Origin: Candidatus Omnitrophota bacterium
Lineage (GTDB): Bacteria > Ratteibacteria > UBA8468 > B48-G9 > JAFGKM01
DNA length: 36,450 nucleotides
Direction: 5' to 3'
Assembly: GCA_023819225.1 (NCBI GenBank)
Contig: JAMWCZ010000003.1
Coordinates: 1 to 36,450 of the forward strand
Shown: positions 1 to 36,450 of the stretch, piece by piece
How the letters are laid out: every line of letters starts with the position of its first letter
Position numbering within the stretch: position 1 is the first letter of the stretch
Position numbers and translations under genes: made by a program
Notes under the pieces: generated by a model
What the model was told of the DNA's origin: nothing
The model's input: the letters and a program-made list of their open reading frames with translations, nothing else
Databases searched by the model: none

Positions 1-19
1 TTTTTAATCTGTAATCCTT

Positions 20-814
20 CTATTTTGCCAGCCACTCTCCTTTAAAAACAGTAAGTATCTCTCCTTCAAGATATACTTTTTTAAGTTGCTTATCAAAGTA
101 TACTTTAAGTTTTTCTCCTGACCGGGATATCACCTTTACAGGTGGACTGACCTTTCCTGCAAGAAAACCCGCTATGGCGCCTGCGACACTTCCTGTTCCG
201 CAGGAAAGTGTTTCTCCCTCAACGCCCCTTTCATATGTCCGTATTTTTATGGTATTTTTACCTGCTATCTCTATCCAGTCAACATTTGTCCCTTTTGGTT
301 TGAATAACCTATGGTATCTTATTGCAGGCCCTTGTCCGTTTACATCCACCTTTTCTATATTACCGGTAAATATAACCATATGAGGCACCCCTGAATTGAT
401 AAAATGCCCTGTAATGTTTTTCTTCCCTAAACGGATTTTGATACCTTCTTCTGGGTTTCCTATAAGTTTTAACTGTGCCTTGACTTTTCTGCCGGATACA
501 CTTCCTTCAAGAATCCCTGCACCTGTTTCCACAGTAAGATGGTTGCCTTTTACTATACCCTGGCTTACTGCAAATAGCATCATACACCTGAGCCCATTCC
601 CACACATCTCTGCTTCACTTCCATCAGGATTAAAAATTCTCATACGGATATCTGCGCTCCTTGATTTTTCTAAAAGCAGCAGCCCATCAGCCCCTATACC
701 AAACTTTCTATTACATAATAAAACCGCAGTTTTTTTTCGGTTGAAGATGATGTTATCCCTGTTATCTATCAACACAAAATCATTTCCTGAGCCCGCCATT
801 TTGAAAAATTCCAT
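20..814 (-). CDS. dapF: Diaminopimelate epimerase
   Basis: 264-aa ORF with N-terminal GSGNDFVLID and both catalytic-Cys motifs (MCGNG, SCGTG). Purine-rich AGGGGGAA lies upstream of the ATG. Confidence 0.9.
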   Translation of the reverse strand: MEFFKMAGSGNDFVLIDNRDNIIFNRKKTAVLLCNRKFGIGADGLLLLEKSRSADIRMRIFNPDGSEAEMCGNGLRCMMLFAVSQGIVKGNHLTVETGAGILEGSVSGRKVKAQLKLIGNPEEGIKIRLGKKNITGHFINSGVPHMVIFTGNIEKVDVNGQGPAIRYHRLFKPKGTNVDWIEIAGKNTIKIRTYERGVEGETLSCGTGSVAGAIAGFLAGKVSPPVKVISRSGEKLKVYFDKQLKKVYLEGEILTVFKGEWLAK

Positions 815-898
815 TTTGTTCCCCCTGATAGCAACCTCATATTTTAATCTCTTCTTTTAATGTTTGTCAAAGTTGCGGTTTTGCGGTAAACTGATGAT

Positions 899-1121
899 AA
901 GGTGGCAGAATGCTGGAAGGAGAGAGAAAAAAATATTTTAGAGCATCGGAATTTCAATCCGATGCGGGATTAGGGGGTGAACGGGGGAAACAATCTGGTT
1001 GCCCCCGTGGGGTGACAGGGAGCGATAGCGACCGTCAGAGGGGCGTGAGCCCCTATGAAAGTAATCTCGTTAGGGATTATCTTGTTTATGGATAAGTTGG
1101 TAGACCACATCCTATTTTTTT
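899..1121 (+). ncRNA. Candidate structured small RNA, family not recognised
   Basis: GC-rich ~225-nt segment between the divergent dapF and glyQ promoters. Possible promoter TTGTCA-17-TAAACT at 864-892. Stems: GCATCGGA/TCCGATGC; ACGGGGG/CCCCCGT flanked by a GGGGTGA direct repeat; AGGGGC-GTGA-GCCCCT with a GNRA loop; closing helix GGGATTA/TAATCTC. Ends in hairpin 1090-1112 plus a T-run. The 61-aa ORF 910-1095 has no RBS. Confidence 0.3.
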
Positions 1122-1150
1122 ATAGATTTTTAATGAGACAATTCGGATGG

Positions 1151-1179
1151 TTGAGAAAAAAAAGGAAATAGCATATAAT
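1151..1179 (+). promoter_or_regulatory. Sigma70-type promoter of glyQ (TTGAGA-17-TATAAT)
   Basis: -35 at 1151-1156 and -10 at 1174-1179 with a 17-nt spacer. The ATG at 1187 is only 7 nt after the -10 and no Shine-Dalgarno is present. Confidence 0.5.
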
Positions 1180-1186
1180 ATAAAAA

Positions 1187-2050
1187 ATGAAAAAAACAAT
1201 GACTTTTCAGGATGTATGGAGAAAACTTGAGGACTACTGGATGAAGAAAGGGTGTCTTCTCTGGCATCCTTATAATGTAGAGGTTGGAGCGGGAACACTT
1301 AACCCTGCCACTTTTTTTGGTATTCTCGGAGAAAAGAAGTGGAATGTAGTATATCTTGAACCATCAGTAAGACCCGCGGATGGGAGGTATGGCGAGAATC
1401 CTGTCCGTCTTTATCAGCATCACCAGATACAAGTTATAATGAAACCCCCTCCTTTAAAGATACAGGATATATACCTTGAAAGTTTAAAGGTAATAGGTAT
1501 AGACACATCCCAGCATGATATAAGGTTTATAGAAGATAACTGGGAAGCGCCTACATTGGGCGCATGGGGTGTTGGATGGGAGGTCTGGCTTGATGGTCTT
1601 GAGATTACCCAGTTTACATATATGCAACAGGCAGGTGGCATTGACCTTTCTCCCCCTTCAGTTGAAATAACATATGGATTGGACCGTCTTGTAAATTTCA
1701 TTCAGAAGAAAAAGAGCGTATATGAGTTACAGTGGAACAAAAATGTTTTGTATGGAGAGATACAGAAGGACAGAGAAAGGGATTATTCTATTTACAGTTT
1801 TGATAAGGCGGAAAGTTCTTCGCTTTTTGAGATATTTGACAGGTTTGAAAAAGAAGCAGAGAAATTACTTATAGAAAATGTTTTATACCCTGCCTATGAC
1901 TATGTATTGAAACTTTCTCATATTTTTAATCTTCTTGATGCGAGAAAGGCGATAAGTGTAAGCGAGAGGGTAAGATACATCAGCAGAATAAGGAAACTTG
2001 CAAGGATATGTGCTGAACTTTACTTGAACAGGAAAAAAGAAGTACAATAG
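1187..2050 (+). CDS. glyQ: Glycyl-tRNA synthetase alpha subunit
   Basis: 287-aa ORF. N-terminal TFQDVWRKLEDYW...GAGTLNPATFF and overall length match GlyQ. An alternative start is at 1199. Confidence 0.9.
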   Translation: MKKTMTFQDVWRKLEDYWMKKGCLLWHPYNVEVGAGTLNPATFFGILGEKKWNVVYLEPSVRPADGRYGENPVRLYQHHQIQVIMKPPPLKIQDIYLESLKVIGIDTSQHDIRFIEDNWEAPTLGAWGVGWEVWLDGLEITQFTYMQQAGGIDLSPPSVEITYGLDRLVNFIQKKKSVYELQWNKNVLYGEIQKDRERDYSIYSFDKAESSSLFEIFDRFEKEAEKLLIENVLYPAYDYVLKLSHIFNLLDARKAISVSERVRYISRIRKLARICAELYLNRKKEVQ

Positions 2051-2071
2051 ATGTTTAAAGTTTTTAGTTTA

Positions 2072-2153
2072 GCCGGGATGGTGGAACTGGCAGACACGTA
2101 CGTTTGAGGGGCGTATGGCGTAAGCCGTGGGGGTTCAAATCCCCCTCCCGGCA
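2072..2153 (+). tRNA. tRNA-Leu (anticodon GAG), class II with long variable arm
   Basis: Cloverleaf folded by hand. Acceptor GCCGGGA/TCCCGGC; anticodon stem TACGT/GCGTA with loop TTGAGGG; variable arm GGC-GTAA-GCC; T arm GGGGG-TTCAAAT-CCCCC; discriminator A. No encoded CCA. Confidence 0.9.
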
Positions 2154-2202
2154 CTGCAATCTTCTTTGAAAAGGGATTTGAAGACACACGGCTGATAGGG
2201 GT

Positions 2203-2234
2203 TTGGGGGAAGGTATTTTCCCCCAAGCATTTTG
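2203..2234 (+). terminator. Intrinsic terminator after tRNA-Leu
   Basis: 9-bp stem TTGGGGGAA/TTCCCCCAA followed by GCATTTTG. Confidence 0.55.
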
Positions 2235-2238
2235 TATT

Positions 2239-2325
2239 GGGGGGAGGACTATATCAGGAAGGGGGAAACACCCCCTCCTGAGGAGCGAAGCGACGCCGTG
2301 GCGGGTTCAAATCCCCCTCCCGGCA
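2239..2325 (+). repeat. Conserved 55-nt module plus second copy of the tRNA-Leu 3' end
   Basis: 2239-2293 matches 12087-12142 with 2 substitutions and one G-run length difference. 2295-2325 repeats tRNA-Leu 2124-2153 (variable-arm 3' strand, T arm, acceptor 3' strand) with one extra base. Confidence 0.8.
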
Positions 2326-2347
2326 TTGTAACCCCCTCACCCTAATT

Positions 2348-2374
2348 CCCTCTCCCCGCTTTGCGGGGCGAGGG
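2348..2374. repeat. GC-rich palindromic REP-like unit
   Basis: CCCTCTCCCCGC-TTT-GCGGGGCGAGGG preceded by CCCTCACCC. Same family as the units at 14882, 19188, 24907, 26203 and 28328. Confidence 0.8.
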
Positions 2375-2624
2375 TTAGAAAGTGAGAGGTGATAGACACC
2401 CCTCGCCTCAACACTCTCCAAGAGGGAAAAGGGAAATAAAGGAAGTTTATGAATAAAAGGACACCTTTCTGGGAGGACTTAATTATTATTCTTTCTATTT
2501 TTACTCTATGGCCTACAATATTGCGTAGAGAAACATTCTTCTCAAAAATTCTTATGGTCATCTCTTTTATCCTTCTTGTATGGATACTGGCAAGAAGGAT
2601 AAAAAGAATGAGAGATATTTTAAA

Positions 2625-3155
2625 ATGAAAATCATTTTACAGAAATTTTTACTACTATTTACTGTTGTTTTTGTAGCAGGATGTTCTGTAAATCAGGGGG
2701 GGGCTTATTCACGTAAACTTATAAGAGAAGGGGATAGATATTTTTCTGAAGGAGAAATTGATAAGGCGATAGAGTTATGGCAACAGGCACTGGACTATCA
2801 ACAGAAACCGGAACTTTATGAAAAAATAGTAATGGCTTATATTATGAGAAACCAGCTTTCTGATGCAGAAGAATATATCTCAAAGGGTTTGACTTATTTT
2901 CCAAATAATGTTAATCTTTTTTTTAATCTGGCACTTATAAATTTTTACAATGATGACTTTGACAGAGCAAAGAAGAATGTTGATAGGGTGCTGGAAATAA
3001 ACGGATATTATCGTGATGCTCATTTTCTTAAAGGGTTGATGTATGAAAAGGAGGGAGATATTCCTGCTGCAAAAAGAGAGTTTGTTAATGAACTGAATGT
3101 CAATCCTGGTTCAAGAAGAGCATGGAAAAAATTAAGGGAGTTAAAGGATGAATAA
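2625..3155 (+). CDS. TPR-repeat lipoprotein
   Basis: Signal peptide with lipobox FVAGC after MKIILQKFLLLFTVV. TPR-like helical repeats (AIELWQQALDY, AEEYISKGLTYFP, AHFLKGLMYEKEG). The upstream ATG at 2580 is unlikely. Its stop overlaps the next start by 8 nt. Confidence 0.75.
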   Translation: MKIILQKFLLLFTVVFVAGCSVNQGGAYSRKLIREGDRYFSEGEIDKAIELWQQALDYQQKPELYEKIVMAYIMRNQLSDAEEYISKGLTYFPNNVNLFFNLALINFYNDDFDRAKKNVDRVLEINGYYRDAHFLKGLMYEKEGDIPAAKREFVNELNVNPGSRRAWKKLRELKDE

Positions 3156-6100
3156 AAAATTCTTTTATCTGCCTGCTATCCTCATCTTTTTCTTTCAATC
3201 TTTTTTATATTCTGAAGGGCTCAATGAATATATCAGATTTTTTTCTTCTTTTTCTTCCCGTATGCCAGGAACAGAAGGACACAGGTACTCAGCGGATTTT
3301 ATAGAGAAGAAATTCAAGGAAGCAGGGCTTAAAAAGGTAAAGAAGGAAGGATTTAAGTCGGTTATTCCTGTTGAAAGATATGCCTACATTATCGTTGATA
3401 ACAAAAGAATAGATATCCATTGTCTTTGGCCAAATCTTGTAAGAACATCCACAATTCCTCCAGAAGGACTCAAAGGGAAACTTATATATGGAGGCAATGG
3501 AGACCTGAGGAATTTAACAGGAAAAGATATAGAGGGAAACATTGTTGTTCTTGACTTTGATTCAGGGACAAGATGGCAGACGATTGCTATGCTGGGTGCA
3601 AAGGCGTTCATATTTACAGAAATAGGAGATATCACCCGTATTCAAGCAGAGCAAAAATTTGTAAATATCCCGGTTAATATTCCGAGGTTCTATGCTCATA
3701 ATAATAGCAAGATGATTATTGAATTTGCCAGGGAAGAAAAGGAAGTTAATCTATTCAGCAGGATGGATTGGGAGAATGTAACGGACTATAACATATATGG
3801 CTATCTTGAAGGGAGAGATAAGAAACTAAAAGAAGAAATTATTGTCCTGCAGGCATACTATGACAGTGTTAGTGTTGTTCCATCTATTGCCCCTGGGGCA
3901 TCTTCTGCCTGTGGTATATCAGCACTCCTTGATATCCTTGACTATTTTAGTATGAACCCGCCTGCCAGGACAGTGGTTTTCCTCGCTACCTCCTCACATT
4001 TTCAGACAATGAGAGGAATAAATGAGTTTATCCAGAAACACATGAGGAAGGAACCACTTTTTAGAAAGAGAATAAAGGAAGAGGATATTATCCAGCCAAA
4101 ACTTTTTATAGGGCTTGACCTGTCGGATGGTTCGGACAGTTTAGGTATCTGGCATAATTCTTATGACTTCTATACCCAGAGGGTCTTTGCGCCATATGGT
4201 AGAAAGTTTATGGAATATGCAGATAAAGTGAGTAGATATTTAGGGTATAAAAGAGAAGCAGCACTGGTAAACGGGATAAGCCCTGAAAGAGGAATTATAT
4301 GGCAGACATTTCTTCCTGAAAAGATACGAACAGATGGTGAATTAATAATTCTTTCAGGTAATCCAGCAATTTCTTTTGTGACTGTTAATGACGGCAGATG
4401 GCGTGTTGATACTCCTTCTGATACTTATGAAAATCTAAACATTGTCAATATAACAAAACAGGCGGTCTTTCTTAAAGAGATTCTCAAAGTCGCAATTAAT
4501 GACCCTGATTTATTCCCTGAGATTGAATTAGGATTAATAAAGGATAATCTTTATACCCTTAATTCAAAAATAGTAACATTTGACCCTACCAGAAGTTTTG
4601 TTCCGAGTGAGCCAGTGGTTGGTGCGCTGGTAATACCACGGGTACACCCTACCACTATAGTGCTGGGAAAAACATCTATGGGAGTTAGAAATACCCATAT
4701 AGGTATGACCGATGAAAAAGGAAAGGCAGTTTTTTCTTCACTCGGTCTAGCAAGCACCCTAACACTATCCGCTTTTTATATAGATGGAGATAGTGGAGAG
4801 ATTGTGCTTTCTCCTGACCTTGGAGTGGGCGGAGCTGGACAATATCCTGTTTTAGTACCAATGGACTATAGAGAAAAGGACTGGATGATAGTACTTTTTG
4901 AATCAAAGACCATCTCCCTTTCAGGACTTATAGACCCTCAGTATCTTGTTACACTGGATAAAGTAGAAGTGCTTGATATGGCAGATAGTGTCCCAAGTGA
5001 GTATGGATATTATCTGCAATACCCTGGATTTATCCCTTTTATGTGGACCTCCTATTCTGAGCCAATGGGATGTGTATTTGCAAGGGGACATATGAGAATT
5101 AAGATTCTCGGACAGGCAGGACCTCTCGGTAAGCGACTCCTTCTTTTAAATTCAAAGGAAGGGAGTAAAGAAACATCAGAAGGAATGGGATTTGAAGTGG
5201 AAGACACGCCTTTTATATATAATACACCATATCAATCAGCCAGGGATATGATAATTCTTGATGCATACAGAAGAGAAAACTTTGAGCAGTTCGGAATAAA
5301 AAACGAGCGTCTGGCAGAACTTCAAACTGAAGCAAAAAAATTACTGGCAATGGCAGAAGAGGCAAAGGACAAAAAAGATTGGTATGAGTTCTTAAAGTAT
5401 TCAAGGCAGTCACAAGCGATTGAATGCAGAGCTTATCCCGATGTAAAAAATACAGCCAATGATGTTGTAAAAGGTATTATATTCTACTTTATGTTACTTC
5501 TCCCATTTGCTTATTTTGGAGAACGGCTATTGTTCAATTTTGCAAAACTTGAAAAGAGAATTGCAGGGACTTTTGGCATCTTTATAGTTATCTACTGGGT
5601 TATGCGAATGGTACATCCTGCATTCAAACTAACAAATGCCCCTGAGGTAATACTACTTTCATTTATAGTTCTTGCTCTTTCTCTTATAGTGCTATCAATA
5701 GTTGCTTCAAAATTTGAAGAGCAGATGAAACATTTGAAAATGGAATCGTCCAGGGTATATGAAACCGATGTTGGAAGGATTACAGCAACAGCGACAGCGT
5801 TTTCTTTAGGTGTTGCAAATATGAAGAGAAGGCCTATCCGGACTATACTTACAGCCATTACATTAATCCTTCTGACATTTACAGTGCTTTCATTTACCTC
5901 TATCAAGTCATATATGAAATATAACCAGATTATAAGGCCATATAGACCTATATATCAGGGGATTTTACTCAGGGACCGTTCCTGGTCACCGCTAATGGAG
6001 ACCGCACTGGAATATACAGAAAATGAATTTTCAGGAAAAGGGATTATTACACCCAGAGCATGGTTTGTTCTTGATGAACTTGGATACAGAACAGCAGTTG

Positions 6101-7533
6101 AGATAAGGTGGAAGGATGATGCTACATTTGCCTCGGGTATATTAGGACTTTCTCCACAGGAGATTACCCCTGTCAGAAATGCTGTAGTAAATGGAGAGTG
6201 GTTCAGCGACCCGTATGAGAGGTCAGTTATCCTTTCAAAGAAGATGGTTAAGGAACTTCGTCTAACTGATTCAGATATCGGCAGTGCAAGGATATGGATA
6301 TATGGTAGAGAATTTATTTTTAAAGGTATTTTTGATGAAAAACTCCTCAATGATATCAAGGATATGGATGATGAACGGATTACCCCGGTCGATTTTTCAG
6401 TGCTGCCTGAAAGAGAGGTTTCAAAGATAAAAATGGAAAAGACAGCGCAGGTTTTTACATCACAGGCAAAATTAGAGTCATTTGTTCACACAGAAGCAGA
6501 AAATATTGCTATAGTTCCTTTCGGAACACTTATGAATATGAAGGGCACGCTTCAGTCAATAGCAGTTAAATTCAATGATGATGTTGATGGTAAAGGACTT
6601 GTTGAGAGTTTTATATCAAAACTCGCGGTTATCATTTTTGCAGGAATTGGAGAGAAGACATATGTTTATAGCAGTATGGGGCTCACCTCTTTCTCAGGTA
6701 TAAGTAACCTTGTTATTCCCATACTTATAGCTGCTCTAATAGTCCTTAATACTATGTTAGGGGCGGTTTATGAAAGGATAAGAGAGATAGGAACATATAG
6801 TGCTGTTGGACTTGCTCCAGTACATATCTCATCATTATTTCTTGCAGAATCAATGGTGTATGCGGTTATGGGGTCTGTTGCTGGCTATCTTTTAGGTCAG
6901 GTTGTTGCCAGAATTCTTATGGTAACGGGGTTGTTAAAAGGGCTGGTGCTTAACTATTCTTCACTTTCTGCTGTATTTGCAACCCTTATTATATTTATCA
7001 CAGTGATACTTTCAACACTTTATCCTGCGAGAAAAGCAGCCCAGATGGCTGTGCCGGATGTTACCAGAAAGTGGATACTGCCTGAACCCAAAGGAGATAA
7101 TTGGGAGTTTGAATTTCCTTTTACAGTGGCTGAAATTGAAGTCCTTGGACTTTCAACCTTTTTAACCGATTACTTTAATTCATATCAGGATGTCTCTTTA
7201 GGCAATTTCTATACAGGTGGTGCTACCCTTGAATATGAAAAACTTCCATCAGGTAAATATAAATATATTATAGATACAGATATCTGGCTGGCCCCTTTTG
7301 ATTTAGGAGTGAGTCAACACCTGAAACTTACAATGGAACCAATGGGGCAGTATGAGTTTTATACTATAAACCTTATTATGAAAAGGACAAGCGGAGAATC
7401 AACTGACTGGAAACGACTTAATAGAAGGTTCCTTGATGGTATAAGGAAGCAATTCCTTATCTGGAGGACTGTAAGCGGTGATGTTAAGAGGGACTATGCA
7501 AGACAGGGTAAGGAACTCCTGAAAATTACATAA
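3148..7533 (+). CDS. 1461-aa membrane fusion protein: signal peptide, M28/PA peptidase-like ectodomain with degenerate metal ligands, beta-rich segment, 3 TM helices, MacB/FtsX-type permease, and a C-terminal cytoplasmic domain of unknown type
   Basis: One uninterrupted ORF. M28-like motifs: AYYDS, PGASSACG, GNPAISF, DTPSDT. FtsX signature LNTMLGAVYERIREIGTYSAVGLAP with flanking TM helices. MacB-like TM1 is RTILTAITLILLTFTVLSF, followed by a ~270-aa extracytoplasmic domain. Confidence 0.7.
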   Translation: MNKKFFYLPAILIFFFQSFLYSEGLNEYIRFFSSFSSRMPGTEGHRYSADFIEKKFKEAGLKKVKKEGFKSVIPVERYAYIIVDNKRIDIHCLWPNLVRTSTIPPEGLKGKLIYGGNGDLRNLTGKDIEGNIVVLDFDSGTRWQTIAMLGAKAFIFTEIGDITRIQAEQKFVNIPVNIPRFYAHNNSKMIIEFAREEKEVNLFSRMDWENVTDYNIYGYLEGRDKKLKEEIIVLQAYYDSVSVVPSIAPGASSACGISALLDILDYFSMNPPARTVVFLATSSHFQTMRGINEFIQKHMRKEPLFRKRIKEEDIIQPKLFIGLDLSDGSDSLGIWHNSYDFYTQRVFAPYGRKFMEYADKVSRYLGYKREAALVNGISPERGIIWQTFLPEKIRTDGELIILSGNPAISFVTVNDGRWRVDTPSDTYENLNIVNITKQAVFLKEILKVAINDPDLFPEIELGLIKDNLYTLNSKIVTFDPTRSFVPSEPVVGALVIPRVHPTTIVLGKTSMGVRNTHIGMTDEKGKAVFSSLGLASTLTLSAFYIDGDSGEIVLSPDLGVGGAGQYPVLVPMDYREKDWMIVLFESKTISLSGLIDPQYLVTLDKVEVLDMADSVPSEYGYYLQYPGFIPFMWTSYSEPMGCVFARGHMRIKILGQAGPLGKRLLLLNSKEGSKETSEGMGFEVEDTPFIYNTPYQSARDMIILDAYRRENFEQFGIKNERLAELQTEAKKLLAMAEEAKDKKDWYEFLKYSRQSQAIECRAYPDVKNTANDVVKGIIFYFMLLLPFAYFGERLLFNFAKLEKRIAGTFGIFIVIYWVMRMVHPAFKLTNAPEVILLSFIVLALSLIVLSIVASKFEEQMKHLKMESSRVYETDVGRITATATAFSLGVANMKRRPIRTILTAITLILLTFTVLSFTSIKSYMKYNQIIRPYRPIYQGILLRDRSWSPLMETALEYTENEFSGKGIITPRAWFVLDELGYRTAVEIRWKDDATFASGILGLSPQEITPVRNAVVNGEWFSDPYERSVILSKKMVKELRLTDSDIGSARIWIYGREFIFKGIFDEKLLNDIKDMDDERITPVDFSVLPEREVSKIKMEKTAQVFTSQAKLESFVHTEAENIAIVPFGTLMNMKGTLQSIAVKFNDDVDGKGLVESFISKLAVIIFAGIGEKTYVYSSMGLTSFSGISNLVIPILIAALIVLNTMLGAVYERIREIGTYSAVGLAPVHISSLFLAESMVYAVMGSVAGYLLGQVVARILMVTGLLKGLVLNYSSLSAVFATLIIFITVILSTLYPARKAAQMAVPDVTRKWILPEPKGDNWEFEFPFTVAEIEVLGLSTFLTDYFNSYQDVSLGNFYTGGATLEYEKLPSGKYKYIIDTDIWLAPFDLGVSQHLKLTMEPMGQYEFYTINLIMKRTSGESTDWKRLNRRFLDGIRKQFLIWRTVSGDVKRDYARQGKELLKIT

Positions 7534-7563
7534 AAGATAGTAAATATTTACAAAGGATGGATT

Positions 7564-9561
7564 ATGGCGGAAGAGAAAAGAGAAATAGATGCGCATTTGG
7601 AGCCAGAAAGAGTAGAACAGTTTCAAGAAGGGTTTAGCATCCGGACAATAATAGCAGCTCTCTTTATCGGTTTTATTATGCTCCCCGGGGCAATATATTT
7701 AGGACTTATTACAGGTGGTGGAATTGCAGGTGCAGCACAATGGGTTACTGTGATACTCCTTGTTGAGATAGCAAAAAGGTCTTTTATTGAGTTAAAAAAG
7801 CAGGAGGTCTACATTATATATATCCTTGCTGCATCACTTGTAAGTGCAGGTCTTGTCCTTGGGACAGCAGGGCTTACACTTCAAGGTGGGGCATTCAGTG
7901 ACCTGATATGGAAACAATATCTTATACAATCACCGTATGCACAGTCGTTTAACCTTCATAGATATATGCCTTCATGGGCAGTCCCTCCTGCGGGTTCAGA
8001 GGCAATATTGAAAAGGACGTTTCTTCACAGGGCATGGGCAGTTCCTATACTTTTACTTATAATCCACAATGTGCTTTTCAGGATAAATAAGTTCACACTT
8101 GGATATACGGTTTTCCGTCTGACAAGTGACAAAGAAAAGTTGTCATTCCCGATGGCACCTGTTGCCTCTGAAGGGGCTATTGCACTTGCTGAGGTAAGCG
8201 GCAAGAAAGAAACATGGCGATGGCGTATATTCAGTATTTCAGCGATGATAGGGGTTATATTCGGTGCTTTTTATGTAGTTATCCCAACAGTTACAGGGTT
8301 GCTTATGACAAAACCATTTCAACTTTTGCCTATACCCTGGGTGGATTTCACATCAAAGATGGGTGATATGTTTCCCTCATCTATGCTTGGTTTTATGACA
8401 GAATTAGGGGTTATATTTACAGGGTTTGTTCTTCCGTTCTGGGTGGTAACAGGTTCTTTTATTGGTTCTATTCTCGCAAAAACAGTGGGCAACCCAATTC
8501 TTTATAAGGCAGGTATTATAAAGAACTGGCAGCCGGGTATGACAGCCATACCTGCCAATGTGGCAACCAACCTTGACTTCTGGATTAATGCAACTATTGC
8601 AGGTGGTATTGTAGTGGCAGTTATTGGTATAGTAACAATGGTAAAGGTGTTTTTAAGAAGGAAGAAAGAGATAGGAAAAGGGGAAGTATATGAAGAAAAA
8701 CTTCCAGAAGGTAGAGGAGATTATCCTGTATATGTTGCGATAATACTATGGGTGCTTTCAACTGCTATCTATATAGCCATATGTAAAATTCTCGTACCTA
8801 AATTCCCCACTCTTCTTTTTGTATTTTTTGGTTTTATCCTTACACCTTTCCTTACATATACATCTGCGAGGATGTTTGGTATTACAGGAGTTGCAGGAGG
8901 TATATCCTTTCCGATGGTCAGGGAAGGGACATTCATATTGAGTGGATATAAAGGTGTGGATATATGGTTTGCACCAGTACCATATTTTAACCATGGAAGG
9001 GCTACTGAAGAGTTCAAGCAACTTGAACTTACAAGGACAAAATTTACATCCTGGTACAAGGCAGAATTTACTGCTCTTGTTATTATGCTTTTCTGCAGTT
9101 TTCTATTCTGGTCAATTATATGGAGGATGGCACCTATACCATCTTCAACCTATCCTTATGTCCAGAAGATGTGGCCTATGGATGCTATGTTCCAGGCATT
9201 ATGGGCTACAAGTACTGTGGAAGGTGGTAGAAGCTGGATGATAGAGGCGATAAAATTTAAGTATATATTTAATTCTTCCCTTATTGGTTTTGTATTGTAT
9301 TTTATACTTCTATTTTTTAAAGCACCGGTTAGTTTATTTTACGGAATTATTGGTGGAATGTCTATGTTGCCGCATATGGCACTACCAATGTTTTTAGGAG
9401 CACTCCTTGGTAGATTTTATTTTGCGAAAAAGGTAGGACCTAACTGGAGAAGATATACCCCTATTATTCTTGCTGGATATTCCTGTGGTATGGGATTGGT
9501 AGGTATGGTTTCTATAGCGGTTGCCCTGATTGCAAAGACCGTCTTCCAGATAATCTTTTAA
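7564..9561 (+). CDS. 665-aa polytopic membrane protein, OPT (oligopeptide transporter)-like
   Basis: At least 12 hydrophobic segments. N-terminal FSIRTIIAALFIGFIMLPGAIYLGL and LSFPMAPVASEGAIALAE resemble OPT-family motifs. Lies 30 nt downstream of the fusion gene on the same strand. Confidence 0.55.
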   Translation: MAEEKREIDAHLEPERVEQFQEGFSIRTIIAALFIGFIMLPGAIYLGLITGGGIAGAAQWVTVILLVEIAKRSFIELKKQEVYIIYILAASLVSAGLVLGTAGLTLQGGAFSDLIWKQYLIQSPYAQSFNLHRYMPSWAVPPAGSEAILKRTFLHRAWAVPILLLIIHNVLFRINKFTLGYTVFRLTSDKEKLSFPMAPVASEGAIALAEVSGKKETWRWRIFSISAMIGVIFGAFYVVIPTVTGLLMTKPFQLLPIPWVDFTSKMGDMFPSSMLGFMTELGVIFTGFVLPFWVVTGSFIGSILAKTVGNPILYKAGIIKNWQPGMTAIPANVATNLDFWINATIAGGIVVAVIGIVTMVKVFLRRKKEIGKGEVYEEKLPEGRGDYPVYVAIILWVLSTAIYIAICKILVPKFPTLLFVFFGFILTPFLTYTSARMFGITGVAGGISFPMVREGTFILSGYKGVDIWFAPVPYFNHGRATEEFKQLELTRTKFTSWYKAEFTALVIMLFCSFLFWSIIWRMAPIPSSTYPYVQKMWPMDAMFQALWATSTVEGGRSWMIEAIKFKYIFNSSLIGFVLYFILLFFKAPVSLFYGIIGGMSMLPHMALPMFLGALLGRFYFAKKVGPNWRRYTPIILAGYSCGMGLVGMVSIAVALIAKTVFQIIF

Positions 9562-9567
9562 ATCACA

Positions 9568-10971
9568 TTAGATTTCATATTCATATAGATAGTCAGGTAT
9601 TATTATTTCACTCTCCGGTTTTCTATCTCTTAATATACCGGCAAAGTTTAAAGATGATTCTTGTTCACCGTGTATGACAAATATCTTCTCGGGCGGTTTT
9701 TCAAAACCATCTATCCACTTTAAAAGTTCTGTTTTCCCCGCGTGGGCAGAAAATCCATTAATATCTTTAATCGTTGCCTTCACTGGGTATTCTCTGCCGA
9801 GTATTCTAACATTTTCTGGTTTTTCAAGTATCTCCCTGCCGAGCGTCCCTTGTGCCTGGTAACCCACAAAAACAACAGTAGATTCTTCTCTTGTAATATT
9901 TGTTATAAGATGATGTTTTATCCTGCCACCTGTACACATACCAGAACCAGCCATTATTACAACAGAGCCGGATATATAATTGATGCTTTTGGATTCATCC
10001 ACAGTACGTGTAAGTTTTAAAAGAGGGAAGTCAAAAGGAGGTGCCCCTTTTTTTATAAGCAACTGTGTTTTTTCATCAAGATATTTAGGATATTTATTGA
10101 ATATCTGTGTAATATCTATTGCCATAGGACTATCAACAAATACAAGTATGTGAGGAATAACATCTTCTTTCAAAAACCTGCTTAAAAAGTAAAGAATCTC
10201 CTGTGTCCGCTCTATAGCAAAGGTGGGTATTACTATATTCCCACCTCTATTAACAGTTGTATTTATTACTTCTGCAAGTTCTCTTCCTGCGTCTACCTCG
10301 CTTTTGTGGTCTTTATTGCCATAGGTGGATTCCATAAAAACAATATCTGCCTCTTTAAAAATAGTAGGGTCTTTCAAAATAGGTTTGTCCCATCTCCCTA
10401 TATCTCCTGAAAATATAAGTTTTTTCATCTTTCCGTTATGTGTTGCTATCTCAATTTTTATCATCGCAGACCCTAATATATGCCCTGCATCATAGAAAGA
10501 TACATAAACATCCTTAAAAAGTTCAAAGGGTTGTTCATAAGGATATGTTTTGAAAAGAGGAAAGACCCTTTTTGCATCTTCCGCAGTGTATAATGGCAAA
10601 ACAGGAAAGGGTGATTTTCTACCTTCTTTAAGATGCCTTTCCATTTTCTTCTCCGCATCTTCTTCCTGCACCTTTCCTGCATCCTGCAATGCAATTTTAG
10701 CAATCTCAGCAGTAGGTTCGGTACAGAATATATCACCTTTAAATCCGTCATTAACAAGTTTTGGGATGTATCCACAGTGGTCAAGGTGTGCATGTGTAAG
10801 TATAATTGCATCTATTGAAGAAGGGGGAACAGGAAAAGGCAACCAGTTTCTATCTTTTAGTTCTCTTTCCTGAAATAGTCCACAATCAATTATGATATAT
10901 TTGCCTGAGATATCAAGCAAGGTTTTTGAACCAGTTACATTTTTGGTTGCTCCTAAAAACTTTACCCGCAT
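9568..10971 (-). CDS. MBL-fold beta-CASP ribonuclease (CPSF/RNase J-like)
   Basis: 467 aa with an HAHLDHCG (HxHxDH) motif, beta-CASP-type architecture and a C-terminal FSAHAG motif. Confidence 0.8.
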   Translation of the reverse strand: MRVKFLGATKNVTGSKTLLDISGKYIIIDCGLFQERELKDRNWLPFPVPPSSIDAIILTHAHLDHCGYIPKLVNDGFKGDIFCTEPTAEIAKIALQDAGKVQEEDAEKKMERHLKEGRKSPFPVLPLYTAEDAKRVFPLFKTYPYEQPFELFKDVYVSFYDAGHILGSAMIKIEIATHNGKMKKLIFSGDIGRWDKPILKDPTIFKEADIVFMESTYGNKDHKSEVDAGRELAEVINTTVNRGGNIVIPTFAIERTQEILYFLSRFLKEDVIPHILVFVDSPMAIDITQIFNKYPKYLDEKTQLLIKKGAPPFDFPLLKLTRTVDESKSINYISGSVVIMAGSGMCTGGRIKHHLITNITREESTVVFVGYQAQGTLGREILEKPENVRILGREYPVKATIKDINGFSAHAGKTELLKWIDGFEKPPEKIFVIHGEQESSLNFAGILRDRKPESEIIIPDYLYEYEI

Positions 10972-11046
10972 TTGCGCCTCTTAAATTAAATGGGGGCCAT
11001 CCCTTTATATTTCCCTCACTCCTTTATCCACCTCTCCCTCTTTTCT

Positions 11047-11074
11047 TCTCTATCCCCACAAGTGGGGAGAGAGA
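11047..11074. repeat. REP-like hairpin unit (diverged)
   Basis: TCTCTATCCCCA-CAAG-TGGGGAGAGAGA between divergent genes. Confidence 0.6.
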
Positions 11075-11153
11075 AAAAGGTAAGGAGACTTTTTTTGACA
11101 ATATAACCTTAAAACTATAACATATCATCAGAAATATCACAAGGGGAAAACAT

Positions 11154-11591
11154 ATGCGGTTAGAGAATAAAAAGGCATATTTTAACTATGATATACTGGA
11201 GAAGTTAGAAGCAGGGATTGTTCTAAAAGGACCTGAGGTAAAGTCATTGAGGGAAGGAAGAGGCAGCATAAAAGAATCTTTTGCCCGTATAGAAAACCAA
11301 GAGGTCTTTTTGCACAATTTCTATATAGCGCCATATCCTGCCTCTTTTGAGAAACCAGACCCATTAAGAAAGAAAAAGTTATTACTTGATAAAAGGGAAA
11401 TAAAACACCTCAGAAGGAAATTAGAAGAAAAAGGGCTGACCCTTATCCCACTTACCGTATATTTCAATAAAAGAGGACTTGTAAAGGTTGAACTCGCACT
11501 GGCAAAAGGTAAGAAGTTGTATGATAAGAGAGAAAAGATAAGAGAAAGGGATGTACAGAGGGATATTGAAAGAAGGATGAAACAGGGTTGA
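11154..11591 (+). CDS. smpB: SsrA-binding protein
   Basis: 145 aa. The motifs NKKAYFNY, GIVLKGPEVKSLR and LLLDKREI are typical of SmpB. Sits directly upstream of tmRNA. Confidence 0.9.
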   Translation: MRLENKKAYFNYDILEKLEAGIVLKGPEVKSLREGRGSIKESFARIENQEVFLHNFYIAPYPASFEKPDPLRKKKLLLDKREIKHLRRKLEEKGLTLIPLTVYFNKRGLVKVELALAKGKKLYDKREKIRERDVQRDIERRMKQG

Positions 11592-11616
11592 CAGGAAAGA
11601 TTTTTTAAGGTATATT
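11588..11616 (+). promoter_or_regulatory. tmRNA promoter TTGACA-17-TATATT
   Basis: Consensus -35 and a near-consensus -10. The predicted start is 7-8 nt downstream and coincides with the tmRNA 5' GGGGGCG at 11624. Confidence 0.7.
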
Positions 11617-11623
11617 TTTATAA

Positions 11624-11979
11624 GGGGGCGATACAGGTCTCGACAGGAAGGAAGGAGGGGTAAGGTTGCCTGTAGAGTTTGTCGTGGACTCTTTAAAACA
11701 CGGCAAAAAATAACTGCCAATACGGCAAACGCTCTGGCTGCATAATTATGCAGTCACCTGTCTATAAAGGAGTTCCCTGCTCCTTATAGAACAGGTCGGC
11801 AAACAGGGAATTCTTTTCAGGGTTTATCTTTCTCCCTGGAAAGGATTAACAAAAAGGTTGCGGAAAATATGCGGTGTTCGGAGCCGTCTCTTTTCCTAAG
11901 ATAAAACTCCGGGCTACACAGGTAGATACCTTATCACTACCCTTTCTGGACGCGGGGGCAGTACCCGCCGCCTCCACCA
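11624..11979 (+). ncRNA. ssrA: tmRNA (SsrA)
   Basis: 5' GGGGGCGATACAGGTCTCGACAGG. 3' tRNA-like end GGACGCGGGGGCAGTACCCGCCGCCTCCACCA with a G3:U70 pair. Tag reading frame 11716-11745 encodes ANTANALAA then stop. Confidence 0.9.
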
Positions 11980-12051
11980 AGGTTATAAAAGTTAAGTTTG
12001 CTTGACAATTTTGACAGTTTAGAAGTCCTCCCCGCGGACAGCAAAGGGGTG

Positions 12052-12080
12052 CAGGGGAAAGGACTGTCCCCTGCGTTTTT
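12052..12080 (+). terminator. Intrinsic terminator after tmRNA
   Basis: 7-bp stem CAGGGGA/TCCCCTG followed by CGTTTTT. Confidence 0.55.
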
Positions 12081-12086
12081 CGCTGT

Positions 12087-12174
12087 GGGGGGGAGGACTA
12101 TATCAGGAAGGGGGAAGCACCCCCTCCTGAAGAGCGAAGCGAGGACGCGGGGGCAGTACCCGCCGCCTCCACCA
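12087..12174 (+). repeat. Conserved 56-nt module plus exact second copy of the tmRNA 3' end
   Basis: 12087-12142 matches 2239-2293. 12143-12174 is identical (32/32) to tmRNA 11948-11979, including the CCA. Confidence 0.85.
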
Positions 12175-12343
12175 GTATCATATTTGTGGCGGTGCCATTT
12201 ATGGCAAAAATATTGTCGGATAAACATACTCGATAAATCTTGAGGGATGGAGTAGCCCGCTACAGTGTATGTTTACATCCTATTTTCATGAATGACTTAA
12301 CTGATAGATTTATAGATTAAAAAGATGTGAACAGATAAGAAGA

Positions 12344-13465
12344 GTGATGAAAGTTAAAAAAAAAATACTACTGTTGGCCTCTCTGATTATAATCTTACTG
12401 CCATTTTTCTGTTACGCACTTAATATCCGTGAAGAGATAAAAGAGAGAAAAATACCAACCTATCTGATAGAAAATAATTCTTATATATCCCTTAGAAGTT
12501 TACTTAAAATCCTTGGTGCTGAAGATTCTTGGGGTAGAGTTGAAGACAGAATTTTTATAAAACATCAGGATATAGAGATAAAGTTTAAAATCAACAGTAC
12601 CCAGGTTTTTCTTGATAAAAAGGTAGAGTATTTAGGCGTTCCGGTTAAGGAAGTTGAAGGTGATGTTCTTATACCTGTGGATGACTTTAACAATATCCTT
12701 TCTGGTTTTGTAGCAGCACCCAGGGTTTCAAAAGAACCTTCTTTCAAAGAAGAAACAGTTATTACAAAAGATAAAAACAGGAGTTTTATTATACTTATAG
12801 ACCCGGGACATGGCGGGAAAGATGACGGTGCTGTTGGGTATTATGGTTTAAAAGAAAAGTCAGTAAATCTGGATATTGCAAAAAGGATGAAGGAATACCT
12901 TAATAAGGAATTGAGGAGAAATACCAAAGTAGGAATTTATATGACCAGAGAGGAAGATATAGATGTTTCTCTGATGGAAAGGGTTCAGATGGCTAAGGAT
13001 ATAAAAGCAGATGTGTTTTTCAGTATCCATACAAACTCTTCCAGAGACAGAAGGCCTGATGCAGATGGTTTTGAGACATACTATTCTGGAGTAAAGGAAG
13101 ACCTTGTCTTTCTGCCATCTTCTCCGGAGAAGGAAGTATTGGACGAAGGGACTGAGGGGGACTCATCTCTATTAAAAATACTTGACGACCTGAATACTAC
13201 AAGTGCGGTTGATGAAAGCAGGATATTGGCGGATTTCGTTCAGGAACGACTTGCCGAGAGGTTGCTAACACCTGACAGAGGAACGAAACGTAGGGGATTT
13301 TATGTTTTAAGATATACACCTATGCCTGCAATTTTAACTGAGATAGGTTTTATATGCAATCCTAATGTAGAGTGGAATCTAAAAGATGCTGAAGTGAGAC
13401 AGGCAATCGCAGAGGCGCTTGCAAAGGGCTTGCTTGATTATCTTAAATTCAGGGATGTAATATGA
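12344..13465 (+). CDS. N-acetylmuramoyl-L-alanine amidase (Amidase_3) with N-terminal stalk domain
   Basis: Signal peptide followed by IDPGHGGKDDGAVG and FFSIHTNS motifs and a C-terminal GFICNP motif. Start is GTG 12344 or ATG 12347. Confidence 0.85.
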   Translation: MMKVKKKILLLASLIIILLPFFCYALNIREEIKERKIPTYLIENNSYISLRSLLKILGAEDSWGRVEDRIFIKHQDIEIKFKINSTQVFLDKKVEYLGVPVKEVEGDVLIPVDDFNNILSGFVAAPRVSKEPSFKEETVITKDKNRSFIILIDPGHGGKDDGAVGYYGLKEKSVNLDIAKRMKEYLNKELRRNTKVGIYMTREEDIDVSLMERVQMAKDIKADVFFSIHTNSSRDRRPDADGFETYYSGVKEDLVFLPSSPEKEVLDEGTEGDSSLLKILDDLNTTSAVDESRILADFVQERLAERLLTPDRGTKRRGFYVLRYTPMPAILTEIGFICNPNVEWNLKDAEVRQAIAEALAKGLLDYLKFRDVI

Positions 13466-13848
13466 GCAATGGCATCTATGAGATAAAAGTAGAAGAGACA
13501 TTTTCTTCAGCACATCACTTGAGGAATTATAGAGGAAAATGTGAAAGGGTGCATGGTCACAACTGGAAGGTGGAAGTTTATGTAATTGGAGATAACCTTG
13601 ATGAAGATGGATTACTTATTGACTTTGCTATATTGAAAGACAAACTGAAAGATATTTTAGGTGCTTTAGACCACAGGGATTTAAATACCATACATTTTTT
13701 CAGAAAAAGAAATCCTACTTCTGAATCTCTCTCTCTCTATATATATGAGAAAATGACAGAAAAGTTGAAAGAATATTCAGTGAGAGTAAAAAGAGTAACT
13801 GTCTGGGAAAATGAGAAACAGTCAGCATCCTACTCGGTGGAGGAATAA
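13462..13848 (+). CDS. queD: 6-carboxy-5,6,7,8-tetrahydropterin synthase
   Basis: 128 aa with the FSSAHHL...CERVHGHNW motif of the PTPS/QueD family. Start overlaps the preceding stop by 4 nt. Confidence 0.8.
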   Translation: MSNGIYEIKVEETFSSAHHLRNYRGKCERVHGHNWKVEVYVIGDNLDEDGLLIDFAILKDKLKDILGALDHRDLNTIHFFRKRNPTSESLSLYIYEKMTEKLKEYSVRVKRVTVWENEKQSASYSVEE

Positions 13849-14732
13849 TGGAAAACGGATTTTATGATATTGAAATTCCTGGAATAAAGAAGATTTATTC
13901 AGGTAAGGTAAGAGAACTCTTTGAGTTTGATGATAAGAATATGCTGATGGTAGCAACGGACAGGATATCTGCCTTTGACTATATTCTGCCCACTCCTATA
14001 CCTGAAAAAGGGATAATTCTTACAAAGATGTCTATCTTCTGGTTTGAATATCTTAAAGGTATTGTAAAAAACCACATTGTTGAACACAGATTTGAAAAAT
14101 TCCCTGAGATGTTTCAACAGTATTCATTTCTTAAAGACCGCTCTGTCATTGTAAAAAAGGTTAAAAAGGTGCCTATTGAATGTGTTGTAAGGGGATACCT
14201 TGCAGGTAGTGGCTGGAAGGAATATAAAGAAAAAGGAGAGGTTTGTGGTGTAATGTTGCCCTCCGGCTTGAAAGAGTCAGAGAAACTCCCTGAACCCATC
14301 TTTACACCTGCTACAAAGGAAGAGAAAGGTCAGCATGATATAAACATTGACTTTTCAGAAATGACTAAAAGGGTCGGCGAAGAGATTGCTTATGTACTTA
14401 AAGAAAAATCTATAGAAATCTATAATAAGGCATCCATATATGCTGAAAGTAAAGGTATTATTATTGCAGATACAAAATTTGAGTTCGGTATAGATGAAAA
14501 TGATAAGGTTATACTGATAGATGAGGTATTTACTCCCGACTCTTCACGTTTCTGGGAGAAGGAGAAATACAGACCGGGGATATCTCAGGATAGTTTAGAT
14601 AAACAATATATCAGGGACTATCTTCTTTCAACTGACTGGGACAGAAACTCGCCTCCACCCGGCCTTCCTGATAGTGTTGTTGATATGACAGTGAATAAAT
14701 ACAGGCAGATATATCATATTCTTACAAGATAG
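13848..14732 (+). CDS. purC: SAICAR synthase
   Basis: 294 aa with GKVRELF, ATDRISAFD and IIADTKFEFG motifs. Confidence 0.9.
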   Translation: MENGFYDIEIPGIKKIYSGKVRELFEFDDKNMLMVATDRISAFDYILPTPIPEKGIILTKMSIFWFEYLKGIVKNHIVEHRFEKFPEMFQQYSFLKDRSVIVKKVKKVPIECVVRGYLAGSGWKEYKEKGEVCGVMLPSGLKESEKLPEPIFTPATKEEKGQHDINIDFSEMTKRVGEEIAYVLKEKSIEIYNKASIYAESKGIIIADTKFEFGIDENDKVILIDEVFTPDSSRFWEKEKYRPGISQDSLDKQYIRDYLLSTDWDRNSPPPGLPDSVVDMTVNKYRQIYHILTR

Positions 14733-14786
14733 ATATTCCTCACCTTTACCCTCTCCCCCAAGGAATGATGTGTTAGTATCAGAATA

Positions 14787-14985
14787 TGTAGCGGTGTGAC
14801 CCGTCACTAAAGATTTGGCGGGCAGGACTGTGAGAAGGAAGAAAGGCGTGAGATATGAGAAATTTCCTCCCCCTCACCCTACCCTCTCCCCGCTGGGGAG
14901 AGGGTAGAAAAGGGGGGGAGAAGAGAGAAAGGCGTGAGATGTAAGAAGGGCGAGGGGAATTTGTGATATAAATGCCACCGCTACA
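14787..14985. repeat. MITE-like 199-bp element bounded by 10-bp perfect terminal inverted repeats
   Basis: TGTAGCGGTG at 14787-14796 and CACCGCTACA at 14976-14985. Flanks end and begin with AATA. The interior carries REP unit 14882-14904 and an 82-bp segment repeated at 24894-24974. Confidence 0.4.
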
Positions 14986-15200
14986 AAATAACGATTAGGG
15001 ACAAAGAAAAACAACAAAAACATAGTTAAAGTTTTTAGCAGTACAGGGCGGAGGAAATAAGTAGAGGGGAATGAAGAAGCGAGTGGAAATAGACAGAGAT
15101 TCCTGAATATTTGCCTTTTTATAAAACAAAATTTGTGATAGAATAATTGAAAGTTTTAGAAGATAGAATAATTTTATAATCTGGAAAAAGGAGAGAAAAA

Positions 15201-16073
15201 GTGGAAGAAGAAGCAATAAAAAAAGCAGAGGTATTAATAGAGGCATATCCTTATATAAAACAATATAAGGATAGTATTTTTGTTATAAAGGTAGGCGGAA
15301 GCATATTGAGAATACAAAATGTAGCAGATAATATAATAAGAAATATTGCCTTTCTTGAAGTAGCGGGGATAAAGGTTATTGTTGTATGTGGAGGCGGACC
15401 TTTTATAACAGAAGAGATTGAAAAGAAGGGTAAAAAGCCGGTCTTTATAGATGGGTTAAGGGTAACAGATAAAGAAACCCTCGAGATAGTAGAAAATGTC
15501 CTTTTTGAAATAAGGGATAAAATAGTGAGGCAGCTGATTGAAAAATTGGATGTTGAGGCAGATAAACTTTCACCCGATGAAAACTTCGCTATTGCTCAGA
15601 AGATACACTATCAGAAAGGAGCAGAAGTAATAGACCTTGGTTTTGTAGGACAGATTAAGAATGTTAATTCAGAATATATAAATAGGAGGTTGGGGGAAAA
15701 CAGAGTTCTTGTTCTGCCTCCTTTGATATCAGGAGATGATGGGTATTTATATAATGTTAATGGTGACTCTGTTGCTTTTGCTATAGCGGAAGCGATTAAA
15801 GCAGAGAAACTTATATTTATCACTGATGTCGCAGGTGTGATGAGAAATCCAGAGAATCCCGATACCCTGATATCTGTTTTACATATCAATGAAGCAGAAG
15901 ATTTAATAGAACAGAATGTTATAAAGGGTGGAATGTTACCGAAGGTCAAAGCAGGAATTTCTGCTATCAAAAAAGGAGTGAAAAAGGTCCATATAATAAG
16001 CGGAAGTATCCCTAACTCTATTATTCTTGAGGTCTTTACAGAACTTGGTGTGGGAACAGAAATACTTGTATAG
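15201..16073 (+). CDS. argB: Acetylglutamate kinase
   Basis: 290 aa with VIKVGGS, VVCGGGP and NVNGD motifs. GTG start preceded by AAAGGAGAG. Confidence 0.9.
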   Translation: MEEEAIKKAEVLIEAYPYIKQYKDSIFVIKVGGSILRIQNVADNIIRNIAFLEVAGIKVIVVCGGGPFITEEIEKKGKKPVFIDGLRVTDKETLEIVENVLFEIRDKIVRQLIEKLDVEADKLSPDENFAIAQKIHYQKGAEVIDLGFVGQIKNVNSEYINRRLGENRVLVLPPLISGDDGYLYNVNGDSVAFAIAEAIKAEKLIFITDVAGVMRNPENPDTLISVLHINEAEDLIEQNVIKGGMLPKVKAGISAIKKGVKKVHIISGSIPNSIILEVFTELGVGTEILV

Positions 16074-16079
16074 GAAAAA

Positions 16080-17270
16080 ATGAAAAGGGAAAAAGAAGAG
16101 GTATTAGAAAACTACAATAGTTATGTGATAGGGTCTTACACAAAAAGTGGTATTGTATTTGTTAAAGGAAAAGGAAGTTACCTATGGGATATAGATGGGA
16201 AAAAATATCTTGATTTCTTTCCTGGATGGGCTGTGTCTGGGCTTGGACATTGCCACCCTGCTATAGTAGAGGCGATACAAAAACAGGCAGAAAAACTTAT
16301 TCATATAGCCAACAACCACTATCATCCTTGGCAGGGACTACTTGCAAAAAAACTTTCTGAAATCTCATTTGGTGGTAAGGTATTCTTCTGTAACAGCGGT
16401 GCTGAAGCAAACGAAGGGGCAATAAAACTTACACGGCTATATGGAAGAGGAAAAGGGAGATATAAAATCATCTCTATGGAAAACTCTTTCCACGGAAGGA
16501 CACTTGCAACAGTAACAATGACAGGACAGGCCAAATATAGCAAACCATTTGAGCCACTACCTACTGGTTTTTCTTCAGTGCCTTTTAACAACTTTGAAGC
16601 GTTAAAGTCCGCAGTAGATGAAGAAACAGCAGGTATTATTATAGAGCCGGTTCAGGGAGAAGGAGGTATAAATGTTGCTGAAAAGGAATATCTAAAACAG
16701 GTAAAAGGACTCTGTACTGAAAAAGATATACTTCTTATATTTGATGAGGTTCAGACCGGATTTGGCAGAACTGGAAAGTTCTTTGCATATCAGAATTTTG
16801 ATATTGTCCCTGACATTATGACACTTGCTAAAACATTAGGAGGTGGATTTCCTGTAGGTGCGATGATAGCGAAAAAGGAAGTTGCAGACCTTATGGTTCC
16901 GGGGACACATGCATCCACCTTTGGTGGAAGTCCTCTTGCCTGTGCATCATCTCTTGCTGTAATAGAAACGATAGAAAAAGAGAACCTTCTGGAAAATGTG
17001 AATGTGATGGGTAATTATCTTTATCAGAAACTACTTACTTTGAAAGAAAAACATCCTGTGGTTAAAAAAGTAAAAGGACTGGGACTTATGCTGGCTATTG
17101 AACTGGATAGTGAAGGAAACTGGCTTGTAAACCTCTGCGCTGAGCAGGGCCTACTTATAAACTGCACCCATAGCAATATAATACGAATTATGCCTGCAAT
17201 TACAGTGAATAAAGAAGAGATAGATGAAGGAATAGAAATACTTGACAGGTGCATGGGAGCAAAAAAATGA
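16080..17270 (+). CDS. argD: Acetylornithine aminotransferase
   Basis: 396-aa class-III aminotransferase with NSGAEANEGAIKL, FDEVQTGFGRTG and TLAKTLGGG motifs, in arg gene context. Confidence 0.9.
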   Translation: MKREKEEVLENYNSYVIGSYTKSGIVFVKGKGSYLWDIDGKKYLDFFPGWAVSGLGHCHPAIVEAIQKQAEKLIHIANNHYHPWQGLLAKKLSEISFGGKVFFCNSGAEANEGAIKLTRLYGRGKGRYKIISMENSFHGRTLATVTMTGQAKYSKPFEPLPTGFSSVPFNNFEALKSAVDEETAGIIIEPVQGEGGINVAEKEYLKQVKGLCTEKDILLIFDEVQTGFGRTGKFFAYQNFDIVPDIMTLAKTLGGGFPVGAMIAKKEVADLMVPGTHASTFGGSPLACASSLAVIETIEKENLLENVNVMGNYLYQKLLTLKEKHPVVKKVKGLGLMLAIELDSEGNWLVNLCAEQGLLINCTHSNIIRIMPAITVNKEEIDEGIEILDRCMGAKK

Positions 17271-18178
17271 AAAAGGACTTCTTAACAGGAACAGAACTTA
17301 CAGAAGGTGAGATTTATAAGATATTTGACCTTACAAAAAAATATAAGGCATCCCGCAAAAAAAATGCTTTTGCTTCAATACTTAAAAATAAAACAATAGG
17401 ACTTATTTTTAATAAGCCATCAACAAGAACACGGATATCTTTTGAACTTGCGATAGAGGAACTTGGTGGGAGGGCCCTTTATCTTTCAGGAGATACAATC
17501 CAGACATCAAGGGGAGAAACAGTAAAGGATACTGCTTGTATTCTTTCAAGATATCTTGACGGACTTATCATAAGGACATATAAACAGGAAGAGGTAGAAG
17601 AATACGCTAAGTGGACTTCCTTCCCTGTTGTAAATGCGCTTACAGACCTTTTACATCCTTGTCAGGCACTGACTGACTACTTTACGATGTATGAGGTAAA
17701 GGGGACACTTGAAGGAATTAAGGTTCTTTATATAGGTGATGGCAACAATGTGTGTAATTCCCTTATAATTTTAGCGGATATACTCGGGGTTAATATTATG
17801 GTTGTTTCACCTGAGGGTTATCAACCATCAAAAGAGGTGCTGTCTCTTGTGAAAAATAAAGAACTTGTAAAGATAGATACCCAGCCATTGAAATTCATTC
17901 CAGAGGCAGATGTGATATATACAGATACATGGGTAAGTATGGGTGATGAGAAAGAGGCAGATAAAAGAAAAAAAGTATTCCAACCATATCAGGTAAACAA
18001 AGAACTTCTTGCCGATGCAAAAAAGGACTTTATCTTTATGCACTGTCTTCCCGCACACAGGGGCTGGGAGGTAACAGATGAAGTGATAGACAGTCCAAAC
18101 TCCATTGTATATCAGCAGGCAGAAAACCGTCTCCACTGTCAAAAGGCACTCCTCCATTTTTTATATGAGACATTATAA
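17267..18178 (+). CDS. argF: Ornithine carbamoyltransferase
   Basis: STRTR, HPCQ, DTWVSMG and HCLPA motifs. The ATG overlaps the argD stop (ATGA). The annotated upstream extension from 17249 is unlikely. Confidence 0.9.
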   Translation: MKKDFLTGTELTEGEIYKIFDLTKKYKASRKKNAFASILKNKTIGLIFNKPSTRTRISFELAIEELGGRALYLSGDTIQTSRGETVKDTACILSRYLDGLIIRTYKQEEVEEYAKWTSFPVVNALTDLLHPCQALTDYFTMYEVKGTLEGIKVLYIGDGNNVCNSLIILADILGVNIMVVSPEGYQPSKEVLSLVKNKELVKIDTQPLKFIPEADVIYTDTWVSMGDEKEADKRKKVFQPYQVNKELLADAKKDFIFMHCLPAHRGWEVTDEVIDSPNSIVYQQAENRLHCQKALLHFLYETL

Positions 18179-19166
18179 TAGAAGAATAGAAAAGATAAGG
18201 GAATTTATAGATAAGAAAGAATTACCTGCCATTCTTATAAAAAACCCTTCTAATATCTTTTACCTTACAGGACACCTTGAAATAGAAGGAATTTTAGTTA
18301 TAGACAGCAAGAATATGTATCTTTTTACACCTGCACTTTACTACAATGAGGTTGGTGACCTTATGCCAATTGATATAGAGGTATCTATTTATAAAAATGA
18401 AGAATTCAAGAAATTTCTTAAAAAGTATAAAAAAATTGGATTTCTAGATACAGAATGGACTTTTTCTGCTTATACTTCCCTTTCAAAAGAGAATAAATTT
18501 ATTCCTGTTCCTGATTTTGTGAAAAAGATGAGGATGGTTAAAGAAAGTTACGAGATAGAACTTATAAAGAAAGCTCTGGAGATTAACAGGAAGGTATTTA
18601 GAGAGATTGAAAAGGAGATAAATATAGAGGTGGAAGAGACAGTCCTTGCAGGGATGATTCACTATCTTATAAGAAGATATGGTGGTAGGAGAGAGGCATT
18701 TGAACCTATCGTGGCATCAGGGATTTATTCTGCCTATCCACACCATAAAAACCGAAATAAAAAAATAGAAATGGGAAAACCGCTGATAATAGATGCTGGA
18801 GTTGACTATAATGGATATAAGAGCGACCTTACACGAACATTCTTCCCCGGCTGGCCTGATAGAAAATTTAAAGATATATATAAATTCCTAAAGGATGTCC
18901 AGCAAGAGGTAATGGAGTTTATAAAACCCGGCAGGACAGGTGGAGAAGTTCACAGTTATGCTGTCGGCCTTTTGAAGAAGAAAGGCATTGAAAGATACTT
19001 TATACATGGACTTGGACATGGTGTTGGTATAGATGTCCATGAATTACCGGTTATAGCACATAAAAGTAAGGATGAAATTAAAAAAGGGTGTGTATTTACT
19101 GTGGAACCGGGTATTTATATACCGGGTGAAGGTGGCATCCGTCTTGAAGAGATGGTGATTATATAA
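18165..19166 (+). CDS. M24-family Xaa-Pro aminopeptidase/dipeptidase
   Basis: Creatinase-like N-domain plus M24 motifs (IDAGVDYNGYKSDLTRTF, HGLGHGVGIDVHE, VEPGIY, RLEE). Start at ATG 18165 overlaps the argF end. Confidence 0.85.
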   Translation: MRHYNRRIEKIREFIDKKELPAILIKNPSNIFYLTGHLEIEGILVIDSKNMYLFTPALYYNEVGDLMPIDIEVSIYKNEEFKKFLKKYKKIGFLDTEWTFSAYTSLSKENKFIPVPDFVKKMRMVKESYEIELIKKALEINRKVFREIEKEINIEVEETVLAGMIHYLIRRYGGRREAFEPIVASGIYSAYPHHKNRNKKIEMGKPLIIDAGVDYNGYKSDLTRTFFPGWPDRKFKDIYKFLKDVQQEVMEFIKPGRTGGEVHSYAVGLLKKKGIERYFIHGLGHGVGIDVHELPVIAHKSKDEIKKGCVFTVEPGIYIPGEGGIRLEEMVII

Positions 19167-19187
19167 TCTATGTTCTATCAACTTTAA

Positions 19188-19302
19188 CCCTCTCCCCATT
19201 AGGGAGAGGGTATGGGTGAGGGGATTCCCTCTCCCCCTGTGGGGAGAGGGTATGGGTGAGGGGTTTCCCTCTCCCCATCGGGGAGAGGGTATGGGTGAGG
19301 GG
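19188..19302 (+). repeat. Tandem array of 3 REP units (period ~39 nt)
   Basis: Units at 19188-19210, 19227-19250 and 19267-19289: CCCTCTCCCC-N3-4-GGGGAGAGGG. Each is followed by TATGGGTGAGGGG. Confidence 0.9.
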
Positions 19303-19467
19303 AGAGGGGTGCCGAGTAGAGGAATAAAGAGCCTCTACTGGCACGCCCGCCGAGTTGGTGAGGCGGGTGACCGAAGCCCGTAAGGGCAAGAAGGGTGAGG
19401 GGAGAGTTAGGGTATTTTTGAACAAAAAATTAGAGGAAAAGGTTTTACCCATGTACCCTATCTGTAC
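19297..19467 (+). repeat. Conserved structured element, copy 1 (inverted partner at 28170-28340)
   Basis: 19297-19434 is 138/138 identical to the reverse complement of 28203-28340. After ~20 divergent nt, the 14-nt motif TACCCTATCTGTAC (19454-19467) is again shared. Contains three hairpins. Confidence 0.9.
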
Positions 19468-19473
19468 GGATTT

Positions 19474-19503
19474 TTGACTTGAAGATAAAAGATGTGATAA
19501 AAT
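19474..19503 (+). promoter_or_regulatory. Putative gdh promoter TTGACT-18-TAAAAT
   Basis: -35 at 19474-19479, exactly 6 nt after the shared 14-nt motif. -10 at 19498-19503. Confidence 0.4.
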
Positions 19504-19568
19504 AATATAAAGGCAGCAAAGGTGCTGTCTGGATAAAACAAGGAAGTTTGGAGAGAAAGGCGAAGAAG

Positions 19569-19605
19569 CCCGCAGAGGCCAAGAAGTGCCTGTGTGGGTT
19601 TTTTT
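19569..19605 (+). terminator. Terminator-like hairpin plus T7 inside the gdh 5' leader (possible attenuator)
   Basis: CCCGCAGAGGC-CAAGAAGT-GCCTGTGTGGG (10 of 11 pairs, including one G-U) followed by TTTTTTT. Lies 30 nt before the gdh ATG. Confidence 0.45.
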
Positions 19606-19634
19606 ATTTTATAAATTTTTTAAGGAGGCACAAA

Positions 19635-20897
19635 ATGGGGACGGAACAGAAAGATGTATATAATACCTTTCAGATTGTTCAAGAACAGTTAGCAGATTGT
19701 GTAAGGATTTTAAATCTCAGTGAAGACATATATAACATCCTTCGCTCACCGATGCGCGAAATCCATGTCTCTTTACCTGTAAAGATGGATGATGGGAAGG
19801 TAAAGGTATTCCATGGATTTAGAGTGCAATATAACAATGCATTGGGCCCTACAAAAGGCGGAATAAGGTTCCATCCTGAAGAAACAGTAGACACAGTAAG
19901 GGCACTGGCTGCCTGGATGACATGGAAGTGCTCACTTATGGGACTCCCATTAGGCGGTGGTAAAGGCGGGGTAATATGCAATCCGAAAGAGATGTCAGAG
20001 GGAGAGATTGAACGGCTAAGCAGAATGTATATAGATAGAATTTACAAATACATAGGTCCTGAAGAAGATGTCCCTGCCCCTGATGTATATACTAATCCTC
20101 AGATTATGGCATGGATGATGGATGAGTATTCAAAGATAGCCCAGAAGAACAAGTTTGGTGTTATTACAGGGAAGCCCTTGCTTTTAGGAGGTTCCTTAGG
20201 GAGAAATGATGCTACTGCAAGAGGTGGTCTTTATGCATTAAAAGAAGCAGCAAAGGAATTAGGGATTGACCTTGGATACGCAACAATAGCAATTCAGGGA
20301 TATGGCAATGCGGGCTACTACGCAGCAAAACTTTCAAAAGAACTGTTTGGCTCAAAGATAGTTGCTGTAAGTGATAGCCGGGGTGGAATATACAACAAAG
20401 ATGGGCTTGACCCTGAAGAGATACAGGAACATAAGACGAAAAAGTCGTCTGTGGTTGGTTTTCCCGGCACAAAAAAAATAACAAGTGAGGAACTTTTAGA
20501 ACTGGATGTAGACATCCTTATACCGGCAGCCCTTGAAAATGTAATTACTGCAAAAAATGCCCCTAACATCAAGGCGAAAGTAATCCTTGAACTTGCTAAC
20601 GGTCCAACAACACCTGATGCGGATGATATACTTTACAAGAAAGGTATCCATGTAATCCCTGACTTCCTTGCTAATGCAGGTGGTGTTACCGTTTCCTATT
20701 TTGAGATGGTCCAGAACTTTATGATGTATTACTGGAGTGAAGAAGATGTACACAACCGACTTTCTGATAAGATGGCTCATTCATACCATTCTGTGCTTTC
20801 TGCGGCTAAAAAATATAAGATAAATATGAGACAGGCTGCCTATGTTGTGGCTGTGAGCAGAGTTTTGGAAGCAATGAAGATGCGGGGATGGGTGTAA
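19635..20897 (+). CDS. gdhA: Glutamate dehydrogenase
   Basis: Motifs [26 protein letters not shown] and [13 protein letters not shown] 19635 is preceded by AAGGAGG. The ORF-track extension from 19548 crosses the leader terminator and is rejected. Confidence 0.9.
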
Positions 20898-20958
20898 TAT
20901 TAAATAGGTCGTAAAATTCAAATATTGGAAGATTAAAAATCTTCTAATCTATTTACTT

Positions 20959-20987
20959 TTGACTTTTCGCACTTGACTTATTAATAT
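20959..20987 (+). promoter_or_regulatory. thiL promoter TTGACT-17-TAATAT
   Basis: -35 at 20959-20964 and -10 at 20982-20987. The ATG at 20995 is 7 nt downstream and no SD is present. Confidence 0.5.
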
Positions 20988-20994
20988 ATTATAA

Positions 20995-21906
20995 ATGACA
21001 GAAGATGAGATTATTGCGTCTATAAAAAGACAACTTAAGATAAGACAGAAAACAGTTGTTGTTGGTCCCGGGGATGATGCAGCTGTTGTATCCTATAACA
21101 GTAAAGAATATCTTATTCTTACAACTGACTGCGTCGTTGAAGATGTTCACTTTTCAAGAAAAGATACACCTTTATCCCTCATTGCCAGAAAAGCCATTGC
21201 TGTCAATTTAAGTGATATAGCAGCAATGGGAGGTCTGCCTTTATACGCACTTGTATCTGTCGGCTTACCTAAAGGCCCAACCAGTAAAGATATATCTCAG
21301 ATTATAAAAGGGCTGCAATACATAACAGATAGATTTAGTTTTGATATAGTGGGTGGTAACCTTACAAAGTCAGACAAGTTGTTTATAGATGTATCTTTGG
21401 TAGGTAAGGTGGAGAAAAAATATCTGAAACTGAGAAGTGGAGCAAATCCTGGAGACCTTATATTTGTAACAGGAAGATTAGGTGGCAGCCAGATTAAGAA
21501 ACATATGAAATTTACTCCGAGAATAGAGGAAGCAAGAAAAATAATAAAAACTGTCCCTGTAAGTGCTATGATGGATATATCTGATGGACTTTCAACAGAC
21601 CTTATTAGATTAGCAAAGGCAGGCGGTACTGGATTTAAGATATACCTTGATAAAATACCTGTTTCAAAGGATGCTATCAAGATAAGTAAAACCAGAGAAG
21701 AGGTAATCTCCCACGCATTAAATGATGGAGAGGACTACGAACTAGTATTTACTGTAGATATGAGTTTGAAAGATAAAGTTCCAGATAGAATTAATTCCTT
21801 ACCCTTAACCTGTATAGGAAAGATAACAAAAGAAGAGAGATATATAGGGGTAAATTCTGATGGAAAAGAGATCTTAATACATCCTTATGGATATTCCCAC
21901 TTTTAA
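20995..21906 (+). CDS. thiL: Thiamine-monophosphate kinase
   Basis: 303-aa AIR-synthase-like fold with GPGDDAAV, NLSDIAAMGG and DISDGL motifs. Confidence 0.85.
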   Translation: MTEDEIIASIKRQLKIRQKTVVVGPGDDAAVVSYNSKEYLILTTDCVVEDVHFSRKDTPLSLIARKAIAVNLSDIAAMGGLPLYALVSVGLPKGPTSKDISQIIKGLQYITDRFSFDIVGGNLTKSDKLFIDVSLVGKVEKKYLKLRSGANPGDLIFVTGRLGGSQIKKHMKFTPRIEEARKIIKTVPVSAMMDISDGLSTDLIRLAKAGGTGFKIYLDKIPVSKDAIKISKTREEVISHALNDGEDYELVFTVDMSLKDKVPDRINSLPLTCIGKITKEERYIGVNSDGKEILIHPYGYSHF

Positions 21907-21908
21907 TG

Positions 21909-21951
21909 TACCACTGCGGGGGCGGAACAAAATACCGCCCCCGCAGTGGTA
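21909..21951. terminator. 17-bp perfect GC-rich hairpin between convergent thiL and uvrA
   Basis: TACCACTGCGGGGGCGG-AACAAAATA-CCGCCCCCGCAGTGGTA. No flanking T-run on either strand. Followed by a tandem 13-nt duplication, CAGTGGTATTCAA x2 (21944-21969). Confidence 0.5.
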
Positions 21952-21969
21952 TTCAACAGTGGTATTCAA

Positions 21970-24744
21970 TCAGGTAAGGGCATTCTTTAAAAAACTGCCA
22001 GTATATGACTTTTTGTTTTTTATTATCTGTTCCGGTGTGCCTTCTGCTACAACATAACCACCTCTATCACCACCTTCAGGTCCAAGGTCTATAATATAGT
22101 CAGCACACTTTATCACATCAAGGTTATGTTCTATAACAAGGACTGTGGAACCCCTTTCCACAAGATTATTAAGCACCTTTAATAATTTTTCTATATCTGC
22201 AGTATGAAGTCCCACAGTCGGTTCGTCCAGTATATATAAGGTCCTCTCATTCCCTTTCCTGCAAAGTTCCGCTGCCAGTTTTACCCTCTGTGCCTCTCCT
22301 CCCGAAAGCGTGGTTGCCGGTTGCCCTAATTCAATATACCCGAGTCCGACATCATATAATGTCTGCAGTTTCTCTTTTAGTGGAGATGTTTTCTCAAAAA
22401 AGTCCAGTGCATCTTCTATCTTCATCTCAAGTACATCTGCTATGTTTTTTCCTTTATAGAGAACCTCTAATGTTTCTCTGTTATATCTCTTACCCTTACA
22501 TACATCACAAGGGATAAATACATCGGGAAGGAAGTGCATTTCTATCTTTTTAATCCCTTCGCCCATACATGCCTCACATCTTCCACCTTTTACATTGAAA
22601 CTGAACCTCCCCTGTTTATATCCCCTTATCCTTGCCTCTTGGGTATTTGCAAAAATCTGTCTTATATATGTAAATGCGGTTGTATATGTGGCAGGATTTG
22701 ACCTTGGAGTTCTTCCTATAGGTGACTGGTCAATAACAATTATCTTGTTTATCTCTTCTATCCCGAAGATGGCATCATGCTCCCCTGGCTCTTCCTTTGA
22801 ACCATAAAGAATCTTTTTTATTCCTTTATATAAAACATCTTCTACTAAACTACTTTTCCCTGAACCGGAGACCCCTGTTATACATATGAACATACCAAGT
22901 GGAATCCTTACATTGATATTTTTAAGATTGTTATGCCTTGCTCCAATAATCTGGAGGTATCTACCGTTGCCTTTTCTCCTATTTTCAGGAACAAAAATTT
23001 TTCTTTTACCTGAGAGATATAGACCTGTTAATGACTCAGGATTTTCTATAATAGACAAAGGATGTCCACATCCAATCACTTTACCACCATGTTTCCCTGC
23101 GCCTGGTCCTAGGTCAATTACATAGTCAGCATTTCTTATCGTTTCCTGATCATGCTCCACAACAACAACGGTATTTCCTGTATCTCTCAGTTGTTTAAGT
23201 GTATTAATAAGTTTGAGATTGTCTCTCTGGTGTAGCCCTATGGTCGGCTCATCAAGTATATACAGGACACCTACAAGTCCAGAACCAATCTGTGTGGCAA
23301 GTTTTGTCCTCTCTGCCTCACCCCCTGAAAGGGTATGTGTCATTCTGTCAAGTGTAAGGTAGTCCAGCCCAACCTCTTCCATAAATACAAGACGGCTGAT
23401 AATCTCTTTCAATATCTGTTTTGCTATAGTCCTTTCTCTCTCACTTAAATCCATTGTCTCAAAAAACCTCTTCGCCTCTTTAATACTCATTGATGTAATA
23501 TCCATTATGGACTTCCCAAAAACCTTTACTGCAAGGGACTCTTTTTTAAGTCGGGCACCATTGCAGACAGGACACTTTACTTCTCTGATATATTTAAGTA
23601 TCTCTTCCTTCCTGTGCTGGCTCTCTGTCTGATGGAAAAGTCTTTCTAAGTTTGGTATCACTCCTTCAAAGCCATACTCATCAGAACCATTGAGTATTGT
23701 ATTAAGTTCTTCCTTTGTAAGGTCACAAGGTCTGTCATCAATACCTCTTCCCATATCCCTGAGTATTTCTCTCAATAACCCACGGTAGTAAAAAAACAGT
23801 CCCCTGCCGCCTGCTTCCTGCCAGGGTTTTATTGCACCTTCCCGGAATGATTTATTTTTATCAGGTATAACAAGTTCAGGGTCTACCCTCATCAAAAAAC
23901 CCAGCCCCTTACACTCAGGGCAGGCACCATATGGACTATTAAAAGAAAACATACGCGGAGAAAGTTCTTCAAATCCAATGTTACACTCAGGGCAGGCAAA
24001 GTGTTCACTGTATAGGGTGTCTTTCCCATTTTCTTCTACAATAAGTAGTCCCTTACCTATCTTTAATGCCATCTCCACGCTTTCCGCTATTCTTTCCCTT
24101 CCTTCTTCTGCTGGAATAAATGTATCAACAAGGACATCTATATTGTGCATTTTATATCTTGCAAGTTTTATCTCTTCATCAACATCATAGTATTTACCAT
24201 CCACTCTTACCTTTAAAAACCCACTTTTCTTTATCTGCTCAAGGATGTTTTTATACTCCCCTTTCCTCCCCCTAACAACAGGTGCAAGAATCTTAATCTG
24301 CTTTTTCTGACTATTTTCAAAAATTTTGTCTATAATCTCTGTGGATGACTGCTTTGATATAACCCTTCCACACTCAGGACAGTGAGGAATGCCTATCCTT
24401 GCAAACAGAAGACGAAGATAGTCATATATCTCTGTCGTGGTTGCCACTGTTGACCTGGGATTGGAGGCAGATTTTCTCTGTTCAATAGCAATGGCGGGTG
24501 GAAGTCCTGTAATGTGGTCCACATCCGGCTTTTTCATCTGCTCAAGGAACTGTCTTGCATATGCAGATAAACTCTCTATATATCTTCTCTGTCCTTCTGC
24601 ATAAAGGGTGTCAAAGGCAAGAGATGACTTCCCTGAACCGGAAATACCTGTAATGACCACAAACTGGTTTCTTGGTATATCAATATCTATGTTTTTAAGA
24701 TTGTGTTCTCTTGCTCCTCTTACGCTTATAAGTTTTAGTTCCAT
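21970..24744 (-). CDS. uvrA: Excinuclease ABC subunit A
   Basis: 924 aa with two ABC ATPase modules ([18 protein letters not shown]), zinc-finger CxxC pairs and LSGGE signatures. Confidence 0.95.
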
Positions 24745-24893
24745 CGTAATCTTCTATTATACCTTTTTAAGTTAGATTTTGCTATCCCTTCTTGCTTCTC
24801 CCCAATGCGACAGTCCGCCAACGTCTTAGTGGTGGAAGGGGGGAGGATATAGTTTGGGGTGGAGAGTATGGTAAGGGGTTCACCCTCACCCTG

Positions 24894-24974
24894 CCCCCTC
24901 ACCCTACCCTCTCCCCGTTGGGGAGAGGGAAGAAAAGGGGGGAGAAGAGAGAAAGGCGTGAGATGTAAGAAGGG
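24894..24974 (+). repeat. 81-bp direct repeat of 14869-14950, containing REP unit 24907-24929
   Basis: Differs from 14869-14950 by 2 substitutions and one G-run length. The motif GGGGGGAGGATATAG at 24838-24852, upstream of this repeat, resembles the 5' end of the tRNA/tmRNA-associated module. Confidence 0.85.
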
Positions 24975-25047
24975 AGAAAATCCTCCCCCTCGGAGGGGGA
25001 AAGATATAGGAAGAGGAATGAAAGGGAGAGAATAGTCAAAGGGAGAA

Positions 25048-25617
25048 CTAAAAAGATGTCTTCTTGCCTAACTTCACACCTGTTACCAGTGGAACCGGCT
25101 CAGCCAATTTAAATGAAGGGTCTGTAGAGCGTGCCCAGAGTGTAATCTTTATGAAAGAGACCTTATCGGTATCGGGTGAAGATATTGGGGGGTTTAACCT
25201 GTTATCTCTTCTGTCAAAATACTCAAACCTTGAATTATAGGGTGGGTCTGTAATAACTTCAACTTTATTATTCGGGTCAAGGTCTATTGTATCTGAACCC
25301 CAGGTAATATTTACCTTACCATCGCTTATAATTACCTCCATCGTCTCTGTGTCTCTTTTAAGATAAACTGCTGTGGTCTCTGATACCTGTGAATCATCCA
25401 GTCCTGTTGAGTGAGAAAATCCCCAGTGTGTTTTATCTCCATAGGTGAGTGTATCCATAATCTGGGAAAGTACCTGCTGGACTTCATTATTTACCACCAC
25501 TATTTTTCTTATCTTTGCGGCTCTTGTATATAGATATGTCACAAGCCCGAAGGCAACAACCATTATAGCCATTGCAACCATTAATTCTACAAGGGTAAAG
25601 CCGTTCTTTTTTTTCAT
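25048..25617 (-). CDS. Prepilin-type (type IV pilin / pseudopilin-like) protein
   Basis: N-terminus MKKKNG|FTLVELMVAMAIMVV is a class III signal peptide with Glu at +5. ATG 25617 overlaps the upstream stop (ATGA). An alternative GTG is at 25623. Confidence 0.8.
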   Translation of the reverse strand: MKKKNGFTLVELMVAMAIMVVAFGLVTYLYTRAAKIRKIVVVNNEVQQVLSQIMDTLTYGDKTHWGFSHSTGLDDSQVSETTAVYLKRDTETMEVIISDGKVNITWGSDTIDLDPNNKVEVITDPPYNSRFEYFDRRDNRLNPPISSPDTDKVSFIKITLWARSTDPSFKLAEPVPLVTGVKLGKKTSF

Positions 25618-26135
25618 TGCCACCCATCCCTTGAAATCAAAATATAGTCATTAAGTATAAGTGCCTTATCTCTTTTTCTTAAAACATATACATCTATCCT
25701 GTGGCTCATTGTTCTCTCTGTATCTGACTGTGTAGCATCTGAAAGGAAACTATTGCTTCCATCATACCTGAAGTTATAACGTCTTACGATATATTTTTCC
25801 TGCATTTCTTTAGGTGTCCAGTCATTTCCATCAGTTGTCGGTTCAACCTCATCAGGTGTTTTATAGGTAGTGCTATCTTTGAGAGGTCTATCTCCAAAAC
25901 TTGCCTGTCTGTCATAATATATGGGTGGAAATTCTATATTTTTAACATCCTCTATTGTATATTGTGCCAGTGCATTTGCCACAAGGATATCATTCGCCTT
26001 ATCAATAATATTAAGATTTGCAGACATTATAAGAAGCACGGTCCCAATAACAATAGCAATCAGAAATATTGCAACCACAAGTTCCAGTACTGTAAACCCT
26101 TTTGCCTTCCTGCCTTCTTTATCCATACTTCCCAT
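25614..26135 (-). CDS. Prepilin-type minor pilin-like protein
   Basis: MGSMDKEGRKAKG|FTVLELVVAIFLIAIVIG. The longer ORF-track N-terminus (to 26312) runs through REP units and is rejected. An alternative ATG is at 26126. Confidence 0.75.
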   Translation of the reverse strand: MGSMDKEGRKAKGFTVLELVVAIFLIAIVIGTVLLIMSANLNIIDKANDILVANALAQYTIEDVKNIEFPPIYYDRQASFGDRPLKDSTTYKTPDEVEPTTDGNDWTPKEMQEKYIVRRYNFRYDGSNSFLSDATQSDTERTMSHRIDVYVLRKRDKALILNDYILISRDGWQ

Positions 26136-26202
26136 CCTATTCTTCCCTTTCCCTATCCCTGTTTGTCCACCTCGCCTTTCTCTCTTCCCTACACCTTTTA
26201 TT

Positions 26203-26274
26203 CCCTCTCCCCATCGGGGAGAGGGCAGGGGTGAGGGGCATCCTTTCTTTTCACTCTCCACTGTGGGGAGAGGG
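26203..26274. repeat. Two REP units between pilin-cluster genes
   Basis: CCCTCTCCCCATCGGGGAGAGGG at 26203-26225 plus a degenerate unit at 26252-26274, each followed by CAGGGGTGAGGGG. Confidence 0.8.
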
Positions 26275-26293
26275 CAGGGGTGAGGGGCCCTCC

Positions 26294-28120
26294 TTACCAC
26301 TTTATCTGCCAACTACCAGGGACAGGAACATACCTCCTTCTGCCCCAGAAAAACCCTTTATATACCCTTGAGTTTTTCATATACGGTTCAGGGTCATAGA
26401 TGATAGAGGTATTTCTGCCTATTTGTAATGTATCTCCTGCAACAAGAATACCTGTAATGGTCTGAGTATTATCATTCAAGGTTATATTCCTGTATGAGTA
26501 GATGCTTCCCCTGATATTAAAATTATTGGCATTTATGTTTACATTTGCACTATTACTATAATTCACAATTGCAAACTGAAAAGGCGGGTCAAAAGGATAA
26601 TTTATTGTAAAAGGACTTCCTATAGTTATAGTTCCGGTTGAAGCAACTACCGCAATCCCCGCCCTCTGGTTTTCCCCAAGGGTAATAGTTGGAGAACTAG
26701 ATATATTTATCGTTCCGGCACTCCCTGAAGAACTGTTGTGTATATATACGACAGCATCATAGTCAGAGTTTGTTGCGTCTATCGTCCCACCTGAGATATT
26801 AATTGTATGTGCTACAGAAGATGTATTATAACAGACACTGCTTCCATTTATAGTCCCTCCACTTACTGTAATATCCTCATTTGAAAGGACATTTCCATTT
26901 ATTGTCCCGCCACTTAATGTAATATCTCCGGTTGCAAAGACATCTCCACTGATTGTTCCTCCACTGATTGTAATAGCCCTACTTGAAAGTACATCCCCCC
27001 CTATATTCCCACTATTTACTGTAATATCCTGGTCACATTTTACCTTTCCAGTGATATTATTACTTAGTATTAGTGCCCCCCCTTTAACAACAAGGTCTCC
27101 GGTTATTGTGATTCCTGACGCTATGGTCAAAGAAGCACCTGTCATATCCAGACAGAGATTAGAATTTGTATTAGTGATTATATCTTTATTTATCGTCAAA
27201 TTCTTTGTTGCTGCTATTTTAAAATAATTGTCAATGGTAACATCACCCGCATTATTTGGAATTTGTGCATCTGCCTCAACAATAATTGTTCTGCCCCCTG
27301 AGTTAAAATCTTCTGGTAAGAGGTTAGAATTATCTCTTCCAAAAAGATATGTTGAGCCATTCCAGTAGATACCAGGGGCAGGGTCAGGGGTATCGTTGAC
27401 ACTAATACCTCCTGGATATGTCGCATTTATCAGCATACCTGTCTCAGTATATGTATCATCATATACACCTGGTGGAGAAGGGAGATTAAGGTCAACAGTA
27501 AAAGAGGATGTAGAGGTTTCAAAATGAACTATATCAGATAAGGTAAAGGTTTCTGTCCATGTGGCTTCTGTCAGTCCAGATGGTTTATTTGTAATAGTTT
27601 CGCTCATTACATTACCTTTAATAGATACATTTGATGGCGGAGTGCCGCTAAAATTCAGATTTTTTGCATATATTGTATGTTTATTAAATGCTTCAGGAAT
27701 ACCACTATAGGCAGATTTAAGGTTATCTCCTGTATGTGCATATCCTTTAACATTTACTGACACCTCTGCTGTTCTTCCTCTGTATGTTCCAGTTGAAACA
27801 ATCTTTGTCTCACAGGATGTGTCTAACACTAATGTTGCTTTTGCCCCTGAAGGAAAACCAGGAAGCACTATATCTTCTGATGGGGTTGTAAAAGCAGGAT
27901 ACTGGCCTGTATCATACTGGCTATAATTCATCCGATAGAGTACTTCCTGTATCCCTGTCTGGGCTATCTGTAGGGCTATATTTTTGTCCTTGTAGAAGTG
28001 GGCTCTTCTTATTGCAGTTGTAGACGAGATAACTACAGCAATGATAAGGGCAGCAAAAATGATTATCATCACAAGCACCATTATCATTGCCACACCATCT
28101 CTACTGTTTTTGTTTTTCAT
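26294..28120 (-). CDS. 609-aa PilX-N-like pilus-associated protein with beta-helical repeat region
   Basis: ATG 28120 is preceded by GGAGGGAGG. The N-terminal hydrophobic helix VAMIMVLVMIIIFAALIIAVVISS followed by ALQIAQTGIQEVLYRM resembles PilX_N. Periodic ITxSGGTIxGDV repeats. The ORF-track extension to 28282 covers the repeat element. Confidence 0.7.
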   Translation of the reverse strand: MKNKNSRDGVAMIMVLVMIIIFAALIIAVVISSTTAIRRAHFYKDKNIALQIAQTGIQEVLYRMNYSQYDTGQYPAFTTPSEDIVLPGFPSGAKATLVLDTSCETKIVSTGTYRGRTAEVSVNVKGYAHTGDNLKSAYSGIPEAFNKHTIYAKNLNFSGTPPSNVSIKGNVMSETITNKPSGLTEATWTETFTLSDIVHFETSTSSFTVDLNLPSPPGVYDDTYTETGMLINATYPGGISVNDTPDPAPGIYWNGSTYLFGRDNSNLLPEDFNSGGRTIIVEADAQIPNNAGDVTIDNYFKIAATKNLTINKDIITNTNSNLCLDMTGASLTIASGITITGDLVVKGGALILSNNITGKVKCDQDITVNSGNIGGDVLSSRAITISGGTISGDVFATGDITLSGGTINGNVLSNEDITVSGGTINGSSVCYNTSSVAHTINISGGTIDATNSDYDAVVYIHNSSSGSAGTINISSSPTITLGENQRAGIAVVASTGTITIGSPFTINYPFDPPFQFAIVNYSNSANVNINANNFNIRGSIYSYRNITLNDNTQTITGILVAGDTLQIGRNTSIIYDPEPYMKNSRVYKGFFWGRRRYVPVPGSWQIKW

Positions 28121-28134
28121 CCTCCCTCCATAAT

Positions 28135-28163
28135 ATTTTACCATAAAAGTCATTTTAATGCAA
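28135..28163 (-). promoter_or_regulatory. Promoter of the pilX-like operon TTGCAT-17-TAAAAT
   Basis: On the minus strand, -35 at 28163-28158 is exactly 6 nt after the shared TACCCTATCTGTAC motif. -10 is at 28140-28135. Confidence 0.5.
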
Positions 28164-28169
28164 TATACT

Positions 28170-28340
28170 GTACAGATAGGGTATATAGTTAATACTTTCT
28201 TATCTAATTTTTTGTTCAAAAATACCCTAACTCTCCCCTCACCCTTCTTGCCCTTACGGGCTTCGGTCACCCGCCTCACCAACTCGGCGGGCGTGCCAGT
28301 AGAGGCTCTTTATTCCTCTACTCGGCACCCCTCTCCCCTC
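28170..28340 (-). repeat. Conserved structured element, copy 2 (inverted partner of 19297-19467)
   Basis: 28203-28340 is the exact reverse complement of 19297-19434. The 14-nt motif is at 28170-28183. Confidence 0.9.
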
Positions 28341-28490
28341 TGGCAGGGGCGAGGGGCAAGAGAGGAGACCCCTCACCCTATCCCTCTCCCCGCTGTGCGG
28401 GGCGAGGGAAGCCCCTCACCCTATCCCTCTCCCCTCTGACAGGGGCGAGGGAATCCCCTCACCCATACCCTCTCCCCGATGGGGAGAGGG
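28328..28490 (-). repeat. Array of 4 REP units
   Basis: Units at 28328-28355, 28382-28408, 28425-28451 and 28468-28490, separated by CCCCTCACCC-type linkers. Same relative order and orientation to the 138-bp element as array 19188-19302. Confidence 0.85.
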
Positions 28491-28787
28491 AAAAAGAGAG
28501 GGGGATAGTGTGGGAAGAGAGAATAAAAGGTGAGGGAAAAGGTAAGATTCTTAAATTCCTCCCCATATGAAGGAGAATGATAAAGGTGAGGATGAAGGGT
28601 AAGGGGCAGGGGGATAAATGCTACCGCACAGAATCTTCTAACTTTTCAAGTATATTGGGGGTATTACCTAAGGTGTCTTAAATTCTGCAAAATTTTAAGA
28701 GTTAAAACAGCATAAAAATTTTATCCTCTCATTATCATTCCTATACCAAAAAATATGGTATAATTTTGTATGGCAAGGAGGTGACTT

Positions 28788-29774
28788 ATGACAAAAAAGG
28801 AATACGGATATATCAAAAATTTTATAAAATATAATTTCCGTCATTTTAATGCTGGTGTTTTGACATCTGCATCTGAGGCATATGTCAAGCATCTCAAAAA
28901 GGGTGGGAAGATGATGATGGCTATTGCGGGCGCAATGAGTACAGCAGAGTTAGGACTTACCCTTGCAGAGATGATAAGGAAAGACAAGGTGCACGCTATT
29001 ACCTGTACAGGCGCTAACCTGGAAGAGGATATATATAACCTTGTTGCACATAACCACTATGTTATGGTCCCTAACTGGAGAGACCTTTCTCCAGAAGAGG
29101 AAGAAAAACTACTTAAAAGACATCTAAACAGGGTCACAGACACCTGTATCCCTGAAGAAGAGGCAATGAGACGGTTAGAAAAAGTAGTAATAAAGTACTG
29201 GAAAAAAGCAGAAGAAGATGGGCAAAGGTATTTCCCATATGAATATATGTATCAGGTCCTGCGCAGTGGTGAACTTGAAAAGTATTATGAGATAGACCCG
29301 AAGGACTCCTGGATGGTCGCTGCCTGTGAAAAAAATATTCCCATCTTTGTTCCCGGCTGGGAGGATTCTACATTGGGGAATATGTTTGTCTCTCAGGTAA
29401 AAAAGGGGACTATAAAAAATATCTCAATAGTAAAATCAGGGCTTGAAACAATGGATTTCCTGATTGACTGGTATTTAGAGACATCAAAGAATACAAGCAT
29501 AGGATTTTTCCAGATAGGAGGTGGCATTGCAGGGGACTTTCCTATCTGTGTGGTTCCTCTTATTAGGCAGGACTTGAGAAATAAAAAATGTAAACTCTGG
29601 GGATACTTCTGCCAGATATCAGACAGTACAACCTCATATGGTTCTTACAGTGGGGCTATACCAAATGAGAAGATTACATGGGAAAAGTTAGGTGTGGATA
29701 CACCGAAATTTGTTATTGAAAGCGATGCCACAATAGTCGCACCTTTAATGTTTGCCTATATCCTTGCAGAGTAA
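28788..29774 (+). CDS. Deoxyhypusine synthase-like protein
   Basis: 328 aa. The segments GAMSTAELG, ITCTGANLEEDI and FFQIGGGIAGDF resemble the DHS / homospermidine-synthase family. AAGGAGG RBS and an extended -10 TGGTATAAT at 28756-28764. Confidence 0.7.
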   Translation: MTKKEYGYIKNFIKYNFRHFNAGVLTSASEAYVKHLKKGGKMMMAIAGAMSTAELGLTLAEMIRKDKVHAITCTGANLEEDIYNLVAHNHYVMVPNWRDLSPEEEEKLLKRHLNRVTDTCIPEEEAMRRLEKVVIKYWKKAEEDGQRYFPYEYMYQVLRSGELEKYYEIDPKDSWMVAACEKNIPIFVPGWEDSTLGNMFVSQVKKGTIKNISIVKSGLETMDFLIDWYLETSKNTSIGFFQIGGGIAGDFPICVVPLIRQDLRNKKCKLWGYFCQISDSTTSYGSYSGAIPNEKITWEKLGVDTPKFVIESDATIVAPLMFAYILAE

Positions 29775-30652
29775 AATTTTTTAATTTTAGGTATATAAAA
29801 GGATAGACATACAAGCACCATACCGCTTATAATAAGTATATTAAGTGATTCTTTTAAGAATATAATAGACAGGACTGCTGTCACTACAGAGGCAAAGTAT
29901 TGAAATATACCTAACTCTCCTGCCTCAAGATATTTAAGTGCATTATACCAGAGTGTAAACCCGATACCTGCAGGTACTATACCAAGATAGGCACCGGACA
30001 GAAATACAGGCAGGCCGATATTCCAGAAATTTATCTTCATCACTAACATTACTATAAGAAACAAAAACATTCCAGTTAAAAGTATAATAAATGTCGTAAG
30101 AACTGCCCCATATTTTTTTGCAGAGTATCCGCCGAGTACTGTATATAAAGCCCAGCACAAAGCAGAACCTAACGCGAGAATATTACCCTTTAATGGATTG
30201 ATACCCACTGTAGATACCACTCCTGTTCCCTGTATAACCATTGTGCATCCGAGAAATCCAATTATAACACCCAGAACCTTTCCAGAGGATATCTTTTCCC
30301 TGAGGAATAGTGTTGCAAGTATAAGAATAAATAAAGGATTAGCATTCATCAATATACTTGAGGAGGTTGCTGTTGTATATATAAGAGAATAAAAGAGCAG
30401 TGTATTAAAAAGGAATATGCCTATAAAACTGAGAGCAAAAAGATATAGCAGGTCTCGTATAGGTATTGAGAGGACATCTTTTATTTTCCGTAGGAGAATA
30501 AAAAATAAAAATATACTGCCAAAAAAACACCTCCAGAAAGCAATAATAAATGGACTTACATTACCGTTATCAAGTATAAAACGTCCCACAACAAAAACAG
30601 TTCCCCATGTGAAAGACGCAAAAATACCACATAGATATCCTTTATATTTCAC
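29756..30652 (-). CDS. EamA/DMT-family transporter
   Basis: 298 aa with 10 hydrophobic segments in two EamA-like halves. Its 3' end overlaps the convergent DHS-like gene by 19 nt. Confidence 0.75.
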   Translation of the reverse strand: MKYKGYLCGIFASFTWGTVFVVGRFILDNGNVSPFIIAFWRCFFGSIFLFFILLRKIKDVLSIPIRDLLYLFALSFIGIFLFNTLLFYSLIYTTATSSSILMNANPLFILILATLFLREKISSGKVLGVIIGFLGCTMVIQGTGVVSTVGINPLKGNILALGSALCWALYTVLGGYSAKKYGAVLTTFIILLTGMFLFLIVMLVMKINFWNIGLPVFLSGAYLGIVPAGIGFTLWYNALKYLEAGELGIFQYFASVVTAVLSIIFLKESLNILIISGMVLVCLSFYIPKIKKFYSARI

Positions 30653-30668
30653 CGTCTAATCTCAGAAA

Positions 30669-31805
30669 TTATGATAAACTGTTACGGAATTTCTTTATCT
30701 CAGGATAATTATCAGTGTTTTCAATATCTTTAATCTGCTGATAAAGTTGCCTTTCCTGCCTTGACAATCTCTCCGGTATAACTACCTTTATCTTTATCAG
30801 AAGGTCGCCCTTACCATAGCCGGACACCCTGGGCATACCTAAATTCTTTAACCTTAATACAGTACCTGTTTGTGTGCCTGGTGGTACCTTTACCTTTACC
30901 TTTCCTGTAAGTGTGGGTACCTCTATCTCATCACCAATGACTGCCTGTGTAACTGTTATTGGAACTTCACATATAATATCGGAATGTATTCTTTCAAAAA
31001 TTTTATCCTTCTCAATAAATACGGTTATATAAAGGTCTCCTTTCGGCCCATTGTATGGACCTGCATCACCCTGCCCTTTTAATCTTAAACTGCTTCCGTG
31101 TTCAATCCCTGCAGGTATCTTTACAAGAATCTTATGCATATTTCTTATCCTTCCAATTCCTTTGCAATTAAGACAAGGGTCTGCTATTATCTCCCCTTCT
31201 CCTTTACACTTCGGACAGGTTGTTGCTACAGTAAAAAAGCCATTACTCTTTACTACCTGTCCTTTCCCCTGACACTGCGGGCAGGTCTTCTTTCCAATAC
31301 CCTGTGGTTTACTGCCTGTCCCCTTACATACAGGACATTCATCATACCTTGAAATATTTATGTGCTTCTCGGTGCCTGTCGCCGCCTCTTTCAGGGTTAT
31401 ATACATCCTGTATTCAAGGTCTGAACCTCTTATCTGCCATTGACGTTTGGTTGTTCTTTCTCCAAACCAGTCAACACCAAAACTATCAGAGAAAAATGTG
31501 TTGAATATATCACCGAATATATCAGAGAAGTCCATCCTGACCCTGGAAAAGTCCTGTGTCCAGTCAAATCCCTGAGGTCCAAAACCCGCATGTCCATACT
31601 GGTCATATATCTTCCTTTTCTCTGGGTCACTTAAAACCTCATATGCCTCTGTTACTTCCTTGAACTTTTCCTCTGCTTGTTTATTTCCAGGATTTCTATC
31701 AGGGTGATACTGCAAAGCAAGGTTCCTGTACGCCTTCTTTATCTCATCAATAGACGCATCTTTCCCAATCCCAAGCACCTCATAATAATCTCTCTTTTCA
31801 TCCAT
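30669..31805 (-). CDS. dnaJ: Chaperone DnaJ
   Basis: J-domain YYEVLGI...HPDRN, G/F region, and four CxxCxGxG zinc-finger repeats. Confidence 0.95.
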
Positions 31806-31878
31806 CTTCTTTCCTTTTCACATCTCACTTTTTAAGTTTTTTCCTGTTTTTATAGATGAGGTATTTTACCACCAGCAT

Positions 31879-31910
31879 CAAAAAAAAAGCAAGGGCTTTT
31901 ACACCCTTGC
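31879..31910 (-). terminator. Intrinsic terminator immediately after the 16S rRNA
   Basis: On the minus strand: GCAAGGG-TGTAAAAG-CCCTTGC followed by T9-10. Confidence 0.7.
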
Positions 31911-31963
31911 TTTTCTGTTCTTTCTATAATAGTGGAGGTATCCGGACCTTTTTTTACTCCCTG

Positions 31964-33520
<1,557 letters not shown>

Positions 33521-33578
33521 CTTTATGAGGTCCGAATACCTCCAACTTTTTCAAAGAACACATTTTCTTGCAGAAGAT

Positions 33579-33607
33579 ATTATACCTTTCTTTGTATCCC
33601 CTGTCAA
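33579..33607 (-). promoter_or_regulatory. 16S rRNA promoter, perfect TTGACA-17-TATAAT
   Basis: On the minus strand, -35 at 33607-33602 and -10 at 33584-33579, ~60 nt upstream of the mature 16S 5' end. Confidence 0.75.
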
Positions 33608-33645
33608 GAGTTCTTCTTCGCCTTTACACTTCCAGGACAGAATAT

Positions 33646-33843
33646 TTATTCAGCAGGTTCCGGTGGAGCTGGAACTTCTGCCCCTGGGGGTGGAGGCGGT
33701 GCCGGCATTTCTTCCATACCAGGAGGAGTAACTGGTGCCGCTGGTCTCTTCGGCATAGCCTGCTTGATAATAAAGAAAAGCGCCACCAGAATAATTATTA
33801 TCAGAATCACAACTCCTGCCGGATTATTCTTCTTCTCAGCCAT
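33646..33843 (-). CDS. Small single-pass membrane protein with Pro/Ala-rich tail
   Basis: 65 aa with a GGAGGG SD 7 nt upstream, TM helix GVVILIIIILVALFFII, and the tail PAAPVTPPGMEEMPAPPPPPGAEVPAPPEPAE. Confidence 0.5.
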   Translation of the reverse strand: MAEKKNNPAGVVILIIIILVALFFIIKQAMPKRPAAPVTPPGMEEMPAPPPPPGAEVPAPPEPAE

Positions 33844-33951
33844 TTATCATCCCTCCTTTCTTTTTTTTATTTTCTAAGATTGGATTAAACTTTAACATAT
33901 CTAAAAATTTTGTCAAGTCAAATTTCTCTTTTTAAAACACTAATTTAAAAT

Positions 33952-34027
33952 TCGGGGCGCCCGGATTTGAACCGGGGACTCCCAGAACCCCATTCTGGTG
34001 CCCTGAACCGGACTAGGCCACGCCCCG
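33952..34027 (-). tRNA. tRNA-Pro (anticodon GGG)
   Basis: Acceptor CGGGGCG/CGCCCCG; anticodon stem CCAGA/TCTGG with loop ATGGGGT (G37); T arm CCCGG-TTCAAAT-CCGGG; discriminator A. Confidence 0.85.
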
Positions 34028-34055
34028 TATGTAAATAAACACTAAACTCTCTCTT

Positions 34056-34856
34056 CTAAGAGGACTGACGGCACATCTTTATATAATTCATACAATATTC
34101 GTCTTTACCTGTCAATGCCTCTGATACACATATAACCTCTCTCATACCTTCATCAACAGGGTCAATAATTGCAGAATCAAGTCCAAAGGCAATAGAAAGA
34201 GCAAGAAAATATTTGTTAAGCAGTTTCCTCTTTGGTAGTCCAAAAGATACATTTGAAAGTCCACAGGTTGTTTTTATTCCCGGAAATTCTTTTTTTATCA
34301 TTCTGATACTTTCTAAAAATATCATACCATTTTTCACATCAACACTTATTGGTTGAACTAAAGGGTCTATAAAAATATTTTCTCTTAAAACACCTGTATC
34401 TTCAAGTAATTTTACAATTTTCCCTGTTATCTCTATTCTCTTTTCAACATTTACTGGAATACCACTATCATCCATTGTCAGTCCTATTATTTTACACTCA
34501 TTATTTCTTTTTATTACGGGTAAAAGTTCCTCTATCCTTTTGTTCTCTCCATTGATAGAGTTAATCATCCTATCTTTACTTTTTATCCTGTCAAGACACT
34601 CTCCTATTACAATAGGGTCTGAACTGTCAACACAGACAGGTATCTCTCCTATTTCATTTACTATGTCCATAAGCCACTTCATATCAGAGATTTCTCTTTC
34701 CTGCCCTTTACCTGTTCCTGCATTCAGGTCAATATAATGTGCTCCTGCTTCAATCTGTTTTAAAACAACTTTTTTTATGTAATCCCTGTCTTTTTTTTCA
34801 ATCGCCTCTGCTATGGATTTCCTTGTAGCATTTACAAGTTCGCCTATTATTATCAT
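34056..34856 (-). CDS. acsE: Methyltetrahydrofolate:corrinoid methyltransferase-like pterin-binding protein
   Basis: 266 aa. By recollection it is collinear with Moorella MeTr/AcsE: MIIIGE..., YIDLN.G, INS.N, IGLTMD..GIP, IDPL, GLSNVSFG and LD.AI.D. Confidence 0.65.
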   Translation of the reverse strand: MIIIGELVNATRKSIAEAIEKKDRDYIKKVVLKQIEAGAHYIDLNAGTGKGQEREISDMKWLMDIVNEIGEIPVCVDSSDPIVIGECLDRIKSKDRMINSINGENKRIEELLPVIKRNNECKIIGLTMDDSGIPVNVEKRIEITGKIVKLLEDTGVLRENIFIDPLVQPISVDVKNGMIFLESIRMIKKEFPGIKTTCGLSNVSFGLPKRKLLNKYFLALSIAFGLDSAIIDPVDEGMREVICVSEALTGKDEYCMNYIKMCRQSS

Positions 34857-34919
34857 TTGCCACCTCCAAAAAGAAAGACAGAATAATTTATACTTTTCTT
34901 AAAGGATTGTCAAAAATTT

Positions 34920-34948
34920 TTGTTGTTGATAGGATTATCTATTATAAT
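34920..34948 (+). promoter_or_regulatory. Promoter TTGTTG-17-TATAAT of the DUF167 gene
   Basis: -10 at 34943-34948. The ATG at 34955 is 6 nt downstream. Confidence 0.4.
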
Positions 34949-34954
34949 TATCTT

Positions 34955-35170
34955 ATGAAAATTTCAGTAAAGGTAATTTGTAATACAAAACAGAGAAGAG
35001 TAATTAAAGATGGAGATATGTTAAGAGTATGGGTTGATGCACCAGCAGTTGAAGGAAAGGCAAATAAGCGTCTTGTGGAAACACTTGCAGATTATTATCA
35101 TAAGCCGAAAACAGCATTCACAATTAAAAGTGGACTAAAAAGCAAGAAAAAAATTATAGAGATACTATGA
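34955..35170 (+). CDS. DUF167 (YggU-family) protein
   Basis: 71 aa: MKISVKV...RVWVDAPAVEGKANKRLVETLADYY. The TTG-initiated extension from 34907 is unlikely. Confidence 0.75.
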   Translation: MKISVKVICNTKQRRVIKDGDMLRVWVDAPAVEGKANKRLVETLADYYHKPKTAFTIKSGLKSKKKIIEIL

Positions 35171-35772
35171 CAAATACAGATGGCGAGGCAGTCCTTGTAG
35201 AAAGGGCGAAAAACGGAGATATGAAGGCATTTGAGGACCTGATAAAGATTACCAGTGGTAGGATATATAACCTTGGACTTAGAATGCTTCACAATAAAGA
35301 AGATGCTGCTGATATTATGCAGGAGACATATATTGCTGCCTATGAAAATCTCCCGAAGTTTAAAGGCACCTCTTCTTTTTCCACCTGGCTTTATAGAATT
35401 GCAACAAATTTCGCATTAATGAAGATGAGAAAGGAAAAAGGCAGAAAGGTCTCCGAAGAAAGATTAAAGGATATCTCAAAAAATCTTTACAATACCGCAA
35501 TCAACGACTGGACAGATAGTCCAGTTGACCACCTTAAAAAACAGGAATTAAAGACCGCATTGGATAAAGCAATAGAGTCGCTGCCACCAAAATACAGGTC
35601 TGTATTTGTGCTTCATGATATTGAAGGATTACCTATAGCAGAAGTAGCCGATATTCTTTCTATATCAAAGGCGGCTGTAAAAACAAGGTCTCATAGAAGC
35701 AGACTATATCTCAGGGAGAAACTCTCTGAATATTTTAAAGAAAGCGGAGTAAAAAATCTTATAAGGACATAA
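35167..35772 (+). CDS. ECF-type RNA polymerase sigma factor
   Basis: 201 aa. Region 2 (AADIMQETYIAAYENLPKF, FSTWLYRIATNFAL) and region 4 (YRSVFVLHDIEGLPIAEVADILSISKAAVKTRSHRSR). Confidence 0.85.
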   Translation: MTNTDGEAVLVERAKNGDMKAFEDLIKITSGRIYNLGLRMLHNKEDAADIMQETYIAAYENLPKFKGTSSFSTWLYRIATNFALMKMRKEKGRKVSEERLKDISKNLYNTAINDWTDSPVDHLKKQELKTALDKAIESLPPKYRSVFVLHDIEGLPIAEVADILSISKAAVKTRSHRSRLYLREKLSEYFKESGVKNLIRT

Positions 35773-35775
35773 AAA

Positions 35776-36021
35776 ATGGATAGATATTTCAGTTGTAAAG
35801 ATATTTACAGGATGTTATCCGGATATATAGATGACGAAATAGATACAATGGTAAGAGAGATAATGGAAGAACATATCAAGGAATGTGAAAGGTGCCTTTC
35901 CCTCCTTCACACCCTTGAAAAAACTATTGTTTTCTCCAGAGAAACCCATAGAAGAAAGAAAGTTCCAGAAAGATTTGTCAAAAAGGTATATTACGAGATA
36001 AGAATAAGATACAAGAGGTAG
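35776..36021 (+). CDS. Soluble zinc-binding (ZAS) anti-sigma factor, RsrA-like
   Basis: 81 aa with no TM segment. HIKECERC gives the H-x3-C-x2-C motif, and Cys7 lies 26 residues before the His. Starts 4 nt after the sigma gene. Confidence 0.7.
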   Translation: MDRYFSCKDIYRMLSGYIDDEIDTMVREIMEEHIKECERCLSLLHTLEKTIVFSRETHRRKKVPERFVKKVYYEIRIRYKR

Positions 36022-36024
36022 AAA

Positions 36025-36450
36025 ATGGAAAATAAACTTATCATTATTGGAGGAGGCCCTGCTGGAATGACAGCAGGTATATATACATTACGGGCAGGGA
36101 TAAAAACAACTATCATCGAAAAATCATTCCCTGGTGGTAATATGCTGCTTACAGAAAAGATAGACAACTATCCTGGATTTCCTGAAGGTGTTTCTGGTAT
36201 AGAACTGGCGGAGAAGATGAAACAGCAGTATCTGAAATTTGGTGGAGAGATAGTGCAGGGTGAGGTTCTGGATATATCTCTTGAAGGAAATAGAAAGATT
36301 ATCAGGATGGTTGATGGCAGAGAGATAAAAACTGATGCCATTATAATAGCCAGTGGCTCTTCCAGGAAAAAACTTGGCGTTGAAGGGGAAGATGAATATA
36401 CAGGCAAAGGAGTTTCTTTCTGTGCTATATGTGATGGCGCTTTCTTTAAA
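36025..36450 (+). CDS. trxB: Thioredoxin reductase (5' partial, runs off the window)
   Basis: Not in the ORF track because no stop is reached. MENKLIIIGGGPAGMTAGIY has the FAD motif GGGPAG. The redox-active CAICDG is at the window end. Confidence 0.85.
   Translation, partial: MENKLIIIGGGPAGMTAGIYTLRAGIKTTIIEKSFPGGNMLLTEKIDNYPGFPEGVSGIELAEKMKQQYLKFGGEIVQGEVLDISLEGNRKIIRMVDGREIKTDAIIIASGSSRKKLGVEGEDEYTGKGVSFCAICDGAFFK

Follow-up and report, generated by a model that had tools for sequence, protein, structure and literature searches.

The window, that is, the whole stretch of 36,450 nucleotides of DNA analysed here, carries two small non-coding cassettes, one at the 3′ end of the gene for tRNA-Leu(GAG) and one at the 3′ end of the tmRNA gene; all features described below lie on the + strand. 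The order of parts is the same in both: a first copy of the gene's 3′ end (T3′-1), a spacer (S), a segment antisense to the gene (A), an AAAGGGG lead, a hairpin (H), a linker (L), a 55-nt module (M), and a second copy of the gene's 3′ end (T3′-2). Between the repeat copies lie 141 bp at tRNA-Leu and 163 bp at tmRNA, and the gene stays intact because the cassette sits between two copies of its 3′ end.

The first target gene, tRNA-Leu(GAG), was located by ARAGORN at 2072..2153 (end at 2153/4; Rfam RF00005, 48.6 bits). Its last 30 nt (2124-2153, copy 1 in the repeat analysis) recur at 2295..2325 with one extra base, as the first-pass annotation of this DNA had stated. The added base of copy 2, GTGG[C]GGG, falls in the 5′ strand of the T-stem and varies by lineage, being C, T or G; the similarity of the two copies runs 6 nt beyond the gene end, on to 2331 in copy 2. 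Directly after the gene follows S (2154..2172; ctgcaatcttctttgaaaa), which includes the recurrent family motif tTCTTTGAaaa, and then A (2173..2192; gggatttgaaGACAcacggc), a feature absent from the first-pass annotation: its 20 nt are antisense to 2124-2143 and complement the end of the variable arm, the 5′ strand of the T-stem and the T-loop around a central mismatch bubble of 4 nt. The lead tgATAGGGG (2193-2201) opens into H (2201-2228), a 12-pair stem followed by ATTTTGTATT and by the T-rich linker (2229-2238); H with ATTTTGTATT, and likewise lead, H and L taken jointly (2193..2238), is terminator-like, which bears out the terminator hairpin announced earlier between the copies. M (2239..2293) contains a G-run/GGAGGA tract and a bulged hairpin at 2254-2281 (TCAGGA-A-GGGGG/AAACA/CCCCCTCCTGA), where a hairpin with an AAACA loop had indeed been described. 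The tandem AGCGA-AGCGA that had also been pointed out is correct to the letter; the mini-hairpin motif GCGAAGC (2285-2291), inside GAGCGAAGCGA, is the better reading of it. A covariance model of the family, R1, matches 2193-2293 at 111 bits.

At the tmRNA gene (11624..11979; Rfam RF00023, 161 bits) the last 32 nt (11948-11979, again from the repeat analysis) recur at 12143..12174, identical in 32 of 32 positions, so that the same order of parts, previously noted for 11948-12174, is found there too. S spans 11980..12029, and A (12030..12041; ccccgcgGAcag) is complementary to tmRNA ctgGAcgcgggg, with a tandem GA/GA mismatch and an extension of 3 nt upstream of the repeat's left edge. The lead cAAAGGGG (12042-12049), H (12050-12075), the linker TTTTTCGCTGTG (12076-12087) and M (12088..12142), in which the hairpin occupies 12103-12130 and GCGAAGC 12134-12140, complete the cassette; the covariance model matches 12041-12142 at 102.7 bits. 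The claim that one 55-nt module follows both genes is well founded, 2239-2293 and 12088-12142 agreeing at 91% over 66 nt with 0 matches expected from shuffles. Between the copies there are only short overlapping six-frame ORFs, and the neighbours are housekeeping genes; the earlier statement that no integrase lies between the copies stands, and the window as a whole encodes no integrase, transposase or reverse transcriptase.

Distribution, empty sites and arrays

Related loci were collected as MAG and metagenome DNA, about 1.08 Mb in all, and were fetched via the module itself; the census is therefore conditional on the module and shows its placement, not the fraction of genomes that carry it. 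A scan with the exact pattern, one genome per species, gave 23 loci in MAGs labelled Omnitrophota, Ratteibacteria, “Vermiphilus” or unclassified; such labels depend on the submitter, and no claim across phyla is drawn from them. With a looser pattern 54 metagenome loci were found and none in viral contigs. In total the exact pattern occurs 90 times (77 distinct modules), in 90 of 90 cases downstream of a tRNA or tmRNA gene and on the same strand, and behind nearly all of them stands a 16-32 nt copy of an RNA-gene 3′ end. These copies fall into two classes, of about 16 nt starting from the T-loop or of 28-32 nt starting from the variable region. R1, built on 36 diverse members, gave 111 matches in the 1.08 Mb: an annotated tRNA or tmRNA end lies at most 700 nt upstream of 88, another 12 are at contig edges, and the remaining 11 stand 3′ of tRNA 3′ parts overlooked by ARAGORN. 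No copy of the module away from an RNA-gene end was seen in these module-retrieved loci, with either method; the association on which the mobile-element idea of the first-pass annotation depended thus holds throughout.

About 20 tRNA species and tmRNA serve as hosts; the tRNAs are those for Leu (gag, taa, tag, cag, caa), Val (cac, tac), Ala (cgc, tgc), Thr (cgt), Arg (cct, tcg, gcg), Ser (tga), Lys (ctt), Gly (tcc) and Met (cat). In the loci, which are biased by retrieval through the module, 55 of 66 tRNAs are occupied; the tRNA-Pro genes of the window and of locus L022 are without such a trailer. The two copies in the window are, then, members of a family of non-coding inserts of about 140-200 bp in Omnitrophota-like bacteria, and the earlier argument against random decay is strengthened by a structured core of about 100 nt that is uniform and conserved at about 20 different genes.

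When Rfam 15 was searched at gathering and E-value thresholds, only tRNA, tmRNA and rRNA passed and nothing credible overlapped the element; no Rfam family was found for the window element, for the type-B module described below, or for locus L040. The core had 0 matches among viral contigs and in the records of phages and plasmids. A literature search found no account of gene-less cassettes of 140-200 bp at tRNA or tmRNA ends, and no account came up there or in Rfam of one conserved structured core serving about 20 genes or of an antisense address built into such inserts.

An empty site, which was likewise at issue in the mobile-element idea, is present in a close relative. At the orthologous tmRNA gene, window and locus L083 differ by a clean indel of 195 bp between flanks that are about 92% identical; L083 is empty, S being missing together with the rest of the cassette, and the flank 3′ of copy 2 in the window is the native sequence found directly 3′ of tmRNA in L083. 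This locus comes from the same MAG as L004, L020 and L022, a genome which carries the element at other tRNAs. At tRNA-Leu(GAG) of L022 the element of the window is followed by a different one, e2, with a 16-nt repeat, which the window lacks.

Units stand in tandem at L015, L029, L056 and L060, in arrays of two to at least three. In L060 two kinds of element alternate, each with its own spacer; since the same S accompanies the same kind of element at two positions there, S belongs to the element. A second, unrelated module, type B, follows the same logic of antisense segment and repeat and is nested in the repeat copy of type-A elements, and vice versa (L006, L012, L018); a genome scan for type B by means of a 14-nt pattern lacked the specificity needed, the loci from L149 onward being noise. 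Partial units that stop within the 5′ arm of H are present in L004, L015, L018, L029, L113 and L106, and several truncated units are followed by foreign DNA, such as a cassette with DUF559 in L113. Judged by their sequences, the arrays and the nested, truncated and chimeric units look like insertional activity. The chimeric units of L001, L020 and L127 may be true rearrangements or assembly joins at the repeat.

Folded structures and the antisense segment

Diverged relatives linked to tmRNA (L078, L086, L091, L093, L109, L132, L134, L138, L139, L145, L147 and L148) keep A, AAAGGG, H, L, the G-run, a bulged hairpin of 12-13 bp, GAGC-GNA/GNNA-GCGA and the repeat, with changed stem sequences; across them the M hairpin covaries, and H does too. 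In the stems of H, 70 G.T pairs are found versus 10 A.C pairs among 72 distinct variants, and in 69 of 72 units the fold of the + strand is better than that of the - strand. The excess of G.T and the strand bias of folding argue for structures formed by a single + strand, be it RNA or top-strand DNA, and not for double-stranded palindromic binding sites. H is followed by at least five T within 8 nt in 54 of 78 distinct variants, a feature that is not universal; judging from this pattern, transcription of the gene probably ends at H with its T-tract in most copies, and an RNA terminator accounts for the 10% of G.T pairs in H and for the T-tract no less well than single-stranded DNA does. No promoter was detected inside S or L.

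M ends in GCGNAGC or GCGNNAGC, N being variable, in one subtype (M1), and is without GCGNAGC in the other (M2). GCGNAGC is a “mini-hairpin DNA” motif whose stability is much greater in DNA than in RNA; it is known from G4-type phage single-strand priming sites, from ssiA and from N4 single-strand promoters (PMC13037366); by this analogy the mini-hairpin of M1 is a lead towards a form of single-stranded DNA. Compared with genomes that share 86-90% identity with the window in tmRNA and 79-83% in the smpB region, M of the window is identical in 55 of 56 positions; H differs, and the tmRNA element of L008/L069 has an H of the tRNA-Val type. Such conservation of M with swaps of H indicates, as far as sequence comparison goes, either strong constraint on M or continuing turnover with exchange of the core between loci. 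Elements of one gene across genomes are more alike than elements of different genes within one genome, which fits an old, largely vertical inheritance under constraint, as expected of an element useful to its host.

A few further structural ideas were followed. In single folds a helix forms between L and the GGAGGAC tract; it is unsupported where the tract is deleted (L045/L074). For a triplex or G-quadruplex formed by the paired G-runs, only a correlation of G-run lengths was found. Hammerhead, hairpin-ribozyme, HDV-like, k-turn and box C/D motifs in M and A were rejected as their core motifs are incomplete by eye, CUGAGGAG being without GAAA after it.

Segment A follows the gene at which it resides. 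Predicted duplexes of A with the start of its cognate repeat have a median of -19.4 kcal/mol versus -10.3 for non-cognate ones (Mann-Whitney p=5e-14), and compensatory changes are seen, for example gtcgccc/gggcgac at Arg(cct) versus gttgccc/gggcaac at Arg(tcg). In a decayed unit (L032/L040/L127) the pair gttgtgag...ctcacaac is kept even though the resemblance to a tRNA is gone. The intact gene is a better partner for A than is the downstream copy in 42 of 46 distinct units, the downstream copy is the better one in none, and the pairing with the intact gene includes 2-5 nt upstream of the repeat's left edge; because of this preference across the junction, A is no simple inverted duplicate of the repeat. 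The segment is 8-20 nt in length, imperfect and often short, and 1-4 nt separate its 3′ end from the lead and the hairpin foot of H. Its centre is mismatched in many units, frequently as GA opposite GA, and it is opposite this bubble, in the 5′ strand of the T-stem and in the T-loop, that the differences between the gene copy and the downstream copy cluster. From these pairing patterns we infer that A may act as a guide that reads the uninterrupted gene.

Comparison with known mobile elements

The cassettes are of a known kind in that they enter tRNA and tmRNA 3′ ends and bring a replacement end. Sublocation classes for integration into such genes were reportedly set out by Williams in 2002. 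With the islands, the prophages (tyrosine integrases) and their integrase-less derivatives, the CIMEs, found there, the cassettes share an insert that has the gene's 3′ end on both sides and leaves the gene restored, repeats that begin either within the T-loop (the 16-17 nt class) or shortly before the T-arm (the 28-32 nt class), tandem accretion at one site, and the existence of empty and filled alleles. They differ from them in being gene-less and of 140-200 bp, with no integrase inside and no parent element found, in having one structured core for about 20 target genes along with a gene-specific antisense segment, and in their covarying hairpins, which point to single-strand structure and not to double-stranded arms for protein binding.

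In layout only, the cassettes resemble IS200/IS605 elements, which transpose as single strands through HUH/Y1 enzymes and DNA guide sequences, and PATEs, their non-autonomous derivatives: two imperfect hairpins (H and M) lie near the ends, a guide (putatively A in the cassettes) directly 5′ of the foot of a hairpin pairs on the same strand with the target or cleavage site, 5-14 nt separate the second hairpin from the right junction on its 3′ side, the elements have a strand-specific polarity, and small copies are, or in the cassettes would be, mobilized in trans. The guide of IS200/IS605 measures 4-5 nt, whereas A has 8-20 nt, and these elements make no target duplication, whereas the cassettes carry a target copy of 16-32 nt. 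The folded sites of CTX phage (attP(+) with XerCD) and of integrons (attC with IntI) offer other parallels; there too an inverted copy pairs with a sense copy into a duplex that mimics the target, an unpaired central region and extra bases are present, structure is conserved and sequence variable, and small promoterless cassettes are arrayed at a fixed site with the enzyme encoded elsewhere. However, the target of the present cassettes is the T-arm of RNA genes and not dif or attI, they have long flanking repeats and no ORFs, and they are without the core sites RYYYAAC/GTTRRRY of attC, the A/T3′ pairs following the tRNA sequence instead (e.g., GTTCAAA).

Bridge (seek) RNAs of IS110/IS1111 are likewise a case of target choice programmed by nucleic acid, with segments for both target strands; the cassettes differ by having no adjacent DEDD recombinase, by a contiguous antisense A, two hairpins and a repeat in place of two internal loops, and by a long target-derived repeat in place of a 2-bp core. 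REP/BIME hairpin repeats and intrinsic terminators are also small, structured and intergenic, and H with its T-tract is terminator-like; unlike REP/BIME, the cassettes occur strictly at RNA-gene ends, with a duplicated gene end and a gene-specific antisense segment. From MITEs they are set apart by the lack of terminal inverted repeats, the only inverted pair being A and the sense segment of the gene, and by gene-derived repeats of 16-32 nt or longer as opposed to a short target-site duplication of fixed length. By analogy, then, the layout most resembles the ends of IS200/IS605, with likeness also to the folded CTX attP and attC sites; the long target copy, the lack of a core-site consensus and the absence, in the loci searched with approximate TnpA/RAYT queries, of any transposase or integrase are the reasons why the cassettes are placed in no known family.

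Two other origins of the repeat were considered and rejected: a copy 2 templated by mature tRNA (retroplasmid-like), because it has no CCA where the gene has none and runs on into the genomic flank, and repeats of the DGR type, because the differences between copies are not adenine-specific.

Candidates for a mobilizing enzyme were sought as well. A tblastn search of 1 Mb of the loci, which come from incomplete genomes, with approximate IS200 TnpA/RAYT queries gave 0 matches, and among the 111 copies, drawn from the same incomplete genomes, there was no larger element with S-A-H and L-M ends. The only large insert found between such repeats is that of L043, 4.2 kb in length, which lies between tRNA-Leu(tag) and its 51-nt 3′ half, that is, at the anticodon-loop sublocation; it encodes no Pfam integrase, has different ends and is without M at its end.

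Possible mode of insertion, alternatives and significance

On balance we lean towards regarding the cassettes as non-autonomous, site-specific insertions with nucleic-acid-guided target recognition and an enzyme that acts in trans. A miniature element mobilized in trans had been suggested in the first-pass annotation, and this part of the reading holds because of the association with RNA genes and the empty tmRNA site; what is added are A, the covarying single-strand structure and the likely terminator role of H. In the mechanism that we infer, the cassette would act as a folded single strand of + polarity, in which A, just 5′ of the foot of H, would pair with the sense strand of the still uninterrupted gene, over the site of the later junction, and so choose the target, and the hairpins of H and M would be structure-specific handles for the enzyme supplied in trans. 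Strand exchange would take place within or beside the unpaired bubble of the A:target duplex, and the 3′-end copy of the cassette would take the place of the displaced one; after insertion, H with its T-tract would probably serve as the transcription terminator of the gene. Several points speak against this reading: the search of the loci gave no mobilizing enzyme, the likeness of elements at one gene across genomes suits a host-useful element, H suits an RNA terminator, the M2 subtype is without GCGNAGC, the census is conditional on the module, occupancy of 55 of 66 tRNAs, a figure from biased loci, is high for a purely selfish element, and the rebuilding of A for a new target gene is not accounted for.

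That each cassette is a self-contained, nucleic-acid-programmed recombination substrate, with A as the guide, H and M as handles for an enzyme that works independently of sequence, and a copy of the gene end for repair, is a tentative proposal to which we give a minority chance. If true, one enzyme acting in trans could insert cassettes at about 20 different essential RNA genes through a mere change of A and T3′, and the cassettes would represent a new class of guided insertion, conceptually between the DNA guides of IS605, the folded sites of CTX and attC, and the bridge RNAs of IS110.

The main rival, which we consider unlikely yet deserving of weight, is a 3′ trailer functional for the host: a structured RNA co-transcribed with the tRNA or tmRNA, in which H is an intrinsic terminator and A and M govern folding, processing or decay of the precursor, the whole being kept by host selection and spread mainly by descent, unequal crossing-over and gene conversion with no dedicated mobility machine. 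The terminator-like H of the window and of the 54 of 78 distinct variants agrees with this, as do the enrichment of G.U-type pairs on the transcribed strand, an M that is more conserved than tmRNA or the smpB region, the fact that H and S are locus-specific and common to orthologous loci, and the high tRNA occupancy in the loci. A trailer needed by the host is difficult to reconcile with a site that is cleanly empty in a genome having the element at other tRNAs (L083 vs L004/L022), with tRNA-Pro genes that have no trailer in the same genomes, or with arrays of at least three units, nested unrelated modules of the same A/T3′ logic, and truncated and chimeric units. Moreover, A would compete with the folding of the preceding tRNA, and if H terminates, the strongly conserved M and T3′-2 would stay untranscribed. 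The cassette and trailer readings are not exclusive, as a cassette of selfish origin may have been recruited for service as a terminator.

It is less probable still that the cassettes are stand-alone guide RNAs of an RNA-guided protein (OMEGA/TnpB-, IscB-, IS110-bridge- or TIGR-like), with A as the guide and H-L-M as the scaffold, spread by homing, the protein being encoded elsewhere and binding or cutting tRNA genes. An A of 8-20 nt directly 5′ of a highly conserved, structured scaffold of about 100 nt would suit such a role; A reads the uninterrupted target across the junction, and A and T3′-2 address both strands of one site. Known guides of such systems, however, adjoin the gene of their protein, and neither the window nor the surroundings of the copies examined encode an RNA-guided protein; A, often a short segment, is an imperfect match with a mismatched centre, there is no match in Rfam or to OMEGA-like RNAs, and the resident gene copy would still be a target. 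Finally, decayed attL/attR remnants of ordinary integrase-encoding prophages or islands are a very improbable source, since, although direct repeats of tRNA and tmRNA 3′ ends are the classic scar and the 4.2-kb insert of L043 at tRNA-Leu(tag) exists, that insert is at another sublocation and without M, homology to phage or plasmid collections is lacking, and a uniform, structured and conserved core, of near-constant size at about 20 genes in many genomes, with covarying hairpins and a near-invariant M, excludes decay of ordinary islands.

If guided insertion is the correct reading, the cassettes would be the smallest site-specific “integrative” elements described, their choice of target would be written in a short antisense segment and not in a protein, and the acquisition of new tRNA targets by integrative elements would become directly testable. 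For annotation, the second copies are pieces of tRNA and tmRNA genes that can lead tRNA counts and island finders astray, and the repeats look like hot spots of rearrangement or mis-assembly in MAGs. For the bacteria themselves, many tRNA genes probably owe their terminators to these elements, and the family points to a putative enzyme of Omnitrophota-like bacteria that is specific for structure and may lend itself to programming.

Length correspondence of G-runs in the cassettes

The cassettes that follow tRNA and tmRNA genes carry, ahead of their terminator-like hairpin (H), an AAAGGG(G) lead whose unpaired G-run corresponds in length to both the G-run and the C-run of H; in the window this match lies at 2196-2209 for the tRNA-Leu cassette and at 12043-12057 for that of tmRNA, and in alignment A2 it occupies columns 1-35. 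Among distinct variants, the lengths in the lead, the G-run of H and its C-run are 4-4-4 in 28, 3-3-3 in 15 and 4-5-5 in 10. Within the 55-nt module (M), a free G-run, GGGGGGAGGA, mirrors the purine arm of the module's own hairpin. Triplex or G-quadruplex formation could underlie both correspondences, as could alternative pairing or common ancestry of the runs.

A second module type, chimeric units and larger inserts

The architecture of these cassettes is shared by units built around a second module, type B, which likewise carry a segment antisense to the T-loop and then a 16-nt tRNA end beginning after TTC. The type-B module, found among the loci retrieved through M (L005 2040-2330, L006 2800-2920, L012 705-870, L018 7150-7330 and L020 190-300), follows the pattern GGAGCGAAGTAAGAAATTGCGACGGGTAGGAGTAATTTCAGCGG..GGCCGACCC..GTAGTGGGAGGCGAGGGCGCC, has as an optional internal domain a pair of hairpins whose loops resemble GACGAGUAAGGAG, and gave no match in Rfam.

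Other units are chimeric (L001 6950-7200, L020 1-260, L127 2380-2700, L032 200-430 and L040 100-400), the upstream gene and its antisense segment (A) stemming from one RNA gene (Val, Met or tmRNA) and the downstream repeat from another (tmRNA, Val or a decayed Leu-like unit). Such units reflect either recombination between cassettes that sit at different genes or joins made during assembly at the common core. The spacers of several cassettes of the MAG JAQVEU01 (L005, L013, L016 and L018) are occupied by a short genome-specific repeat, AAAGGCAGTGATTAGTGA(C/T)CAGTGATTAGTA.

Larger inserts are also present at cassette sites. One of 4.2 kb (L043 380-4660; its right end recurs at L060 4650-4840) is flanked on one side by tRNA-Leu(tag) with its cassettes and on the other by the 51 nt that make up the 3' half of that tRNA, from the anticodon loop to the end; on the left, the boundary of the insert falls within hairpin H of a cassette and cuts it. 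Among the genes of the insert are those for a 386-aa AAA ATPase that has an HTH at its C-terminus and for a 104-aa protein with a resolvase-type HTH, together with unknown ORFs; no Pfam integrase is present. At L113 6525-7015, a small DUF559-like (Vsr-fold) gene with flanking direct repeats, ATATCCCCCTTTTGAAAAGGGGGAATAAGGGGGATTTGTGAA, interrupts the 5' arm of H just 3' of the part comprising tmRNA, spacer and A; the same repeat was found in L145 after a truncated unit.

REP-like repeats and long ORFs of the window

REP-like repeats of the layout CCCCTCACCC...CCCTCTCCCC-loop-GGGGAGAGGG form a family separate from the cassettes (window 2330-2390, 14867-14953, 19175-19312, 24894-24977, 26190-26297 and 28235-28503) and are in part arranged in tandem, recurring about every 40-43 nt. 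In both the window and locus L022, a copy lies directly 3' of the second tRNA-Leu end. The usual companion of such repeats is a RAYT-type transposase; despite their presence, no gene for one lies within the window.

A long ORF with a bactofilin-like domain (26294-28282, minus strand) contains four direct repeats of 51-nt period (26849-27030), which probably code for 17-residue protein repeats. Another ORF, of 1461 aa (3148-7533), fuses a Peptidase_M28 region to an FtsX-like permease C-terminus; long proteins have previously been reported for Omnitrophota, and the unusual length of this fusion is in line with them.

Follow-up and report, generated by a model that had tools for sequence, protein, structure and literature searches.

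The DNA stretch analysed here, 36,450 nucleotides from a Candidatus Omnitrophota bacterium (the window), carries a four-gene operon for a small membrane protein, a TPR lipoprotein, a 1461-aa fusion protein (the giant) and an OPT-like membrane protein (Table 1). The giant family is a large, widespread and so far uncharacterised bacterial envelope machinery. There is about an even chance that the four proteins form the membrane core of a variant type VII ABC machine of the MacB/FtsX/LolC fold, with the ATPase supplied in trans.

Table 1. Coordinates of the operon genes, the next gene and the parts of the giant in the window
Feature	Position	Strand	Basis
Small membrane protein, 59 aa, two-TM hairpin; first gene of the operon	2449..2628	+	Translation, jackhmmer family X77
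TPR lipoprotein, signal peptide and lipobox VAG followed by C, about 3-4 TPRs	2625..3155 (longer ORF start 2580)	+	Pfam, translation
Giant, 1461-aa fusion of ectodomain, 3 TM helices, MacB/FtsX permease and cytoplasmic tail	3148..7533	+	Pfam, hydropathy, Foldseek
Giant: signal peptide or signal anchor, aa 1-22, MNKKFFYLPAILIFFFQSFLYS	3148..3213	+	Translation; low pLDDT in model
Giant: M28 fold with PA-type insert, aa 23-460, zinc-site residues substituted	3214..4527	+	Model, Foldseek, active-site alignment
Giant: beta-rich domain (aa ~461-690), then a stalk of three long helices (aa ~691-772)	4528..5463	+	Secondary structure of confident model; assigned to no family of its own
Giant: extra three-TM bundle, aa 773-853, linking ectodomain and permease	5464..5706	+	Hydropathy; conserved alignment columns
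Giant: MacB/FtsX-type permease, TM1 897-919, periplasmic core 920-1178, TM2-4 1179-1295	5836..7032	+	Pfam, phmmer, Foldseek
Giant: cytoplasmic C-terminal tail, aa 1296-1461, beta-alpha-beta6-alpha	7033..7533	+	Model, Foldseek, cluster search
OPT-like polytopic membrane protein, 665 aa, divergent OPT-superfamily member	7564..9561	+	Sub-threshold Pfam, orthologue matches, loci, PGAP names
Beta-CASP/RNase J-like protein, convergent next gene	9568..10971	-	

An ORF check on the window reproduced all ORF coordinates of the earlier note, together with the 8-nt overlap of the lipoprotein and giant ORFs, the 30-nt gap between the giant and OPT-like ORFs, and the convergent neighbour. The unit had been described as three genes; it has four, with a conserved 59-aa two-TM ORF in front. 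The stop codon of this ORF overlaps the lipoprotein start codon at 2625 as ATGA, and an SD-like AGGAAG lies upstream of its ATG. In 25 related loci a homologue of the 59-aa protein precedes the TPR gene or, in loci lacking that gene, the giant; the jackhmmer family X77 is placed in this way in 26 loci. A Pfam search with the 59-aa protein returned noise only. The lipoprotein matches the Pfam families TPR_2 (6.5e-16) and TPR_1 (7.7e-12), and its translation, MKIILQKFLLLFTVVFVAG followed by C, contains the lipobox [LVI][ASTVI][GAS]C. In 28 loci the TPR lipoprotein gene immediately precedes the giant, and the four-gene content stays constant in related loci while the flanking genes change. A mobile-element or defence origin was rejected in view of the housekeeping genes on either side and the synteny of the locus between genomes.

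The proposed order of signal peptide, ectodomain, three TM helices, FtsX permease and tail in the giant was recovered by hydropathy, Pfam and structure comparison. Hydropathy yields a signal peptide, an ectodomain of ~750 aa, three TM helices (aa 773-853) and FtsX TM1 (897-919), followed by a periplasmic domain of ~260 aa, three further TM helices and a tail of ~165 aa. Pfam FtsX matches aa 1189-1300 (E 8.5e-14, 52.1 bits against a cutoff of 25.5), and phmmer aligns the giant to MacB 5lil at E 5e-9. Foldseek on predicted models recovers both the MacB and the M28/PA fold; for the permease part it finds MacB 5gko (E 1.6e-9), and for the periplasmic core the MacB periplasmic domains 5c59 (TMt 0.52) and 5lj8, at E 1e-5 and TMt ~0.5. 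MacB_PCD (PF12704) matches are present in relatives of the giant; Pfam gives none in the window giant itself. Between TM2 and TM3 lies the coupling-helix motif YERIREIG (aa 1208-1215), which aligns to MacB VTERTKEIG. Its residues E1209, R1210, E1213 and I1214 are invariant in both a 42-sequence and a 25-sequence alignment, across all lineages; G1215 is invariant in the former and G1221 in the latter. Family alignments show that the permease and tail are better conserved than the ectodomain. Full-length homologues of 1455-1610 aa occur in many phyla, and relatives were found in at least 584 species genomes.

The ectodomain had been called M28/PA-like, and this holds for its fold, supported by Foldseek and a partial Pfam match, and fails for a working M28 peptidase. 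Peptidase_M28 matches aa 215-325 at E 1e-6, covering profile positions 1-94 of 193, the first half. The predicted model of the module (pLDDT 88.5, pTM 0.88) finds 2ek8 (E 8.6e-24) and BSAP 6hc6 (E 2.4e-22) in Foldseek, and also PaAP 8acg, TfR1 and GCPII. The active site was mapped by alignment to the Aeromonas aminopeptidase (1AMP), with column counts over 42 family sequences. In Aeromonas numbering, the zinc ligands are His97, Asp117, Glu152, Asp179 and His256 and the general base is Glu151; four of these six positions could be aligned. The His97 position is Tyr or Phe in all 42 sequences (Tyr237 in the window), the Glu151 position is His in all 42 (His284), the Glu152 position is Phe, His, Tyr or Cys across the family (Phe285), and the Asp117 position is Ser252 in the window giant. 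Since three of the four alignable zinc-site and general-base positions are thus substituted across the family, the module is most likely a pseudo-peptidase, as far as sequence can tell. An active M28 peptidase was rejected on the same residues. The motifs YYDS and PGA, together with the invariant His at the Glu151 position, suggest a conserved non-canonical site, and Asp239 and His284, an invariant pair in the giant family located at the former active site, may leave room for a non-canonical catalytic one.

The cytoplasmic tail is a hallmark of the family. It matches at least 1,434 protein clusters (50% identity), nearly all at the C-terminus of giants of 1,450-3,050 aa. The tail had been described as lacking a recognised motif; no Pfam match appeared at E <= 1. 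In the predicted model, most ten-residue blocks have a pLDDT of 74-91, and the order of secondary-structure elements, beta-alpha-beta6-alpha, fits the SRPBCC helix-grip order. Foldseek matches, obtained with the whole fragment as query, are numerous and consistent but weak (E 6e-3 to 3e-2) and include CoxG 2ns9 (E 6e-3), PYR/PYL, Bet v 1, Ups1 and polyketide cyclases. The modelled tail weakly resembles an SRPBCC/START helix-grip domain.

Pfam recovers FtsX and M28 in the giant and TPR in the lipoprotein; in the 665-aa protein, OPT (PF03169) stays below threshold, with 21.3 bits against a gathering cutoff of 25.8. OPT-like motifs had been ascribed to this protein; of its orthologues, 8 of 29 match OPT at E <= 0.01 (best 1e-7). 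Such matches indicate relatedness at the superfamily level only. An hhalign comparison with DUF6785 gave a probability of 86% (E 5e-6), PGAP names the protein 'OPT/YSL family transporter' or 'peptide transporter', and neither a single query nor a 29-sequence profile matched any PDB sequence. Orthologues with 44-56% identity lie directly downstream of distant giants. The genes are co-conserved: an OPT-like gene directly follows the giant in 62 of 75 informative loci, which span Ratteibacteria, Omnitrophota, Latescibacterota, Gemmatimonadota and others. Most exceptions have a distantly related DUF6785 protein upstream of the giant, and one family member is an in-frame fusion of giant and DUF6785.

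The absence of an ATPase partner, as stated in the earlier note, stands for the window locus and not for the system as a whole. UvrA is the only Walker-A/LSGG protein in the 36-kb window; besides it, no ATPase, mini-FtsX or PqqD gene was found anywhere in the window, nor within ±10 kb in any of about 25 loci of its clade. In sister lineages, a cassette of a PqqD-like protein, a 215-aa mini-FtsX whose periplasmic domain is all but missing and a LolD/MacB-type ATPase directly follows the OPT-like gene (loci L003, L028-L034 and L079). In the tree, these nearest outgroups of the window's clade branch as its sisters or on either side of it. The cassette mini-FtsX and ATPase score below the FtsX and FtsE model cutoffs, with higher scores for the LolD and MacB models. 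The cassette also stands alone in contigs labelled Gemmatimonadota, a phylum that carries the giant as well, though possibly in other genomes. Giant loci of Latescibacterota and Gemmatimonadota have their own X330-PqqD pair without an adjacent ATPase, so the X330-PqqD/ATPase cassette may be a separate system that is merely adjacent in some lineages. Pfam searches with X330-type proteins returned noise only. A mini-FtsX search gave no Ratteibacteria- or Omnitrophota-labelled entry among the best 120 of 6,630 matches (E <= 1e-10), a depth at which the result is uninformative. X206 was considered as a diverged mini-FtsX and rejected (hhalign probability 0.1%); it has PAP2-like motifs instead.

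In the reading with an ATPase in trans, the permease would act by mechanotransmission, as in FtsEX, LolCDE, MacB and YbbAP. A LolD/MacB-type ATPase, whose cassette would be encoded elsewhere in the window's genome, could dock on the coupling helices of the giant and, together with a 215-aa mini-FtsX as half-partner, drive movements of the periplasmic domains. The ectodomain would be a receptor for a ligand or partner, in the manner of EnvC for FtsEX or, within the M28 folds, of transferrin receptor and nicalin. It would hand cargo to, or receive it from, the OPT-like protein, which would provide the transmembrane path. A peptide or protein terminus is tentatively favoured as cargo, although less likely than not in absolute terms, because peptides are handled by relatives of the M28/PA fold, of the OPT superfamily and of the PqqD/RRE domain encoded in the sister loci.

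An unlikely alternative, close to the original reading of the locus, is that the machine works without an ATPase: the FtsX/MacB-fold permease of the clade would be a scaffold or conformational relay, coupled to a proton-driven OPT-like transporter or to its own tail. The absence of an ATPase from the window and from every clade locus examined (±10 kb) agrees with this, as do the constancy of the four-gene content amid varying flanks and the Latescibacterota and Gemmatimonadota loci, which likewise have no adjacent ATPase. The highly conserved, family-unique tail could stand in for the NBD. However, sister lineages with an adjacent LolD-like ATPase and mini-FtsX carry the same tail, which argues against its being a replacement, and the coupling-helix motif on which the NBD docks in MacB, LolC and FtsX is invariant. 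Moreover, all characterised FtsX-family permeases use an ATPase, to our knowledge. In its evolutionary form, this alternative holds that the clade's permease lost its ABC ATPase, with coupling instead to a proton-driven protein of the OPT superfamily and to the helix-grip domain in its own cytoplasmic tail, and we consider it equally unlikely.

Three further alternatives are less probable. The operon might encode a cell-wall regulator of the FtsEX-EnvC type, in which the dead-peptidase ectodomain activates or positions a peptidoglycan hydrolase and the OPT-like protein imports released stem peptides. We know of no M28 fold that activates a peptidoglycan hydrolase, a point against such a role. 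FtsEX does act via degenerate or autoinhibited hydrolase partners, namely EnvC, PcsB, CwlO and RipC, as described in PMC7668044, PMC10694151 and PMC6705773, and this is a precedent for the idea. An Amidase_3 gene lies at 12344-13465, 2.8 kb downstream of the operon, and in locus L004, where the gene order differs, Amidase_3 and glutamate racemase genes immediately precede the operon. One giant family member carries LysM and NMB0315 (M23-related) domains, and ftsY directly upstream of five cassette-bearing loci recalls the ftsYEX arrangement. However, the amidase linkage is confined to the window's clade, is absent in L006 and may be plain synteny, and the preference of the cassette proteins for LolD and MacB models over FtsX and FtsE also counts against this role, which we regard as improbable.

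A comparably small probability is given to a machine that extracts lipids or lipoproteins in the way of LolCDE or YbbAP-TesA: the permease would pull a hydrophobic component out of the envelope, the tail would bind lipid and the TPR lipoprotein would serve as partner or substrate. Here the evidence is the resemblance of the tail to SRPBCC/START lipid-binding folds including Ups1, a PAP2-like membrane phosphatase gene after 21 Latescibacterota and Gemmatimonadota loci, and lgt and lspA abutting the operon in L006. The free-standing cassette adjoins CDP-alcohol phosphatidyltransferase and polyprenyl synthase genes or follows a bamA-skp-lpxC/fabZ-lpxA-lpxI run, and YbbAP-TesA (PMC12646458) is an earlier example in which a hydrolase is joined to a type VII ABC system. 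Every one of the lipid links is, however, weak (Foldseek E about 1e-2) or lineage-specific, the OPT-like partner and the M28/PA fold are left without a role, and no LolA/LolB-like or MacA/TolC-like genes lie nearby. An active membrane-anchored aminopeptidase, whose products the OPT-like protein would import and whose FtsX part would be an anchor only, would fit the similarity of the M28+PA fold to true aminopeptidases, the OPT-family similarity of the partner and the invariant Asp239 and His284, but is very improbable given the substituted His97, Glu151 and Glu152 positions, Ser at the Asp117 position in the window, an M28 match to only the first half of the profile, and a permease and tail more conserved than the ectodomain, which ill suits a mere anchor.

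The closest known systems are MacB and other type VII ABC transporters (LolCDE, FtsEX, YbbAP), which provide the best sequence and fold matches of the giant and share its four-TM FtsX fold, large TM1-TM2 periplasmic core, ER..EIG motif and N-in/C-in topology; the ATPase of the sister loci is likewise LolD/MacB-like. Unlike these, the window giant has no fused or adjacent NBD, and it has a ~770-aa N-terminal ectodomain, three extra TM helices and a conserved cytoplasmic tail of 165 aa; in sister lineages it is probably partnered by a 215-aa mini-FtsX. Unlike MacB and LolCDE, its locus has no MacA/TolC or LolA/LolB neighbours, and its obligate partner is OPT-like. FtsEX-EnvC (also with PcsB, CwlO or RipC) and YbbAP-TesA similarly combine an FtsX-family permease with a periplasmic hydrolase-fold module, and the module of EnvC, which has no catalytic activity, has a regulatory role. 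In the giant, by contrast, the module is M28/PA rather than LytM/M23, CHAP, NlpC/P60 or SGNH, and is covalently fused to the permease. The PA-domain M28 aminopeptidases (B. subtilis YwaD/BSAP, P. aeruginosa PaAP and Aneurinibacillus AM-1) share the fold and PA insert (Foldseek E 1e-24 to 1e-18) without such a fusion to a permease, and TfR1 and nicalin are, like the ectodomain, M28 folds without the zinc-ligand set. The ~660-aa polytopic protein has superfamily-level similarity to the OPT family (PF03169) and DUF6785/DUF6784, and differs from known OPT transporters in its fixed pairing with the giant.

The earlier failure to match the locus to a characterised system is upheld by the databases and literature searched, in which no characterised family member and no paper on an FtsX-permease/M28/OPT-like architecture were found. 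NCBIfam has no equivalog for the lipoprotein, the giant or the OPT-like protein, and all matches are far below cutoff. The fixed pairing of a MacB-like permease, a probably dead M28/PA receptor-like domain and an OPT-superfamily protein is undescribed for any known system. The family spans several poorly studied, largely uncultured phyla and sits among housekeeping genes. If the ATPase has indeed been lost, no "type VII ABC" permease before the giant would have been seen to work without an ABC ATPase, and the giant would be a case of secondary-energised mechanotransmission with a built-in pseudo-peptidase receptor. More generally, the family offers a test of whether an ATPase can be shared between FtsX-fold permeases or dispensed with, and knowing the cargo of the machine would establish a new envelope pathway for Ratteibacteria, Omnitrophota, Latescibacterota and Gemmatimonadota.

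The 1461-aa giant, a fusion of an M28/PA-like ectodomain with an FtsX/MacB-type permease, lies in what the earlier note described as a three-gene unit. The ORF coordinates, the 8-nt overlap between the TPR lipoprotein gene and the giant, the 30-nt gap before the OPT-like gene and the convergent neighbour were all reproduced, but the gene number was not, as a 59-aa first gene had been missed. The stop codon of this small ORF overlaps the ATG at 2625 (ATGA), which fixes the lipoprotein start there (MKIILQKF...VAG/C), and its homologues lie 5' of the TPR gene, or of the giant where TPR is absent, in 25 related loci. The four genes therefore make up one translationally coupled operon. A Shine-Dalgarno sequence (AAGGATG) is located within the 30-nt gap, and the operon is preceded by tRNA-Leu and a terminator-like hairpin. 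A second copy of the final 29 nt of this tRNA-Leu(GAG), matching at 27 of 29 positions, lies 172 nt further on in the GC-rich spacer ahead of the operon and may be either the scar of an old integration or a degenerate tRNA copy.

Coordinates of features in the window (nt), in the giant (aa) and in loci of relatives
Feature	Location	Position	Strand	Basis or remark
tRNA-Leu(GAG), last 29 nt	window	2131-2159
Terminator-like hairpin	window	2201-2228
Repeat of tRNA-Leu end	window	2303-2331
Small ORF, 59 aa, two-TM	window	2449-2628	+
TPR lipoprotein	window	2580/2625-3155	+	ORF call; Pfam TPR repeats
Giant, 1461 aa	window	3148-7533	+	ORF call
OPT-like, 665 aa	window	7564-9561	+	ORF call
beta-CASP/RNase J-like gene	window	9568-10971	-	convergent to OPT-like gene
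smpB, then tmRNA gene	window	11154-11979	+	tmRNA gene 11624-11979
Amidase_3 gene with Cu_amine_oxidN1 domain	window	12344-13465	+
Amidase_3 gene region	L004	5254-7234
Prepilin-motif genes and 662-aa protein	window	25048-28282	-
dnaJ	window	30669-31805	-
16S rRNA gene, complete	window	31966-33519	-
Signal peptide, then ectodomain	giant	to ~770		hydropathy
Peptidase_M28	giant	215-325		Pfam, E 1e-6, first half of model only
Beta-rich domain	giant	~461-690		predicted structure
Three long helices into membrane	giant	~691-772		predicted structure
Extra TM helices	giant	773-791, 805-823, 831-853		hydropathy; cytoplasmic linker follows
FtsX TM1	giant	897-919		hydropathy
Periplasmic domain	giant	920-1178		hydropathy; three further TM helices follow
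FtsX	giant	1189-1300		Pfam, E 8.5e-14
Cytoplasmic tail	giant	1296-1461		hydropathy
NusG_II/Hpre_diP_synt_I genes	L001; L095	7096-8009; 2302-3227
Locus with two inserted genes	L094	1-11759
Free-standing cassette	L090; L092; L093	8605-11510; (none given); 8806-11416

Hydropathy reproduced the earlier topology of signal peptide, ectodomain, three TM helices, complete FtsX permease and tail, an order (out, 3 TM, in, TM1, out, TM2-4, in) that is consistent with MacB. Pfam matched both FtsX and, in part, M28, and both the M28/PA fold and the MacB permease were recovered when two fragments of the giant were predicted from a 42-sequence family alignment and searched with Foldseek. In the C-terminal 702 aa, the periplasmic domain and tail were predicted confidently and the TM region less so, as is expected for a monomer. 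This fragment matched MacB (5gko, E 1.6e-9), the S. pneumoniae MacB-like transporter 5xu1 and isolated MacB periplasmic domains (TMt ~0.5), in agreement with sequence searches that match MacB, LolF, YtrF and LolC/E. The giant's YERIREIG aligns to the MacB coupling helix, where E1209, R1210, E1213, I1214 and G1221 are invariant across every giant-locus architecture. Sequence, fold and motif all place the giant permease in the FtsX/MacB superfamily.

The N-terminal 775 aa gave a confident predicted structure (pLDDT 88.5, pTM 0.88) that matched the PA-domain M28 aminopeptidases 2ek8 (E 8.6e-24), B. subtilis YwaD (6hc6) and P. aeruginosa PaAP, together with transferrin receptor 1 and GCPII, which are inactive or specialised relatives. 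The family profile, which also matched nicalin, was aligned to the Aeromonas aminopeptidase (1AMP). The Zn ligand His97 is replaced by Tyr (38/42) or Phe (4/42; Tyr237 in the window), the general base Glu151 by His in all 42 sequences (His284) and the Zn ligand Glu152 by Phe, His, Tyr or Cys (Phe285), and the position of the bridging ligand Asp117 holds Glu, Asp, Ser or Thr (Ser252); the Asp99 position alone is retained (42/42). Thus, the ectodomain claimed earlier stands as a fold shared with M28 aminopeptidases but without their working catalytic residues, and from these alignments we call it a probable pseudo-peptidase. One reservation is that Asp239 and His284 are invariant, which shows that selection still acts on the old pocket.

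The tail, in which no motif had been recognised, has no Pfam match, but its predicted structure shows a weak likeness to SRPBCC/START proteins. Foldseek returned a long, consistent list of these helix-grip proteins only (best CoxG 2ns9, E 6e-3; further PYR/PYL receptors, Bet v 1, Ups1 and polyketide cyclases), and the predicted order beta-alpha-beta6-alpha is compatible with this fold. Because the E-values are weak and Pfam is silent, a helix-grip domain is a lead only. When 1.84 billion cluster representatives were scanned by HMMER with the tail alone, 1,434 clusters matched at E <= 1e-3 (1,082 at E <= 1e-10); nearly all of these matches lie at the extreme C-terminus of 1,450-3,050-aa proteins, making the tail a hallmark of the giant family.

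MAGs labelled Ratteibacteria, Omnitrophica, WOR-3, Latescibacteria and Gemmatimonadetes encode full-length giant homologues (1455-1610 aa, 45-89% identity), which are annotated only as "FtsX-like permease family protein", "M28 family peptidase" or "hypothetical". Across GTDB, scanned with a single genome for each species, at least 584 genomes carried a relative. ORFs called in 89 loci and labelled by jackhmmer revealed four architectures: type A, the window's clade (small ORF, TPR, giant, OPT-like); type B, in L003, L028-L034 and L079 ((small ORF, TPR), giant, OPT-like, (X330), PqqD-like, 215-aa mini-FtsX, ABC ATPase); type C, in Latescibacterota, Gemmatimonadota and Handelsmanbacteria ((DUF6785 in ~60% of loci), giant, OPT-like, X330, PqqD-like, PAP2-like); and type D, Latescibacterota paralogues (TPR, DUF6785, giant). 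Proteins of the X330 type have no Pfam match above noise. Type A flanks vary between genomes while the four operon genes remain together, so the lack of co-conservation that would have refuted the earlier note was not seen.

For the third protein, in which OPT-like motifs had been reported, Pfam gives an OPT match that is, at 21.3 bits, under the gathering score of 25.8; the protein is assigned to the OPT superfamily at a sub-threshold level only. Its gene lies directly 3' of the giant in 62 of the 75 loci with enough downstream DNA, and orthologues beside distant giants share 56% (L003) and 44% (L001) identity with the window protein. In seven of the 13 exceptions, a DUF6785/DUF6784 protein is encoded just upstream of the giant, and in an eighth (L040) an insertion separates the two. 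By hhalign, DUF6785/DUF6784 proteins are distant relatives of the OPT-like family (probability 86%, E 5e-6). The homologue P0345 (2120 aa) carries a complete DUF6785/DUF6784 protein in frame at its C-terminus (aa 1481-2111), which either joins the two families as a Rosetta stone or reflects a missed stop codon. NusG_II (PF07009) and Hpre_diP_synt_I (PF07456) genes lie directly 5' of the DUF6785-giant pair in 18 loci (Latescibacterota, Gemmatimonadota, Handelsmanbacteria). In L094, whose MAG bears the label Armatimonadetes, the FtsX-containing gene is separated from the OPT-like gene by two large inserted genes, one for 1324 aa and the other for 930 aa, and the 930-aa product has faint fn3 matches.

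The absence of an ATPase partner is true of the window locus, where UvrA is the sole protein with Walker-A or LSGG motifs and, unlike type VII ABC permeases, the giant has no cognate ATPase alongside; type B lineages, however, have an adjacent ABC ATPase. Its best-scoring models are LolD, DarD, YbbA and MacB, and those of the mini-FtsX are MacB and LolCE. A neighbour-joining tree built from the conserved C-terminal 700 aa of the giant places type B loci on three branches, sister to or outside the type A clade, so adjacency of this cassette looks ancestral and lost in the window's clade. Contigs labelled Gemmatimonadota and Caldiserica also carry mini-FtsX homologues (~57% identity), within a free-standing cassette of X3xx (278-314 aa), PqqD-like, mini-FtsX (211-220 aa) and ABC genes that appears uncharacterised. 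Its neighbours are a CDP-alcohol phosphatidyltransferase gene in the former and, upstream, bamA-skp-lpxC/fabZ-lpxA-lpxI in the latter. The first gene of this cassette is homologous to X330 of giant loci (32% identity, E 1e-42). The cassette might be an independent system that lies beside giants by chance in some lineages. Taken together, the type B cassette, the tree position, the X330 homology and the invariant coupling-helix residues favour, but do not prove, an ATPase supplied in trans in the window's clade, and a machine that works with no ABC ATPase seems to us unlikely.

We infer that the machine works as type VII ABC systems generally do: ATP hydrolysis in the cytoplasm would be relayed via the four-helix permease to periplasmic domains that include the covalently attached, receptor-like pseudo-peptidase, and the OPT-like protein would form the membrane path. 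We give this architecture-level explanation, with the ATPase in trans, an even chance. A peptide or protein terminus is the cargo we favour by analogy, since the M28/PA, OPT and PqqD/RRE modules have peptide-handling relatives. The main alternative is a lipid or lipoprotein, to which the possible helix-grip tail (a weak Foldseek likeness), the PAP2-like neighbour and the cassette's position beside lipid A and phospholipid genes point. A further alternative is an FtsEX-EnvC-like role at the cell wall, suggested by an Amidase_3 gene close to the type A operon, a LysM-bearing family member and ftsY upstream in type B.

Other features of the window deserve mention. The Amidase_3 gene remains within a few kb of the operon across the window's clade despite rearrangement, and a glutamate racemase gene adjoins it in L004. 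The smpB block, with the tmRNA gene directly following, adjoins the operon in relatives in either orientation (L004 vs L007). The 16S rRNA gene stands alone, followed by dnaJ, with no 23S or 5S gene within the window, so rRNA genes appear unlinked. The 662-aa protein, which has a weak bactofilin match, is preceded by two proteins bearing prepilin-type N-terminal methylation motifs; these genes may form a cluster related to pseudopilins.

The combination was found described in no NCBIfam equivalog, solved structure or paper. Compared to known type VII ABC machines, both the fusions and the OPT-like partner are unprecedented. We rate the system as a widespread, uncharacterised machine of the type VII ABC type, a finding that is real and merits follow-up.

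Follow-up and report, generated by a model that had tools for sequence, protein, structure and literature searches.

Why does the 3′ end of the tmRNA gene occur twice in this Candidatus Omnitrophota contig, and what is the DNA between the two copies? In the window, by which we mean the whole stretch of 36,450 nt analyzed, the sequence GGACGCGGGGGCAGTACCCGCCGCCTCCACCA is present exactly twice, at 11948–11979 and 12143–12174, with 0 mismatches; shuffling 100 times gives an expectation of none. It is the first copy that forms the true end of the gene, as a sequence-only reading of this DNA had proposed: Rfam model RF00023 matches 11624–11979 over its full length, directly 3′ of smpB (11154–11591; SmpB assigned by Pfam PF01668). 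ARAGORN did not call the gene at 11624–11979. The repeats are separated by 163 nt, and we define the element at this site as the 195-bp interval 11980–12174, of which ssrA is the target, or host gene. The locus contains the following features:

11624–11979, + strand: tmRNA (ssrA) gene (RF00023, 161.4 bits, model positions 1–374 of 374)
11948–11979, + strand: fragment A, first copy of the direct repeat and native tmRNA 3′ end (exact 32-nt match; tmRNA-model alignment)
11980–12026, + strand: trailer, the variable left part of the unit (alignment of the window with the syntenic relative L075; unit listing)
12027–12039, + strand: left arm, TCCTCCCCGCGGAC (complementarity to the tmRNA T-stem region)
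12043–12081, + strand: AAAGGGG motif, hairpin P1 and T-run (unit comparison)
12087–12142, + strand: invariant 56-nt module (sequence comparison across units)
12143–12174, + strand: fragment B, second copy of the direct repeat, a copy of the tmRNA 3′ end (exact match to fragment A)
12183–12206, + strand: solo terminus copy of the MITE/REP-like element 14787–14985 (10-mer with 1 mismatch to both termini)

Fragment A is made up of 4 nt, the T-arm, the acceptor 3′ strand and ACCA, and fragment B forms the right boundary of the unit. The trailer contains TTGCTTGACAA, which is common to other tmRNA-site units, and the CCCCGCG of the left arm is the reverse complement of CGCGGGG in the T-stem region of the tmRNA. 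Hairpin P1 (12050–12075, TGCAGGGGA...TCCCCTGCG) is followed by a T-run at 12076–12080, and from its sequence this combination looks like an intrinsic terminator supplied by the element. Within the module, a G-run, GGGGGGAGGAC, is followed in order by TATATC, hairpin P2 (12103–12130), AAGA, a GCGAAGC minihairpin (12134–12140) and GA. Just downstream, TGTGGCGGTG (12185–12194) is indeed one mismatch away from both termini of the element at 14787–14985, and roughly 20 of the 24 nt at 12183–12206 match that terminus when read by eye; this terminus-like sequence probably lies outside the tmRNA unit.

The same module also follows a tRNA gene of the window, and the similarity between the two copies extends more weakly in the 5′ direction through the hairpin that we call P1, both as the earlier reading had described. 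The second locus comprises:

2072–2154, + strand: tRNA-Leu(GAG), host gene (ARAGORN; Rfam tRNA, 48.6 bits)
2155–2325, + strand: second unit (covariance model R1, sequence comparison)

This unit is divided into a trailer (2155–2172), left arm (2173–2192), P1 (2201–2228), module (2238–2293) and fragment B (2294–2325). Its left arm, GGGATTTGAA-gaca-CACGGC, is the reverse complement of TTCAAATCCC and GCCGTG in the tRNA, and its fragment B is a near-copy of the tRNA 3′ end, with a 23-nt exact core and one extra C in the 5′ strand of the T-stem. The two modules (12087–12142 and 2238–2293) differ by two substitutions and in their first base. Covariance model R1 scores 105.8 bits at 2192–2282 and 101.3 bits at 12040–12131, with the next-best match in the window at 17 bits; in a scan of the window with Rfam 15, only the tmRNA, tRNAs and 16S rRNA pass the gathering threshold.

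Repeats carry a general risk of misassembly in metagenomes, and an assembly artefact could in principle have duplicated the tmRNA end; nothing beyond that general risk speaks for it. The same duplication is present in an independent assembly (GCA_023819205.1, contig JAMWDG010000003.1, 99.98% identity over 6.4 kb) and in the syntenic relative, which makes an artefact very unlikely; given that the two independent assemblies agree in sequence and that homologous units occur in dozens of unrelated samples, we consider its probability negligible.

The homologous units define a family of 77 copies (59 distinct) at 63 loci, in Omnitrophota, Ratteibacteria, related metagenome-assembled genomes (MAGs) and metagenomes of hot-spring type; a genome scan contributed 15 true copies and a metagenome scan 47 loci. 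Units measure about 110–190 nt, contain no ORF, and all lie on the strand of their host gene, directly 3′ of a tmRNA gene or of a tRNA gene belonging to one of 15 isoacceptors: Leu(taa, cag, caa, gag, tag), Ser, Gly, Val(cac, tac), Thr, Met, Ala, Arg(cct, tcg) and Lys. The cognate gene is found 64–88 nt upstream of the module. The order of parts is shared: (i) trailer, (ii) left arm, (iii) AAAGGGG and P1, (iv) a near-invariant module of ~45–56 nt with P2, and (v) fragment B. P1 stands at most ~50 nt upstream of the module in all 77 copies, with the exception of L006, where the distance is 150 nt. Two parts of each unit are matched to the target. The right end is in every case a direct copy of the last 14–38 nt of the host gene and always matches the upstream gene, its edge varying from 0 to ~8 nt past the gene in single units, and the left arm is in every case an imperfect inverted copy of the variable-region/T-arm of that gene. 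A gene-end repeat next to an intact gene is seen in 50+ units, the window providing a case of 32/32 nt beside a full-length tmRNA. The arrangement of module followed by fragment B seen at the window tmRNA recurs in L016/L075, L022, L084 and L088. Nearly identical cores, with a P1 of the type TAAGAGGG, occur at Val-tac, Val-cac, Ser, Gly, Lys and tmRNA genes with arms and fragments matched to each, and near-identical modules turn up in MAGs whose assigned phyla differ, an indication of horizontal spread. We consider it very probable that the interval 11980–12174 belongs to a family of mobile, non-autonomous elements. The data support the sequence-only reading in taking the duplication for the footprint of a mobile or integrative element, with the tmRNA or tRNA 3′ end as its classic target.

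That reading had also taken the perfect identity of the two copies for a sign of a recent event, which does not hold. In L075, whose proteins are only ~80–88% identical to those of the window, the tRNA-Leu-GAG and tmRNA units occupy orthologous positions, and the insertions are therefore old. In this comparison, conservation reaches 100% in the module and the duplicated fragment, with many mismatches in the tmRNA body; together with the orthology, this indicates that the identity of the copies reflects constraint or concerted evolution and not youth.

The same data bear on the most ordinary explanation, in which the repeats are the attL and attR of a conventional prophage or island in ssrA whose interior has been deleted. 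The 3′ ends of tmRNA and tRNA genes are classic integrase targets, a gene-end direct repeat does flank the insert, and a conventional island does use tRNA-Leu(tag) in L067, L068, L072 and L079. However, a compact unit of 110–190 nt with constant architecture is found at 16 different genes in many genomes, and independent deletions would not converge on it; no integrase remnant is present, and the orthologous unit in the diverged L075 means that the insertion is not recent. This explanation is already largely refuted by the family data, and we regard it as very improbable. Integrative elements of tRNA and tmRNA genes (prophages, islands, ICEs and IMEs) and CIMEs nevertheless share much with the units, namely insertion at the gene 3′ end, a direct repeat of that end on both sides, an intact gene and tandem accretion; tandem ssrA islands of Dehalococcoides are among the subjects of PMC3146451. 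CIMEs in addition have ends of attL/attR type with no recombination or transfer genes inside. The units differ in being only 110–190 bp long, in using one core for at least 16 target genes, and in adding an inverted target-matched arm and covarying hairpins. In contrast to a prophage or island, the tmRNA unit has no integrase or cargo between its repeats and none in its flanks, and, unlike for a CIME, no autonomous ICE or IME sharing the unit ends was found among the 63 loci, viruses and plasmids.

Strains vary in how many units they carry, and some relatives lack units. A 182-nt indel separates L083 from L084, whose flanks are fully identical; L085 and L087 have an empty tmRNA site, and tRNA-Val sites are empty in L039 and L070, whose native flank follows fragment B in the filled L031. 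Units also form tandem arrays of two or three, and the tRNA-Leu(tag) locus exists in the states A, B, A+B and B+A′+B. At this tRNA, the conventional island of L067, L068, L072 and L079 uses the anticodon loop.

A second group of observations concerns structure. P1 was found in 50/50 distinct variants, and its outer pairs covary (AU 23, GC 18, CG 12, UA 9). P1 and P2 are 95.6% paired, compared with 62–78% in slid controls, and 18/20 of their pairs show double changes, these pair counts coming from a covariance-model alignment that was itself fitted to the structure. With RNAalifold on a plain MAFFT alignment, P1 was mis-registered and no covariation was reported, and the covariance-model-based alignment was used instead. 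In divergent subfamilies the pairing of P2 is kept by compensatory changes (TAAAGGAAGGGG/CCCCTTCCTTTA in L088 and TTAAGGGGAG/CCTCCCCTTAA in L084). The minihairpin GCGNAGC varies among units with the loops GAA, GCA and GGA. A T·G closing pair of P1 is conserved on the + strand, from which we conclude that the structure is strand-specific; the folding energies of the window unit as DNA, −58.0 kcal/mol for the + and −58.3 kcal/mol for the − strand, are uninformative on strand choice because both strands fold equally well. P1 is often terminator-like across the family, and its covariation can be explained by terminator function alone. A terminator scan called the P1 of the tRNA-Leu unit terminator-like (2201–2228 plus ATTTTGTATT); that of the tmRNA unit was not called, and GCAGGGG..CCCCTGC followed by GTTTTTCG is visible in its sequence. 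Several subfamilies have no T-run after P1.

These features could be read as those of a cis element that benefits the host, a modular tRNA 3′ trailer serving as terminator, processing signal or small RNA; gene conversion or homologous recombination would have carried it from one tRNA gene to another, with the 3′ fragment as a portable homology arm, and selection would then keep it in place. Such a role would agree with the terminator-like P1, with the orthology of both units in L075 and the higher conservation of module and fragment relative to the tmRNA body, with the large share of tRNAs that carry a unit in the examined loci, and with the failure to find a mobilizing enzyme. On the other hand, units are missing or differ in copy number in related strains and species and are thus dispensable; the most conserved parts, the module and fragment B, lie downstream of the putative terminator; and near-identical modules occur in MAGs of different phyla. 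Furthermore, the identity at the T-loop junctions extends over 7–11 nt, and identity of 7–11 nt is too short for exchange of the RecA type. We therefore judge a host-beneficial cis element to be improbable.

The left arm is tuned to its own target. Its complementarity to the cognate gene amounts to −22.4 kcal/mol, compared with −15.3 kcal/mol for non-cognate genes, and 0 of 10000 permutations were as low. In 40/48 units the arm fits the native gene better than it fits fragment B, and in 40/48 the pairing reaches bases of the native tRNA outside the duplication. An arm of this kind recalls the guides of single-strand peel-and-paste elements, and the unit could be a derivative of these (a PATE of the IS200/IS605 type, or REP/RAYT-like) moved in trans by a Y1 transposase of the HUH class. 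P1 and P2 would then be the subterminal hairpins, the left arm 5′ of P1 an extended guide, paired to the same-strand T-arm, that directs cleavage to the gene 3′ end, and fragment B a right-end copy of the cleavage context. The resemblance to IS200/IS605, PATE and REP elements is considerable: terminal inverted repeats are absent and the ends asymmetric, subterminal hairpins are strand-specific (in the units by the conserved T·G pair of P1 on the + strand), a guide lying inside the element, 5′ to the left hairpin, base-pairs with flanking target sequence, here the native gene on the same strand, insertion is orientation-specific and 3′ of a defined sequence, and miniature copies are abundant. 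Empty sites are clean; the Val-type fragment after tRNA-Gly in L020 is as expected of an off-target hop that kept its own right end; GCGNAGC, which forms a stable DNA minihairpin, is present in the units; and REP-like repeats of GTAG type occur in the window. Yet IS200/IS605 elements have no flanking repeat and a constant right end, whereas the units carry a long target repeat at a right end that varies with the target; their guide has 6–20 nt and not 4; no TnpA, TnpB or RAYT partner was found in the flanks of the loci examined; and the hybrid fragments, with their joints in the T-loop, are more readily explained by a crossover than by cleavage at the ends. A peel-and-paste origin thus appears unlikely. 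The units are also distinct from classical MITEs, as their termini are not inverted repeats and the flanking repeat is 14–38 nt long and gene-specific, with no short fixed duplication.

Target homology at both ends also speaks for insertion by RNA templating, as with SINEs or prime-editing guides. Here a transcript covering both tRNA and unit would pair with the nicked gene through its 3′ fragment, which would be the primer-binding site; a reverse transcriptase supplied in trans would then copy the unit, and the direct repeat would result from the 5′ tRNA sequence acting as a second homology arm. The conserved 3′ part and more variable 5′ part, the structure specific to the sense strand, and the location of units within highly transcribed tRNA operons are in line with this scheme. 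It leaves the left arm with no role, however, and P1 with its T-run in mid-unit would stop most transcripts before the module; moreover, the repeats lack the CCA of mature tRNAs, some run past the gene end, and the loci examined gave no sign of a reverse transcriptase or group II intron. RNA templating is, in our estimate, quite improbable.

The junctions themselves point to the T-arm. From the T-loop to the 3′ end, fragment B is almost always identical to the native gene, and lineage-specific indels are found in its variable-region/T-stem-5′ part. The fragment in L020 is a hybrid whose Val-like left part meets a Gly right part within CGATTCC. The two L036 copies represent two alleles, distinguished by a compensatory T-stem pair, and in L088 the native tmRNA has no encoded CCA while fragment B keeps CCACCA.

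We propose that the unit is a non-autonomous integrative cassette that undergoes Campbell-type exchange with the gene, at the T-loop or close to it, catalyzed in trans by a site-specific recombinase, most likely of the tyrosine type, encoded elsewhere in the genome. The exchange would leave the gene intact, with its 3′ end and the putative P1 terminator coming from the element, and the displaced native 3′ fragment would end up at the far side of the unit. The left arm would pair with T-arm sequence, probably in single-stranded DNA as in integron attC sites or the attP of CTX phage, and this pairing may present or recognize the site and give each lineage its tRNA specificity. We hold this explanation as a whole, a miniature non-coding family member with trans-catalyzed recombination at the T-arm, at a little under an even chance, and the recombination mechanism as stated still more tentatively. 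Several points weigh on it: a Campbell exchange requires that the element bring the right tRNA 3′ part, leaves near-identical cores at many tRNAs with matched arms unexplained on its own, and would act on a circle of 150–190 bp, which is small for a duplex recombination substrate. Also against it are the failure of the searches to find a recombinase or an autonomous relative, the variable right edge of the repeat, the equal folding of both DNA strands, a P1 covariation that terminator function alone could account for, and the use of a structure-fitted alignment for the pair counts. A further reading is a base-pair-programmed element. Its arm, in the form of single-stranded DNA or of a transcript, would serve as guide to the variable-region/T-arm, an enzyme bound to the module would insert the unit at the gene 3′ end, and a new arm and right-end copy would retarget the core; we regard this as doubtful.

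Two folded sites resemble the units in some respects. As in integron attC, the units appear to contain an imperfect inverted repeat with two paired boxes, an unpaired spacer and an enclosed variable branched region (GGGATTTGAA-gaca-CACGGC ... GCCGTG-gcggg-TTCAAATCCC, the two-box pairing being recognized by eye and cognate-specific by statistics), and part of the site is conserved more in structure than in sequence. ORF-less cassettes in CALIN arrays are similarly short and in tandem, and the inferred crossover adjoins GTT (T-loop G53-T54-T55), as in integrons. The units differ from attC in that the R box is the tRNA T-loop GTTCRAN and not GTTRRRY, the unit-to-unit repeat has 14–38 nt and not 7, a near-invariant central module is present, and the units are located at tRNA genes and not beside attI/intI, with no recurring intI-like ORF and arrays of 2–3 only. 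With the folded single-strand attP of CTX-type phages (IMEX, XerCD at dif) the units share two inverted, imperfect target-like copies ~100 nt apart, whose single-stranded fold could mimic the chromosomal target, and exchange would be by a host or trans enzyme. In comparison, the units target the tRNA T-arm and not dif, are 50 times smaller and encode nothing, and a single-stranded replicative form of them would be putative.

Searches for an enzyme or a parent element gave the following results. In sequence flanking the unit loci, neither an integrase nor a transposase nor a reverse transcriptase recurs, and no autonomous version of the unit is present among the 63 loci. The only recurrent flanking protein family looks URO-D-like by eye. 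The only ORFs in the interval of the tmRNA unit, 11937–12227 (− strand) and 11998–12243 (+ strand), are spurious read-throughs of the repeat, and a hidden protein gene was rejected since the "conserved ORF" clusters seen across units come from translating the repeat itself. In IMG/VR, two module patterns gave 0 matches and a 14-base core gave 86, which we read as chance because each agrees with at most 29 of 56 consensus positions; blastn of the module against INPHARED phages and PLSDB plasmids gave no match, and a viral or plasmid origin was rejected on these negatives. The module sequence appeared in no paper, and keyword searches of the literature returned nothing relevant. As for known RNAs, a hammerhead or other self-cleaving ribozyme was rejected, since CCUGAAGAGCGAAGCGA contains CUGANGA but the GAAA core is absent and no ribozyme scores at E ≤ 10 in 11900–12400. 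For the second copy, a permuted or two-piece tmRNA was dismissed on sub-threshold scores in the same interval (alpha_tmRNA 28.1 bits, threshold 50; permuted tmRNA 24–27 bits, threshold 47) and on the presence of a complete one-piece tmRNA. GTGCG after the L006 unit prompted a search for a group II intron, and no Rfam intron domain was found in L006, L020, L027, L053, L044, L041 and L055. Finally, the scaffold-like module followed by ~30 nt of tRNA 3′ end, downstream of a tRNA, resembles the homing guide of a type V-K CAST; this was rejected because the window ORFs tested are all housekeeping genes, with no transposon genes. Unlike in such systems, no transposon ends, cas12k, tnsB/C or tniQ lie within reach of the unit, the unit is 160 nt from the gene and not kilobases, there is no second repeat, and the module is unlike known repeats.

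Taken together, the units constitute a family of very small structured DNA elements that hold no genes and were apparently not described before, and the target-matched sequences in each unit suggest a retargetable choice of insertion site. If the family is as it appears, elements of 110–190 bp suffice for site-specific integration at tRNA and tmRNA genes, and (i) target choice would lie in two short segments that flank a constant core and can be exchanged, and (ii) the family offers a handle for finding the enzyme by co-occurrence profiling in Omnitrophota genomes. It would also explain why tRNA 3′ flanks in these genomes are crowded with partial tRNA copies, which can mislead annotation and island finders. 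In the plainest case, that of a CIME-like parasite of a resident integrase, the family would show cleanly how nature retargets an element across 16 attachment sites. At its most interesting, it would represent a new kind of sequence-programmable DNA insertion, and base-pair-programmed units, if real, would form a natural insertion system, very small and retargetable, with no relation to CRISPR, TnpB or IS110 bridge RNAs.

The sequence-only reading had claimed an exact duplication of the tmRNA 3' end, and this is borne out: the 32-mer GGACGCGGGGGCAGTACCCGCCGCCTCCACCA occurs exactly twice in the window, with none expected by chance. The first copy is the true end of a full-length tmRNA gene directly preceded by smpB, and the second (fragment B) closes a unit whose 56-nt module, as had also been noted, is found again 3' of tRNA-Leu(GAG):

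11624–11979, + strand, full-length tmRNA (Rfam RF00023, 161 bits)
11948–11979, first 32-mer copy, native tmRNA 3' end
12087–12142, module of the tmRNA unit
12143–12174, second 32-mer copy, fragment B
2238–2293, module of the tRNA-Leu(GAG) unit, followed by a near-copy of that gene's 3' end

Searched with a covariance model of the unit core, the window yields just this pair (105.8 and 101.3 bits; next match, 17 bits). An assembly artefact, a possibility raised earlier, is very unlikely because another public assembly from this organism (GCA_023819205.1; 99.98% identity over 6.4 kb) carries the same duplication. ARAGORN gives no call at 11624–11979, despite the Rfam score, and likewise misses the tmRNAs of loci L016 and L022; tmRNAs in this lineage may be under-annotated.

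Other repeats were noticed in the window. A solo copy of about 24 nt (20/24 identical) of one terminus of a MITE-like element lies just past the tmRNA unit, at 12183–12206; the element itself (about 199 nt, 14787–14985) has 10-nt terminal inverted repeats TGTAGCGGTG/CACCGCTACA. Abundant, often tandem REP-like intergenic repeats (CCCCTCACCC..CCCTCTCCCC..GGGGAGAGGG) occur at 2330–2400, 14730–14960, 19170–19480, 24890–24980, 26185–26300 and 28150–28540, and include a 187-nt inverted pair, 19297–19483/28154–28340, that is 92% complementary. A 1461-aa ORF (3148–7533) combines M28 peptidase and FtsX-like permease domains, with at least 78% identity in syntenic relatives, and a 662-aa bactofilin-domain ORF (26294–28282, minus strand) contains four 51-nt in-frame repeats (26849–27030).

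Scanning one genome per species with an exact pattern gave 33 loci, of which 15 hold the true module; the remaining 18 were set aside as unrelated after reading their flanks. The 15 belong to MAGs whose labels read Omnitrophota, Ratteibacteria, Vermiphilus or 'bacterium', and in every one a tRNA or tmRNA 3' part immediately follows the module, with the complete gene of matching type a short way upstream in the same orientation. With 47 further loci from a metagenome scan (5' module pattern), the family comprises 77 module copies, 59 of them distinct; wherever enough sequence precedes a copy, a cognate gene or fragment is present. The host genes are tRNA-Leu (anticodons taa, cag, caa, gag, tag), tRNA-Val (cac, tac), tRNA-Arg (cct, tcg), tRNA-Ser, tRNA-Gly, tRNA-Thr, tRNA-Met, tRNA-Ala, tRNA-Lys and tmRNA. 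From gene end to module start, simple units measure 64–88 nt, and their parts are, from the gene outwards:

a, trailer, often with TTCTTTGA inside
b, left arm, immediately 5' of AAAGGGG, imperfect reverse complement of the host variable region and T-arm
c, hairpin P1, outer pairs covarying freely, T.G closing pair kept (+ strand)
d, module, nearly invariant: GGGGGGAGRACTAYATC, hairpin P2, tail
e, fragment B, direct copy of the last 14–38 nt of the host gene

Left arms and their gene matches are: tRNA-Leu-GAG (window), GGGATTTGAA-gaca-CACGGC – GCCGTG-ggggg-TTCAAATCCC; tmRNA, CCCCGCG – CGCGGGG; tRNA-Val, GGAATTGAACCGAGACTTC – GAAGTCGCAGGTTCAAGTCC; tRNA-Arg, GGGCGACAC – GTGTCGCCC; and tRNA-Thr, TCCCGACCCGCG – CGCGGGTCGGGA. 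A T-run often lies 3' of P1, which a terminator scan called in the tRNA-Leu unit and not in the tmRNA unit. The module tail is GAGCGAAGCGA in subfamily A, the window's type, and GAT(N3) in subfamily B. Unit trailers in the Ratteibacteria MAG (L010, L022, L027) are filled by short tandem repeats CAGTGATTAGTGACCAGTGATTAGT, and one unit in L006 has a structured insertion of about 150 nt (1000–1145) between P1 and module; this linker can therefore take cargo. A second tRNA-3' family (L020 705–860; L053, 3' of tRNA-His, minus strand, below 266; L027 7180–7300; L006 1270–1330) has the same trailer and a target-matched left arm, e.g., GGGAATCGAA, the reverse complement of the tRNA-Gly T-loop/T-stem; its core differs (GGAGCGAAGTNAGRRATTGCGA ... 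GCGACGAGTAAGGAGCAT) and has no Rfam match.

In a model-based alignment of 73 distinct sequences, to be read with the caution that it is itself fitted to the structure, 95.6% of cells pair versus 62–78% with slid partners, and 18/20 pairs show double changes. P2 is also kept by compensatory changes in divergent tmRNA-site subfamilies (L088, L084). Complementarity between arm and fragment is cognate-specific (-22.4 vs -15.3 kcal/mol; 0/10000 permutations as low). The left arm thus reads the gene itself and more than the right end of its own element, because it fits the native gene better than fragment B in 40/48 distinct units, the complementarity reaching native bases beyond the duplicated segment.

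Units are gained and lost. Arrays of two or three tandem units are common, and one tRNA-Leu(tag) locus exists in sample-dependent states (A only, B only, A+B, B+A'+B), A' being a recombinant with its left from A and its right from B. At L067, L068, L072 and L079 tRNA-Leu(tag) has other sequence in place of its 5' half, up to the anticodon loop (…AAAAACTTAG|GATCC…), and this junction resembles an attR belonging to a larger conventional island; if so, this gene would be targeted at the anticodon loop by an island and at the 3' end by mini-units. The flanks of L083 and L084 are identical throughout, and what sets the two contigs apart is a 182-nt indel with the 12-nt left-arm sequence at its edges. 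Among SmpB-anchored loci, two relatives have an empty tmRNA site (L085 and L087; SmpB 79% and 71% identical), and in others the site is occupied by a divergent unit, by two units or by remnants. A gene cassette for DUF559 (PF04480), flanked by ATCCCCCTTTTGAAAAGGGGGAATAAGGGGGATTTGT repeats (L083 2480–2900; L084 2660–3080; L086 2555–3030), sits beside or within tmRNA-unit remnants in the ssrA-to-amidase gene interval. The trailer is brought by the element, since the native flank of empty tRNA-Val loci (L039, L070) is the sequence after fragment B in filled L031.

The earlier interpretation, a recent, single integration event, holds for the integration-type element, and neither for its singleness, given the 77-copy family, nor for its recency. 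The latter, argued from perfect identity, is wrong because L075, syntenic with the window (proteins ~80–88% identical), carries the two units too, each at the same gene as in the window, with module and fragment 100% conserved and the tmRNA body and trailer not. The window's units are old, and perfect copy identity reflects constraint or concerted evolution.

Between T-loop and gene end, fragment B hardly ever departs from the native sequence, and its variable-region/T-stem-5' part shows frequent, lineage-specific differences. Several Leu units, the window's included (GTGGcGGG), have an extra base immediately 5' of GGGTTC. In L020 a fragment joins a Val-like left to a Gly right inside CGATTCC, and a Val-type fragment lies after tRNA-Gly; in L036 a compensatory T-stem pair separates the two copies, which are therefore two alleles; and in L088 the native tmRNA encodes no CCA and fragment B has CCACCA. 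An exchange between the gene and a copy borne by the element, in or near the T-loop, agrees with these patterns better than a simple staggered-cut duplication does.

No ORF can be placed within the unit, the window genes tested are all housekeeping, and the 63 flanks share no recurrent gene for an integrase, transposase or reverse transcriptase. The unit matched no Rfam family, ribozyme or permuted tmRNA and nothing in IMG/VR, INPHARED or PLSDB, and a literature search gave no paper with its sequence. It falls short of four known classes on defining features: (i) an integrase-borne element or CIME with a parent (no integrase or autonomous parent among the 63 loci); (ii) an integron attC cassette (no GTTRRRY core or intI); (iii) an IS200/IS605-type element (right end not constant, no TnpA); and (iv) a classical MITE (no terminal inverted repeats). 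In its working the unit resembles a CIME or attC-type cassette; it passes the defining tests for none of the families considered.

The best-supported reading is a non-autonomous integrative cassette that would recombine with the gene at the T-arm through a recombinase acting in trans. The exchange would restore the gene, its 3' end and P1 terminator coming from the element, and leave the displaced 3' piece behind as fragment B. The inverted left arm would pair with T-arm sequence, plausibly as single-stranded DNA, as at integron attC sites and CTX-phage attP, and so present the site or allow its recognition. Retargeting is the chief difficulty for the cassette reading: near-identical cores stand at six different genes, each with matched arm and fragment. 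Plain Campbell exchange needs extra steps to explain this, as does every rival, whether an HUH-type single-strand transposon carrying an extended guide, an insertion templated via reverse transcriptase or a domesticated trailer module, all of which are possible. One such step could be insertion at a wrong target, with gene conversion from the neighbouring gene afterwards, and L020 and L028 look like candidate intermediates. We file the unit as a miniature site-specific mobile element; that base pairing programs its choice of target is a real, though less likely, possibility.
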